Shown here piece after piece: positions 1 through 64,000 of a stretch of 64,000 bases of DNA. The translations under genes were made by a program, and so were the position numbers. The stretch covers positions 2,852,001 through 2,916,000 of the forward strand of contig JAUFOQ010000016.1 of assembly GCA_040285855.1 (NCBI GenBank). The letters are read 5' to 3'. Position 1 is the stretch's first letter, and the number at the start of each line of letters is the position of its first letter. The stretch is from Eukaryota sp. GEM-RC1. Taxonomy: Eukaryota. The notes beneath the pieces were generated by a model. It had not been told where the DNA came from, searched no databases, and saw only the letters and a list, made by a program, of their open reading frames with translations.

Positions 1-803
1 GAATTGAAAGTAAGTCATCCGCATTGTTAAGAAGTTGGAAGATTTGTAAATACAGTGGCGGTGACGTACGATTGCAATGACTGCAATCAACCATTGAGCT
101 CAACTTCTTGGAGTAAGATCCAAAGTCAGATAATAGAGAGTCTGGAGAGAGTTCTGGAACAGAAGTAATTCTTCTATCAACAATGAACGTTGAAACTAAG
201 ATTGAACTAAATAATCCAGACGAATTCTTGAAACAGGCAATGATTGGATCCCACACGTGACGATTGACCCATGATTTGATATTAAACAGAACATCTTTCT
301 GAAGTTTTCCAGAGGGATCAAGGAGGGAAAGAATTTCCATTTCATTAGACATTTCTTCTTCTTTAAAACTACTATAAATAGACTCCAAATGAGAAGCCTT
401 GACATCAGGTTCAAGCAGTTGGGCAATGAACTGTACAATTTGTTGAGAAATTGTAGTAGCAGCTGCTACAGGATCAATTCCAGAAGGAACATCACCATCT
501 TGATCGTTTCCAAAAGAATCTTTGACGTCTTTGTCATCACTAAGCAGAGCGGCAGGATGCTCAATCAGGAAATCGGAACATGAATTAACATAGCCGGTGT
601 AGAAATGATGGAATAAAGCCGTAGAAGAAATCTTTGCAACCAAAAATTTCACGGGGGGAATTATTATCGATCTGTAAGTCTTTCAACAAAGCGGAAGCTA
701 TCTGTGTTCTGAGGGGAGAAATTGGAAACGATATCATCATCAAGAGAAGAACAAGAGATTGAAATTCATTCCGCAATTCTGACAAGTTTGATACGCTCAA
801 CAC
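1..803 (-). pseudogene. 5' part of RNF213-like gene, second copy (runs off window start)
   Basis: Reverse complement of 44817..45619; same ORF translations (MLSVSNLSELRNEF...). Confidence 0.75.
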
Positions 804-1243
804 CGGCTACACCATTTAAGGTGTATGTAACATGTAATGATTAGGTGTTTAATTACATGAGAGTGTTATATTCATCTGAATCACAAACCTCTACGGTTCG
901 TATGGGTCCGGTTAACACACACACACATTTCTGCACATCAGCAGAAACTATCTGTATTTGAACAACATTACTAACAGTGTTTTCTGAGAATTGACTTTGT
1001 ATAATGAGATTGTAAGCTGGCATAACAAATTTCTCTTGTAATTGACTGTACATCATAACTAGGTATCACAATCAACTTTAATACAATGCAAGTAATAAAA
1101 TCACTTTATTCTACGTGAATTGGGAACTTGCTTTTGATGGGGTCCTTCCAATGTCCTTAAAAGGATTTCAGTGTTGAGTAAAAGGCTGTACACATGTGGA
1201 TGACACATTCAGTATTACACTACATCATGCTGAATGTTCCTAG

Positions 1244-1328
1244 TGTAGATTATCATAGTATGAGAATCATAGATTATAAACCAACTTAATTTCATTCATT
1301 GTATGTCCACTAACTCCATACAGCATCA
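1244..1328 (+). repeat. 5' LTR (85 bp)
   Basis: TGTAGATTATC...CAGCATCA, identical to 7204-7288; contains TATAAA (1275-1280) and the ORF ATG (1303). Confidence 0.93.
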
Positions 1329-4300
1329 ATACGTATTGGCTGAAAACGCCGACGTGGAACTCACCTCAGATCCAGGATCTCTTCCCAGCATCAATATGCT
1401 GAAGACTTCTCTTGGGAAGGAGGTATCCCCTTCTGAAAAAGAAAGTAAACCTTCAATCCTTCCTCTCTCCGAGGATAAACAGGATGAGAATGTCCTTCTC
1501 AGTCCTGACGACAAGAGCATCCCTCTTGTTCGTAAATCTTCAAACTCAACGACAAGAGTGTCCCTCCTGTTCGTAAACCCAAGAGTGTCCCTCCTGTTCG
1601 TAAAACTAAGAGTGTCCCTTCGAAGAAGACTTCTTCTAAGAAGAATAAGCTCAAAGTAACGTATCTTCCAAATGGGATAAAAACATCTGACCCAGATGAT
1701 ATCAGAACCCCTGATCCCAACAAGAAGAGTTACGTAAACGACAAAAACTTCAATCGAACAGGGATAGCTTTAAACCCTAAAGAACTCCGTGAAAATCGTG
1801 AACTCCACACGAAGCTGTTGATTGAAAGATATGGTGACATCAACGCCGAACTCATCCGTCTTGGGAAAGAACAGGCTGAACAGAATAAGTCAGCTTCAGA
1901 GGATGACTTGTCTCTCAGTCCCCTCCATGTTTCATCTCCAGACAAGACTCCCCCAAAAGACGACATTTCACCCAGCAGCGATTCCCTGCCTATCCCAATT
2001 CAAGACACAGGGAATTCCAATCCCCTCGTGGAACAACTCCTGAAAGAGAACAATGATCTCAGAATGGAGATGTTAACGGTCATGAAGCAGTTGAGTACCC
2101 CTCAACCTAAGGCTTTAGATTCACCTATGGCGACCCCTAAGGTAATATCCAACTCCACCAAACCCAAAGGTGGCTCAATCTTCACTTTGCCCAGTGATAC
2201 GAGCAAACTCCCTGGTATAACAGTACCTACTGCTTTTACCAATACCAAGTTTGAGTTCGGAGCTGATTCCCCCAGTTCCTTCATGGATGCAGCCACTGGC
2301 GTAGCTACCCCTGAAAACGCAAAGTTCGCTGAACTCGAAAACGAAACCCGCCGAGAAGCCAAGCTCAAACCGCCTTACTTGCAGAAAACCGACCAGTTTT
2401 CATGCCTGAATTTCGCTCTAGAGTGGCGCCGGTATTCCAGAGCCCGCGGTAAGAGCATTGATATATCCCAACATCTGCTCGAACTCGAAAACCAAGTACT
2501 GGCCTGGAGACAACTTGCCGAACCCACCACAGCAGATGAACTGTTCACTCCTTTCGAGGATGTACTATCCATCAACAAGACCACTTATGGCGAACCCCGT
2601 CATGGCCTCGATTTAGCCAGAGACCTTCTGCTAAACGTCGACATTAGAGGAATTCAACTCCATGTAGACCCTCACATCCTGAGCTCGTGGAAATCTGATG
2701 GCACCATCGCCAACTTCTTATGCAACTGGGCAATCTGGGAACGAATAATCATCAGCTCCCAATTTGAATCCCCCCAGATTGCAGACAACGCCCTTGCCGA
2801 ATGCCGCATGGACTGGGACAAGTCATGGAGCTCCAACAAAGAGCGTTGGGATGACTTCCTTCGCCGCTTCACAATCGTGGCAAACATGTCCACCATGATT
2901 GAACTGAACACCACTCAGTTGTACTGTTTCGAAGCCCGGGACATATTAAAATACTTTGCCCACAACATCGGTATTCCAATCATCCGATCGGACACGAAGA
3001 TCTTCTTCAAAGATAAAGCCTCCTTTGCTCAACTCAGCACAGTCGAGGTGTTCAAGGACCTGAAAGACCGGTACTTGAACTGGTGCAGCCAGAACATCCA
3101 GCGTCAGAATATTAGATTCCAATATATCTCAGATGCTAGATTCCTGGACACTACTCGTCCATCCACTCCCCCAATCACTGAGTCAAGTGCCCCCTATCTC
3201 CATCACTCGAGTGTCCCTCGATACAACAAGTTGAAGAACTTCCGTCCCTCCTTCGACTCTGACAGTGACTCAGACGTTAGAAATAGGAACCCCCGAAAAA
3301 AATCTCATAAACGTGGACAATTCAAAGGTCCCAGAGGTCCCGGTAAGAATCGCCAAAAGCCCAAGCACAGAGACACAGGATCTGAATCAGTATGTAAGTA
3401 CTGCAAAGAGCCTGGCCATACAGTCGAAATGTGCCCCGATCCCAACTGCAGAGTATCCTCTTTAAACGCTGGTAAGTTTGAAGAAAGAAAACGCAGATCC
3501 GGTAGTGGTAATGTAGATTTAAAGCGTAATAAAAACGATAATTATTTGAATTTTTTGTCGACAACCTCGACACCAAGCTCTTACACCTCACACACACTCA
3601 ACAATCCTATCAGCGAAATCCTCAACGATACACCCAGGATTATGAGTATAACTCGCAACAACCAAGACAAATTCATTGCCCTGAACATGTCTGTTAACGA
3701 TGTTTCAATATCCGGAACCATAGATTCAGGCGCACAAGTCTCCGTCATCACTCAAGACTTAGTCGATCTCTGCAAGATGAACACCTCACAGGAAACAATC
3801 TCCTACATCACTGCAAATGGCACCCGTACATCGTCCTTAGGCACAGCCAAAGGTGTTCTTGCGTTCCAGCTCAATAGCGCAGCTAACCTAGTTTATATAG
3901 ATCACTCCTTCCCTATTGTTACCGGTAATAAAACAATGCTCATCGGAATCGATTTATTAAACAAATTAGGGCTGTTGACAGAGGACAGCCTAGTCATTAG
4001 ACTAGATAAAGAACATAACACCATCTTGAAAGATGAATCGGAATTCGATCACCTAATGAGCATACACTCACCAGTGAGGTCCAGACACACCGATCATTCC
4101 ACATCATTCAATCCAGTTGAATCCGGTTGCACAATCGAACTAGACAATCAACTTCTAGAGGAAGAGCTCACATCCCTCTTAGAAGAATTCAGGATCATAT
4201 TCCAGTCGACTCCCCATCCCGATGGAATAGATTGTCCCCCAATGGAAATACCCTTCCACGACGAATCAACTGTCGTCAAAAGGAAACCACGCTACTTCAA

Positions 4301-7203
4301 TCCTGAGAAGCTAAAGATCGCCAATGGCATCTTTGACGAACTTATCGAACAAGGTTTCGCCGTGTCATCCCCACAATCTAAGTTTTCAAGCCCTGTAGTA
4401 CTCGTCACATACCCTGATCAGAGGAAACCACGTCTGACTGGAGATTACAGCGGAACAGGAGGTGTTAACGATTCAACAGTCCCGATAGCATCCGACCTGC
4501 CCAACATCGCTGACGTGATCACATTCTTACCAGCAGCAAACTTCATTGCAACCCTCGATCTCCCCAAGGCCTTCTGGCAACTCAAAGTTGCTCCAAAAGA
4601 TATGGACAAAACTGCTTTAACAATCCCTGGCAGAACAATCAAGTTCACCAGAGCTCCATTCGGCCTGAAAAATGTACCAGCAATTTTTCAAAACCTGATG
4701 ACAGAGATCTTCGCAATGGATGGAGTCTTCATCTATCTAGATGACATCATAGTTATAGCTTCAGCGTTCGATGAATTTATAACTCGACTTCGAGCAGTTT
4801 TCAATAAAGCACAATCCGCTAGAGTAACCCTCGGCATCCACAAGTGCAAGTTTGTAACCCACAAACACCCAATCAAGATATTAGGCAGTATCTTCCACAA
4901 CAAAACCAGATTAATCGATGATGTCAGAATCAAAGCTGTCCTTGAAATTCCAAATCCCAAGACAGTAAAAGATGTAAGAAGCCTCGTAGGTTCAATCAAC
5001 TACATCAGAGACTGGTTACCAGGAATCTCTCAATTGTTAGCCCCAATTATCGCCCTGACCAAAGGAAAACCTAAAGGCGTAAAATGGGAACACAAACACC
5101 AACGAGCTTTTGATTCAATCAAAAATTTGATAGTCCATCAAATACCACTCGACCTTCCTGGCCCCAATAGTAACATCCTCATTAGCGCAGACGCTTCTGA
5201 CCTTGCTGTTGGAGGTGTCATCTGGAACGAAATCTCTCCAAGTCCACCAGGTACACCATTGATAAAACGAAAGGTTCAACCTATTAGTTTCTTCAGCCGT
5301 ATACTGTCCGATTCTCAGCTCAACTGGGCGACCATCCAGAAAGAGCTTTACGCCATCCTCATCATCCTGACTGAGTCGAGCTTGGCTAACTTCCTCAAGA
5401 CTAGGCACCTTACAATCTTCACAGATCACAAGAACCTAGCATACCTCATTTCGTGTCCCGATAAGAACAGAATGGTTAAAAGATGGCTCTTCGTACTTTC
5501 AGAATACCAATTCGACATCGTACACACATCTGGAGTTGACAACCACTGGGCAGACATGCTCTCACGGTTATGTCCTCACCAATCTCCCATCCAGCAATCC
5601 GCTGCACAACCTACTGATGATCCAGTAGCCGTTACAAGAATTGATCACACCGATCTCCCCTCAATTAACAGTCTCCGTGAAGTTGCACAAAGAGATCTCC
5701 CAATCTTCAGCAATTGGTTGAGCAGAATCCGTTCCGAACAATTCAAAGCGATTGAGTCAAACGAACCCCTCTTCAACAACACAACATTCTACGATAGAGT
5801 ACAGTTATATCTAACCAACGACAAGAAAATCCTGATCCCCTTGTCCCTCAGGAAATCCGCCTTGCTCAACATCCATGGATTAGTACAATCTGGTCATCCC
5901 AGTATAGCAACATCAGTTAAAAACCTTAACGACAGCGACTATTGGTGGCCTAACATGAAAGACGATCTAGTCAATCATATCAAGAGCTGTCCCTCATGGC
6001 AAAAGACATCCCCTGTCAAAAGGGATCAAATCCCTCACTCAGGATCACTTTGGGCCGATAAACCATTCGCCAAAGTTAATGTAGACACTATTGGTCCATT
6101 ATCTTCTGACGCTGAAGGTAACCGTTACATCCTAGTATTTGTAGATTCTTTCACAAGATTCACTATATTAGCCCCAATCAATGAACTGAACGCTAAAGAA
6201 GTTGCATATGCACTCGTGTTCAACGTATGTGGTATATTCGGTATCCCCTATTCCATCCACAGCGACAACGGTCCTGAATTTGCTAACGCAACATTCAACG
6301 CAGTCTGTCAACTGCTGGCAATTGATAACACAACATCCATCCCCCACTTTTCTCAATCTAACGGGTTAGTCGAGAGACGTCATCGCGATGTCTTAAGAAA
6401 TCTTCAACGTTTCCTAATCGACTTTGGAACATTCGACAACTGGACCGAATACCTTCCCTTCGTACAACTCCAGCTAAACGCAACAAAGAATCGTTACACT
6501 GAACACACCCCTTATGAACTAATGTTTGGGTCCTCTTTTGGGCCTAAGGCAGATCCTAGTATCATACTCAGAGCCCTCGAAGCTTCCAATTTAAGTATCC
6601 CTTTTATCGAAGACCTTCAAAGAAAAAACGAGAGAATCCGGGAAAGGCAAGAATCAGCAAGTAGCAATCAATCGTCAAAGAGACCCCCTAAGTCCAATAA
6701 ATCAAATCCATTTGAAATTGGCGATCTGATCCTCAGATCCTCTAAGACTGCTACAAAGCTTCATGGCAAACACTCTGGCCCATTCCTGGTCATCGAGCTC
6801 CTTTCATCATCATCCTTGAAAATCAAGAACCTTGTATCTGGCATTGAATCCCAAGCTAGTGTACATCAATGCAAACTCTATCATTCTGACCTCCCATCAG
6901 ATCATGGCATCCATCAACAAGTTGCAGCTGGTGATAAGGGAAGAACATGTCATCACTGAAGTGTTAGATCAATTCGACTCACCTGAAGGTCCAATGTGTT
7001 CTGTATTATGGTATGGAGGAGATATCACTGCAGTTGCTACTTCAAGTATTAAAAACACTAAGGCATTTATGGTGTTTAAGAAAAATAATAATAATCCTTG
7101 CATAGACCAGAGAAAGAGATCATCCTCAAAAGCTAATCCTAACAAGACTCCCATAGCCAAGAGAACTCGAAGAAGAACTGGTTCGAAGAAGGAGAAGAAG
7201 TAG
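1303..7203 (+). CDS. gag-pol: Gag-Pol polyprotein (consensus single ORF, ~1966 aa): Gag with CCHC knuckle, aspartic protease, RT, RNase H, integrase, chromodomain-like tail
   Basis: CKYCKEPGHTVEMC; IDSGA; LDLPKAFWQL and YLDD; ADASD...TDH; H-H-C-C, VDT, SDNG, NGLVER; EEHVITEVLD...VLWYG. Two 1-bp indels (near 1542 and 6940) are in frame in copy 2. The zinc-finger CPSC reads CPSW in this copy. Confidence 0.92.
1513..1619 (+). repeat. 27-bp coding tandem repeat (KSVPPVRKP) in Gag N-terminus
   Basis: aagagtgtccctcctgttcgtaaa occurs twice perfectly, plus one degenerate and one partial unit. Confidence 0.85.
7185..7203 (+). other. Polypurine tract, also encoding the last codons KKEKK-stop
   Basis: gaagaaggagaagaag-tag directly abuts the 3' LTR. 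Confidence 0.85.
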
Positions 7204-7288
7204 TGTAGATTATCATAGTATGAGAATCATAGATTATAAACCAACTTAATTTCATTCATTGTATGTCCACTAACTCCATACAGCATCA
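7204..7288 (+). repeat. 3' LTR (85 bp)
   Basis: Identical to 1244-1328; followed by CTAG. Confidence 0.93.
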
Positions 7289-7292
7289 CTAG

Positions 7293-8560
7293 TACACCTA
7301 TTTTTGTTGAATATAATGAAATTTGCATTAAAACAGGGGTAGATCGGTTTTACTTGTCTCATCAATCATCAGCCATTCCATCCAAAAGAAGTCATACAGC
7401 ATCTGGATAAGAAAAAACTGTGAATGTGATATTCATTCTCGGAGCTGATGTAATTCTTACATGTAAAAAATGTCCATCAAATACTCAAGTTATTGTACAA
7501 TGCTTGTTTTGCACTGTTTATCGACAACAACACTACAGTGTACATAAATGTAATAATCAATATCCTCAAAGTCCAGATTGCTTATCTGGAAATTATCTCC
7601 TACATTTCCCTCATAATGTCTGCCAAGAGATAATAAGCGCTGGATACAGAAGTCACCATACCTTTGAAGATAGCAAACACAATTGGATTTTTCAAAAATT
7701 TAAGATCAAAAGTGATAGAAGTTTTTCTTTTACAATCTTCACAAAAAATAAAGAAATGATGTGGCCGATTCACCTAAATAAACGTACAGTGAAAACACAA
7801 AAGGTACAACAAGTAATTCGTGTGTGAAACCGAATCCTATTTTTTTAATTTAGGACAATATTTTTCCATTTATAATTTTTCACCAATGTACAGAGGGTTT
7901 TTCAGCATTCCAGATTGCCCACTTTGGCATTTCAAATTATGTGGAGAATTATCAGGCCAAATACATGACCGTAAACGCATGTTTAATAACCAAGAAAAAT
8001 ACTGGAAACTTGAGGAGTATAAGTAATCAGAAATGAAGCGGAGCCATCAGAAACATTCATTAAACAATTTGCAAAAACTTTTCCTTGACAATGCCAAGTC
8101 GAACATTATAATCCAACTTTCAATAATATTTGGTTTTTCTGTTGTAATTTTTTCAGACAAAACTGAAGATTAGTCAAAGTTTTTTCAGGTATTTCAGACA
8201 CAGATTCTGGGAAACACTGAGACCAAACGTCAAACGGTAATTTAATTAACGCTTCGTTTAAGTTAAATAAATATTTAGACGAATTGGGGTTAATAGGTCA
8301 AATATCATAAGGAAATCGATTAACAAATTCAAAATTGAAACTTTTTCACCTAAAAATGAAGATTTGCAAAAAATTGACGATTTGATAAAAACAATACCAC
8401 CAAAATGGGCAGAAGTAAACAAGTGACTTCTACCTAACGTTGAATCAACTTTTAATATTGATACAAAAAAATTAATGCTCAACTCGTTAATAGATCTGCA
8501 AAAATTCAGAGCGATTGGAGAGAGGAGCTGCACATCGCAAAACATGTGCTACAATGACGA
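7293..8560 (+). pseudogene. Possible decayed hAT-like transposase (target of the LTR insertion; mirrored at ~37070..38334)
   Basis: Broken frames with weak motif echoes: D-x-SYM-x-K, YP...LLHFPHNVCQEI (cf. CxxHxLHNV), VESTF. Boundaries uncertain. Confidence 0.25.
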
Positions 8561-9689
8561 CATCTAAAATGTAAATCAAAACAATTGATTTACAGTAGAT
8601 TGGATTGCATAAACAACTTACTACCATCACTGGTTGAGATAGACATACTATATGCCGCATTATAACAGTATATATATTGGGGATGAACCCAGCTATATTG
8701 GTGTAACAATTTTGAAGATTGCCGTAAATTGGTTTCGTATTTTTACAATTGTCGTATTTAACGGCAAGTTTAAAAAAAGTGGCTACGCGAAATACGGAAA
8801 AATAGTTTTACAATTAAAACTACAAAACTAAGAACGGATAAAGAAAAACCATGAACCGACTAATCAGAATCGGAGTCATGACATCGTTTTGGATGGTCTT
8901 TACGCTGAAACGTTTGAACAATTTGGAGACTATTAACTTGTCCAGTGGAAAATGTAAAGATTTTCACTTCAAACGATGACGATTATCAAAAGAATACGGT
9001 TTCGGGGAAGTCTTGTCAGTGGTAGATCCCTTGATTCTTCAGAACCATGATGGTAACCCAGCTTCTTCGTGTCGACAATACGTGTCCGACTTACTCAATG
9101 CTGTACTTGTAAGTACTAAGGAAACTGATGTCGGTTAATTAGTACTGAACTGATTCAATTCATGACAAAATAGAGGATAACGCTTACATTTCGTTCATGA
9201 AATTACGTCATGTATTTGCATAATGAACTACATGACGATGTTACAATAAAATTTCAAAAAAACTATAAAGGGGGCTTTATGGTCAAAAGCCATATCTAAC
9301 AACGATTGTTCCTAATAATCCAAACAATGTGTTTTGGACGTGTTCTAGACTTGAAAAAGCTCACAGTTCGTAAGGTATGTCGGTAAAAACTCATCACTTA
9401 TAATACTCTCATAAAGATGATCAATTATGCTTTGATGTTTCGATTTTCGGGACATGAAAAAGACAATTTATATTCTCACTACGGTAACATTTGCCGTAAA
9501 TAATTTCCGAATTTTTACAGTTACCATATTTTGCGGAAACCGAGTAAAGTGGCGTACTGTAATATACGGTAGCGTACAGCCAATATTGTACGGTACGCTG
9601 TTTTAATATACGTCAGTGTTACGTATACAGAAATTTTGTTGCAAATAAGCTCCGCGTTGTTTGTACTAGCATATTCCACTTCAGCAAAA

Positions 9690-9823
9690 TGTTGTCAATA
9701 TATATATTATTCACAGTAACAACACATGTACCATATTGTTCCAGTTCTCATATTGTCAGAAAATATTGTTGGTGTACAATAAACATATTGTAATTAAAAT
9801 TCAATTGTTATTTCTGATCCCTG
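9690..9823 (-). mobile_element. Partial end of an element related to the MITE at 23813 (mirror at 35817..35950)
   Basis: The reverse complement begins CAGGGA and contains atatgtttattgtacaccaacaatatt..., similar to 23813-23930. Partner end not found. Confidence 0.5.
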
Positions 9824-9967
9824 GTTTGTGTGTTGAACTGAATGATTTCAAATATACAATTAGGGTATTGCCAAATAGTTTAATATTGTTGATTTGTAAA
9901 TGTTCTCAAAAAATAGGCATCAAGGACAAGAAAACTACTAGTATAATTTCCAACAAGAAGTTTCCGT

Positions 9968-12064
9968 TCAAGAACTCAACGTAATAGCAGTCACATCAGA
10001 CTTGGGAAGTGGATCAAGTTCAATTGAATCAAGAATGGTCATAACACGAGCTTCAGCTTCAAACTTTTCCTCAATTGTTGTACATACAAAATTTGGAATT
10101 TCATTAGAAATCTTTCGAATTACGTGTGCAATGATTAAAGAGACTTGAGGTCTAGTAACACGCAGAATGTTGGCCAAAACATCTAAACATTCAATTAATG
10201 TATCACGAAGTTGAGCCAATCCATGATAAACGTCATACAGTCTAGCATACTGTTCTCCAATACCATTAGTAACACAAGCACGAGCTAAGACCATGTACAA
10301 AGAGATACTTGATCCAAGTAACCAAGACCTTAGATTTGAATAGCGGAATAAACCCTTCATACAAGGTTCTACAGTTCCATTAGTATATACATCGTAACGA
10401 CCAGGTTGTAGTCCAGGTTGCCATTGAGGATTGGAGGAAAAGTGTTTGAAAGGAACTTCAGGTGAAGAATTCTTTGGTACCCAATTGACTGCAGAACATT
10501 TTGGACAATGATTAGCTACCCATTTCCAGACATCGGGACGATTACCATCTTCACCAACGCTTTGAGTGTGACCGCAAGTTAAACAGTAGTAGCTATGAAA
10601 CATATACATACGTATACCAATTCTTGAAAAACAACTATTTGGGAAATTGAAGGGAATAAAAACAGCACCAATAAAGGAATACATAAAGACTTGACAAGCA
10701 TCAGAATTTAAAATTTCACCGAGTGGAAGTAGGTATGAAATATATATTTCAAACAGATTGTAAAGTTGTTTGAAATTTGATTCTGGTATATTCATATTCT
10801 TAGAAATTAAAATAGCAGAAACCTTATGCCCAGTGATTTCAGATAAGTCAATAGTTCCGCTTTGAAGTCTTTGGACTTCTTCAATGATTGCAGGATTACT
10901 CTTATAGTCAGTACCACCTGCTAGACCACTAAAATCGTTATCACTTATAACAAATGGGGTAATTAAAGGAAGTCCTTTTGAAACGTGACAGGATTTTTCA
11001 AATTTACTTTCTAAATCACGAACTTTCACCTTCAAACTATTCTTTTCACTCTTCAAAAGGGAAATGATCTCCTTAAGATTTCCGTCGTTAATAAAAATGA
11101 TTGATCATCACAATCAGAAACAATCACACTTTTAATAACCTCAATGATTTCATTGATTGTGGGTCGTAGCATGGGATCAGAATTCAAACATTTTGAAATT
11201 AAATCCTTTAAACAATCAGGTACTGAAGAATCAAAAGGTAATGGTTTGTCTCGAAATTTCGCACCAAAAATCTGCTTCGTTGAATACCCTTCAAAAGCTT
11301 CTTTTCCAGACAAAATTTCATACATAACTAATCCAAGTGAATAAATGTCACTAAAAGGACCAGGAGGATCATCAAATTGTTCAGGAGCAGCGTATTTGAA
11401 AGTCACATCATTAGCGCTAGTTACTCTAGTTGTAGCTGAAACAGTTTTGGAAGTGCCAAAATCAGCAACTTTAACATGATCATCCACTAGAAGAATATTA
11501 CCTGGTTTCAAATCACCATGTACAACAGACTTCAGGTGTAGAAACTTCACACCCTGGCAAAGCTCTTTAACGTATCTAAGTGTTACTGGTGAAAGAGAAC
11601 TTGGGAAGGGGAGGGAAGAAGAAGCTCTTTCCATCACGATACCAATGGAATCATTGAAGAAGGAGATGCCATAGACACGTATAATAGAGGGATGGTTCAG
11701 GTTGTAGAGCAGATTCATTTCTTTTTGGAGTAGGAGTTTTCCTTTTTCCGTGAGTTCAACCATCTTTACAGCGACAGGGAGATCGGACCATTCAGCAGCG
11801 TAGACGACAGCAAAACCTCCCTTTGCGATCTTGGTTTTTAGAAGTATGTGATCGGAGGGAATTTGAGGACAAAGATCGCCATTTCGAGAGGCTTGGACGA
11901 GATCCTGTAAAGCAAAATTGGTTTTCTTCTCGGTGAGACATTTGGTACGACAGATGTTAAGAGAAGCAGAGCATTCAGTACAAGCAGAGTGTTCTTCACA
12001 ACAAATCAATAGAGGGGAGACGAGAAGATAGATTAAACGACTGATAACAGACAAAGCAGTCCAT
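9968..12064 (-). CDS. Type D chimera: RING - protein kinase - short coiled coil - truncated RNF213-like E3 module (RZ-like finger lacking the CG cysteine)
   Basis: Kinase AKGGF, VAVK, HGDLKPGN, DFG, YAAPE; then YYCLTCGH...CPKC and NPQWQPG. Joined across homopolymer frameshifts. This copy has an in-frame 9-bp deletion removing a RING cysteine. Confidence 0.8.
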
Positions 12065-12101
12065 ATGGAGTGTGAAGGAATTGGTTTTCATTTTTCAAAA
12101 C

Positions 12102-12665
12102 CAGGCTTGTCACTTGATAAAAAACGTTTAAAACATATTTTGAAAAAAAACGACGTTTTTTATTCTTGTCAACGTTTTTATGTTCTGGATTGACACAAAG
12201 AGCACGACTTTCTACTCCACTTTTGTCTTAATATGGCAGAAGTTATTTCATGTTTGTTGTTTCTGACCAAGCAAGACTGAAACAAGGCAAACATATTTGT
12301 TGGTGACACTATTACTGGTACAGTATATGCTCTTTGGTTCTGTATCTGAGTAAAACGGCCTTCAGGTACACTCAAACAGTGTTATTGTTGCATATACCCC
12401 GTTATCTTCCCGTCCTGACCACGTGATCATCGTTAGATGAGCACTATACTTATCTCCATGGTGTTATGCTTTCAAGCTCAAAAGAACATAGCTGCAATGA
12501 TCGAACTATGGAAGATTTGGTTGATGAAAATGAACTGAGAAAAAAAGTGGAAAGTTGAAAAAGTTGATCTGCCCTTTTTGAACGTTTTTTATCAAATTCG
12601 AAAAAAACGGAAAAAACGGAAAAAACGTCGTTTTTTATTTTTGATCAACGTTTTTTACAAGCCTG
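12102..12665. mobile_element. Non-autonomous hAT-type element (MITE family 1)
   Basis: TIR CAGGCTTGT...ACAAGCCTG, subterminal AAAAAACG repeats, perfect 8-bp TSD TTCAAAAC (12094-12101, 12666-12673). Confidence 0.88.
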
Positions 12666-12929
12666 TTCAAAACCAAGAACTTAACAGCAAATACAGTGTT
12701 ACACCGCAATCGAATTTTGACTTGTCATGTGATGCAAGCGTTTGAATTAGGAATGTTAATTAGTTCAGTTCAGTTCACACTTTTTTGAACTAGTTACCAT
12801 TCCAAGTTTTTTTGTTTTCTGAAAATATATGGAACAAAAACACCAAAATAAACACAAATACTAAAACTCAATATCATTAAAGCAACAATCCTTGCCATTA
12901 AAACTCACATCACCTTTTTCTTCATAAAA

Positions 12930-13720
12930 AACACTGAGAGCTAATAGAGCTTTTGAAATCATGATAGGAATTGTTTTAAATATTGTAAAAACAATATGAT
13001 TCAACCAAAATTTGAAATCAAATTTCTTGCTCATTCTTTTTTGACCACTTTCTCAAAATCAGAGAGAAAACAAAGAGCATCTCTACCAAGTTGACCATAA
13101 ATTGAAATCGCAAAAGGACATAATTTGTACTCAACATGTCTAATATGTTTGAGAGCAGTCAATGGTTCATCATATTTGATTCTCCTGTATTGTTCTGAAA
13201 AATCCAGTGGAGAACCTCATTTTTAGCATCCTTGAATGCACTTTTTTTGCAAACATCCACAGTAATCACATCAACAACGGTTAGTTCATCATTGACTGAT
13301 GGAACTCTAACATCAGCTCTTCTTATACCAAAAGTCTTATCAGAATCACTATTTTTTAAATTATTGATTTCCAGTGATCTCAACAATGGCTCAACAAAAG
13401 ATTCGTTTTTGTAGGACTTACACATGGTATGAATTTGATCTCTCACAGCATCATGAATACAAGTTCTGTAAGTAATGAAACGATTACAACTCAAAAGGTG
13501 AGAAAAAGTAACTAATTTTCCACATTTACATTGAAGATCATTGGGTAAATTAGAGGGGAACAAGAAGCATCGAAGTCTGAATGTTGTAGTCCATTGATGA
13601 TCATTCAACAACAAACCATAAATCTGAGGAATTTGGTTAATCAAAGCAACTGAAGAACTGTCCTTCAAATCAATTAAAAAATTTGCGAACGCTGGATTTT
13701 TTTCTTTGGCCGAAGCCTAG
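12930..13720 (-). mobile_element. 5'-truncated RLE-type (CRE-like) non-LTR retrotransposon relic
   Basis: RLR, CKC...H...C knuckle, IHDAVRD (RHD-like), EP, RRADV...VDV endonuclease motif, PFAISIYGQLG. Boundaries approximate. Confidence 0.72.
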
Positions 13721-14112
13721 ACGAATTTTAAATCCAGACATTCAAAATGTTTCAAAAGGTGTTTTGCAGTTTCTTAAGAGCAAATTTTAACGAGGTGACT
13801 CATCGTTCTGGAATTTCACAAATATCTGCTGGAAAACAAGTTTGCCAGAGGTCAGGTGAAATTAGCGACAATTCTGATCTCAAATTTACCAAGAAAAAAC
13901 TACTTGTCGAAACAAGAAGATTTTCTTGACTTGGGTAACGTCTACAGAACTCAAGTTTGAATGTTCTCAATTATATGTCACAAGCACACTGAAATTGTAT
14001 ATTGCCACAATAACATAACGTGTATTTTGACTCGATTGAGACAATAATATTATATGAAAAAGAGGTTTTGGTATAACGTTTGTTGAAATCGTTAGTACTG
14101 CTTATTTGCAAC

Positions 14113-14253
14113 CATACTTGTGGATTACACTAGTGAACATCTAAAAGTGGTGAGGGATTATCTTTACATGTAATAGAAGTGACTACACTTATACATTAAT
14201 CACATTTTAATCACAAGTAGTGTGATCACATGTATTTGTGATACACTAGTATG
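14113..14253. mobile_element. 141-bp MITE (family 3)
   Basis: TIRs CATACTTGTGGATTACA / CATACTAGTGTATCACA (reverse complement); perfect 8-bp TSD TTTGCAAC (14105-14112, 14254-14261). Confidence 0.88.
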
Positions 14254-14703
14254 TTTGCAACGACAAATGAAAGACGTTTTTAAACTTCTTTTCAGAAATT
14301 ACGTCTTTACAAATAAAGACCTCTTTATTGACCCAAAATAACTGTGATGCAGCGGATGTCATCTAGTTTCATCTCACAACTGTAGCGCTTCTCACATGGA
14401 AAATTATTACATTAAATTATTACAGCCTATAAAAACCCACACCGCGTAAATTCATCCCTTCAATTAGAAATCATCTATTCGATTCTGTCAGTATTGGGAT
14501 TAATTCTTTCTCATTCAGCTGATTATTCTAATGTGATTTTGTATCAGTTTAATGCAGTGACGACGAGGTATTGTCGACTTAAACTCTCCAACCGAAACAT
14601 ACGAGTGATTTAACGACTATTGAAAATTTTACAGTAATTAAAACTCAGGCAAGTCTTCAGCAACTCTCAAAAAATTGTCATATTTTTAAATATTAACAGT
14701 TTT

Positions 14704-16714
14704 TTATAATGGGGACGACTTATCAGCAATTTCGTTAACAATTGGTGACGATGCAACCAATGATGACAACGCAGCAACATCACTACCCAATTACTCTATT
14801 GAAACTCCCTCAATTCTAGAGCTCAAAGTAATAGCAGTCACATCAGACTTGGGAAGTGGATCAAGTTCAATTGAATCAAGAATGGTCATGAGACGAGCTT
14901 CAGCTTCAAACTTTTCCTCAATTGTTGTACATACAAAATTTGGAATTTCATTAGAAATCTTGCGAATTACGTGTGCAAGGATTAAAGACATCTGAGGTCT
15001 AGTAACACGCAGAATGTTGGCCAAAACATCTAAACATTCAATTAATGTATCACGAAGTTGAGCCAATCCATGTTCAACGTCATACAGTCTAGCATACTGG
15101 TCTCCAATACCATTAGTAACACAAGCACGAGCTAAGATCATGTATAGAAAGATACTTGATCCAAGTAACCAAGACCTTAGATTTGAATAGCGGAATAAAC
15201 CCTTCATACAAGGTTCTAAAGTTCCAGTAGTAAATACATCGTAACGACCGGGTTGTAGTCCAGGTTGCCATTGAGGATTGGAGGAAAAGTGTTTGAAAGG
15301 AACTTCAGATGAACAATCCATTGGTGACCAATTGACAGCAGAGCATTTTGGACACCTATGTTGATCTGGGCCAGTCCAAACATTAGGACCACTACCGTGC
15401 CTACGGACTCCCTGACCGTCCACAATCACCAATAATTTGGGAATGGCCACAAGATAAACAGTAATAGATATGTAGGCCAATGTTTTGTAAATGAATTCTG
15501 GAAAAACAATTATTTGGGAAATTGAAGGGAATAAAAGCGGCTTCAATAGAAGAAGTGGTAAATACCTGACAGGAATAAGAATTTAAAATTTCTCCAAGTG
15601 GAAGTAGACAGCAAATGGAATTATCAAAGACATTAAAAGTTGTTTTAAATTCGATTCTGGTATATTTCTATGCTTAGAAATTAAAATTGCAGAAATCTTA
15701 CGTCCTGTAATTTTAGATAGGTCAATAGTTCCGCTTTGAAGTCTTTGGACTTCTTCAATGATTGCAGGGTTACTCTTATAGTCAGTATCACCTGCTAGAC
15801 CACTAAACTCGTCATCATTTATAATCAATGGGGTAGGAATAAGTTCCTTTTGATTAAGGCTGACATTTGAATTGCTAGTCTTGTTGATTGAATCACTAAA
15901 GATGACAATTCAGAACTGTTATTCTTCAGTTCATCATCATTCTCAAGTAAAGAATCAAAATCCAAAATTTTGAACTTATCAACAAGAAACTCTCGTAATG
16001 GCTGTTCTAGTTCTTTAATTCCACGTAAAGGATCGAGAAGTAAGATCTCCCAATCTTTGAGGGAAAAAACCGTCAAATTAAGGTGATTCAAAATATTTGA
16101 AAACCGATATAATTCAAAATGTAAATTACAAACGGAAACCACTAACGACCTGACTAACCAGGATTGCAATTGATGGTCATCACAAAACTTAGTCAGCAAT
16201 TGAATAGAATCAGTTTTCAAATTAACACCAACATCAATTTGAATATCTTTTGATATCTTCAAATATGAACCAGCAATCTTCAAAGCCCTTAAATCTTGAT
16301 TTTCATCGGCTCTTAACAGAAAACAAAGCAACCAGGTCCAATTAACCACGTTTTTAGACATTACCAGTTCAATTTGGGTGATCAATGGATCTGCTTGAAA
16401 GTAATGGGCTAGGTAAAATAGATCGTAAACATTGGATTCAGAGACGTCAACTTTGATACCATAAAGAGCTCTAATACAGGCAACAAAAGAGGAATCACTT
16501 ACTGCTAGTTGAGAGAAATCTAAGGGATTATTGTCTCTGTCAGCACACTCCACGTACCAAAGATCAAAGAAAGTCTTGGAGCTGGAAGCAAGTACGTTTC
16601 TACACACGTGGAGGTGTGGTCACCAAAGACAAGAGTTTGATCAGAGAGGGATGAGTTGTTAAATAGAGAGGAGAGAATGTCAGAGGAGGTTATGGAAAGA
16701 AACGGTTGGGACAT
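14704..16714 (-). CDS. Type C chimera: BTB/POZ domain - truncated RNF213-like E3 module with RZ-like finger
   Basis: SDQTLVFG...HVCRNVLASSSKTF...LYG...LFYLAHYFQA (BTB); then DDEFSGLAGDTDYK and CLSCGHSQIIGDCGR...CPKC. Several 1-bp indels; copy-specific stop at 14791. Confidence 0.78.
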
Positions 16715-17459
16715 TGTGAAGAAAGATTGTTCTTGAATTAATTGACTTTTGAAGACATTTCATAGTACATTGTAGTTCTTCCTCCAAACAAATGTTAAAG
16801 AAAATGTGTGCATAAACCTTGTCTGGAGTAGAAAGTAAAGATCTGGTGGAGGCGAATAGCAAACTGTCAAATAAGTGTAGAATTCTGTCCGATTTCAAAA
16901 ACAGACATCGGTTTAACCAACATTCTCATCGTAGGTTAACGAAAGACTTATTGGAGAGAAGCTCATGTGGATTTAGCCATCATTGCACAATAATTCAATT
17001 TCCTGTCTTTCCACTGCAAACATAAATATTATTGTTGAATATACGTATTTATTGGCAACAACACTATAGTGTGGACTTAAAGGAGAAAAGTACGGCTGCG
17101 TTTGGAAGTCCAATGCTTTATTACGTCAACTTATATCTTGTATCGAATATCATAGAACAGTCTGAGTCAAAAGTCATTTTTTTTTGAAATTTTGTGTGGA
17201 AACACACAGTAAAGTGAAGAATGTTTTGTGTATAAATTGTGGATTTCGGCTTGTACTGGACCAAATTTGCCGTGTTTGAGTAGAAGTAGTTTGCAGTTTC
17301 CAGTTAAGGGAAACTGTCCAATCTCTGTCAGTACACTCTAACACTTCTAACATGTCGTATACCCATTAATAGTTGAACATTAATTCACCTGAACAAATTA
17401 AAGCATGTATTTAAATCTGTTCTGTATTAAATTTGGTTGTGCTGGTCTACTAAGAAAGA

Positions 17460-20400
17460 CTACGTCGATAATTTCTTTAAGCCGTGAAACATCTCAGACA
17501 CTTTCAATTGACACTCCTCCAAGAATTTCAAATCGTCATTGAAATAACAAACTTCACAGTCTTGAGAATCCATGGGATGAATTCCAACTCTCAAAACAAA
17601 CTTCTTTAATAAACTAATATGAGTCATGATATCTGGAATTCCTTTCAGTTTGAGTAATGACTTTACAGTTTTAGCTAAAAGTTTGGACTTGAACTGAGGC
17701 TGAACCAATTCTTCCAGAATGTTATACGGGAAACTTTGCTCAACCAACTTTAATATGTCCAAAATCTGCCCAATAGGTTCATTTTCAAAAGAAGTCCAAT
17801 ATTTTGGCAAAAATCGTCAAGTTTTTCTGTTTCAGAAATGCCTTTAAACTCAAAGATCTGTCATTTGGAAGCTCTGTAGCGATAGTTCTAGTGACAATAA
17901 TAATTTCATTATAAAGAGGAAGATAATCATCATCAATAACGGAAGGTGGAAAAACAACATTACCATCGACAGTAAAACCTTCTTCTGAAAGAATATCCTC
18001 CAAGTCGTACAAGTCTTTGGATTTGGAAAGTAGAAACTCTGGAGATTCTATTGGTTCAATGTTATGTTTAATCAATCCAGAAAGAATGTAACCGTCATAA
18101 ACGTGATCTACAACACGTAAACGGTAAGTGAAAGGATCAAGGGTGATACCACGACTGTCACACTTTATCTGAACAAAGACTCAGAATCGATTGAAAGAGA
18201 TCAATCGATCCCAATGAATAATTCCCAACAAGAGCATTATGAGTGTTAACAAATTCCTCTTCAATTAGAGTTCGAATAGGCATAGCATCCTCACAATCGT
18301 CAAGAGTGAATAGTCCAAGACAAGAAGAATCAGAAAGTTCTTCGTCAAGAAGATATGACTGACAGCCAACAGTGATTTCCTCTCTACCCAATAGTCGTCG
18401 CAAATCAGTCACAATTAAACTATAGCTGTCAATTGCTTCTGAAAACAGTCTTTTACTAGGCCGATTAGTCAAAATTGATGTAATCGGGAAATGATTGCCT
18501 TGTCTTTAAGGATTGAAGCAGTCTTTTCACGAACAAATTTAACAAGTTTTAAGAACTCAGGAAGGTGTTCGCCGACGATCATAAAACTGTTTGATTTTGA
18601 AATATCAATAATATTTAAAAATCGTGACAACTTATCGGGAATTTCGTTAACAATTGGTGACGACGCAATCAAAGATGACAACGCAGCAACATCACTACCC
18701 AATTCGTCTATTGAAACTCCCTCAATTCTAGAGCTCAAAGTAAGAGCAGTCACATCAGACTTGGGAAGTGGATCAAGTTCAATTGAATCAAGAATGGTCA
18801 TGATACGAGCTTCAGCTTCAAACTTTTCCTCTATTGTTGTACATACAAAATTTGGAATTTCATTAGAAATCTTTCGAATTACGTGTGCAAGGATTAAAGA
18901 CATATGAGGTCTAGTAACACGCAGAATGTTGGCCAAAACATCTAAACATTCAATTAATGTATCACGAAGTTGAGCCAATCCATGTTCAACGTCATACATT
19001 CTAGCATACTGGTCTCCAATACCATTAGTAACACAAGCACGAGCTAAGACCATGTATAGAAAGATACTTGATCCAAGTAACCAAGATCTTAGACTTGAAT
19101 AGCGGAATAAACCCTTCAGACAAGGTTCTAAAGTGCCATTAGTAAATACATCGTAACGACCAGGTTGTAGTCCAGGTTGCCATTGAGGATTGGAGCAGAA
19201 GTGTTTGAAAGGAACTTCCAGGTGAAGAATCCATTGGTGCCCAATTGACAGCAGAACATTTTGGACAATTATGTTTATCTCCCCTGTCCAAACATCGGGA
19301 CGATTGCCATGTTCATTAACTCCTGAACCTCCACAATTTTCAACGATTTGAGTAAACCCACAAGTTAAACAGTAGTGGCTATGAAACCCATACCTATTTA
19401 AATCAATTCTTGAAAAACAATTATTTGGGAAATTAAAGGGAATATAAACAGCTTCAATGAGGGAAGTAGAAAACGTCCTACAAGAATCAGAATTTAAAAC
19501 TTCACCAAGTGGAAGTAGGAAGAAATAGAGTTTTCAAACAGATCATGAAGTTGTTTAAAAATAGAGTCAGGTATATTCCTATTCTTAGAAATTAAAATAG
19601 CAGAAACCTTATGCCCAGTGATTTCAGACAGGTCAATAGTTCCAGCTTGAAGTCTTTGGACTTCTTCAATGATTGCAGGATTACTTTTATAGTCAGTATC
19701 ACCTGCTAAACCACTAAAATCGTCATCATTCAAGTTCAATGGGGCAAGTAACTCCTGTTTTTGACTGGTAGTTCCATCTGAATCCTTGATTAAACAAGAA
19801 AGAGCTTCCATTGCTTCACCCTCAGTTCCACGTGATAAAAGTAAACGAATAAGGAAAGTCTTTGTTCCAATCAAATGTGATTTTGTCTTTTCTGATTGGT
19901 CAAGTGAGAAGTTCAAAACTTCGATAGGAAGTGGTTGGTTTTGTCAATAAGATCTGTAACCAAGATAGAAAATAACTTACTATAAAGAGTAATTAGAGTG
20001 AGTTGTGAGGCTTTACGTAACTTAGCCAGTACTTCAGACAGAGTTGGTAACGGGAAACCAAGTTTAGGCACACATGAAGCAAATGACTGAGACAAGGAAG
20101 GCCAAAAACCATGGAAAGATTCAGAATCACGGTACCTTAAGAAAAGAGATTCAAGACAAGTGGGGGTTGATTCAATAAATGATGATAAGTTTGGGTGGTT
20201 CGGATTCATTTTCAATTTTCAAACAATTTTTCAAATATTAAAGGAGTCACGTCACCAATAACAGAAGGATCACTAACAAGCTCAAAAGATTAGACTGTAA
20301 CAACAACTCAGGATCAAAATGATCACAAAGAGCTCCAATGACACGTAAGCGATTAGGTGTTGGATCTGACAAGAAGAATTTAATAGTGTCTAAAACATCT

Positions 20401-22218
20401 TGTTCACTAGTAATTATATTCTCAGAAGCAAGTTCGTCAGGACAATCATGAACATATGCTAACTTTAACCAAGAAGTACATATTCTGCCTAAAGAACTAT
20501 CTTCAATCTCTAAAGAAAGATGAGATAACACAGCTTCTTTAGCTTCAGGTTGCAGAGAATTAATGAGCTGGAAACCCAGAGCTGTCGTTGATTGATCCTC
20601 ATGGATTGGTTGGTTGAGTGATTGGAGATGAGCAATAACACGTGATTGGTGGTAAAGTTGTTTGTTTGTTAAGAAAATGTAAAGCTCAGAAAAGAGATCA
20701 ACGATTGAGGGACAAGCAGAAGCATTTTGAACGAAAGAATCAACAAAGAATACCGATATCTCGAAATATTCAAATATTGGTCGAACAATTGAGGTGATAT
20801 CATTTTCTTCAACTTTGCAGGTATAATTATAAAGCATAACATCGTGATCTGACATATCTTCAATCAACTCCAAAAGAGATCAAGCTCAGAATTGTTATCA
20901 CGATGATATTCAATTAAAGCACAAATAAAGTAAAGGAAAGGCAGTTCCACGAAAGTTAAGATTCCAAATGAAGTTCTTGTAGAATTGCATTGTGGTAACT
21001 TAGACGAAGATAAAATCCAAGAAACGTATTCAAGGTAAGATTTAATCGACATAAAACCGGTATCAAAAGGAATCATCAGATTCCAATCAATTAACACGGA
21101 GAAAACTTCTTTCAAATGTGAAAACACGTGATCGTTAACGATGGTGAAAGAACTAAACTTTGTAAGTTTTCTTTCTAAATCACGAACTGTCTCAATCAAA
21201 CAATTGTTGTGGTTGATCAAAAGGGTACTACTATCATTATCCCCAATCAAAATGTTTGATCATCACAATCAGAAACATTCACACCTTTAATAATCTCAGT
21301 AATTTCATTGATTGTTGGTCGTAACATGGGATCAGAATGCAAACATTTTGAAATTAAATCCTTTAAACAATCAGGTACTGAAGAATCAAAAGGTAATGAA
21401 TCGTTGATATCAGGACTCTGACTCGCCACTTGGCCTTCAAAAGCTTCTTGTCCAGACAAAATTTGATACATAATTAACCCAAGTGAATAAATGTCACGTT
21501 GAGGTCCATATTGTGTATTTAATTCATCTGAAACACCAGTTTTAGAAAACACGGCAGGTTTTCCAGTTTTCAAAGAAGTTGTAGAAACAGTTTTGGAGGT
21601 ACCAAAATCAGCAACTTTAACGTGACCATCCACTAGAAGAATATTGCATGGTTTCAAGTCACCATGAACAACAGACTTCAGGTGGAGAAACTTGACACCC
21701 TGGCAAAGCTCTTTAGCGTATCTAAGTGTTACTGATGACAGAGAACTTGGGAAGGGGGAGGGAAGAAGAAGCTCTTTCCATCACGATACCAATAGAATCA
21801 TTGAAGAAGGAGATGCCATAGACACGTATAACAGAAGGATGATTCAGGTTGTAGAGCAGATTCATTTCTTTTGGAGTTCGAGTTTCCCTTTATCTGTAAG
21901 GGCAACCATCTTGACAGCGACAGGGAGATCGGACCATTCGGCTGCAAAGACGACAGCAAAATCATCTTCTGCAATTTTAGCTCCGAGAAGTATGTGATCG
22001 GGAGAAATTTGAGGGCAAAGATCGCCTTTATTGGAAGCAATGACCAGATCGAGTATACAAGAGTTAGGCTTCTTCTCCTTGAGACATTCGATACGACAGA
22101 AGGGGCAGACGTCTAGAGAAGCACAGCATTCAGTACAAGCAGAGTGTCCTTCGCCACAAACCAACAGAGGAAGACGAGAAGATAGATTAAATGGCTTGCA
22201 GCAGCCAAAGCAGTTCAT
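17460..22218 (-). CDS. Type B chimera: RING - degenerate kinase - linker - long RNF213-like E3 module (RZ-like finger plus C-terminal domain)
   Basis: Collinear ORF fragments from MNCFGCC... to ...GLKKLST*, separated by 1-bp indels; the 5' half is largely one ORF in the copy at 53874..55382. Confidence 0.78.
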
Positions 22219-22879
22219 CCAAAGTGATAGAGTTTTGTTTGGAAATCAAAATTCAATTTCTATTTGTCAAAACTAACATTCAAAAGTTATTATTCACGAA
22301 CAGCTTTTCTCTAGTTAAGAGTGTCACAATTCATTGTAAAATGTGTCTAATGATGATTTCTTAGTCTGTCTGGAACTCGATACAAGTATTTCTGAAATAT
22401 ATGAGATTGTAAATATAAATTCAATTTTGGCCAAGCTTTTTGGTGGTAACTACTAGTGCTTGTCGGACTTGGATAGTGCGCTTGATAATTTCCTGTACGT
22501 GCTTTGTTAAGTGCATTCTAGTATCGGTATCCAAATTGAGGTAACACAACGAAATGAACTGACTCTACACGATATGTCAATATTTGACTGTATTGATGGA
22601 ACTCCCTGTTATTATATACTAGTATATATATATATCTACAGAATTTTGTTTTCGAGTTTTGTAATCGATATCCTTCAAGTACTTCTCTTTGTCAAATTAC
22701 TTACAGTTTATATCTCATTCATCTCCGTTGCGATATTGGAGGTTTTTTCTCCCGAGTGATGCTCACTTTGTTTTCCTACTGATATCACAGTATTTCCATG
22801 TCGAAACATTTTGTCTTTAAAATTTGCTTTAAAGATATTCGTAAATCATTTATTAAATTATTGTGAGTAAATTTTACTG

Positions 22880-23650
22880 TTCGGTTAAGGAAAAAACCCA
22901 GTTTCCCTAATTTGTTAATTGATTTTAATGAGGGTGCTGATGTGGCATTAATTAATCAAATTTCACAAAGGTATGGTCTACTATTAAACGATCATCAATG
23001 GACCACTACAATGCGACTTCGTTGCTGTTTATGACCATACAATTTGCCAAACGATCTTTTATGTAGTTGTGGTAAACAATTAGCCTGTTCTCATTTGTTA
23101 AGTTGTAATCGCTACATAACTTATCAGACATGTATGCATGAATGATACTGTAACAGACCAAATACATGCTCTGTGTAAGTTCTACAAAATTGAATAATTT
23201 GTTGAACCACTTCTTAACTCTTTAGATTTAAATTATTGTGATATTGTAATGTCGAAAAACAGAATCAATTTTTGGTGAACAGAGAGCAGATTTTGTTGTC
23301 CTTCTTCTTCAGACAAATTGTTTATTGTTGATGTGGTGTCAGTGGATGTTTGGAAGAAGACATCTTTAAAGAATGCTTACTCTAAAACCTCCCTGAACAA
23401 GCCAAACTTGATAAGTACAGAAAATCATTAATGGCTCTAAAACTTGTAAAACGTGTTAAGTATGAATTATACCCTTTTGGTGTATCCAGCTACGGATATT
23501 TAGGAAAAGTGATCTGAGCTTTTAAATCAATTTCGAAAATCGTAAAAGAAGGATGAATACACGCTTTGATCATATGTTATGGATGAATCGTATCGTTTTT
23601 AGTGTTTAAAACAATTTTCCTAGTCATCTCCAAAGCTTTACTAGCTCTGA
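22880..23650 (+). mobile_element. Decayed RLE-type non-LTR relic, same family as 12930..13720
   Basis: VALINQI..YGLLLNDHQWTTTMRLRC...CSCGK...HLLSCNR, with stops; RAD, KLDKY, YPFG motifs. Confidence 0.7.
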
Positions 23651-23812
23651 ATATCGGTTGTAAGATTTGGTGATGACAAATGTTATTTTATTGATAACAA
23701 TTTTGGTTATATCACTTTTATAAATTACGTCATAAACAACTTCTCGATTATTTATACAATGTATAAACATGTACATATGATATGATCTTTGGATAAAGTT
23801 TGATAAATTAAC

Positions 23813-24436
23813 CAGGGGTTGAAAAATATATGTTTATTGTCCACCAAAATATTTATTGACACTCTGTGAGGTCGAACAACATGGTATTGTTATTGTGAAC
23901 AATATATATGTATTTATGGACAATAGATTGCAATATTGGAAAATACAAACAACAGTTTTTCTACGAGTTGTAAATCCTGCGAAGTGTTTTCTGATTTCAC
24001 AAAGCATGATTGAAGCGCAAAAACAGTTGTTTTTGTAAGGTATATGGATCCAAAGCAGGTCCATGACAACATAAAGTGGGGTTTGTGCCACTGATGAGCC
24101 TCTCTCCACTTCCCTACTGGGTGGGTGATGGAGAAAAGGTCATTGTCTACTGAATTGATGGTGCTTGAAACAATAAGTTGACACTTGAAGCCGAATGGAG
24201 AAGTCAATACATAGACTTGTTTAGATTCCTCCCTCTTCAAGGAACGTCTATACTATTACACAATGTATTTTCCCACAAATATTCTATAAAACACTGCTGA
24301 ATCGATTAATTTTCACTGACATTACCCAACAATATATTGCACAATATTTATTGATATTGTGTACTTGCCAACAATACCATATTGTTATTGTACTTATTGC
24401 AATATATTGCAATATCAATACATTTTCCAATCCCTG
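23813..24436. mobile_element. Non-autonomous hAT-type element (MITE family 2)
   Basis: TIRs CAGGGGTTGAAAAATATAT / CAGGGATTGGAAAATGTAT (reverse complement); perfect 8-bp TSD AAATTAAC (23805-23812, 24437-24444); CAATA/TATTG subterminal repeats. Confidence 0.88.
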
Positions 24437-24787
24437 AAATTAACTGATGTGCTTTTGCTTATGTTTCGTATTTAATATCATTAAATTGTTTAAACATTTT
24501 CATTTCAACATCAGGATATTTAAATCCAATTAGTAACATTTTGTTTCTATTTAAAAGATATATAATTGTAAGAGGAAGTTTTAAGACGTATCTTATACTT
24601 GAGATCATCCCCACTTCGAGTTTATGAAAACATTGAGTTTACTTATCCGCCATTATTAACTGTGTTACAAATGAAATTAGACGGAATGTGATAGTGTTCT
24701 AATCACTAATTATTTCAATTCATAGTCAAAGATTTGTGTGTCCACATGTGCGTTGCAATTGAACAAGCACATAATCATTTGTTGAGT

Positions 24788-25484
24788 CTACAAAGTCAAT
24801 CTCTCCAATCCCCAAAAAGTATCAGAGGCTTTCAATTGAGATTCCTCCAAGAATTCAAAATCTTCACTGAAACAACAAACTTCATAGTCTTGCGAATCCA
24901 TGGGATGAATTCCAACTCTCAAAACAAACTTCTTTAATAAACTAATAAATTCTCTAATGCGAGACTTTCGTTTAAGTTTAAGTAAAGATTGTACCTTACT
25001 AACAGAAAGTTTGGTTTTAAACTGATCCTGAACCAATTCTTCAAGAAGCTGGAATGGGAAATGTAGTTCTACCGAATTTAATACTGTTAAAATCTGCCCA
25101 ATAGGTTCATTTTCAAAAGAAGTCCAATATTTTGACAGAAATCGTCAAGTTTTCTCTGCTTCAGGAATGCCTTTAAGCTCATAGATCTGTCATTTGGAAG
25201 CTCTGTAGCGATAGTTCTAGTGACAATAATAATTTCATTATAAAGAGGTAGGTAATCATCATCAATAATGGAAGGTGGACTGACAACATTATCATCAACA
25301 GTAAAACCTTCTTTAAATAGAAGGTCTTCTAAGTCATATAAGTCCTTGGTTTTAGAAAGGAGGAACTCAGGAGATTCTATTGGTTCAATTCTGTGCTTAA
25401 TCAATCCAGAAAGAATGTAACCGTCATAAACGTGATCTACAACACGTAAACGGCAAGTGAAAGGATCAAAGGTGATACCACGAC
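24788..25484 (-). pseudogene. 3' end of a type A gene, detached by the inversion (5' part at 50171..53890)
   Basis: Matches 58519..59216. Starts exactly at gtcgtggtatc, the continuation of ...aagtgtgaca at 53890. Confidence 0.9.
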
Positions 25485-28200
25485 TTGAATCAACCCCACT
25501 TCTCTTGAATCTCTTTTTTTAAGGTACTGTGATTCTCAATCTTTTCCATGGTTTTGGCTTCCTTGTCTCAGTCTTTTGCTTCATCTCTGCCTAAACTTGG
25601 TTTCCAATTACCAACTCTGTCTGAAGTACTGGCTAAGTTACGTAAAGCCTCACAACTCACACTAATTACTCTTTATACTAAGTTATTTTTTATCTTGGTT
25701 ACAGATCTTATTGACAAAAACCAACCACTTCCTATCGAAGTTTTGAACTTCTCACTTGACCAGTCAATACGGACACAATCGCATTTGATTGGATCACAAA
25801 CTTTCCTCATTCGTTTACTTTTATCACGTGGAACTGAGGGTGAAACAATGGAAGCTCTTGCTTGTTTAATCAAGGATTCAGATGGAACTACCAGTCAAAA
25901 CAGGAGTTACTTGCCCCATTGAACTTGAATGATGACGATTTTAGTGGTCTAGCAGGTGATACTGACTATAAAAGTAATCCTGCAATCATTGAAGAAGTTC
26001 AAAGACTTCAAGCTGGAACTATTGACCTATCTGAAATCACTGGGCATAAGATTTCTGCTATTTTAATTTCTAAGAATAAGAATATACCTGACTCAAATTT
26101 TAAACAACTTCATGATCTGTTTGAAAACTCTATTTCTTACCTACTACTTTCACTTGGTGAAGTTTTAACCTCTGATTCTTGTAGGACGTTTTCTACTTCC
26201 TCTATTGAAGCTGTTTATATTCCCTTTAATTTCCCTAATACTTATTTTTCAAGAATTGATTTAAATAGGTATGGGTTTCATAGCCACTACTGTTTAACTT
26301 GTGGGTTTACTCAAATCGTTGAAAATTGTGGAGGTTCAGGAGTTAATGAACATGGCAATCGTCCCGATGTTTGGACAGGGGAGATAAACATAATTGTCCA
26401 AAATGTTCTGCTGTCAATTGGGCACCAATGGATTCTTCACCTGAAGTTCCTTTCAAACACTTCTGCTCCAATCCTCAATGGCAACCTGGACTACAACCCG
26501 GTCGTTACGATGTATATAATAATGGAACTTTAGAACCTTGTATGAAGGGTTTATTCCGCTATACAAATCTAAGATCTTGGTTACTTGGATCGAGTATCTT
26601 TTGTACATGGTCTTAGCTCGTGCTTGTGTTACTAATGGTATTGGAGACCAGTATGCTAGGATGTATGACGTTGAACATGGATTGGCTCAACTTCGTGATA
26701 CATTAATTGAATGTTTAGATGTTTTGGCCAACATTCTGCGTGTTACTAGACCTCAGATGTCTTTAATCCTTGCACACGTAATTCGAAAGATTTCTAATGA
26801 AATTCCAAATTTTGTATGTACAACAATAGAGGAAAAGTTTGAAGCTGAAGCTCGTATCATGACCATTCTTGATTCAATTGAACTTGATCCACTTCCCAAG
26901 TCTGATGTGACTGCTCTTACTTTGAGCTCTAGAATTGAGGGAGTTTCAATAGACGAATTGGGTAGTGATGTTGCTGCGTTGTCATCTTTGATTGCGTCGT
27001 CACCAATTGTTAACGAAATTCCCGATAAGTTGTCACGATTTTTAAATATTATTGATATTTCAAAATCAAACAGTTTATGATCGTCGGCGAACACCTTCCT
27101 GAGTTCTTAAAACTTGTTAAATTTGTTCGTGAAAAGACTGCTTCAATCCTTAAAGACAAGGCAATCATTTCCCCGATTACATCAATTTTGACTAATCGGC
27201 CTAGTAAAAGACTGTTTTCAGAAGCAATTGACAGCTATAGTTTAATTGTGACTGATTTGCGACGACTATTGGGTAGAGAGGAAATCACTGTTGGCTGTCA
27301 GTCATATCTTCTTGACGAAGAACTTTCTGATTCTTCTTGTCTTGGACTATTCACTCTTGACGATTGTGAGGATGCTCTGCCTATTCGAACTCTAATTGAA
27401 GAGGAATTTGTTAACACTCATAATGCTCTTGTTGGGAATTATTCATTGGGATCGATTGATCTCTTTTCAATCGATTCTGAGTCTTTGTTCAGATAAAGTG
27501 TGACAGTCGTGGTATCACCCTTGATCCTTTCACTTACCGTTTACGTGTTGTAGATCACGTTTATGACGGTTACATTCTTTCTGGATTGATTAAACATAAC
27601 ATTGAACCAATAGAATCTCCAGAGTTTCTACTTTCCAAATCCAAAGACTTGTACGACTTGGAGGATATTCTTTCAGAAGAAGGTTTTACTGTCGATGGTA
27701 ATGTTGTTTTCCACCTTCCGTTATTGATGATGATTATCTTCCTCTTTATAATGAAATTATTATTGTCACTAGAACTATCGCTACAGAGCTTCCAAATGAC
27801 AGATCTTTGAGTTTAAAGGCATTTCTGAAACAGAAAAACTTGACGATTTTTGCCAAAATATTGGACTTCTTTTGAAAATGAACCTATTGGGCAGATTTTG
27901 GACATATTAAAGTTGGTTGAGCAAAGTTTCCCGTATAACATTCTGGAAGAATTGGTTCAGCCTCAGTTCAAGTCCAAACTTTTAGCTAAAACTGTAAAGT
28001 CATTACTCAAACTGAAAGGAATTCCAGATATCATGACTCATATTAGTTTATTAAAGAAGTTTGTTTTGAGAGTTGGAATTCATCCCATGGATTCTCAAGA
28101 CTGTGAAGTTTGTTATTTCAATGACGATTTGAAATTCTTGGAGGAGTGTCAATTGAAAGTGTCTGAGATGTTTCACGGCTTAAAGAAATTATCGACGTAG
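25485..28200 (+). pseudogene. 3' part of a type B gene, detached by the inversion (5' part at 53891..55944)
   Basis: Mirror of 17460..20175; contains HYCLTCGFTQIVENCGG...CPKC and the C-terminal LKKFVLRV. Confidence 0.88.
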
Positions 28201-28943
28201 TCTTTCTTAGTAGACCAGCACAACCAAATTTAATACAGAACAGATTTAAATACATGCTTTAATTTGTTCAGGTGAATTAATGTTCAACTATTAATGGGTA
28301 TACGACATGTTAGAAGTGTTAGAGTGTACTGACAAGAGATTGGACAGTTTCCTTAACTGGAAACTGCAAACTACTACTCAAACACGGCAAATTTGGTCCA
28401 GTACAAGCCGAAATCCACAATTTATACACAAAACATTCTTCACTTTACTGTGTGTTTCCACACAAAATTTCAAAAAATGACTTTTGACTCAGACTGTTCT
28501 ATGATATTCGATACAAGATATAAGTTGACGTAATAAAGCATTGGACTTCCAAACGCAGCCGTACTTTTCTCCTTTAAGTCCAAATGTACACTATAGTGTT
28601 GTTGCCAATAAATACGTATATTCAACAATAATATTTATGTTTGCAGTGGAAAGACAGGAAATTGAATTATTGTGCAATGATGGCTAAATCCACATGAGCT
28701 TCTCTCCAATAAGTCTTTCGTTAACCTACGATGAGAATGTTGGTTAAACCGATGTCTGTTTTAAAATCGGACAGAATTCTACACTTATTTGACAGTTTGC
28801 TATTCGCCTCCACCAGATCTTTACTTTCTACTCCAGACAAGGTTTATGCACACATTTTCTTTAACATTTGTTTGGAGGAAGAACTACTACTACTATGAAA
28901 TGTCTTCAAAAGTCAATTAATTCAAGAACAATCTTTCTTCACA

Positions 28944-30952
28944 ATGTCCCAACCGTTTCTTTCCATAACCTCCTCTGACATTCTCTCCTCTCTATTTAAC
29001 AACTCATCCCTCTCTGATCAAACTCTTGTCTTTGGTGACCACACCCTCCACGTGTGTAGAAACGTACTTGCTTCCAGCTCCAAGACTTTCTTTGATCTTT
29101 GGTACGTGGAGTGTGCTGACAGAGACAATAATCCCTTAGATTTCTCTCAACTAGCAGTAAGTGATTCCTCTTTTGTTGCCTGTATTAGAGCTCTTTATGG
29201 TATCAAAGTTGACGTCTCTGAATCCAATGTTTACGATCTATTTTACCTAGCCCATTACTTTCAAGCAGATCCATTGATCACCCAAATTGAACTGGTAATG
29301 TCTAAAAACTTGGTTAATTGGACCTGGTTGCTTTGTTTTCTGTTAAGAGCCGATGAAAAGCAAGATTTAAGGGCTTTGAAGATTGCTGGTTCATATTTGA
29401 AGATATCAAAAGATATTCAAATTGATGTTGGTGTTAATTTGAAAACTGATTCTATTCAATTGCTGACTAAGTTTTGTGATGACCATCAATTGCAATCCTG
29501 GTTAGTCAGGTCGTTAGTGGTTTCCGTTTGTAATTTAAATTTTGAATTATATCAGTTTTCAAATATTTTGAATCACTTTAGTTTGACTGTTTTTCCCTTA
29601 AAGATTGGGAGATCTTACTTTTCGATCCTTTACGTGGAATTAAAGAACTAGAACAGCCATTACGAGAGTTTCTTGTTGATAAGTTCAAAATTTTGGATTT
29701 TGATTCTTTACTTGAGAATGATGATGAACTGAAGAATAACAGTTCTGAATTGTCATCTTTAGTGATTCAATCAACAAGACTAGCAATTCAAATGTCAGCC
29801 TTAATCAAAGGAACTTATTCCTACCCCATTGATTATAAATGATGACGAGTTTAGTGGTCTAGCAGGTGATACTGACTATAAGAGTAACCCTGCAATCATT
29901 GAAGAAGTCCAAAGACTTCAAAGCGGAACTATTGACCTATCTGAAATTACAGGACATAAGATTTCTGCAATTTTAATTTCTAAGCATAGAAATATACCAG
30001 AATCGAATTTAAAACAACTTTTAATGTCTTTGATAATTCCATTTGCTGTCTACTTCCACTTGGAGAAATTTTAAATTCTTATTCCTGTCAGGTATTTACC
30101 ACTTCTTCTATTGAAGCCGCTTTTATTCCCTTCAATTTCCCAAATAATTGTTTTTCCAGAATTCATTTACAGAACATTGGACTGCATATTCATTACTGTT
30201 TATCTTGTGGCCATTCCCAAATCATTGGTGATTGTGGACGGTCAGGAGTCCGTAGGCACGGTAGTGGTCCTAATGTTTGGACTGGCCCAGATCAACATAG
30301 GTGTCCAAAATGCTCTGCTGTCAATTGGTCACCAATGGATTGTTCATCTGAAGTTCCTTTCAAACACTTTTCCTCCAATCCTCAATGGCAACCTGGACTA
30401 CAACCCGGTCGTTACGATGTATATAATAATGGAACTTTAGAACCTTGTTTTAAGGGTTTATTCCGCTATTCAAATCTAAGGTCTTGGTTACTTGGATCAA
30501 GTATCTTTCTATACATGGTCTTAGCTCGTGATTGTGTTACTAATGGTATTGGAGACCTGTATGCTAGGATGTATGACGTTGAACATGGATTGGCTCAACT
30601 TCGTGATACATTAATTGAATGTTTAGATGTTTTGGCCAACATTCTGCCTGTTACTAGACCTCAAGTTTCTTTAATCCTTGCACACATTATTCGAAAAATT
30701 TCTAATGAAATTCCAAATTTTGTATGTGCAACAATTGAGGAAAAATTTGAAGCTGAAGCTCGTATCATGACCATTCTTGATTCAATTGAACTTGATCCAC
30801 TTCCCAAGTCTGATGTGACTGCTATTACTTTGAGCTCTAGAATTGAGGGAGTTTCAATAGACGAATTGGGTAGTGATGTTGCTGCGTTGTCATCATTGGT
30901 TGCATCGTCACCAATTGTTAACGAAATTGCTGATAAGTCGTCCCCATTATAA
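28944..30952 (+). CDS. Type C chimera: BTB - RZ-like E3 module, copy 2
   Basis: Mirror of 14704..16714; BTB ORF 28944..29651, then module ORFs; ends ...ADKSSPL*, followed by a decayed remnant of the longer C-terminus. Confidence 0.8.
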
Positions 30953-31399
30953 AAACTGTTAATATTTAAAAATATGACAATTTTTGAGAGTTGCTGAAGA
31001 CTTGCCTGAGTTTTAATTACTGTAAAATTTTCAATAGTCGTTAAATCACTCGTATGTTTCGGTTGGAGAGTTTAAGTCGACAATACCTCGTCGTCACTGC
31101 ATTAAACTGATACACAATCACATTAGAATAATCAGCTGAATGAGAAAGAATTAATCCCTATACTGACAGAATCGAATAGATGATTTCTAATTGAAGGGAT
31201 GAATTTACGCGGTGTTGGTTTTATAGGCTGTAATAATTTAATGTAATAATTTTCCATGTGAGAAGCGCTACAGTTGTGAGATGAAACTAGATGACATCCG
31301 CTGCATCGCAGTTATTTTGGGTCAATAAAGAGGTCATTATTTGTAAAGACGCAATTTCTGAAAAGAAGTTTAAAAACGTCTTTCATTTGTCGTTGCAAA

Positions 31400-31540
31400 C
31401 ATACTAGTGTATCACAAATACATGTGATCACACTACTTGTGATTAAAATGTGATTAATGTATAAGTGTAGTCACTTCTATTACATGTAAAGATAATCCCT
31501 CAGCACTTTTAGATGTTCACTAGTGTAATCCACAAGTATG
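31400..31540. mobile_element. MITE family 3, mirrored copy
   Basis: TSD GTTGCAAA at 31392-31399 and 31541-31548; CATACT...AGTATG termini. Confidence 0.88.
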
Positions 31541-31929
31541 GTTGCAAATAAGCAGTACTAACGATTTCAACAAACGTTATACCAAAACCTCTTTTCATCT
31601 AATATTATTGTCTCAATCGAGTCAAAATACACGTTATGTTATTGTGGCAATATACAATTTCAGTGTGCTTGTGACATATAATTGAGAACATTCAAACTTG
31701 AGTTCTGTAGACGTTACCCAAGTCAAGAAAATCTTCTTGTTTCGACAAGTAGTTTTTCTTGGTAAATTTGAGATCAGAATTGTCGCTAATTTCACCTGAC
31801 CTCTGGCAAACTTGTTTTCCAGCAGATATTTGTGAAATTCAGAACGATGAGTCACCTCGTTAAAATTTGCTCTTAAGAAACTGCAAAACACCTTTTGAAA
31901 CATTTTGAATGTCTGGATTTAAAATTCGT

Positions 31930-32720
31930 CTAGGCTCGGCCAAAGAAAAAAATCCAGCGTTCGCAAATTTTTAATTGATTTGAAGGACAGTTCTTCAGTT
32001 GCTTTGATTAACCAAATTCCTCAGATTTATGGTTTGTTGTTGAATGATCATCAATGGACTACAACATTCAGACTTCGATGCTTCTTGTTCCCCTCTAATT
32101 TACCCAATGATCTTCAATGTAAATGTGGAAAATTAGTTACTTTTTCTCACCTTTTGAGTTGTAATCGTTTCATTACTTACAGAACTTGTATTCATGATGC
32201 TGTCAGAGATCAAATTCATACCATGTGTAAGTCCTACAAAATCGAATCTTTTGTTGAGCCATTGTTGAGATCACTGGAAATCAATAATTTAAAAATAGTG
32301 ATTCTGATAAGACTTTTGGTATAAGAAGAGCTGATGTTATAGTTCCATCAGTCAATGATGAACTAACCGTTGTTGATGTGATTACTGTGGATGTTTGCAA
32401 AAAAGTGCATTCAAGGATGCTAAAAATGAGGTTCTCCACTGAATTCTTCAGAACAATACAAGAGAAACAAATATGATGAACCATTGACTGCTCTCAAACA
32501 TATTAGACATGTTGAGTACAAATTATGTCCTTTTGCGATTTCAATTTATGGTCAACTTGGTAGAGATGCTCTTTGTTTTCTCTCTGATTTTGAGAAAGTG
32601 GTCAAAAAAGAATGAACAAGAAATTTGATTTCAAATTTTGGTTGAATCATATTGTTTTACAATATTTAAAACAATTCCTATCATGATTTCAAAAGCTCTA
32701 TTAGCTCTCAGTGTTTTTAT
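31930..32720 (+). mobile_element. RLE-type non-LTR relic, mirrored copy
   Basis: Mirror of 12930..13720. Confidence 0.72.
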
Positions 32721-32977
32721 GAAGAAAAAGGTGATGTGAGTTTTAATGGCAAGGATTGTTGCTTTAATGATATTGAGTTTTAGTATTTGTGTTTATTTTG
32801 GTGTTTTTGTTCCATATAATTTCACAAAACAAAAAACTTGGAATGGTAACTAGTTCAAAAAGTGTGAACTGAACTGAACTAATTAACATTCCTAATTCAA
32901 ACTGCTTGCATCACATGACAAGTCAAAATTCGATTGCGGTGTAACACTGTATTTGCTGTTAAGTTCTTGGTTTTGAA

Positions 32978-33536
32978 CAGGCTTGTAAAAACGTTGATTA
33001 AAAATAAAAACGACGTTTTTATCGTTTTCTCCGTTTTTTTCGAATTTAATACAAAACGTTCAAAAGGGCAGATCAACTTTTCAACTGTCCACTTTTTTCT
33101 CAGTTCATTTTCATCAACCAAATCTTCCATAGTTCGATCATTGCAGCTATGTTCTTTTGAGCTTGAAAGCATAACACCATGGAGATGAAGTATAGTGCTC
33201 ATCTAACGATGATCACGTGGTCAGGACGGGAAGATAACGGGGTATATGCAACAATAACACTGTTTGAGTGTACCTGAAGGCCGTTTTACTCAGATACAGA
33301 ACCAAAGAGCATATACTGTACCAGTAATAGTGTCACCAACAAATATGCTTGCCTTGTTTCAGTCTTGCTTGGTCAGAAACAACAAACATGAAATAACTTC
33401 TGCCATATTAAGACAAAAGTGGAGTAGAAAGTCGTGCTCTTTGTGTCAATCCAGAACATAAAAACGTTGACAAGAATAAAAAACGTCGTTTTTTTTCAAA
33501 ATATGTTTTAAACGTTTTTATCAAGTGACAAGCCTG
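32978..33536. mobile_element. MITE family 1, mirrored copy
   Basis: TSD GTTTTGAA at 32970-32977 and 33537-33544; CAGGCTTGT termini. Confidence 0.88.
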
Positions 33537-33573
33537 GTTTTGAAAAATGAAAACCAATTCCTTCACACTCCAT

Positions 33574-35675
33574 ATGGACTGCTTTGTCTGTTATCAGTCG
33601 TTTAATCTATCTTCTCGTCTCCCTCTATTGATTTGTTGTGAAGGACACTCTGCTTGTACTGAATGCTCTGCTTCTCTTAACAACTGTCCCATCTGTCGTA
33701 CCAAATGTCTCACCGAGAAGAAAACCAATTTTGCTTTACAGGATCTCGTCCAAGCCTCTCGAAATGGCGATCTTTGTCCTCAAATTCCCTCCGATCACAT
33801 ACTTCTAAAAACCAAGATCGCAAAGGGAGGTTTTGCTGTCGTCTACGCTGCTGAATGGTCCGATCTCCCTGTCGCTGTAAAGATGGTTGAACTCACGGAA
33901 AAAGGAAAACTCCTACTCCAAAAGAAATGAATCTGCTCTACAACCTGAACCATCCCTCTATTATACGTGTCTATGGCATCTCCTTCTTCAATGATTCCAT
34001 TGGTATCGTGATGGAAAGAGCTTCTTCTTCCCTCCCTTCCCAAGTTCTCTTTCACCAGTAACACTTAGATACGTTAAAGAGCTTTGCCAGGGTGTGAAGT
34101 TTCTACACCTGAAGTCTGTTGTACATGGTGATTTGAAACCAGGTAATATTCTTCTAGTGGATGGTCATGTTAAAGTTGCTGATTTTGGCACTTCCAAAAC
34201 TGTTTCAGCTACAACTAGAGTAACTAGCGCTAATGCTGTGACTTTCAAATACGCAGCACCTGAACAATTTGATGATCCTCCTGGTCCTTTTAGTGACATT
34301 TATTCTCTTGGATTAGTTATGTATGAAATTTTGTCTGGAAAGAAGCTTTTGAAGGGTATTCAACGAAGCAGATTTTTGGTGCGAAATTTCGAGACAAACT
34401 CATTACCTTTTGATTCTTCAGTACCTGATTGTTTAAAGGATTTAATTTCAAAATGTTTGAATTCTGATCCCATGCTACGACCCACAATCAATGAAATCAT
34501 TGAGGTTATTAAAAGTGTGATTGTTTCTGATTGTGATGATCAATCATTTTTATTAACGACGGAAATCTTAAGGAGATCATTTCCCTTTTGAAGAGTGAAA
34601 AGAATAGTTTGAAGGTGAAAGTTCGTGATTTAGAAAGTAAATTTGAAAAATCCTGTCACGTTTCAAAAGGACTTCCTTTAATTACCCCATTTGTTATAAG
34701 TGATGACGCTTTTAATGGTCTAGCAGGTGATACTGACTATAAGAGTAATCCTGCAATCATTGAAGAAGTCCAAAGACTTCAAAGCGGAACTATTGACTTA
34801 TCTGAAATCAATGGGCATAAGGTTTCTGCTATTTTAATTTCTAAGAATATGAATATACCAGAATCAAATTTCAAACAACTTTACAATCTGTTTGAAATAT
34901 ATATTTCATACCTACTTCCACTCGGTGAAATTTTAAATTCTGATGCTTGTCAAGTCTTTATGTATTCCTTTATTGGTGCTGTTTTATTCCCTTCAATTTC
35001 CCAAATAGTTGTTTTTCAAGAATTGGTATACGTATGTATATGTTTCATAGCTACTACTGTTTAACTTGCGGTCACACTCAAAGCGTTGGTGAAGATGGTA
35101 ATCGTCCCGATGTCTGGAAATGGGTAGCTAATCATTGTCCAAAATGTTCTGCAGTCAATTGGGCACCAAAGAATTCTTCACCTGAAGTTCCTTTCAAACA
35201 CTTTTCCTCCAATCCTCAATGGCAACCTGGACTACAACCTGGTCGTTACGATGTATTTACTAATGGAACTTTAGAACCTTGTATGAAGGGTTTATTCCGC
35301 TATTCAAATCTAAGGTCTTGGTTACTTGGATCAAGTATCTCTTTGTACATGGTCTTAGCTCGTGCTTGTGTTAATAATGGTATTGTAGAACAGTATGCTA
35401 GACTGTATGACGTTGAACATGGATTGGCTCAACTTCGTGATACATTAATTGAATGTTTAGATGTTTTGGCCAACATTCTGCGTGTTACTAGACCTCAGAT
35501 GTCTTTAATCCTTGCACACGTAATTCGAAAGATTTCTAATGAAATTCCAAATTTTGTATGTACAACAATTGAGGAAAAGTTTGAAGCTGAAGCTCGTGTC
35601 ATGACCATTCTTGATTCAATTGAACTTGATCCACTTCCCAAGTCTGATGTGACTGCTATTACTTTGAGTTCTTGA
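33574..35675 (+). CDS. Type D chimera: RING - kinase - truncated RZ-like module, copy 2
   Basis: MDCFVC...CCEGHSACTEC...CPICR RING; kinase motifs intact; module ends ITLSS*, where paralogues read SSR/SSG (TGA vs AGA/GGA). Alternative ATG at 33547. Confidence 0.82.
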
Positions 35676-38338
35676 ACGGAAACTTCTTGTTGGAAATTAT
35701 ACTAGTAGTTTTCTTGTCCTTGAGGTATTTTTGAGAACATTTACAAATCAACAATATTAAACTATTTGGCAATACCCTAATTGTATATTTGAAATCATTC
35801 AGTTCAACACACAAACCAGGGATCAGAAATAACAATTGAATTTTAATTACAATATGTTTATTGTACACCAACAATATTTTCTGACAATATGAGAACTGGA
35901 ACAATATGGTACATGTGTTGTTACTGTGAATAATATATATATTGACAACATTTTGCTGAAGTGGAATATGCTAGTACAAACAACGCGGAGCTTATTTGCA
36001 ACAAAATTTCTGTATACGTAACACTGACGTATATTAAAACAGCGTACCGTACAATATTGGCTGTACGCTACCGTATATTACAGTACGCCACTTTACTCGG
36101 TTTCCGTAAAATATGGTAACTGTAAAAATTCGGAAATTATTTACGGCAAATGTTACCGTAGTGAGAATATAAATTGTCTTTTTCATGTCCCGAAAATCGA
36201 AACATCAAAGCATAATTGATCATCTTTATGAGAGTATTATAAGTGATGAGTTTTTACCGACATACCTTACGAACTGTGAGCTTTTCAAGTCTAGAACACG
36301 TCCAAAACACATTGTTTGGATTATTAGGAACAATCGTTGTTAGATATGGCTTTTGACCATAAAGCCCCCTTTATAGTTTTTGAAATTTTATTGTAACATC
36401 GTCATGTAGTTCATTATGCAAATACATGACGTAATTTCATGAACGAAATGTAAGCGTTATCCTCTATTTTGTCATGAATTGAATCAGTTCAGTACTAATT
36501 AACCGACATCAGTTTCCTTAGTACTTACAAGTACAGCATTGAGTAAGTCGGACACGTATTGTCGACACGAAGAAGCTGGGTTACCATCATGGTTCTGAAG
36601 AATCAAGGGATCTACCACTGACAAGACTTCCCCGAAACCGTATTCTTTTGATAATCGTCGTCGTTTGAAGTGAAAATCTTTACATTTTCCACTGTACAAG
36701 TTAATAGTCTCCAAATTGTTCAAACGTTTCAGCGTAAAGACCATCCAAAACGATGTCATGACTCCGATTCTGATTAGTCGGTTCATGGTTTTTCTTTATC
36801 CGTTCTTAGTTTTGTAGTTTTAATTGTAAAACTATTTTTCCGTATTTCGCGTAGCCACTTTTTAAACTTGCCGTTAAATACGACAATTGTAAAAATACGA
36901 AACCAATTTACGGCAATCTTCAAAATTGTTACACCAATATAGCTGGGTTCATCCACAATATATATACTGTTACAATGCGGCATATAGTATGTCTATCTCA
37001 ACCAGTGATGGTAGTAAGTTGTTTATGCAATCCAATCTACTGTAAATCAATTGTTTTGATTTACATTTTAGATGTCGTCATTGTAGCACATGTTTTGCGA
37101 TATGCAGCTCCTCTCTCCAATCGCTCTGAATTTTTGCAGATCTATTAACGAGTTGAGCATTAATTTTTGTATCAATATTAAAAGTTGATTCAACGTTAGG
37201 TAGAAGTCACTTGTTTACTTCTGCCCATTTTGGTGGTAATGTTTTTATCAAATCGTCAATTTTTGCAAATCTTCATTTTTAGGTGAAAAAGTTTCAATTT
37301 TGAATTTGTTAATCGATTTCCTTATGATATTTGACCTATTAACCCCAATTCGTCTAAATATTTATTTAACTTAAACGAAGCGTTGATTAAATTACCGTTT
37401 GACGTTTGGTCTCAGTGTTTCCCAGAATCTGTGTCTGAAATACCTGAAAAAACTTTGACTAATCTTCAGTTTTGTCTGAAAAATTACAACAGAAAAACCA
37501 AATGTTATTGAAAGTTGGATTATAATGTTCGACTTGGCATTGTCAAGGAAAAGTTTTGCAAATTGTTTAATGAATGTTTCTGATGGCTCCGCTTCATTTC
37601 TGATTACTTATACTCCTCAAGTTTCCAGTATTTTTCTTGGTCATTAAACATGCGTTTACGGTCATGTATTTGGCCTGATAATTCTCCACATAATTTGAAA
37701 TGCCAAAGTGGGCAATCTGTAATGCTGAAAAACCCTCTGTACATTGGTGAAAAATTATAAATGGAAAAATTTTGTCCTAAATTAAAAAATAGGGTTCGGT
37801 TTCACACACGAATTACTTGTTGTACCTTTTGTGTTTTCACTGTACGTTTATTTAGGTGAATCGGCCACATCATTTCTTTATTTTTTGTGAAGATTGTAAA
37901 AGAAAAACTTCTATCACTTTTGATCTTAAATTTTTGAAAAATCCAATTGTGTTTGCTATCTTCAAAGGTATGGTGACTTCTGTATCCAGCGCTTATTATC
38001 TCTTGGCAGACATTATGAGGGAAATGTAGGAGATAATTTCCAGATAAGCAATCTGGACTTTGAGGATATTGATTATTACATTTATGTACACTGTAGTGTT
38101 GTTGTCGATAAACAGTGCAAAACAAGCATTGTAGAATAACTTGAGTATTTGATGGACATTTTTACATGTAAGAATTACATCAGCTCCGAGAATGAATATC
38201 ACATTCACAGTTTTTCTTATCCAGATGCTGTATGACTTCTTTTGGATGGAATGGCTGATGATTGATGAGACAAGTAAAACCGATCTACCCCTGTTTTAAT
38301 GCAAATTTCATTATATTCAACAAAAATAGGTGTACTAG

Positions 38339-41300
38339 TGATGCTGTATGGAGTTAGTGGACATACAATGAATGAAATTAAGTTGGTTTATAATCTATGA
38401 TTCTCATACTATGATAATCTACACTACTTCTTCTCCTTCTTCGAACCAGTTCTTCTTCGAGTTCTCTTGGCTATGGGAGTCTTGTTAGGATTAGCTTTTG
38501 AGGATGATCTCTTTCTCTGGTCTATGCAAGGATTATTATTATTTTTCTTAAACGCCATAAATGCCTTAGTGTTTTTAATACTTGAAGTAGCAACTGCAGT
38601 GATATCTCCTCCATACCATAATACAGAACACATTGGACCTTCAGGTGAGTCGAATTGATCTAACACTTCAGTGATGACATGTTCTTCCTTATCACCAGCT
38701 GCAACTTGTTGATGGATGCCATGATCTGATGGGAGGTCAGAATGGTAGAGTTTGCATTGATGTACACTAGCTTGGGATTCAATGCCAGATACAAGGTTCT
38801 TGATTTTCAAGGATGATGATGAAAGGAGCTCGATGACCAGGAATGGGCCAGAGTGTTTGCCATGAAGCTTTGTAGCAGTCTTAGAGGATCTGAGGATCAT
38901 ATCGCCAATTTCAAATGGATTTGATTTATTGGACTTAGGGGTCTCTTTGACGATTGATTGCTACTTGCTGATTCTTGCCTTTCCCGGATTCTCTCGTTTT
39001 TCTTTGAAGGTCTTCGATAAAAGGGATACTTAAATTGGAAGCTTCGAGGGCTCTGAGTATGATACTAGGATCTGCCTTAGGCCCAAAAGAGGACCCAAAC
39101 ATTAGTTCATAAGGGGTGTGTTCAGTGTAACGATTCTTTGTTGCGTTTAGCTGGAGTTGTACGAAGGGAAGGTATTCGGTCCAGTTGTCGAATGTTCCAA
39201 AGTCGATTAGGAAACGTTGAAGATTTCTTAAGACATCGCGATGACGTCTCTCGACTAACCCGTTAGATTGAGAAAAGTGGGGGATGGATGTTGTGTTATC
39301 AATTGCCAGCAGTTGACAGACTGCGTTGAATGTTGCGTTAGCAAATTCAGGACCGTTGTCGCTGTGGATGGAATAGGGGATACCGAATATACCACATACG
39401 TTGAACACGAGTGCATATGCAACTTCTTTAGCGTTCAGTTCATTGATTGGGGCTAATATAGTGAATCTTGTGAAAGAATCTACAAATACTAGGATGTAAC
39501 GGTTACCTTCAGCGTCAGGGGATAATGGACCAATAGTGTCTACATTAACTTTGGCGAATGGTTTATCGGCCCAAAGTGATCCTGAGTGAGGGATTTGATC
39601 CCTTTTGACAGGGGATGTCTTTTGGCATGAGGGACAGCTCTTGATATGATTGACTAGATCGTCTTTCATGTTAGGCCACCAGTAGTCGCTGTCGTTAAGG
39701 TTTTTAACTGATGTTGCTATACTGGGATGACCAGATTGTACTAATCCATGGATGTTGAGCAAGGCGGATTTCCTGAGGGACAAGGGGATCAGGATTTTCT
39801 TGTCGTTGGTTAGATATAACTGTACTCTATCGTAGAATGTTGTGTTGTTGAAGAGGGGTTCGTTTGACTCAATCGCTTTGAATTGTTCGGAACGGATTCT
39901 GCTCAACCAATTGCTGAAGATTGGGAGATCTCTTTGTGCAACTTCACGGAGACTGTTAATTGAGGGGGAGATCGGTGTGATCAATTCTTGTAACGGCTAC
40001 TGGATCATCAGTAGGTTGTGCAGCGGATTTCTGGATGGGAGATTGGTGAGGACATAACCGTGAGAGCATGTCTGCCCAGTGGTTGTCAACTCCAGATGTG
40101 TGTACGATGTCGAATTGGTATTCTGAAAGTACGAAGAGCCATCTTTTAACCATTCTGTTCTTATCGGGACACGAAATGAGGTATGCTAGGTTCTTGTGAT
40201 CTGTGAAGATTGTAAGGTGCCTAGTCTTGAGGAAGTTAGCCAAGCTCGACTCAGTCAGGATGATGAGGATGGCGTAAAGCTCTTTCTGGATGGTCGCCCA
40301 GTTGAGCTGAGAATCGGACAGTATACGGCTGAAGAAACTAATAGGTTGAACCTTTCGTTTTATCAATGGTGTATCTGGTGGACTTGGAGAGATTTCGTTC
40401 CAGATGACACCTCCAACAGCAAGGTCAGAAGCGTCTGCGCTAATGAGGATGTTACTATTGGGGCCAGGAAGGTCGAGTGGTATTTGATGGACTATCAAAT
40501 TTTGATTGAATCAAAAGCTCGTTGGTGTTTGTGTTCCCATTTTACGCCTTTAGGTTTTCCTTTGGTCAGGGCGATAATTGGGGCTAACAATTGAGAGATT
40601 CCTGGTAACCAGTCTCTGATGTAGTTGATTGAACCTACGAGGCTTCTTACATCTTTTACTGTCTTGGGATTTGGAATTTCAAGGACAGCTTTGATTCTGA
40701 CATCATCGATTAATCTGGTTTTGTTGTGGAAGATACTGCCTAATATCTTGATTGGGTGTTTGTGGGTTACAAACTTGCACTTGTGGATGCCGAGGGTTAC
40801 TCTAGCGGATTGTGCTTTATTGAAAACTGCTCGAAGTCGAGTTATAAATTCATCGAACGCTGAAGCTATAACTATGATGTCATCTAGATAGATGAAGACT
40901 CCATCCATTGCGAAGATCTCTGTCATCAGGTTTTGAAAAATTGCTGGTACATTTTTCAGGCCGAATGGAGCTCTGGTGAACTTGATTGTTCTGCCAGGGA
41001 ATGTTAAAGCAGTTTTGTCCATATCTTTTGGAGCAACTTTGAGTTGCCAGAAGGCCTTGGGGAGATCGAGGGTTGCAATGAAGTTTGCTGCTGGTAAGAA
41101 TGTGATCACGTCAGCGATGTTGGGCAGGTCGGATGCTATCGGGACTGTTGAATCGTTAACACCTCCTGTTCCGCTGTAATCTCCAGTCAGACGTGGTTTC
41201 CTATGATCAGGGTATGTGACGAGTACTACAGGGCTTGAGAACTTAGATTGTGGGGATGACACGGCGAAACCTTGTTCGATAAGTTCGTCAAAGATGCCAT

Positions 41301-44300
41301 TGGCGATCTTTAGCTTCTCAGGATTGAAGTAGCGTGGTTTCCTTTTGACGACAGTTGATTCGTCGTGGAAGGGTATTTCCATTGGGGGACAATCTATTCC
41401 ATCAGGATGGGGAGTCGACTGAAATATGATCCTGAATTCTTCTAAGAGGGATGTGAGCTCTTCCTCTAGAAGTTGATTGTCTAGTTCGATTGTGCAACCG
41501 GATTCAACTGGATTGAATGATGTGGAATGATCGGTGTGTCTGGACCTCACTGGTGAGTGTGTGCTCATTAGGTGATCGAATTCCGATTCATCTTTCAAGA
41601 TGGTGTTATGTTCTTTATCTAGTCTAATGACTAGGCTGTCCTCTGTCAACAGCCCTAATTTGTTTAATAAATCGATTCCGATGAGCATTGTTTTATTACC
41701 GGTAACAATAGGGAAGGAGTGATCTATATAAACTAGGTTAGCTGCGCTATTGAGCTGGAACGCAAGAACACCTTTGGCTGTGCCTAAGGACGATGTACGG
41801 GTGCCATTTGCAGTGATGTAGGAGATTGTTTCCTGTGAGGTGTTCATCTTGCAGAGATCGACTAAGTCTTGAGTGATGACGGAGACTTGTGCGCCTGAAT
41901 CTATGGTTCCGGATATTGAAACATCGTTAACAGACATGTTCAGGGCAATGAATTTGTCTTGGTTGTTGCGAGTTATACTCATAATCCTGGCTGTATCGTT
42001 GAGGATTTCGCTGATAGGATTGTTGAGTGTGTGTGAGGTGTAAGAGCTTGGTGTCGAGGTTGTCGACAAAAATTCAAATAATTATCGTTTTTATTACGCT
42101 TTAAATCTACATTACCACTACCGGATCTGCGTTTTCTTTCTTCAAACTTACCAGCGTTTAAAGAGGATACTCTGCAGTTGGGATCGGGGCACATTTCGAC
42201 TGTATGGCCAGGCTCTTTGCAGTACTTACATACTGATTCAGATCCTGTGTCTCTGTGCTTGGGCTTTTGGCGATTCTTACCGGGACCTCTGGGACCTTTG
42301 AATTGTCCACGTTTATGAGATTTTTTTCGGGGGTTCCTATTTCTAACGTCTGAGTCACTGTCAGAGTCGAAGGAGGGACGGAAGTTCTTCAACTTGTTGT
42401 ATCGAGGGACACTCGAGTGATGGAGATAGGGGCACTTGACTCAGTGATTGGGGGAGTGGATGGACGAGTAGTGTCCAGGAATCTAGCATCTGAGATATAT
42501 TGGAATCTAATATTCTGACGCTGGATGTTCTGGCTGCACCAGTTCAAGTACCGGTCTTTCAGGTCCTTGAACACCTCGACTGTGCTGAGTTGAGCAAAGG
42601 AGGCTTTATCTTTGAAGAAGATCTTCGTGTCCGATCGGATGATTGGAATACCGATGTTGTGGGCAAAGTATTTTAATATGTCCCGGGCTTCGAAACAGTA
42701 CAACTGAGTGGTGTTCAGTTCAATCATGGTGGACATGTTTGCCACGATTGTGAAGCGGCGAAGGAAGTCATCCCAACGCTCTTTGTTGGAGCTCCATGAC
42801 TTGTCCCAGTCCATGCGGCATTCGGCAAGGGCGTTGTCTGCAATCTGGGGGGATTCAAATTGGGAGCTGATGATTATTCGTTCCCAGATTGCCCAGTTGC
42901 ATAAGGAGTTGGCGATGGTGCCATCAGATTTCCACGAGCTCAGGATGTGAGGGTCTACATGGAGTTGAATTCCTCTAATGTCGACGTTTAGCAGAAGGTC
43001 TCTGGCTAAATCGAGGCCATGACGGGGTTCGCCATAAGTGGTCTTGTTGATGGATAGTACATCCTCGAAAGGAGTGAACAGTTCATCTGCTGTGGTGGGT
43101 TCGGCAAGTTGTCTCCAGGCCAGTACTTGGTTTTCGAGTTCGAGCAGATGTTGGGATATATCAATGCTCTTACCGCGGGCTCTGGAATACCGGCGCCACT
43201 CTAGAGCGAAATTCAGGCATGAAAACTGGTCGGTTTTCTGCAAGTAAGGCGGTTTGAGCTTGGATTCTCGGCGGGTTTCGTTTTCGAGTTCAGCGAACTT
43301 TGCGTTTTCAGGGGTAGCTACGCCAGTGGCTGCATCCATGAAGGAACTGGGGAATCAGCTCCGAACTCAAACTTGGTATTGGTAAAAGCAGTAGGTACTG
43401 TTATACCAGGGAGTTTGCTCGTATCACTGGGCAAAGTGAAGATTAAGCCACCTTTGGGTTTGGTGGAGTTGGATATTACCTTAGGGGTCGCCATAGGTGA
43501 ATCTAAAGCCTTAGGTTGAGGGGTACTCAACTGCTTCATGACCGTTAACATCTCCATTCTGAGATCATTGTTCTCTTTCAGGAGTTGTTCCACGAGGGGA
43601 TTGGAATTCCCTGTGTCTTGAATTGGGATAGGCAGGGAATCGCTGCTGGGTGAAATGTCGTCTTTTGGGGGAGTCTTGTCTGGAGATGAAACATGGAGGG
43701 ACTGAGAGACAAGTCATCCTCTGAAGCTGACTTATTCTGTTCAGCCTGTTCTTTCCCAAGACGGATGAGTTCGGCGTTGATGTCACCATATCTTTCAATC
43801 AACAGCTTCGTGTGGAGTTCACGATTTTCACGGAGTTCTTTAGGGTTTAAAGCTATCCCTGTTCGATTGAAGTTTTGTCGTTTACATAACTCTTCTTGTT
43901 GGGATCAGGGGTTCTGATATCATCTGGGTCAGATGTTTTTATCCCATTTGGAAGATACGTTACTTTGAGCTTATTCTTCTTAGAAGAAGTCTTCTTCGAA
44001 GGGACACTCTTAGTTTTACGAACAGGAGGGACACTCTTGGGTTTACGAACAGGAGGGACACTCTTGTCGTTGAGTTTGGAAGATTTACGAGCAAGAGGGA
44101 TGCTCTTGTCGTCAGGACTGAGAAGGACATTCTCATCCTGTTTATCCTCGGAGAGAGGAATGATTGAAGGTTTACTTTCTTTTTCAGAAGGGGATACCTC
44201 CTTCCCAAGAGAAGTCTTCAGCATATTGATGCTGGGAAGAGATCCTGGATCTGAGGTGAGTTCCACGTCGGCGTTTTCAGCCAATACGTATTGATGCTGT

Positions 44301-44376
44301 ATGGAGTTAGTGGACATACAATGAATGAAATTAAGTTGGTTTATAATCTATGATTCTCATACTATGATAATCTACA
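38339..44376 (-). mobile_element. Ty3/Gypsy LTR retrotransposon, copy 2 (same insertion, segmentally duplicated)
   Basis: LTRs at 44292-44376 and 38339-38423; TSD CTAG (38335-38338, 44377-44380); flanks are the same as copy 1. Confidence 0.96.
38424..44317 (-). CDS. gag-pol: Gag-Pol polyprotein, copy 2 (several 1-bp homopolymer frameshifts)
   Basis: Fragments nearly identical to copy 1; intact CPSC and in-frame chromodomain-like tail. Confidence 0.88.
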
Positions 44377-44816
44377 CTAGGAACATTCAGCATGATGTAG
44401 TGTAATACTGAATGTGTCATCCACATGTGTACAGCCTTTTACTCAACACTGAAATCCTTTTAAGGACATTGGAAGGACCCCATCAAAAGCAAGTTCCCAA
44501 TTCACGTAGAATAAAGTGATTTTATTACTTGCATTGTATTAAAGTTGATTGTGATACCTAGTTATGATGTATAGTCAATTACAAGAGAAATTTGTTATGC
44601 CAGCTTACAATCTCATTATACAAAGTCAATTCTCAGAAAACACTGTTAGTAATGTTGTTCAAATACAGATAGTTTCTGCTGATGTGCAGAAATGTGTGTG
44701 TGTGTTAACCGGACCCATACGAACCGTAGAGGTTTGTGATTCAGATGAATATAACACTCTCATGTAATTAAACACCTAATCATTACATGTTACATACACC
44801 TTAAATGGTGTAGCCG

Positions 44817-47800
44817 GTGTTGAGCGTATCAAACTTGTCAGAATTGCGGAATGAATTTCAATCTCTTGTTCTTCTCTTGATGATGATATCGTTTCCAATT
44901 TCTCCCCTCAGAACACAGATAGCTTCCGCTTTGTTGAAAGACTTACAGATCGATAATAATTCCCCCCGTGAAATTTTTGGTTGCAAAGATTTCTTCTACG
45001 GCTTTATTCCATCATTTCTACACCGGCTATGTTAATTCATGTTCCGATTTCCTGATTGAGCATCCTGTCGCTCTGCTTAGTGATGACAAAGACGTCAAAG
45101 ATTCTTTTGGAAACGATCAAGATGGTGATGTTCCTTCTGGAATTGATCCTGTAGCAGCTGCTACTACAATTTCTCAACAAATTGTACAGTTCATTGCCCA
45201 ACTGCTTGAACCTGATGTCAAGGCTTCTCATTTGGAGTCTATTTATAGTAGTTTTAAAGAAGAAGAAATGTCTAATGAAATGGAAATTCTTTCCCTCCTT
45301 GATCCCTCTGGAAAACTTCAGAAAGATGTTCTGTTTAATATCAAATCATGGGTCAATCGTCACGTGTGGGATCCAATCATTGCCTGTTTCAAGAATTCGT
45401 CTGGATTATTTAGTTCAATCTTAGTTTCAACGTTCATTGTTGATAGAAGAATTACTTCTGTTCCAGAACTCTCTCCAGACTCTCTATTATCTGACTTTGG
45501 ATCTTACTCCAAGAAGTTGAGCTCAATGGTTGATTGCAGTCATTGCAATCGTACGTCACCGCCACTGTATTTACAAATCTTCCAACTTCTTAACAATGCG
45601 GATGACTTACTTTCAATTCTGAACAAACACTCTACTTTCACACCGGAAGAACTTTCCTCTAAGCTCTATGGTAACTTTGCCGCCTCTTATACTGTTAATA
45701 GCTCTGTCGCTCAGTTTTTCATCAGTATGTTGGATGATCCCAAATCTCTATGGAATTCTGTATTAAAGCCAATGTTTGATGATGGAAATGCTAACATGCG
45801 TCAGTTATTAAGAAATCTTCATGAATGGATGAACAAAAATTGTAACTCTCCTCAACGTGTTGCTGCAGATGTTAAGTCAATCAATCAATTAAAGAGTGCA
45901 ATCAAGGCGATTGACGAGTTGTTGGTCAGTGATGGTGATCAATCTGCATTGATTAATATCATTTCTAAGTGTAACTTCCAAGAAGGTATTTTACGTTTCA
46001 ATCTTGAGACCATTACTGTCAGACTGCAGCTTCCTACTGGAGAAGATAGTACAATTGATATCCCAGAAGAAGAGTTTCATAGAGCTAGAGCTGAAGGACT
46101 TCGTCTTAAAGTAGAATCTATTGATAATAACGAGGAACAAGTTGATCGAAAGTCTGGAGTTGATGATGAAAAAGAGATCAATTTTTAAATATATCTCAAC
46201 TAGTTGATGAAACACTTTTTATTTTGAGACAATTAGTTGATTGTGGTTTTCCCATCAAATCTAATGAGCCTGAACTTATTGTTATGATTGAAGAACATAA
46301 CTCTGGTATTCAACAACAAGTCGAGACTTTACGAGAATTACGTGATACTTGGATGTCTCTCTTGGAACAAGCTCAAAATGGCTGGTTTAGAGGCATGCAT
46401 CCAAAAGAAATTTCAAACTTTCTTTTGAATCGTCACGTGGCTGATATAGTAAGATATTTTGAATTCCCAAAATATTTTGCAAATAATTCAGCTCAATCTG
46501 GAATTGATGCCAGTTATTCTGTCAATGTTAAACTCGAGGAAATATTCAATTCTGCAGCTCCTGTTGTTGAAATTAAAGATCGATCAATCACGTATTTTCA
46601 ATCAGATTCTCTATCAAATCTTTTCACTGATGCTTTGAAAATAGCAGTTCATAGAGAGATTGAATTGAACATTCGAAATGTTTTAATTTGTAATTGGGAA
46701 ACTTCTTTCAGTTCTTTAGTTGCTGTTATGTCTGACTCACTAGTATCTGAACGATTAATTATTGGTTTTGATCAATTGAGATTTTCTGTTCGAGAGAAGT
46801 TCTATACTTATATGAAGGATAAGAACGACGACAATTTTAAAATTTCTGTCGTTGGGTCTGGTACTGATTTCCTTGACAATACTCACTCTGTACTTGGTAC
46901 CCTTCCTTCGGAAGTTGACTTGTCTTCAGTATTAGAAAGCTGTACTGTAGGTGCAATTTACACGTCAGCAGTACCTGGTCAAGGTAAAACTACAAGGTGT
47001 TTAAGAGAATGCGTTCCTGAAGGTTTGATTGAAACTCATACAAAAACATTTAATGTTTCGGGAAAAGTTAATATTTCTGAGTTTATTGAAAAATATCTTC
47101 GTGATGATAAGATTGATTGGACAAATCCTAATATTCATTTAGACATTCGAGAGCCTTTGGATGTTTTAAAAAGAACGTTCACTCGAGAACACTGGACAAC
47201 GTCATCCAATTTGACTTCCCAAGACTTCTACAATACTGCTTACATTTTGTTTTCATTGTCCTTTCTCTCAGGTCTTCGGCACAATGGTTCTATTTTTAGA
47301 CTTGAGGAAAAGATGTATATTGAGTTTGCTTCATATTCCAGAGCCAGTTTAACTCCATTTAATTGGTATAATTCTCTTATTGATTCTTTATATCCAAACA
47401 AAGATGATCTTGTCCATGAACTTACTTTTGATTTTGGCCATGTTAAATTCACTTCTGAAGAAATGAAAGCACACGTCGCTACAATTTCTCGTTTTCTTTC
47501 CACTCTTCTCAATTCTTCTGCTTCGTTAGAACCTCTTTTTACTAATACTTTTGCAGATCTACCTCCTCCTCATCAAAGTCAATGGTCATTTAGACTACTT
47601 ACAGATATTGTTTCTTTACTGGGATCACAATTGTACTATTTTGGTCAAGCTGTCGCCTTTTCTCCTGAGATTATGACTCTAAATGGGTACAGTGACAGTC
47701 AAACTGATGACATTCGCCGTGGTGGTATTGATCTAATATTTGGCTTTGCCCGTCAGACCGTTCTCATGTCAGTACCCACGATCAGTGCTCCTGATAGAGA

Positions 47801-48575
47801 TGAAGTTGTGGTTAATTGGAATGATATGAATCATGTTATGTTCATGTTAACTCGTGATTCTCCTTCAATTACAGTTCCAAGAGGAAGTACCGTTCCAAAT
47901 GCTCTCAAAACCTATATCGATATGAACACTTCTTCCAGGGATTCAGTCGAAATACCAGCCACTGATGAAGGAAAAATTTCAATAATTCGTTCGTTTACTT
48001 TTGACAGCTCTGTGCCACCTAAATTATGGAAAGAACGTTTCGGAAGCTACGCCCTTACTGGTGATGCTTATCTTAAACAATCCTTAATTGCTCTCAGATT
48101 TTCTGCTAATTTGCCTACCATTCTTCGAGGTGCTAGTGGTGTTGGAAAAACTCATTTACTGGAATGTTTAAGTTTTATTTTATTTTGGAATGAATCTGCT
48201 GAAAATCCTAATATATGGGAAGAATTGTTTGTTAACGTTACTGTAAATGCTGGTACAGAACTTCGCGAAGTAGAAGATACTATTAAAAGGGTCAACAATC
48301 TTGCCATACTACTTCCTCCTGAAAGTCCTCTCTTTCCGATTCTATTTTTAGATGAATGTAATGCTTCTGATTTCTTAGGACTCATGTCTTGTTTAATTAC
48401 CAACAGAAAACTTGGAACTCTAACTTTACATCCAAAAGTCCGTTTAGTAGCTGCTATCAATCCATATCAAAAAGGTGATGGTGATAAGCTTTTGTACAAT
48501 GTTCACCCAGAACCTTCATGTTTAATCCCTCTCATGATGGACTTTGGTAAGTTGTCTGAAAAGGATGAAACCTAA
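44817..48575 (+). pseudogene. RNF213: Truncated RNF213/mysterin-like dynein-type AAA+ ATPase (region through the second AAA module)
   Basis: SAVPGQGKT; YALTGDAYLK..IALRFSANLPTILRGASGVGKT; LFLDECN; VAAINPY; LLYNVHPEPSCLIPLMMDFGKLS (RNF213 signature VYRVHxLPxSLxxxVWDFGQL). The 46188/46224 break is one A-run indel. Homologue, not a demonstrated orthologue; the start is uncertain. Confidence 0.85.
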
Positions 48576-49274
48576 ATAGACTTGATTGATTATGACTTGC
48601 TATCATATATTCTTTACTAATAAACAAAATTGTATTCAATGTGTATAATTTATACATACAATTTAGTTAATTAACAGTGTAGGTTAGCAATACGTTTGAT
48701 TCTGACCTTTTGTTCGTTCTAATGTACGGCTTTTTTTGGTTCTTTAGGTTTAATCGTATTATGTTTGCGCATTACAAAACCTCTCCTAAGTACAACAGTT
48801 ACATTTGTTCTAAGTTGTAAAAGGACAATGACTGGTTTGATGTGGAATACTTGCCTTTATAAATTTTCAGAATTAGTTTTTGAAAAACGTACACGTAGTT
48901 TTGTGCTGATTTGCACGACATCTCTGAATGTTTATGTAGTAATCATCGCTGTCCAAGGTTTAGATATGTAAATAATAGCCCCAAATTCATTCAATTTCGT
49001 TCCTTCATAATATTGTCACAGATGTTACATTTGAATGATTGAATCTCATGGATTTTGTCATTTAGAACAGTATTCGGTGATTCAGTCTTGATTCAATTAA
49101 TAATTCGGATCGAGTTGACTTACATCTTCTCTTTATTAATTCCAGTCAAATAATTCTTGATGTTATAACATGAGATTTATGTGCTCAAAATTGTAGTAAC
49201 ATCACAAATGTAATCACTTGATTTTCAATAAAATGAAAAAAAGTAGGATGATAACTCAGAATACTCTTTTTCAG

Positions 49275-50085
49275 TCAAAGCAAAAACGTACTTACGACTA
49301 ACGGAATCAAATGCATTGTAGAATGGACAATAGAAGTTAAGTTATCATCATGAGAATTAAACAACAAAGATGATATCTTAATTCCAGATTGGAATGGAGA
49401 TAAAAAGCGACCTGATGTATCAACCACTCGATTAAAAACAATTGAAGCAAAGAAACGGGAGATTGATTGTCCAAAAGCAATTGGACGGATTCCATCAGAT
49501 TTAATTCCCCTGACCGGGTTTGACGAAACCAATGAGATGAGCATCAGTCCAGAAATTACCTTCAAACATACACTATGTTGAAAGTAGATCACAAGATCAT
49601 TTGTATCTCCAAAGACAAATTTTGGACTTTGTGGATATTGATGATTAGATGTAGGTACACTCTACTCAAGTGACTTTAGTGGACCTGGTAATAAAAACGG
49701 ATTTATCTGCGAAGAAAAACACACAACAAGAAAACAACAAATAAATAAAGATTATAAAAAACAGAGTATCAAACGAATTACCCAATTCCCAAAAATAGTG
49801 TACCACCAAACAACTTGGCCAAAATGGAATCAACAAATCTAAAAAAGACTAAAAAATCGAAACATCAATTTTACTCATCCAGTACGCGATGTTAAACTTC
49901 TTATCAAATTCTGAACACAAATTTTCAAGCAAATTTAAAAACTTCCTTAGTAGAAGAATCGAAAAAAGTGTTGGTTCACTTATAGAAACATCGAGGACAG
50001 AGTTATTCTCAATAAGACTATCAAGTCTACTATTACGTGTAGACGTAGTACTAATAGATGCTGTGTGTTGATGGATGAGGACCAC
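49275..50085 (-). mobile_element. CRE-like non-LTR fragments (RT domain piece plus a probable C-terminal piece)
   Basis: DGIRPIAFGQSISRFFAS...LSPFQSGIK (RT subdomains 1-2); KFNIAYWMSKI resembles the C-terminus of the relic at 31930. Confidence 0.65.
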
Positions 50086-50170
50086 ATGTCGTTAGTAAAA
50101 ATGATCCTTTCTTCGCTTTATACTATAGTACTTCAATCATTAGTAACTCATTCCTATTCTTGATCTATCA

Positions 50171-53100
50171 ATGGATTGTGTTGTTTGTTATGACTCCATT
50201 ATTGATTTGTAGTGAAGGACACACCGCATGTGCTCAATGCTCAGCTGCATTGGACATCTGTCCTGTCTGCCGTAGTCAATCTCTCAGCGTAACAAAACCT
50301 AATTTTGCTCTACAAGATCTCATCCGATCTTCTCGTAATGGCGATCTTTGTCCTCAAATTCCCTCCGATCACATACTTCTCGGAACTAAAATAGCTGAAG
50401 GTGGTTTTGCTGTCGTCTACGCTGCTGAATGGTCCGATCTCCCTGTCGCTGTAAAGATGGTTGAACTTACAGATGTAGGAAAACTCCAACTCCAAAAAGA
50501 AATGAATCTGCTCTACAACCTGAATCATCCCTCTATTATACGTGTCTATGGCATCTCCTTCTTCAATGATTCCATTGGTATCGTGATGGAAAGAGCTTCT
50601 TCTTCCCTCCCCCTTCCCAAGTTCTCTTTCTCCAGTAACACTTAGATACGCTAAAGAGCTTTGCCAGGGTGTGAAGTTTCTCCACCTGAAGTCTGTTGTA
50701 CATGGTGACTTGGAAACCAGGTAATATACTTCTAGTGGATGGTCACGTTAAAGTTGCTGATTTTGGTACCTCCAAAACTGTTTCTACTACCACTACCATG
50801 GTAACAAAGACACATGCCGTAACTCCGAAATACGCTGCTTCTGAACAATTTGATGATTCTCCTGGTCCTTTTAGTGACATTTATTCACTTGGATTAGTTA
50901 TGTATGAAATTTTGTCTGGAAAAGAAGCTTTTGAAGGGTATTCGGTTAATCAAATTATTGGTGCTAAATTTCGAGACAAACCATTACATTTTGATTCTTC
51001 AGTACCTGATTGTTTAAAGGATTTAATTTCAAAATGTTTGAATTCTGATCCCATGATACGACCAACAATCAGTGAAATTACTGAGATTATTAAAAATGTG
51101 AATGTTTCTGATTGTGATGATAATGAAGCTGTTGTAGCTCCAAATCTGCAATTATCAGATGAAATATCCTCACTGAAAAGTCAAGTTACTGACTTAAAAA
51201 AAGAAAATGTTGATCTTTTACAATCGAATGATCAAAATATTGTGAATTTAAACTCACAGTTTACCAACAAAGAGAATTCTCTTAATGAAACTATCTCTCT
51301 TTTGACAAATCAAAACAATGTTTTAAAGGAGAAAGTCCATGATGCCGAGAATCAACTTACAAACTATAAGTCCTGTATACAATCTACTGTAAAGTCTTTG
51401 AGTGTACCATCAAATACTCCAGTCTTTGACCTTCAATCAACGACAGCTCTGGGTTTCCAGCTCATTAATTCTCTTTCTCCTACACCTCAAGCCAAAGAAG
51501 CTGTGTTATCTCATCTTTCTTTAGAGATTGAGGATAGTTCTTTAGGTAGAATATGTACTTCTTGGTTAAAGTTAGCATATATTCTTTATTGTCCTGAAGA
51601 ACTTGCTTCTGAGAATTTAATTACTAGTAAGCAAGGTGTTTTAGACACTATTAAATTCTTCTTGAAAGATCCAACACCTCATCGCTTACGTGTCATTGGA
51701 GCTCTATGTGATCATTTTGATCCTGAGTTGTTGTTACAGTCTAATCTTTTTGAGCTTGTTAGTGATCCTTCTGTTATTGGTGATGTTGCTCCATTAATTT
51801 TTCAAAAATTGTTTGAAAAATTGAAATCTGATTCTGCCCATACACAGTTATTACCATTCATTGAAGCAACATCACCAATTCTTGATCTGATTTTCTTAAT
51901 TTATATTTATTCTGAATCTTTTCCATGGTTTTTGGCTTCTTTGTCACAGTCTTTTGTTTCATCTCTACCTAAACTTGGATTACAATTACCAACTCTGTCT
52001 GAAGTACTGGCTAAGTTAGGTAAAGCCTCACAACTAACTCTAATTACTCTTTATAGTAAGTTATTTTCTATTTTGGTTGCAGATCTTATTGACCAAAACC
52101 AACCAATTCCTATCGAAGTGTTGATATTCTCACTTGACCAATCAGTACGAACAAAATCACATTTGATTGGAGTAAAGACTTTCCTTATTCGTTTACTTTT
52201 ATCACGTGGAACTGAGGGTGAAGCAATGGAAGCTCTTTCTTGTTTAATCAAGGATTCAGATGGAACTACCAGTCAAAAACAGGAGTTACTTGCCCCATTG
52301 AACTTGAATGATGACGATTTTAATGGTTTAGCAAATGATACTGACTATAAGAATAATCCTGCAATCATTGAAGAAGTCCAAAGACTTCAAAGCGGAGCTA
52401 TTGACCTATCTAAAATCACTGGGCATAAGGTTTCTGCTATTTTAATTTCTAAGAATATGAATATACCAGAATCAAATTTTAAACACATTTTCAATGTTTT
52501 TGATAATTCCCTTGCCTGTTTACTGCCAGTTGGAGAAATTTTAAATTCTGATTCTTGTCAGGCATTTACCACTGCGTCTATTGAAGCTGCTTATATTCCT
52601 TTCAATTTTCCAAATAGTTGTTTTTCAAGAATTGATTTAAATATGAATAAGAGTTTCCTACACATCTATTACTGTTTAACTTGTGGTTATTCTGCTGTTG
52701 TTAGTAATTGTGGAAGTTCAGGAGTTCACGCCTTTGGTAGAGGTTCTGATGTTTGGTTAGGGTCAAGTGAACATAAGTGTCCAAAATGTTCTGCTGTCAA
52801 TTGGTCAACATGTAATTCTTCATGCGAAGTTCCTTTCAAACACTTTTCATCCAATCCTCAATGGCAACCTGGACTACAACCTGGTTGTTACGATGTATTT
52901 GTTATTATACATTTAGAACCTTGTATGAAGGGTTTATTCCGCTATTCAAATCGAAGATCTTGGTTACTTGGATCAAGTATCTTTTTGTACATGGTCTTAG
53001 CTCGTGCTTGTGTTACTAATAGTATTGCAGACCAGTATGCTAGAATGTATGACGTTGAACATGGATTGGCTCAACTTCGTGATACATTAATTGAATGTTT

Positions 53101-53890
53101 AGATGTTTTGGCCATTGTTCTGCGTGTTACTAGACCTCAAGTTTCTTTAATCATTGCACACGTAATTCGAAAAATTTCTCATAAATTTCCAAATTTTGTA
53201 TGTACAACAATTGAGCAAAAGCGACAAACCGAAGCTCGTATCATGGGTATTCTTGATTCAATTGAACTTGATCCACTTCCCAAGTCTGATTTGACTGCGT
53301 TTACTTTGAGCTCTGGAATTAAAGGAGTTTCAATAGAGGAATTGGGTTGTGATGTTGCTGCGTTGTCTTCTTTGGTTGCATCGTCACCAATTGTTTACGA
53401 AATTCCTGATAAGTCGTCACCATTTTTAAATAATGTTGATATTTCAAAATCAAACAGTTTTATGAGTGTTGCCGAACATCTCCCTAAATTTTTAAAACTG
53501 GTGAAATTTGTTCGTGGAAAGACTGTTTCGATGTTCAAACACAAAGCTATTGTTTGTGAATCCAAATCAATCTTGACTGATCGTCACAGTAGTAAACTTT
53601 TGACGATGCTTGTAATAGTTATAACTTAATTGTGACGAATTTGCAGGAACAAATGGATAAAGAAGAATTAACTGTAGGGTGTCAAATGTTACCTGTACCA
53701 ACAGAACTTTCTGATTCTTCTTGTCTTGGATTATTCACTCTTGACGATTCTGATGATGCTATGCCTATTCGAACTCTAATTGAAGAGGAATTTGTCAATA
53801 CTCATAATACTCTTGTTGGAACTTATTCATTGGGATCGATTGATCTCTTTTCAATCAACTCTGATTCCTTTGTTCAAATCAAGTGTGACA
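50171..53890 (+). pseudogene. Type A chimera, 5' part (RING - kinase - coiled coil - RNF213-like module), broken by the inversion
   Basis: 977-aa ORF running from kinase to RZ-like finger with no frameshift, so the fusion is directly visible. Has a 23-bp deletion in the RING relative to the 62946 copy. Confidence 0.88.
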
Positions 53891-55944
53891 TAAATGATGA
53901 TAAGTTTGGGTGACTCGGATTCATTTTCAATTTTTCAAATAATTTTTCAAATATTAAAGGAGTCACGTCACCAATAACAGAAGGATCACTAACAATCTCA
54001 AAAAGATTAGACTGTAACAACAACTCAGGATCAAAATGATCACAAAGAGCTCCAATGACACGTAAGCGATTAGGTGTTGGATCTGACAAGAAGAATTTAA
54101 AAGCGTCTAAAACACATTGCTCGCTAGTAATTAAATTCTCAGAAGCAAGTTCTTCAGGACAATCATGAACAAATGCCAACTTTAACCAAGAAGTACATAT
54201 TCTGCCTAAAGAACTATCCTCAATCTCTAAAGAAAGATGAGATAACACAGCTTCTTTAGCTTCAGGTGTAGGAGTAAGAGAATTAATGAGCTGGAAACCC
54301 AGAGCTGTCGTTGATTGATCCCCATGGATTGATTGGTTGAGTGATTGTAGATGAGCGATTACCCGTGATTGGTGATAGAGTTGTTTGTTTGTTAAGAAAA
54401 TGTAAAGCTCAGAAAAGAGATCAACGATTGAGGAACAAGCAGAAGCATTTTGAACGAAAGAATCGACAAAGAATACCGATATCTCGAAATATTCAAATAT
54501 TGGTCGAACAATTGAGGTGATATCATTTTCTTCAACTTTGCAGGTATAATTATGAAGCATAACATCGTGATCTGACATATCTTCAATCAACTCCAAAAAG
54601 AGATCAAGCTCAGAATTGTTATCACGATGATATTCAATTAAAGCACAAATAAAGTAAAGGAATGGTAGTTCTGTGAAAGTTAAAATTCCAAATGAAGTTC
54701 TTGTAGAATTCCACTGTGGCAACTTAGACGAAGATAAAATCCAAGAAACGTATTCAAGGTAGGATTTAATCGACATAAAACCGGTATCAAAAGGAATCAT
54801 CAGATTCCAATCAATTAACACGGAGAAAACTTCTTTCAAGTTGGAAAACACGTGATCATTAACGATGGTGAATGAACTAAACTTTGTAAGTTTTCTTTCT
54901 AAATCACGAACTGTCTCAATCAAACAATTGTTGTGGTTGATCAAAAGGGTACTACTATCATTATCCCCAATCAAAAATGATTGATCATCACAATCAGAAA
55001 CATTCACACTTTTAATAATCTCAGTAATTTCGTTGATTGTTGGTCGTAACATGGGATCAGAATTGAAACATTTTGAAATTAAATCCTTTAAACAATCAGG
55101 TACTGAAGAATCAAAAGGTAATGAATCGTTGATATCAGGACTCTGACTCGCCACTTGGCCTTCAAAAGCTTCTTGTCCAAACAAAATTTGATACATAATT
55201 AACCCAAGTGAATAAATGTCACATTGAGGTCCATAATGTGTATTTAATTCATCTGAAACACCAGTTTTAGAAAACACGGCAGGTTTTCCAGTTTTCAAAG
55301 AAGTTGTAGAAACAGTTTTGGAGGTACCAAAATCAGCAACTTTAACGTGACCATCCACTAGAAGAATATTGCATGGTTTCAAGTCACCATGAACAACAGA
55401 CTTTAGGTGGAGAAACTTGACACCCTGGCAAAGCTCTTTAGCGTATCTAAGTGTTACTGATGACAGAGAACTTGGGAAGGGGGAGGGAAGAAGAAGCTCT
55501 TTCCATCACGATACCAATAGAATCATTGAAGAAGGAGATGCCATAGACACGTATAATAGAAGGATGATTCAAGTTGTAGAGCAGATTCATTTCTTTTTGG
55601 AGTTCGAGTTTCCCTTTATCTGTAAGGGCAACCATCTTGACAGCGACAGGGAGATCGGACCATTCGGCTGCAAAGACGACAGCAAAATCATCTTCTGCAA
55701 TTTTAGCTCCGAGAAGTATGTGATCGGGAGAAATTTGAGGGCAAAGATCGCCTTTATTGGAAGCAATGACCAGATCGAGTATACAAGAGTTAGGCTTCTT
55801 CTCTCTGAGACATTCGATACGACAGAAGGGACAGACGTCTAGAGAAGCAGAGCATTCAGTACAAGCAGAGTGTCCTTCGCCACAGACCAACAGAGGAAGA
55901 CGAGAAGAAAGATTAAATGACTTGCAGCAGCCAAAGCAGTGCAT
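53891..55944 (-). pseudogene. Type B chimera, 5' part, broken by the inversion
   Basis: RING (MHCFGCC...), kinase with AEDDF loop, linker; ends ...PNLSSF at the junction. Confidence 0.88.
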
Positions 55945-56599
55945 CCAAAGTGATAGGGTTTTGTTTTGGAAATCAAAATTGAATTTCTATTTGTCAAAAC
56001 TAACATTCAAAACTTATTATTCACGAACAGCTTTTCTCCAGTTAAGAGTGTCACAATTCATTGTAAAATGTGTCTATTGATGATTTCTTAGTCTGTTTGG
56101 AACTCGATACAAGTATTTCTGAAATATATGAGATTGTAAATATAAATTCAATTCTGGCCAAGCTTTTTGGTGGTAACTACTAGTGCTTGTCGGACTTGGA
56201 TAGTGCGCTTGATAATTTCCTGTACGTGCTTTGTTAAGTGCATTCTAGTATCGGTATCCAAATTGAGGTAACACAACGAAATGAACTGACTCTACACGAT
56301 ATGTCAATATTTGACTGTATTGATGGAACTCCCTGTTATTATATACTAGTATATATATATATATCTACAGAATTTTGTTTTCGAGTTTTGTAATCGATAT
56401 CCTTCAAGTACTTCTCTTTGTCAAATTACTTACAGTTTATATCTCATTCATCTCCGTTGCGATATTGGAGGTTTTTCTCCCGAGTGATGCTCACTTTGTT
56501 TTCCTACTGATATCACAGTATTTCCATGTCGAAACATTTTGTCTTTAAAATTTGCTTTAAAGATATTCGTAAATCATTTATTAAATTATTGTGAGTGTA

Positions 56600-57400
56600 A
56601 ATTTTACTGTTCGGTTAAGGAAAAAACCCAGTTTCCCTAATTTGTTAATTGATTTTAATGAGGGTGCTGATGTGGCATTAATTAATCAAATTCCACAAGG
56701 GTGTTGTTTATTTTTATATTTTACCTTATAGATTTTACTTATCTCCGTCTCATAAACATATGTCATTTATTTTCTCTGATACTAGTACCCCATTTGACGG
56801 TATAGTCAACAAGGGTATGGTCTACTATTAAACGATCATCAATGGACCACTACCATGCGACTTCGTTGCTGTTTATGACCATACAATTTGCCAAACGATC
56901 TTTTATGTAGTTGTGGTAAACAATTAGCATGTACTCATTTTTTAAGTTGTAATCGCTACATAACTTATCAGACATGTATGCATGAATGATACTGTAACAG
57001 ACCAAATACATGCTATGTGTAAGTTCTGGAAAATTGAATAATTTGTAGAACCACTTCTAAACTCTTTAGATTTAAATTATTGTAATATTGTAATGGCGAA
57101 ATAAAGAACCAATTTTTGGGTAAACGGAGAGCAGATGTTGTTGTCCCTTCTTCTGCAGACAAATTGTATGTTGTTGATGTGGTGTCTGTGGATGCTTGTA
57201 AGAAGACATCTTTAAAGAATGCTTACTCTAAAACCTCCCCTTTGGACATTTATGAACAAGCCAAACTTGATAAGTACAAAAAATCATTAATGGCTCTAAA
57301 ACTTGTAAAACGTGTTAAGTACGAATTATACCCTTTTGGTCTATCCAGCTTCGGAAAAACAATTTTCCTAGTCATCTCCAAAGCTTTACTAGCTCTGAAT
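56600..57400 (+). mobile_element. Decayed RLE-type non-LTR relic (copy of 22880..23650)
   Basis: KRRADVVVPS...VVDVVSVD...EQAKLDKY...YPFG. Confidence 0.72.
56702..56811. mobile_element. 110-bp solo LTR-like insertion
   Basis: TGTTG...CAACA termini; 4-bp TSD AGGG (56698-56701, 56812-56815); absent from the paralogous site near 22968. Confidence 0.8.
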
Positions 57401-57562
57401 ATATCGGTTGTAAGATTTGGTGATGACAAATGTTGTTTTATTGATAACAATTTTGGTTATATCACTTTTATAAATTACGTCATAAACAACTTCTCGATTG
57501 TTTATACAATGTATAAACATGTACATATGATATGATCTTTGGATAAAGCTTGATAAATTAAC

Positions 57563-58155
57563 CAGGGGTTGAAAAATATATGTTTATTGTCCACCAAAAA
57601 TATTTATTGACACTCTGTGAGGTCGAACAACATGGTATTGTTATTGTAAACAATATATATATATTTATGGACAATAGATTGCAATATTGGAAAATACAAA
57701 CAACAGTTTTTTCTACGAGTTGTAAATCCTGCGAAGTGTTTTCTGATTTCACAAAGCATGATTGAAGCGCAAAAACAGTTGTTTTTGTAAGGTATAAGGA
57801 TCCAAAGCAGGTCCATGACAACATAAAGTGGGGTTTGTGTGACTGATGAGCCTCTCTCCACTTCCCCTACTGGGTGGGTGATGGAGAAGAGGTCATTGTC
57901 TACTGAATTGATGGTGCTTGAAACAATAAGTTGACACTTGAAGGCGAATGTCGAAGTCACTACATAGTCTTGTTTAGATTCCTTCCTCTTCAGGGAATGT
58001 CGATACTATTACACAATGTATTTTCCTACAAATATTCTATAAAACACTGCTGAATCGATTAATTTTGTCTAACATTACCCAACAATATATTGTACAACAT
58101 TGTTATTGTACTTATTGCAATATATTGCAATATCAATATATTTTTTCCAATCCAG
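57563..58155. mobile_element. MITE family 2, second copy (right end degenerate)
   Basis: Left TSD and TIR as at 23813; right end reads ttccaatccag-aagttcac. Confidence 0.78.
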
Positions 58156-58518
58156 AAGTTCACTGATGTGCTTTTGCTTATGTTTCGTATTTAATATCAT
58201 CAAATTGTTTAAACATTTTCATTTCAACATCAGGTATTTTAAATCCAATTGGTAACATTTTGTTTCTATTTAAAAAGATATACAATTGTAAGAGGAAGTT
58301 TAAAGAGGAATCTTATACTTGGGATTATTCACCACTTCGAGTTTATAAAAACATTGAGTTTACTTATTCGCCATCATTAACATTGTTACCAATGAAATGA
58401 GACGGAATGTAATAGTGTTCTAATCACTAATTATTTCAATTCATAGTCAAAAGATTTGTGTGTCCACATGTGCGTTGAACATCAGTTCAATAGAACAAGC
58501 ACAAAATCATTTTTGAGT

Positions 58519-61500
58519 CTACAAAGTCAATCTCTCCAATCCCCAAAAAGTATCAGAAGCTTTCAATTGAGATTCCTCCAAGAACTCAAAATCTTCGCTG
58601 AAACAACAAACTTCGTAGTCTTGCGAATCCATTGGATGAATTCCAACTCTCAAAACAAACTTCTTTAATAAACTAATAAATTCTCTAATGCGAGACTTTC
58701 TTTTAAGTTTAAGTAAAGATTGTACCTTACTAACAGAAAGTTTGGTTTTAAACTGATCCTGAACCAATTCTTCAAGGAGCTGGAATGGGAAATGTAGTTC
58801 TACCGAATTTAATATTGTTAAAATCTGCCCAATAGATTCATTTTCAAAAAGAAATCCAATATTTTGACAAAAGTCATCCAGTTTTCTCTGTTTCAGGAAT
58901 GCCTTTAAGCTCATAGACCTGTCATTTGGAAGTTCTGTAGCGATAGTTCTAGTGACAATAATAATTTCATTATAAAGAGGCAGGTAATCATCAACAATAA
59001 TAGAAGGTGGACAATCAACATTATCATCGACAGTAAACCCTTCTTTTAAGAGGAAATCTTCTAATTCGTACAAGTCTTTGGATTTGGAAAGTAGAAACTG
59101 TGGTAATTCTATTGGTTCAATTTTGTGCTTAATCAATCCAGAAAGGATGTAACCGTCATAAACGTGATCTACAACACGTAAACGGCAAGTGAAAGGATCA
59201 AGGGTGATGCCGCGACTGTCACACTTGATTTGAACAAAGGAATCAGAGTTGATTGAAAAGAGATCAATCGATCCCAATGAATAAGTTCCAACAAGAGTAT
59301 TATGAGTGTTAACAAATTCCTCTTCAATTAGAGTTCGAATAGGCATAGCATCCTCACAATCGTCAAGAGTAAATAATCCAAGACAAGAAGAATCAGAAAG
59401 TTCTGTTGGTACAGGTACCATTTGACACCCTACAGTTAATTCTTCTTTATCCATTTGTTCCTGCAAATTCGTCACAATTAAGTTATAACTATTACAAGCA
59501 TCGTCAAAAAGTTTTCTGCTTTGACGATCAGCCAAGATTGATTTGGATTCACATACAATAGCTTTGTGTTTGAACATCGAAACAGTCTTTCCACGAACAA
59601 ATTTCACCAGTTTTAAAAATTCAGGAAAATGTTCGGCAACACTCATAAAACTGTTTGCTTTTGAAATATCAACATTATTTAAAAATGGTGACGACTTATC
59701 AGGAATTTCGTTAACAATTGGTGACGATCCAACCAATGATGACAACGCAGCAACATCACTGCGCAATTCCTCTATTGAAACTCCTTTAATTCCAGAGCTC
59801 AAAGTAAACGCAGTCACATCAGACTTGGGAAGTGGATCAAGTTCAATTGAATCAAGAATAGCCATGAGACGAGCTTCGGTTTGTCGTTTTTGCTCAATTG
59901 TTACACACACAAAATTTGGAAATTTATGAGAAATTTTTCGAATTACGTGAGCAAGGATTAAAGAAACTTGAGGTCTAGTAACACGCAGAACAATGGCCAA
60001 AAGATCTAAACATTCAATTAATGTATCACGAAGTTGAGCCAATCCATGTTCAACGTCATACATTCTAGCATACTGGTCTGCAATACCATTAGTAACACAA
60101 GCACGAGCTAAGACCATGTACAAAAAGATACTCGATCCAAGTAACCAAGATCTTCGATTTGAATAGCGGAATAAACCCTTCAAACAACGTTCTAAAGTAA
60201 TAAATACAACGTAACGACCAGGCTGTAGTCCAGGTTGCCATTGAGGATTGGAGCAGAAGTGTTTGAAAGGAACTTCGGATGAAGAATTACATGTTGACCA
60301 ATTGACAGCAGAGCATTTTGGACACTTATGTTCACTTGACCCTAACCAAACATCAGAACCTCTACCAAAGGCGTGAACTCCTGAACTTCCACAATTACTA
60401 ACAACAGCAGAATAACCACAAGTTAAACAGTAATAGATGTGTAGGAAACTCCTATTCATATTTAAATCAATTCTTGAAAAACAACTATTTGGAAAATTGA
60501 AAGGAATATAAGCAGCTTCAATAGACGAAGTGGTAAATGCCTGGCAAGAATCAAAATTTCTCCAAGTGGGAGTAAACAGGAAAGTGAATTATCAAAGACA
60601 TTGAAAATGTGTTTAAAATTTGATTCTGGTATATTCATATTCTTAGATATTATAATAGCAGAAACCTTATGCCCAGTGATTTCAGATAGGTCAATAGCTC
60701 CGCTTTGAAGTCTTTGGACTTCTTCAATGATTGCAGGATTATTCTTATAGTCAGTATCATTTGATAAACCATTAAAATCGTCATCATTCAAGTTCAATGG
60801 GGCAAGTAACTCCTGTTTTTGACTGGTAGTTCCATCTGAATCCTTGATTAATTCAGCAAGAGCTTCCATTGCTTCACCCTCAGTTCCACGTGATAAAAGT
60901 AAACGAATAAGGAAAGTCTTTGTTCCAATCAAATGTGATTGTGTTCGTACTGATTGGTCAAGTGAGAAGATCAAAACTTCAATAGGAAGTGGTTGGTTTT
61001 TGTCAACAAGATCTGTAACCAAAATAGAAAATAACTTACTATAAAGAGTAATTAGAGTTAGTTGTGAGGCTTTACGTAACTTAACTAGAACTTCAGAAAG
61101 ACTTGGTAATTTGAATCCAAGTTTAGGCAGATATGAAACAAAAGACTGTGACAAAGAAGCCAAAAACCATGGAAAAGATTCAGAATAAATATAAATTAAG
61201 AAAATCAGATCAAGAATTGGTGATGTTGCTTCAATGAATGGTAATAGCTGTGTATGGGCAGAATCAGATTTCAATTTTTGAAACAATTTTTGAAATATTA
61301 ATGGAGCAACATCACCAATAACAGAAGGATCACTAACAAGCTCAAAAAGATTAGACTGTAACAACAACTCAGGATCAAAATGATCACAAAGAGCTCCAAT
61401 GACACGTAAGCGATGAGGTGTTGGATCTGACAAGAACAATTTAATAGTGTCTAAAACATCTTGTTCACTAGTAATTAAATTCTCAGAAGCAAGTTCTTCA

Positions 61501-62946
61501 GGACAATAAAGAATATATGCTAACTTTAACCAAGAAGTACATATTCTACCTAAAGAACTATCCTCAATCTCTAAAGAAAGATGAGATAACACAGCTTCTT
61601 TGGCTTGAGGTGTAGGAGAAAGAGAATTAATGAGCTGGAAACCCAGAGCTGTCGTTGATTGATCCCCATGGATTGGTGTATCTGATGGTACACTCAAGGA
61701 CTTTACAGTAGATTGTATACAGGACTTATAGTTTGTAAGTTGATTCTCGGCATCATGGACTTTCTCCTTTAAAACATTGTTTTGATTTGTCAAAAGAGAG
61801 ATAGTTTCATTAAGAGAATTTTCTTTGTTGGTAAACTGTGAGTTTAAATTCACAATATTTTGATCATTCGATTGTAAAAGATCAACATTTTCTTTTTTTA
61901 AGTCAGTAACTTGACTTTTCAGTGAGGATATTTCATCTGATAATTGCAGATTTGGAGCTACAATAGCTTCATTATAATCACAATCAGAAACATTCACATT
62001 TTTAACAATCTCAGTAATTTCATTGATTGTGGGTCGTAACATGGGATCAGAATTCAAACATTTTGAAATTAAATCCTTTAAACAATCAGGCATTGAAGAA
62101 TCAAAATATAATGGTTTGTCTCGAAATTTCGCACCAATAATTTGATTAACCGAATACCCTTCAAAAGCTTCTTTTCCAGACAAAATTTCATACATAACTA
62201 ATCCAAGTGAATAAATGTCACTAAAAGGACCAGGAGGATCATCAAATTGTTCAGAAGCAGCGTATTTCGGAGTTACGGCATGTGTCTTTGTTACCATGGT
62301 AGTGGTAGTAGAAACAGTTTTGGAGGTACCAAAATCAGCAACTTTAACGTGACCATCAACTAGAAGTATATTACCTGGTTTCAAGTCACCATGTACAACA
62401 GACTTCAGGTGGAGAAACTTCACACCCTGGCAAAGCTCTTTAACGTATCTAAGTGTTACTGATGAAAGAGAACTTGGGAAGGGGGAGGGAAGAAGAAGCT
62501 CTTTCCATCACGATACCAATGGAATCATTGAAGAAGGAGATGCCATAGACACGTATAATAGAAGGATGATTCAGGTTGTAGAGCAGATTCATTTCCTTTT
62601 GGAGTTGGAGTTTTCCTACATCTGTAAGTTCAACCATCTTGACAGCGACAGGGAGATCGGACCATTCAGCAGCGTAGACGACACCAAAACCACCTTCAGC
62701 TATTTTAGTTCCGAGAAGTATGTGATCGGAGGGAATTTGAGGGCAAAGGTCTCCATTACGAGAAGCTCGGATGAGATCTTGTAGAGCAAAATTAGGTTTT
62801 GTCTCGCTGAGAGATTTACTGCGGCAGACAGGACAGATGTCCAATGCAGCTGAGCATTGAGCACATGCGGTGTGTCCTTCACTACAAATCAATAATGGAA
62901 GACGAGAAGATAGATTGAAAGAGTCATAACAAACAACACAATCCAT
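58519..62946 (-). CDS. Type A chimera, complete (~1470 aa consensus): RING - kinase - coiled coil - RNF213-like E3 module with RZ-like finger and C-terminal domain
   Basis: Three collinear ORFs (165, 653, 646 aa) separated by small indels; AEGGF, VAVK, HGDLKPGN, DFG, YAASE; YYCLTCGY...SNCG...CPKC; NTHN; LKKFVLRV. Confidence 0.87.
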
Positions 62947-63029
62947 TGATAGATCAAGAATAGGAATGAGTTACTGGTGATTGTAGTACTACAGTAGTAT
63001 AAAACGAAGAAAGGAACATTTTTACTAAG

Positions 63030-63819
63030 ACATCCATTAACACACAGTATCTATTGTACTACGTCTACACGTAATAGTAGACTTGAGAGTCTTATTGAGA
63101 ATAACTCTGTACTCGATGTTTCTATAAGTGAACCAACACTTTTTTCGGTTCTTCTACTAAGGAAGCTCTAAATTTGCTTGAAAATTTGTGTTCAGAATTT
63201 GATAAGAAGTTTTACAGCTCATACTGGATGAGTAAAATTGATGTTTCGACTTTTTAGTCATTTTTAGATTTGTTGATTCTATTTTGGCCAAGTTGTTTGG
63301 TTGTAACTATTTTTGGGAATTGAGTAATTCGCTTGATAGTCTGTTTTAATAATCTTTATTTTATTTGTTGTTTTCTTGTTGTGTGTTTTTCTCCGCAGAT
63401 AAACCCGTTTTATTACCAGGTCCACTTTAGTAGAGTGTACCTACATCTAGTCATCAATATCCACAAAGTCCAAAATTTGTCTTTGGAGATACAAATGATC
63501 TTGTGATCTACTTTCAACATAATGTATGTTTGAAGGTAATTTCTGGACTGATGCTCATCTCATTGGTTTCGTCAAACCCAGTAAGGGAATTAAATCTGAT
63601 GGAATCCGTCCAATTGCTTATGGACAATCAATCTCCCGTTTCTTTGCTTCAATTGTTTTTTATCGAGTGGTTGATACAGCAGATCGCTTTTTATCTCCAT
63701 TCAAATTTGGAATTAAGATATCAGCTTTGTTGTTTAATTCTCACGATGATAACTTAATTTCTATTCTCCATTCTACAATGCATTTGATTCCGTTAGTCGT
63801 AAGTCCGTTTTTGCTTTGA
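63030..63819 (+). mobile_element. CRE-like non-LTR fragments, mirrored copy
   Basis: LIGFVKPSKGIKSDGIRPIAYGQSISRFF...LSPFKFGIK. Confidence 0.65.
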
Positions 63820-64000
63820 CTGAAAAAGAGTATTCTGAGTTATCATCCTACTTTTTTTCGTTCTATTGAAAATCAAGTGATTACATTTATGATGTTACTA
63901 CAAGTGTGAGCACATAAATCTCATGTTGTAACATCAAGAAATATTTGACTGGAATTAATAAAGAGAAGATGTAAGTCAACTCGATCCGAATTATTAATTG

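Follow-up and report, generated by a model that had tools for sequence, protein, structure and literature searches.

A truncated RNF213-like AAA gene upstream of a RING-kinase fusion in a tandem gene array of Eukaryota sp. GEM-RC1

RNF213 and the full-length relatives

The closest described system is mouse and human RNF213 (mysterin; structures 6tax, 6tay, 7oik, 8s24, 9g08 and 9jwg), in which ATP binding at AAA3/4 is reported to activate the E3 ligase and the C-terminal domain to dock the E2 (PMC12075652). Four Skoliomonad proteins (P0023, P0019, P0016 and P0020), labelled hypothetical in NCBI, are direct homologues of both gene halves described below for the window, i.e. the whole 64 kb stretch of DNA analysed. 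Unlike the fusions in the window, each consists of one chain carrying every AAA module and lacking a kinase. P0023 (GEMRC1_003134; 2,919 aa) spans both halves and the gap between them in one chain, as do P0016 and P0020 from two other species, and the order of parts in these three proteins is that of mouse and human RNF213. AAA3-AAA6 match the mammalian protein by sequence (P0023, E 1.7e-40; profile, E 4.8e-81) and the E3 region matches by predicted fold. Unlike mouse and human RNF213, the full-length relatives measure ~3,000-4,000 aa, and the genes in the window are either fragments or fusions headed by a kinase or BTB part. None of the four relatives checked has a CxxC between AAA6 and the finger, indicating that they lack the internal RING of animal RNF213. 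No paper on RNF213 in Skoliomonas or in a metamonad was found. A search for longer proteins with the C-terminal 689 aa returned none of 3,485 candidates even though P0023 exists, and is weak evidence.

A second parallel is offered by immune gene arrays that evolve by birth and death and carry integrated or swapped domains, such as those of plant NLR and kinase fusions. The present locus resembles these in its tandem copies, swapped heads, truncated and dead copies and retroelement debris. It differs in having an RNF213-type E3 module as the shared core and in belonging to a protist that is free-living and anaerobic, in which an immune role would be hypothetical.

The window contains a tandem array with a repeat unit of ~33.7 kb. 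The first-pass annotation held that all family genes are co-oriented once the unit is restored, and this was confirmed: 25485..53890 is a 28.4 kb inversion inside the unit, with both ends within genes and a single shared base. At the edge of the window the neighbouring unit contributes the 5' end of its AAA gene (1..682, - strand), to which P0026 is identical at 226 of 227 residues; P0026 likely continues this gene beyond the window. The arrangement of an AAA gene next to a type A fusion is visible once in the window, and may be part of the repeated unit.

The truncated AAA gene and its break

The AAA gene occupies 44977-48575 (+ strand). Its 5' part, covering the stalk/linker region (44977..46176, tblastn), starts where P0002 starts and where P0001 meets its BTB head, and lacks ~600 N-terminal residues present in P0016 and P0020. 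Near the homologous 5' end there is no start codon without a predicted intron; an upstream exon (44597-44731) occurs in database gene models only (P0026, P0027). An A-run at 46169..46173 carries a 1-nt frameshift, which is likely an assembly error or specific to this copy, because P0026 reads through.

The following frame (46170..48572) encodes AAA1, AAA2 and the AAA3 large domain, the first two labels being assigned from position. AAA2 has the P-loop GQGKT at 46977, and the AAA3 Walker A (GASGVGKT, 48129) and Walker B (LFLDE, 48345) motifs are both intact and aligned to mouse AAA3, which the frame matches (6tay 1830-2027, E 5.9e-10). Instead of six AAA modules in one chain, the gene ends past the AAA3 large domain; the AAA3 small domain and AAA4 with its arginine finger are absent, and AAA_lid_7 falls at P0001 1638-1734, beyond the break at P0001 1617. 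The later AAA modules are matched by P0023, P0016 and P0001, unlike in the AAA gene. The AAA3 site of mouse RNF213 draws its arginine finger from AAA4 (PMC7311170). Because the AAA3 lid and AAA4 are missing, the AAA piece would not be expected to form a working ATP site.

The frame ends in DFGKLSEKDET followed by TAA (48573-48575), as had been proposed. It had also been proposed that the family continues past this point; P0001, P0002 and P0023 do go on with EEEYV.KIA, but the I after the TAA is not homologous to them. Homology ends at 48569, just before the AAA3 small (lid) domain (break and stop, 48569..48575). Relatives of the AAA gene run on through AAA4-6, and when the missing middles of three of them were compared with the whole 64 kb, no tblastn match better than E 0.21 was obtained. 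Since the match ends at 48569 and nothing homologous lies beyond it in the window, the gene was broken off and not stopped by a point mutation; for the same reason, splicing or readthrough cannot reach the missing part anywhere in the window. Nor is the TAA an error of sequencing, since two other copies, P0026 (..KDET) and P0025 (..KDEN), end at the same place. Reading of TAA under a non-standard genetic code was rejected as an explanation, because the stop is followed by no homologous sequence.

Between the break and the type A start codon lies a spacer unrelated to RNF213 (48576..50170), of which one part (49094-50160) differs from the copy in the next unit at 49 of 1,040 aligned sites. Debris of a CRE-like element had been noted here. 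Elements of the CRE clade combine a reverse transcriptase with a C-terminal CCHC and a restriction-like endonuclease. The frame concerned (49278..49661, - strand), CRE-like by putative reverse transcriptase and endonuclease motifs, is a possible non-LTR reverse-transcriptase remnant: one Atlas row (0.89, RVT_1 on 16% of members) provides a lead, and Pfam gave no match to it or to the candidates at 13162-13716, 31923-32321 and 57086-57532. Pfam searches of 38 of the 58 listed intergenic frames, plus four more, gave nothing usable.

RING-kinase and BTB fusions

In the type A gene an ATG at 50171 is followed by a RING, a kinase, a coiled coil and a tail collinear with P0023 from ~1865. The C3HC4 RING (50171..50275, +) is broken by a 23-nt deletion near 50197; it is whole in the copy at 62946-62800 (-), where Sina_RING is matched with E 3.5e-7. 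The kinase domain (50370..51090, +; VAVK, HGD and DFG) contains 1-nt shifts near 50610 and 50713, the former common to all three type A heads seen. The coiled-coil-like end of the head (51100..51436, +) includes the junction with the tail at ~51400-51436. The E3 tail (51437..53890, +; P0023 ~1865-2703) has a 1-nt shift at 53598 and is cut by the inversion, which displaced the C-terminal end of the gene to 24790..25485 (-; P0023 ~2699-2919). The RING deletion, the three shifts and the cut at 53890 went unmentioned in the first-pass annotation. A second, uncut type A copy (58522..62946, -) has a 7-nt deletion near 60552 and a shift near 62490. Both copies in the window thus carry frameshifts outside homopolymers (23 nt and 7 nt), no uninterrupted type A gene was found, and the one at 50171-53890 is probably a dead gene.

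That this gene carries an RNF213-like C-terminus was borne out, with P0023 as the best full-length match. The tail matches full-length P0016 (E 4.2e-55), with homology in the E3 core surrounding the finger, and its predicted model aligned to human RNF213 4380-4707 with Z 11.9 and rmsd 3.3 over 154 residues, the next row after RNF213 reaching 4.4 among 115 chains aligned. Mean pLDDT of the models was 48.8 and 53.3, and Foldseek E-values fell short of 0.001; single-sequence PDB searches with the tail did not return RNF213. The uncut copy reaches the end of P0023 (74% over 219 residues). For a model of this candidate E2-docking C-terminal domain the five best Foldseek rows were RNF213 (E 1.5e-3 to 8.4e-2), and the structural alignment reaches only RNF213 4896 (Z 7.1, rmsd 18.6).

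A candidate RZ-like cysteine finger is located at 52673..52790 (+), at the place in the E3 module that matches the RZ finger of RNF213. As in RNF213 and ZNFX1, a Cys in a G-x-C-G-like word lies between two putative metal-binding pairs; in type A it is the Cys of SNCG (52709), with CxxC at -12/-9, Tyr at -7 and CxxC at +23/+26. A Cys occupies the place matching the nucleophile in six of eight proteins compared, including type A and all three full-length proteins, and is conserved in three species; it is absent in P0005 and P0007. The CHCC zinc ligands at RNF213 spacing (-11, -7, +9 and +12 from the nucleophile; human positions from PMC11549300) do not occur in the type A finger. Unlike in RNF213 and ZNFX1, the first pair is CxxC in place of C-x3-H, the second CxxC follows the Cys at a distance of 18-26 residues instead of 9-12, and some fusions (P0005, P0007 and type C) lack the Cys. 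As a candidate for the general-base histidine near the nucleophile, a His-Gly follows at +5 to +9 in P0023, P0006, P0016, P0020, P0032 and P0005; type A has Phe at +8, where its relatives have His, and His at +6 and +21. The P0023 His residues at -7 and +21 have the offsets of human H4509 and H4537, as given in PMC11549300. The finger had pLDDT below 50 in most of the model; Pfam detected no RZ-type finger, and an Atlas search with the region gave no usable match.

Three further fusion types occur in the window. Type B (17466..22218, -) is a RING-kinase fusion with a tail from P0023 ~1700; a second head (55944-53890, -) is separated from a second tail (25486-28190, +), and P0013 is an uninterrupted relative of 923 aa. 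Type C (33574..35676, +; second copy 12064-9971, -) is also a RING-kinase fusion, and type D (28944..31030, +; second copy 16714-14620, -) is a BTB fusion with an uninterrupted 670-aa relative, P0032; in both the tail starts at P0023 ~2170 and there is no C-terminal domain. Searches of the openly accessible literature listed no report of a kinase fused to an RNF213-like tail.

Origin of the two halves

The two halves share their closest full-length homologue, P0023 (87.6% for the AAA piece, 72-78% for the A tail), and so pass the test set by the first-pass annotation; this supports the view that full-length RNF213-like genes belonging to a single young subfamily gave rise to both. This match does not single out type A, because the tails of types B, C and D are nearer to P0023 (84-88% identical, compared with 78% for A; 0.18-0.23 substitutions per site, compared with 0.29). 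The further proposal, that the chimeras were founded when one such gene lost its middle to a RING-kinase cassette, fails for this reason and for others. Kinase heads meet tails at three points (P0023 ~1700 in B, ~1865 in A and ~2170 in C, the last shared by the BTB head of D), and A cannot yield B by deletion because B retains ~165 residues more of the tail. BTB heads occur on both the AAA half (P0001) and the tail (P0032), giving two BTB junctions. Nor can the AAA fragment rebuild the ATPase ring by acting in trans, as ~1,075 residues from the AAA3 lid to the early E3 region (P0023 790-1864) are absent from both halves.

On balance it appears somewhat more probable than not that a later deletion or insertion in the tandem array broke off the AAA gene ahead of an already existing RING-kinase/E3-tail fusion. 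Heads ending in a coiled coil would have been joined to RNF213-like pieces several times, and the halves likely became neighbours through several rounds of shuffling as the gene family expanded, and not through one split. All three truncated copies of the AAA gene fall into one clade (98% support) and are 95.7-97.9% identical. Compared with type A, the AAA piece appears to be of more recent origin, and is probably a young remnant: a nonsense change is absent from 3,594 coding bases, compared with 4.2 expected (d = 0.03; P about 0.016) had the piece been dead since the two type A copies diverged (dS 0.061), an argument that assumes neutrality and no gene conversion.

An unlikely alternative is that a single event swapped the middle of one gene for the spacer and RING-kinase cassette, producing the AAA piece and type A (not B-D), the former being kept open by selection or conversion. 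Order and strand as in P0023 and the shared best match are consistent with it, although order carries little weight where all family genes are co-oriented. Support in the subfamily tree is low (36-71, and 41-49 at C-terminal nodes in another tree), so that the AAA piece and the A tail may have had a common parent, and gene conversion is hinted at by 8 of 37 sites varying among AAA copies, which show both states in longer paralogues. Against it, no other tail lies as far from P0023 as that of type A, whereas the AAA piece is near P0023, and the stop count points to a younger break. More doubtful still is a working half ring (stalk and AAA1-2-3L) serving as a decoy, sensor or trans partner of full-length genes or fusions. 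The frames are open in three copies, Walker A and B are intact, and the break lies near a natural boundary, since the mouse ring is described as AAA1/2/3 and AAA4/5/6, with AAA2 holding ATP through AAA3 residues (PMC7311170). This reading is opposed by changes at residues conserved in three longer paralogues (e.g. W to L and G to D in P0025), by the lack of an intron-free start codon, and by the middle that would be missing even with type A added.

Splicing or readthrough of the AAA frame into type A, giving one AAA-RING-kinase-E3 chain, is very improbable. A donor-like GTAAGT lies at 48547, 22 bases ahead of the break, but it encodes the conserved GKL and is one of 21 occurrences on the + strand of the window; more stops follow the TAA in all frames, and database models of three copies end at the stop. 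Equally hard to credit is that the break or the fusions are long-read assembly artefacts. Of 75 indels between the inverted arms, 50 fall in homopolymers of at least 4, and the genomes of the named relatives are described as R9.4 nanopore assemblies with Illumina correction (PMC11316075). The same break nevertheless recurs in three copies differing by 2-4%, and copies that have diverged, as well as uninterrupted proteins (P0013, P0032, P0005 and P0007), show the junctions again.

After fusion, omega was 0.53 (0.36-0.80) for type A, near the 5% tail, and 0.27 (0.15-0.50) for type B, below the 1% tail, compared with neutral medians of 0.67-0.80. Purifying selection has probably acted on the fusions and kept types A and B; the low values could also reflect exchange with working genes. 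Both types are predicted ligases without the usual ATP switch: RNF213-type cysteine ligases that would carry ubiquitin on the finger cysteine and dock the E2 on the C-terminal domain, with the kinase or RING head steering the ligase in place of the AAA ring. A tentative extension treats RNF213 here as a modular family, in which the E3 module with a rearranged RZ-type finger was freed repeatedly from the ATP-sensing AAA ring and placed under RING-kinase or BTB heads. This would give kinase-controlled cysteine ligases that combine a RING with an RZ-type finger in a single chain, a combination reached by another route in animal RNF213, while finger-dead or CTD-less fusions and the AAA half ring would be decoys or regulators.

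The split gene matters less in itself, as it most probably represents a broken copy within an array undergoing shuffling, and the head-on-tail fusions are the more interesting part. PMC12075652 states that it is unclear how ATP binding by the AAA ring switches on the RNF213 ligase. A direct test of the autonomy of this module, and of the control exerted by the ring, would come from natural ring-less fusions in which the E3 core, finger and C-terminal domain are kept, and the full-length metamonad proteins, with no internal RING and a different finger spacing, would widen the RZ class beyond animals.

The AAA gene and the RNF213-like tail of type A

The AAA gene (44977-48575, forward strand), the cut-off front half of an RNF213-like gene, comprises the frames 44938-46185 and 46170-48572, and its terminal residues, DFGKLSEKDET, are followed by TAA. 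Its C-terminal part matched mouse RNF213 AAA3 (E 5.9e-10). In the type A gene (50171-53890, forward strand) a RING and a kinase, both recognised by Pfam, head an RNF213-like tail; a direct PDB search with this tail gave no match. Against 1.84 billion representatives the tail had ten matches, including three full-length proteins (P0016, P0019 and P0020, labelled from three skoliomonad strains) which match the AAA piece as well. A cluster look-up gave P0023 (GEMRC1_003134, 2,919 aa), a single chain whose residues 1-790 match the AAA piece (87.6%) and whose residues 1865-2919 match the type A tail (72-78%).

RNF213 was the top Foldseek match for two low-confidence tail models (pLDDT 48.8 and 53.3), with E 0.001 not reached. 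After realignment, the first gave Z 11.9 to human RNF213 residues 4380-4707 (next best 4.4 among 115 chains) and the second Z 7.1 to RNF213, values that helical models may attain by chance. The tail is assigned to RNF213 because this fold match is joined by a sequence chain via P0023 and P0016, and the RNF213-like descent proposed for both halves is supported by P0023 covering them in one chain. The first ~150 residues of P0016 and P0020 resemble, by eye, the CBM20 domain of RNF213; Pfam at E 1 did not find CBM20 there.

In a search for longer relatives of the AAA gene (3 of 4,683 candidates qualified), P0001 (89%) and P0002 (63%) extended beyond its stop. Homology to relatives stops at 48569 (tblastn), and when the stretches that the gene lacks were taken from P0023, P0001 and P0002 and searched by tblastn, nothing in the 64-kb window scored better than E 0.21, indicating that the gene was broken off directly before the AAA3 lid. 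Its 90% cluster has four members: the AAA frame, the gene's own 5' part, P0026, which is open across the 46169 shift and has the same terminal residue, and P0025, which terminates at the same point with N replacing T. Since the AAA gene, P0026 and P0025 end alike and group as a clade (98% support), the break is real and a single event, and the TAA ending noted in the first-pass annotation is borne out. P0001 (~704-810) and P0025 (9-116) carry a Cys/His-rich insert at the 46169-shift site, where the P0023 gene model also begins and which may be a hotspot for junctions.

The tandem unit and its inversion

The window consists of AT-rich eukaryotic DNA. NCBI labels its closest proteins as belonging to Eukaryota sp. 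GEM-RC1, described in PMC11316075 as a free-living metamonad. Self-comparison showed 1-20175 inverted against 45619-25485 (98.6%), 49094-53890 inverted against 64000-59217 (94.9%), and 20175-25485 recurring at 53890-59217. This layout fits a tandem unit of ~33.7 kb in which the 28.4 kb from 25485 to 53890 are inverted; the ends of the inversion are clean and reciprocal, with one base in common. The inversion interrupts one type A and one type B gene (another RING-kinase fusion), and the C-terminal residues of database protein P0009 are those made by an inversion junction. With the inversion undone, the AAA piece is followed by type A, type B, BTB-headed type D, type C (also kinase-headed), an LTR-type retroelement and the next AAA piece; every family gene is then on one strand, as had been proposed.

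A single frame of 1,807 codons in the retroelement (1536-6956, forward; 38427-44347, reverse) encodes its protease, RT, RNase H and integrase. Homopolymer shifts occur in the second copy, which is flanked by a 91-bp direct repeat (38336-38426, 44289-44379) that overlaps the frame start. Frames 5' of the kinase heads, in varying orientation (13162-13716, reverse; 31923-32612, 57086-57532 and 37335-37757, forward), carry CCHC and RxD..D-like motifs, which we take to be of the CRE-type retrotransposon endonuclease type; a Pfam search of these frames gave no match.

The finding's type A copy has a 23-nt deletion in the RING and is cut off at 53890, and the other copy in the window has a 7-nt deletion. 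An apparent 1-nt kinase-hinge shift was shared by P0030 and four of the six heads in the window, and missing from the fusion protein P0013 and the copy at 11631. Single-base shifts are weak evidence, because 65 of the 75 indels between the long arms are single-base and homopolymers of at least four bases account for 50 of the 75. The type A copy at 50.7 kb has an additional G after its HGDL codons (50713), and P0005, a different fusion type, begins with residues of the same shift, which suggests a shared lesion or systematic error.

One split or several fusions

The first-pass annotation proposed that the split, with replacement of the middle by a RING-kinase cassette, founded the chimeras. 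The check suggested there bears out a common closest full-length homologue, P0023, for both halves, but does not discriminate, as tails of types B, C and D match P0023 better (83.8-87.6% over 2171-2520) than type A does (77.7-77.9%). In trees both halves fell inside the P0023 subfamily (96-100% support), with branching within it not resolved. The kinase heads end at a roughly constant point of their coiled coil, and the tails joined to them start at about residue 1700 of P0023 in type B, 1865 in type A and 2170 in type C. Type B retains ~165 residues missing in type A, so that A was not its founder. BTB heads occur on the tail (type D, P0032) as well as on the AAA half (P0001). These different junctions, the longer B tail and the BTB heads on both halves make a founding split unlikely. 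Residues 1-34 of P0006 are identical to P0001 2181-2214, within a 242-residue overlap of these paralogues at 78%, a sign of patchwise exchange.

The two type A copies have a common junction and a dS of 0.061, and their spacer differs by 4.7%. A dead AAA piece as old as this pair would be expected to hold about four nonsense changes in 3,594 bases; none was observed (P about 0.016 at d = 0.03; 0.06 at d = 0.02). Therefore either the AAA gene was broken after type A arose, which is judged the more likely, or the frame was kept open by selection or conversion.

Predicted activity of the fusions

After fusion, the A pair had an omega of 0.53 (0.36-0.80), near the 5% tail of neutral simulations (medians 0.67-0.80), and the B pair, at 0.27 (0.15-0.50), fell under the 1% tail. 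The retroelement control (0.49, 0.2-1.53; 19 changes) gave no information. Among database proteins, five cross a junction without interruption: P0013 (RING and kinase on a B tail), P0032 (BTB on a finger-bearing tail), P0005, P0007 and P0004. The deletions in the two type A copies, the cut at 53890 and the apparent hinge shift speak against working fusions. The type B kinases at 55944-55450 and 22218-21865 (both reverse) have acidic residues (AEDDFAVV) at the glycine loop and may be pseudokinases.

According to PMC7311170, only AAA3 and AAA4 are catalytic in mouse RNF213, with the arginine finger coming from the next module. RNF213 is described as switched on by ATP binding at AAA3/AAA4, with E2 docking on the CTD and ubiquitin taken by a free RZ-finger cysteine (PMC12075652, 10.1101/2021.05.10.443411). 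The AAA piece, without lid and AAA4, would therefore not hydrolyse ATP; nor would its suggested action in trans rebuild RNF213, as type A is unable to supply either. The observation and the ancestry given for the halves in the split-gene reading thus stand, whereas its founding split is unlikely and the pair cannot rebuild RNF213 in trans.

Types A and B retain core, finger and a putative C-terminal domain, and are predicted to act as ligases under the control of the head. In the finger, which is kept in three species, a first CxxC is followed by a Cys within a G-x-C-G-like word and, 18-26 residues on, by a second CxxC. The finger resembles RZ in place and in its Cys, but does not have the CHCC spacing of the human positions in PMC11549300, and Pfam gave no match to it. 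The finger Cys is absent from type C and P0005, and the C-terminal domain from types C and D. The RING of the fusions derives from the head, since all four long relatives checked had no CxxC between AAA6 and finger. The activities given for fusions, finger and AAA piece are predictions. A literature search found no paper on kinase- or BTB-headed RNF213 E3 fusions or on the full-length metamonad proteins; both this fusion family and these proteins are worth pursuing.

Follow-up and report, generated by a model that had tools for sequence, protein, structure and literature searches.

The window, that is, the whole 64,000-nucleotide stretch of DNA that we analyzed, contains a unit of ~33.7 kb that is present twice and carries four co-oriented genes, A–D (eight copies, 4 genes × 2; Table 1); in each, a head is fused to part of the C-terminus of an RNF213-like AAA giant from the same protist lineage. 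The head is a RING-kinase in A, B and D and a BTB domain in C, assignments of the original prediction with which the Pfam matches agree. The genes are real, recent chimeras whose function we infer: with a probability of about 0.5, the C-terminus of the organism's own RNF213-like giant has been placed behind these heads, A and B probably being motor-free ubiquitin ligases and C and D probably decaying or dead. RNF213 is a human antibacterial enzyme. The prediction that this architecture is undescribed held in the accessible literature searched, where neither kinase- or BTB-headed RNF213 modules nor a metamonad RNF213 was found.

Table 1. Positions of the chimeric genes and associated features in the window.
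Feature	Position	Strand	Description
Gene A	58519..62946	-	C3HC4 RING, kinase, coiled coil, giant-derived module; about 1,470 codons
Finger of A	60315..60432	-	Four-cysteine finger at RZ position; CxxC-x8-CG ... CPKC
A' body	50171..53890	+	Twin of A; ends at inversion, 53890
A' tail	24788..25485	-	Split from A' body by inversion
Gene B	17460..22218	-	RING, kinase, longest giant-derived piece (P0022 residues ~1709-2919)
B' N-terminal half	53890..55944	-	RING-kinase and giant-derived linker; ends at inversion
B' C-terminal half	25486..28200	+	Other half of B'
Gene C	14704..16714	-	Twin of C'; extra in-frame stop near 14791
C'	28944..30952	+	BTB head fused to giant residues ~2170-2550; finger has both His and CG
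Gene D	9968..12064	-	Twin of D'; sole copy in which the N- and C-lobes of the kinase share a frame
D'	33574..35675	+	RING-kinase joined to giant residues 2173-2513
AAA fragment	44938..48575	+	N-terminal half of RNF213-like AAA giant; identity to P0022 and P0006, 85-86%
Inverted segment	25486..53890	.	28.4 kb, inside tandem duplication; reciprocal junctions clean

Frameshift-aware alignment bears out the four gene types where they had been placed (A, 62946-58522; B, 22218-17466; C', 28944 to the stop at 30952; D', 33574-35672). A single C-terminal module common to all was also proposed; the four types do share a core of ~340 aa (giant residues 2173-2513), but the rest is not found in all of them. 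Heads and giant-derived piece meet at three different join points. Likewise, the motifs by which the module was defined are present in the order listed, with NTHN restricted to the A- and B-type copies. The genes were described as AAA-free, and their ORFs indeed have no AAA match, but an RNF213-like AAA fragment in the same unit was overlooked; it retains the Walker A/B of one AAA unit with a stop directly after and a frame break near 46180, and its twin (1-682) continues beyond the window edge. The unit also carries a pair of retrotransposons. The inversion, the junctions of which (25485/53890) show microhomology of ≤1 nt, has broken both A' and B'.

The module almost certainly originated from local AAA giants, as judged from sequence identity. 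The pieces in A–D are 73-84% identical to the AAA giant P0022, with the full-length modules of A and B mapping to its last 1,050-1,200 aa; giants of this type are the direct source. The module of A corresponds to P0022 residues 1865-2919 and reaches the giant's end. The ATPase part of the giants matches RNF213 (E 4e-34). The linker of B matches the end of a second AAA protein, P0007, with 69% identity across 164 aa (ATPase match of P0007 to RNF213, E 6e-28), and the BTB head of C' is ~80% identical to the N-terminus of the BTB-AAA giant P0006. A profile of the module, searched against 1.84 billion proteins, gave 11 matches, 10 of them from skoliomonads and including the C-termini of three AAA giants of 3,000-4,000 aa from three species; the AAA giants P0010 and P0011 did not match the profile. 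The remaining match, the bacterial repeat protein P0020, consisted of eight weak stretches and was removed as spurious. The skoliomonad giants P0022 (KAL0236552.1), P0016 (KAL0208276.1) and P0019 (KAL0225064.1), all annotated as "hypothetical", have the same four-cysteine finger; unlike A–D, they retain the AAA core, and a Pfam kinase match is absent from all three. A tree of a 175-aa core puts the window copies on short branches close to P0022, although it resolves little else (support for 3 of 13 branches).

The RING-kinase head has a separate distribution. Skoliomonad RING-kinase cassette proteins (P0023-P0048, "hypothetical") share this head (identity to that of D, up to 69%), but their tails differ from those of A–D (LRR, TPR, UBA and others in precomputed Pfam annotations), and 25 of the 26 lack giant-derived sequence; the head is joined to many unrelated tails across three species. 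The head search returned 47 matches, and the comparison for giant-derived tails took in all but 19 non-skoliomonad kinases; none of six RING-kinase proteins from two other species has the module. Instead of the expanded family that had been envisaged, we find recent pieces of local AAA giants in one of the three skoliomonad species searched, with two of the four types truncated.

The module was recognized as the E3 end of RNF213 from short motifs, and this identification stands, because the module is the C-terminus of AAA giants with an RNF213-like ATPase and the E3 module of RNF213 comes first in the structural comparisons; we consider homology to the RNF213 E3 end very probable. For a predicted model of the module in A' (51437-53581, pLDDT 67), RNF213 chains rank 1-2 of 350,542 in Foldseek, a match of moderate strength (E 1.5e-3, that is, above 0.001; TM-scores 0.20-0.23); VIA gives Z 12.8 over 414 residues to RNF213 4051-4744 (rmsd 12.7; next best 6.9), a value in the range below about 13 that may be generic for helical models. 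A second model, of the C-terminal part of A (58522-60546, pLDDT 44), gave generic matches only, and a search of the Atlas returned no usable match. In sequence, the module has no significant similarity to animal RNF213 in this part, and direct searches of module or finger against solved structures retrieved neither RNF213 nor ZNFX1; of the motif pairs proposed with RNF213, HLPEFLKL and NTHN do align (RNF213 4200-4320), but in a sub-threshold HMMER alignment (-1.9 bits). The likeness to RNF213 (mysterin; PDB 9jwg, 8s24 and 6tax, the first of which shows a Shigella effector bound to the RNF213 E3 part) is in the helical E3 module, a zinc finger roughly where the RZ finger lies and a CG cysteine following the first zinc-ligand pair; A–D differ in having a kinase or BTB head instead of the stalk and AAA ring.

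The finger had been claimed as an RZ finger but is not a canonical one: its spacing (C-x2-C-x8-C-x14..22-C-x2..4-C) departs from that of RNF213 (C-x3-H-x6-C-x8-C-x2-C-x8-H), and its best score, 13.5 bits, is below the curated Pfam cut-off of 27 (PF20173). With this profile, the best E is 0.058, and three of five fingers match at E up to 10 over the profile's first half only. Taking the RNF213 residues as reference (zinc site C4505, H4509, C4525 and C4528; nucleophile C4516; base H4537), C, D and P0022 have the zinc-site His, whereas A, B, P0014, P0016 and P0019 have Tyr, Phe or Ala at this site; the finger motif quoted with His and CG is found in type C only: A has Tyr, B has Phe, and D has lost the CG stretch. 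The CG of the candidate nucleophile is retained in A, A', B, B', C, C', P0022, P0014, P0016 and P0019; it is deleted in D, D' and P0005 (in D', by an 8-residue deletion that also takes out the His of the HG loop) and Ser in P0004. CxxC-x8-CG and a downstream HG are conserved in P0022, P0014, P0016 and P0019. A His at the H4537 position, nine residues past the last zinc Cys, is absent from the window copies; in B, C and the four giant-type proteins, a His-Gly follows the candidate nucleophile by 5-9 residues, and A has His-Ala-Phe-Gly. The finger is modeled at pLDDT 40-59. No IBR/Rcat was among the 13 families listed for the five fingers at E up to 10, a search in which HMMER filters drop weak matches.

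By analogy with RNF213, E2~ubiquitin would dock either on the head's RING or on a putative C-terminal domain, which A and B have retained; the ubiquitin would then be transferred to the Cys of the [D/N/E]CG motif in the four-cysteine finger, where a His of that loop may be the base. A and B extend to the giants' C-terminal end, where the E2-docking CTD would lie (modeled there at pLDDT 44); C and D lack this tail. A RING motif was found (by regular expression) in none of seven giants or giant fragments; the only RING is in the head. The weakest step is the replacement of the ATP-sensing AAA ring by the kinase as a switch or targeting device, together with a putative role in defence or stress in a bacterivore. 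ZNFX1 is a related case (10.1101/2025.10.14.682297): its C-terminal Miz and RZ domains form a bi-catalytic E3 in which an RZ-type finger is likewise coupled to another engine and preceded, within one polypeptide, by a RING-like domain that binds E2; however, ZNFX1 shares with RNF213 the finger alone, on a helicase, whereas here a giant-derived piece of 340-1,200 aa has moved, behind a RING-kinase. Against a ligase function, the E3 activity of RNF213 is turned on when ATP binds to the AAA core (PMC12075652), and this core is missing from A–D. If expressed, A and B would, by this analogy, rather probably have cysteine-relay ligase activity, and they are likely kinase-linked ubiquitin ligases.

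The condition of the genes bears on whether any protein is made. No copy in the window is open from Met to stop, and every copy has frameshifts, mostly at homopolymers. A has two (+1 C near 62490; a 7-bp deletion at 60553), and B has numerous -1 homopolymer breaks. Of 52 indels between twins, 42 are of 1 bp and 30 fall in runs of ≥3, a pattern that would be expected of long-read errors; 36 of 48 frame breaks adjoin runs of ≥4 (background 23%), a tally that is approximate because some events are composite-reference artefacts (A, 59505/59479; B, 18158-18109; C', 29792-29804). The 7-bp deletion in A, a 23-bp deletion in A' and the inversion cuts in A' and B' do not look like homopolymer errors, and the +1 C in the kinase is common to A, A', B and B'. 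The kinase-to-module fusion had been presented as one uninterrupted ORF; 50690-53629 does run from stop to stop and from the kinase into the module, but it includes the C-lobe alone, is frameshifted before NTHN and is part of A', which has the 23-bp deletion in its RING, +1 insertions at 50607 and 50713 (including one in the catalytic loop) and the inversion cut at 53890. Of the kinases, that of D has the Gly loop, VAVK Lys, alphaC Glu, HxDLKxxN, DFG and APE, and that of A has the canonical catalytic motifs with ASE in place of APE; the kinase of B is likely impaired, because its Gly loop is degenerate (EDDF) and the APE segment is missing.

The array may be rearrangement debris, in which giant fragments and a mobile RING-kinase cassette have been shuffled, duplicated and left to decay without any working protein; we judge this unlikely, although one unit holds the truncated AAA half, two truncated modules and the retrotransposon pair, along with a gene-breaking inversion, multi-base deletions and the additional stop in C, and the fusions occur in a single species. 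For A and B, the twins argue otherwise: pN/pS is 0.33 in A (p 2e-12; about 0.48 without its patchy tail) and 0.27 in B (p 3e-6), so both show purifying selection, and the aligned codons of A, B and D contain no nonsense substitutions. A and A' diverge uniformly by 2-5%; B, C and the tail of A diverge patchily, and selection signals may have been imported by gene conversion from working giants. Head and module are also co-oriented at all three RING-kinase join points, in frame as read in A and B. We lean slightly toward A or B being intact and expressed somewhere in the array. For C and D, the ratios (0.58 and 0.78) do not fall significantly below 1. Both twins of C end at DKSSPL*, with a decayed remnant beyond the stop in C', and the BTB-module junction of C is out of frame in both copies (A-runs of 4 and 3); both twins of D end at TLSS*. 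These truncated types are likely decaying or catalytically dead.

That the fusions are assembly chimeras of repeats is very improbable. The region is repetitive and error-rich, and database proteins match both inverted and un-inverted junctions (P0013 is the A' body and tail joined, a 100% match); against this, each head-module junction is seen in two diverged copies with synonymous-biased differences, and the join point of D recurs in P0004 and P0005, both of which differ from the window copies.

The proteins may instead be made but be decoys or regulators that display an RNF213-like E3 surface or titrate partners of the giants, while signaling is left to the RING-kinase head; integrated-domain receptors are the comparison for this. 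The candidate cysteine deleted in D and replaced by Ser in the relative P0004, the heads with unrelated tails in three species, and the loss from C and D of the tail that docks E2 in RNF213 (PMC12075652) are consistent with such a role; it is itself an analogy, and A and B retain both cysteine and tail, so we regard it as distinctly unlikely. A fuller version of the ligase reading, in which A and B are expressed kinase-gated ligases, the head RING loads E2~ubiquitin that is relayed in RBR fashion to the Cys-His loop on an RNF213 scaffold, the kinase is a switch replacing the AAA motor, and the array, as an immune locus of the protist, shuffles giant pieces into new ligases, is speculative and, in our view, improbable as a whole.

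If A and B are motor-free ligases, these natural versions would test the contribution of the AAA motor to the switching of the RNF213 E3 module (PMC12075652), and a finger with four cysteines and its His relocated would broaden how the RZ finger is defined catalytically. Should the copies be dead, their value is that domain shuffling has been caught in the act. Several RNF213-like giants are now placed in a free-living bacterivorous metamonad (an anaerobic protist), and they are shown to be cut up and recombined, like the immune genes of animals and plants.

The C-terminal piece of an RNF213-like AAA giant follows RING-kinase heads in genes A, B and D and a BTB head in gene C. Domain matches, motifs and frameshift-aware alignment bear out the four gene types and their coordinates (see table; the coordinates first given for C and D, 28944–30952 and 33574–35675, are those of the copies C' and D'). 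The original prediction gave all four one C-terminal module; a common part exists, but alignment to P0022 (KAL0236552.1), a giant of 2,919 aa that has the entire module with 73–84% identity to the window copies, shows that it is smaller than claimed, and the stop codons of C and D lie at the identical place in both twins (each gene and its copy in the other unit, marked A' to D'). The claimed one-ORF fusion of kinase and module is also partly right: 50690–53629 joins the kinase C-lobe and the module, but this copy is the damaged A'; the gene A ORF 60465–62507 likewise holds both in one frame.

Features of the locus (module extents from alignment to the giant P0022)
Feature	Position in window	Strand	Module, P0022 residues	Remarks
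Gene A	58519–62946		1865–2919	
Gene B	17460–22218		about 1709–2919	
Gene C	14704–16714		about 2170–2550	
Gene D	9968–12064		2173–2513	
AAA fragment	44938–48575	+		N-terminal half of a giant
LTR retrotransposon	1241–7291	+		91-bp terminal direct repeats, single 1,807-aa ORF
LTR retrotransposon twin	38336–44379	-		many frames, at least 7 pieces, 99–100% identical to intact copy
Related short intergenic ORFs	13162–13716, 31923–32324, 57086–57535, 22887–23209			

A profile of the module, searched against 1.84 billion proteins, gave 11 matches, 10 of them skoliomonad; these include the C-termini of the AAA giants P0016 (KAL0208276.1; 3,970 aa, E 2e-39), P0017 and P0019 (KAL0225064.1), from three species. 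The stretch behind the B kinase is 69% identical to the last 164 aa of P0007. The ATPase of P0016 matches RNF213 (E 4e-34), as do ORF 46170–48575 of the AAA fragment (RNF213 ATPase, E 6e-10) and P0007, one of its long relatives (E 6e-28). Three skoliomonad species encode eight RNF213-like AAA proteins (P0006, P0007, P0008, P0009, P0016, P0017, P0019 and P0022), five from GEM-RC1, all annotated as hypothetical and one with an N-terminal BTB. By eye, the N-termini of P0016 and P0019 resemble the CBM20-like domain reported at the RNF213 N-terminus; Pfam gave no match of that kind at E 0.1.

In sequence searches the module did not reach significance against animal RNF213. A profile that includes the giants aligns the stretch from HLPEFLKL to NTHN with mouse RNF213 chain positions 4200–4320, in the register first proposed by eye, at a sub-threshold −1.9 bits. 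The suggested structural comparison used a model of 51437–53581 (pLDDT 67, pTM 0.47); RNF213 chains 9jwg and 8s24 ranked first and second of 350,542 in Foldseek (E 1.5e-3 and 2.7e-3, TM 0.20–0.23; runner-up E 5e-2), and VIA placed model residues 53–652 onto RNF213 4051–4744 over 414 residues, with Z 12.8 (6.9 for the next-best match) and rmsd 12.7. The profile and structure matches, each weak alone, agree with the location of the module behind an RNF213-type AAA core, and we put the probability that it is homologous to the E3 end of RNF213 at about 85%.

By rough interpolation, the finger (model residues 413–451) falls at RNF213 ~4470, near the RZ finger (4505–4537). Its pattern (C-x2-C-x8-CG, His-Gly loop, C-x2..4-C) occurs in the window copies and four giant-type proteins. 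The RZ zinc ligands described in PMC11549300 are C4505, H4509, C4525 and C4528, with nucleophile C4516 and base H4537; ZNFX1 is described with the same spacing (bioRxiv 10.1101/2025.10.14.682297). In contrast, the first pair here is C-x2-C and the following His is variable, so zinc is probably held by four cysteines, to judge from the residue pattern; the counterpart of H4537, a His nine residues past the last Cys, is absent from the window copies. The predicted RZ finger occupies the RZ position and resembles an RZ finger without being a canonical one; the Pfam RZ profile (cut-off 27 bits) scored 13.5 bits, over its first half only. D has lost the CG and the loop His, and in P0004 Ser replaces the Cys of CG. 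Two AAA giants of 3,850 aa, P0010 (~3116) and P0011 (~3143), have a short CxxC...CxxC finger without the CG cysteine in a similar place.

As reported in PMC12075652, the RNF213 CTD docks E2~Ub and the RZ cysteine accepts ubiquitin, CTD deletion abolishes activity, and ATP binding by the AAA core turns the E3 module on. A and B keep the finger cysteine and the full tail, and their heads add a C3HC4 RING to a giant scaffold in which we found none; they could therefore be cysteine relays that receive ubiquitin via the CTD or the head RING, for which the Miz-to-RZ transfer proposed for ZNFX1 (bioRxiv 10.1101/2025.10.14.682297) would be a model. The kinase is active-type in A and degenerate in B. 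Without the tail, C and D would fail by the RNF213 route. We infer this entire ligase mechanism for A–D by analogy.

Self-comparison of the window gives inverted matches of 1–20175 with 25485–45619 (98.6%) and 49094–53890 with 59217–64000 (94.9%), and a direct repeat of 20175–25485 and 53890–59217 (92–97%); that is, a ~33.7 kb unit is tandemly duplicated, with segment 25486–53890 inverted within. The inversion junctions are reciprocal, with microhomology ≤1 nt, and both lie inside genes (A' and B'). Because named proteins match both the un-inverted A' junction (P0013, 100%) and the inverted junctions (P0015 and P0028), there must be more units or a different arrangement. Undoing the inversion puts the AAA fragment and genes A, B, C and D, in that order, on one strand, followed by the retrotransposon (domain order zinc knuckle, protease, RT, RNase H, integrase). 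A retrotransposon adjoins the AAA fragment directly upstream. By eye, the short intergenic ORFs look like the endonuclease region at the C-terminus of non-LTR retroelements; neither of the two scanned matched Pfam.

As read, no copy of A–D or their twins in the window is intact. Single-base changes make up 42 of the 52 twin indels, and 30 of the 52 are in homopolymers; given these small indels and the split of the nearly identical retrotransposon twin, many frame breaks are likely assembly errors. The window is eukaryotic (GC about 35%, numerous frameshifted ORFs), and its nearest named proteins are hypothetical proteins of GEM-RC1; PMC11316075 names this organism Skoliomonas, a free-living, bacterivorous metamonad, and describes its assemblies as built from early nanopore reads with short-read polishing. 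Lesions of another kind are a 7-bp deletion (A), a 23-bp deletion (A'), the inversion and an extra stop (C). Four of six kinase copies carry an additional C (run length 5 at 62505, 50589, 55503 and 21778, 4 at 11631, 3 at 34014; only 4 is in frame). This may be a systematic base-calling error or a real frameshift common to the copies; the out-of-frame-looking text seen by eye at the same site in three named paralogues on other contigs fits the former, which is unproven. Between twins, pN/pS comes to 0.33 in A and 0.27 in B (p < 1e-5); the values for C (0.58) and D (0.78) are not significant. A and A' diverge evenly (2–5%), much as their flank does (3–6%); in B, in C and in the tail of A, twin divergence is patchy, and the selection signal there may be inflated by gene conversion.

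The C head is about 80% identical to the N-terminus of the BTB-AAA giant P0006 over 270 aa; C thus arose either from such a giant by internal deletion or through another swap of cassettes. RING-kinase heads form a cassette that is joined to different tails in three species; giant-derived sequence occurs in 4 of 29 such proteins tested, all four from GEM-RC1, and in none of six from the other two species. The cassette proteins P0030, P0046 and P0047 have long tails with cysteine-rich repeats and an unassigned domain; the kinase is their sole Pfam family in the precomputed list.

The chimeras are real and recent, are seen in one species and are of unproven function. We found no description of the architecture in the literature, nor of RNF213 in metamonads, judged mostly from search listings.
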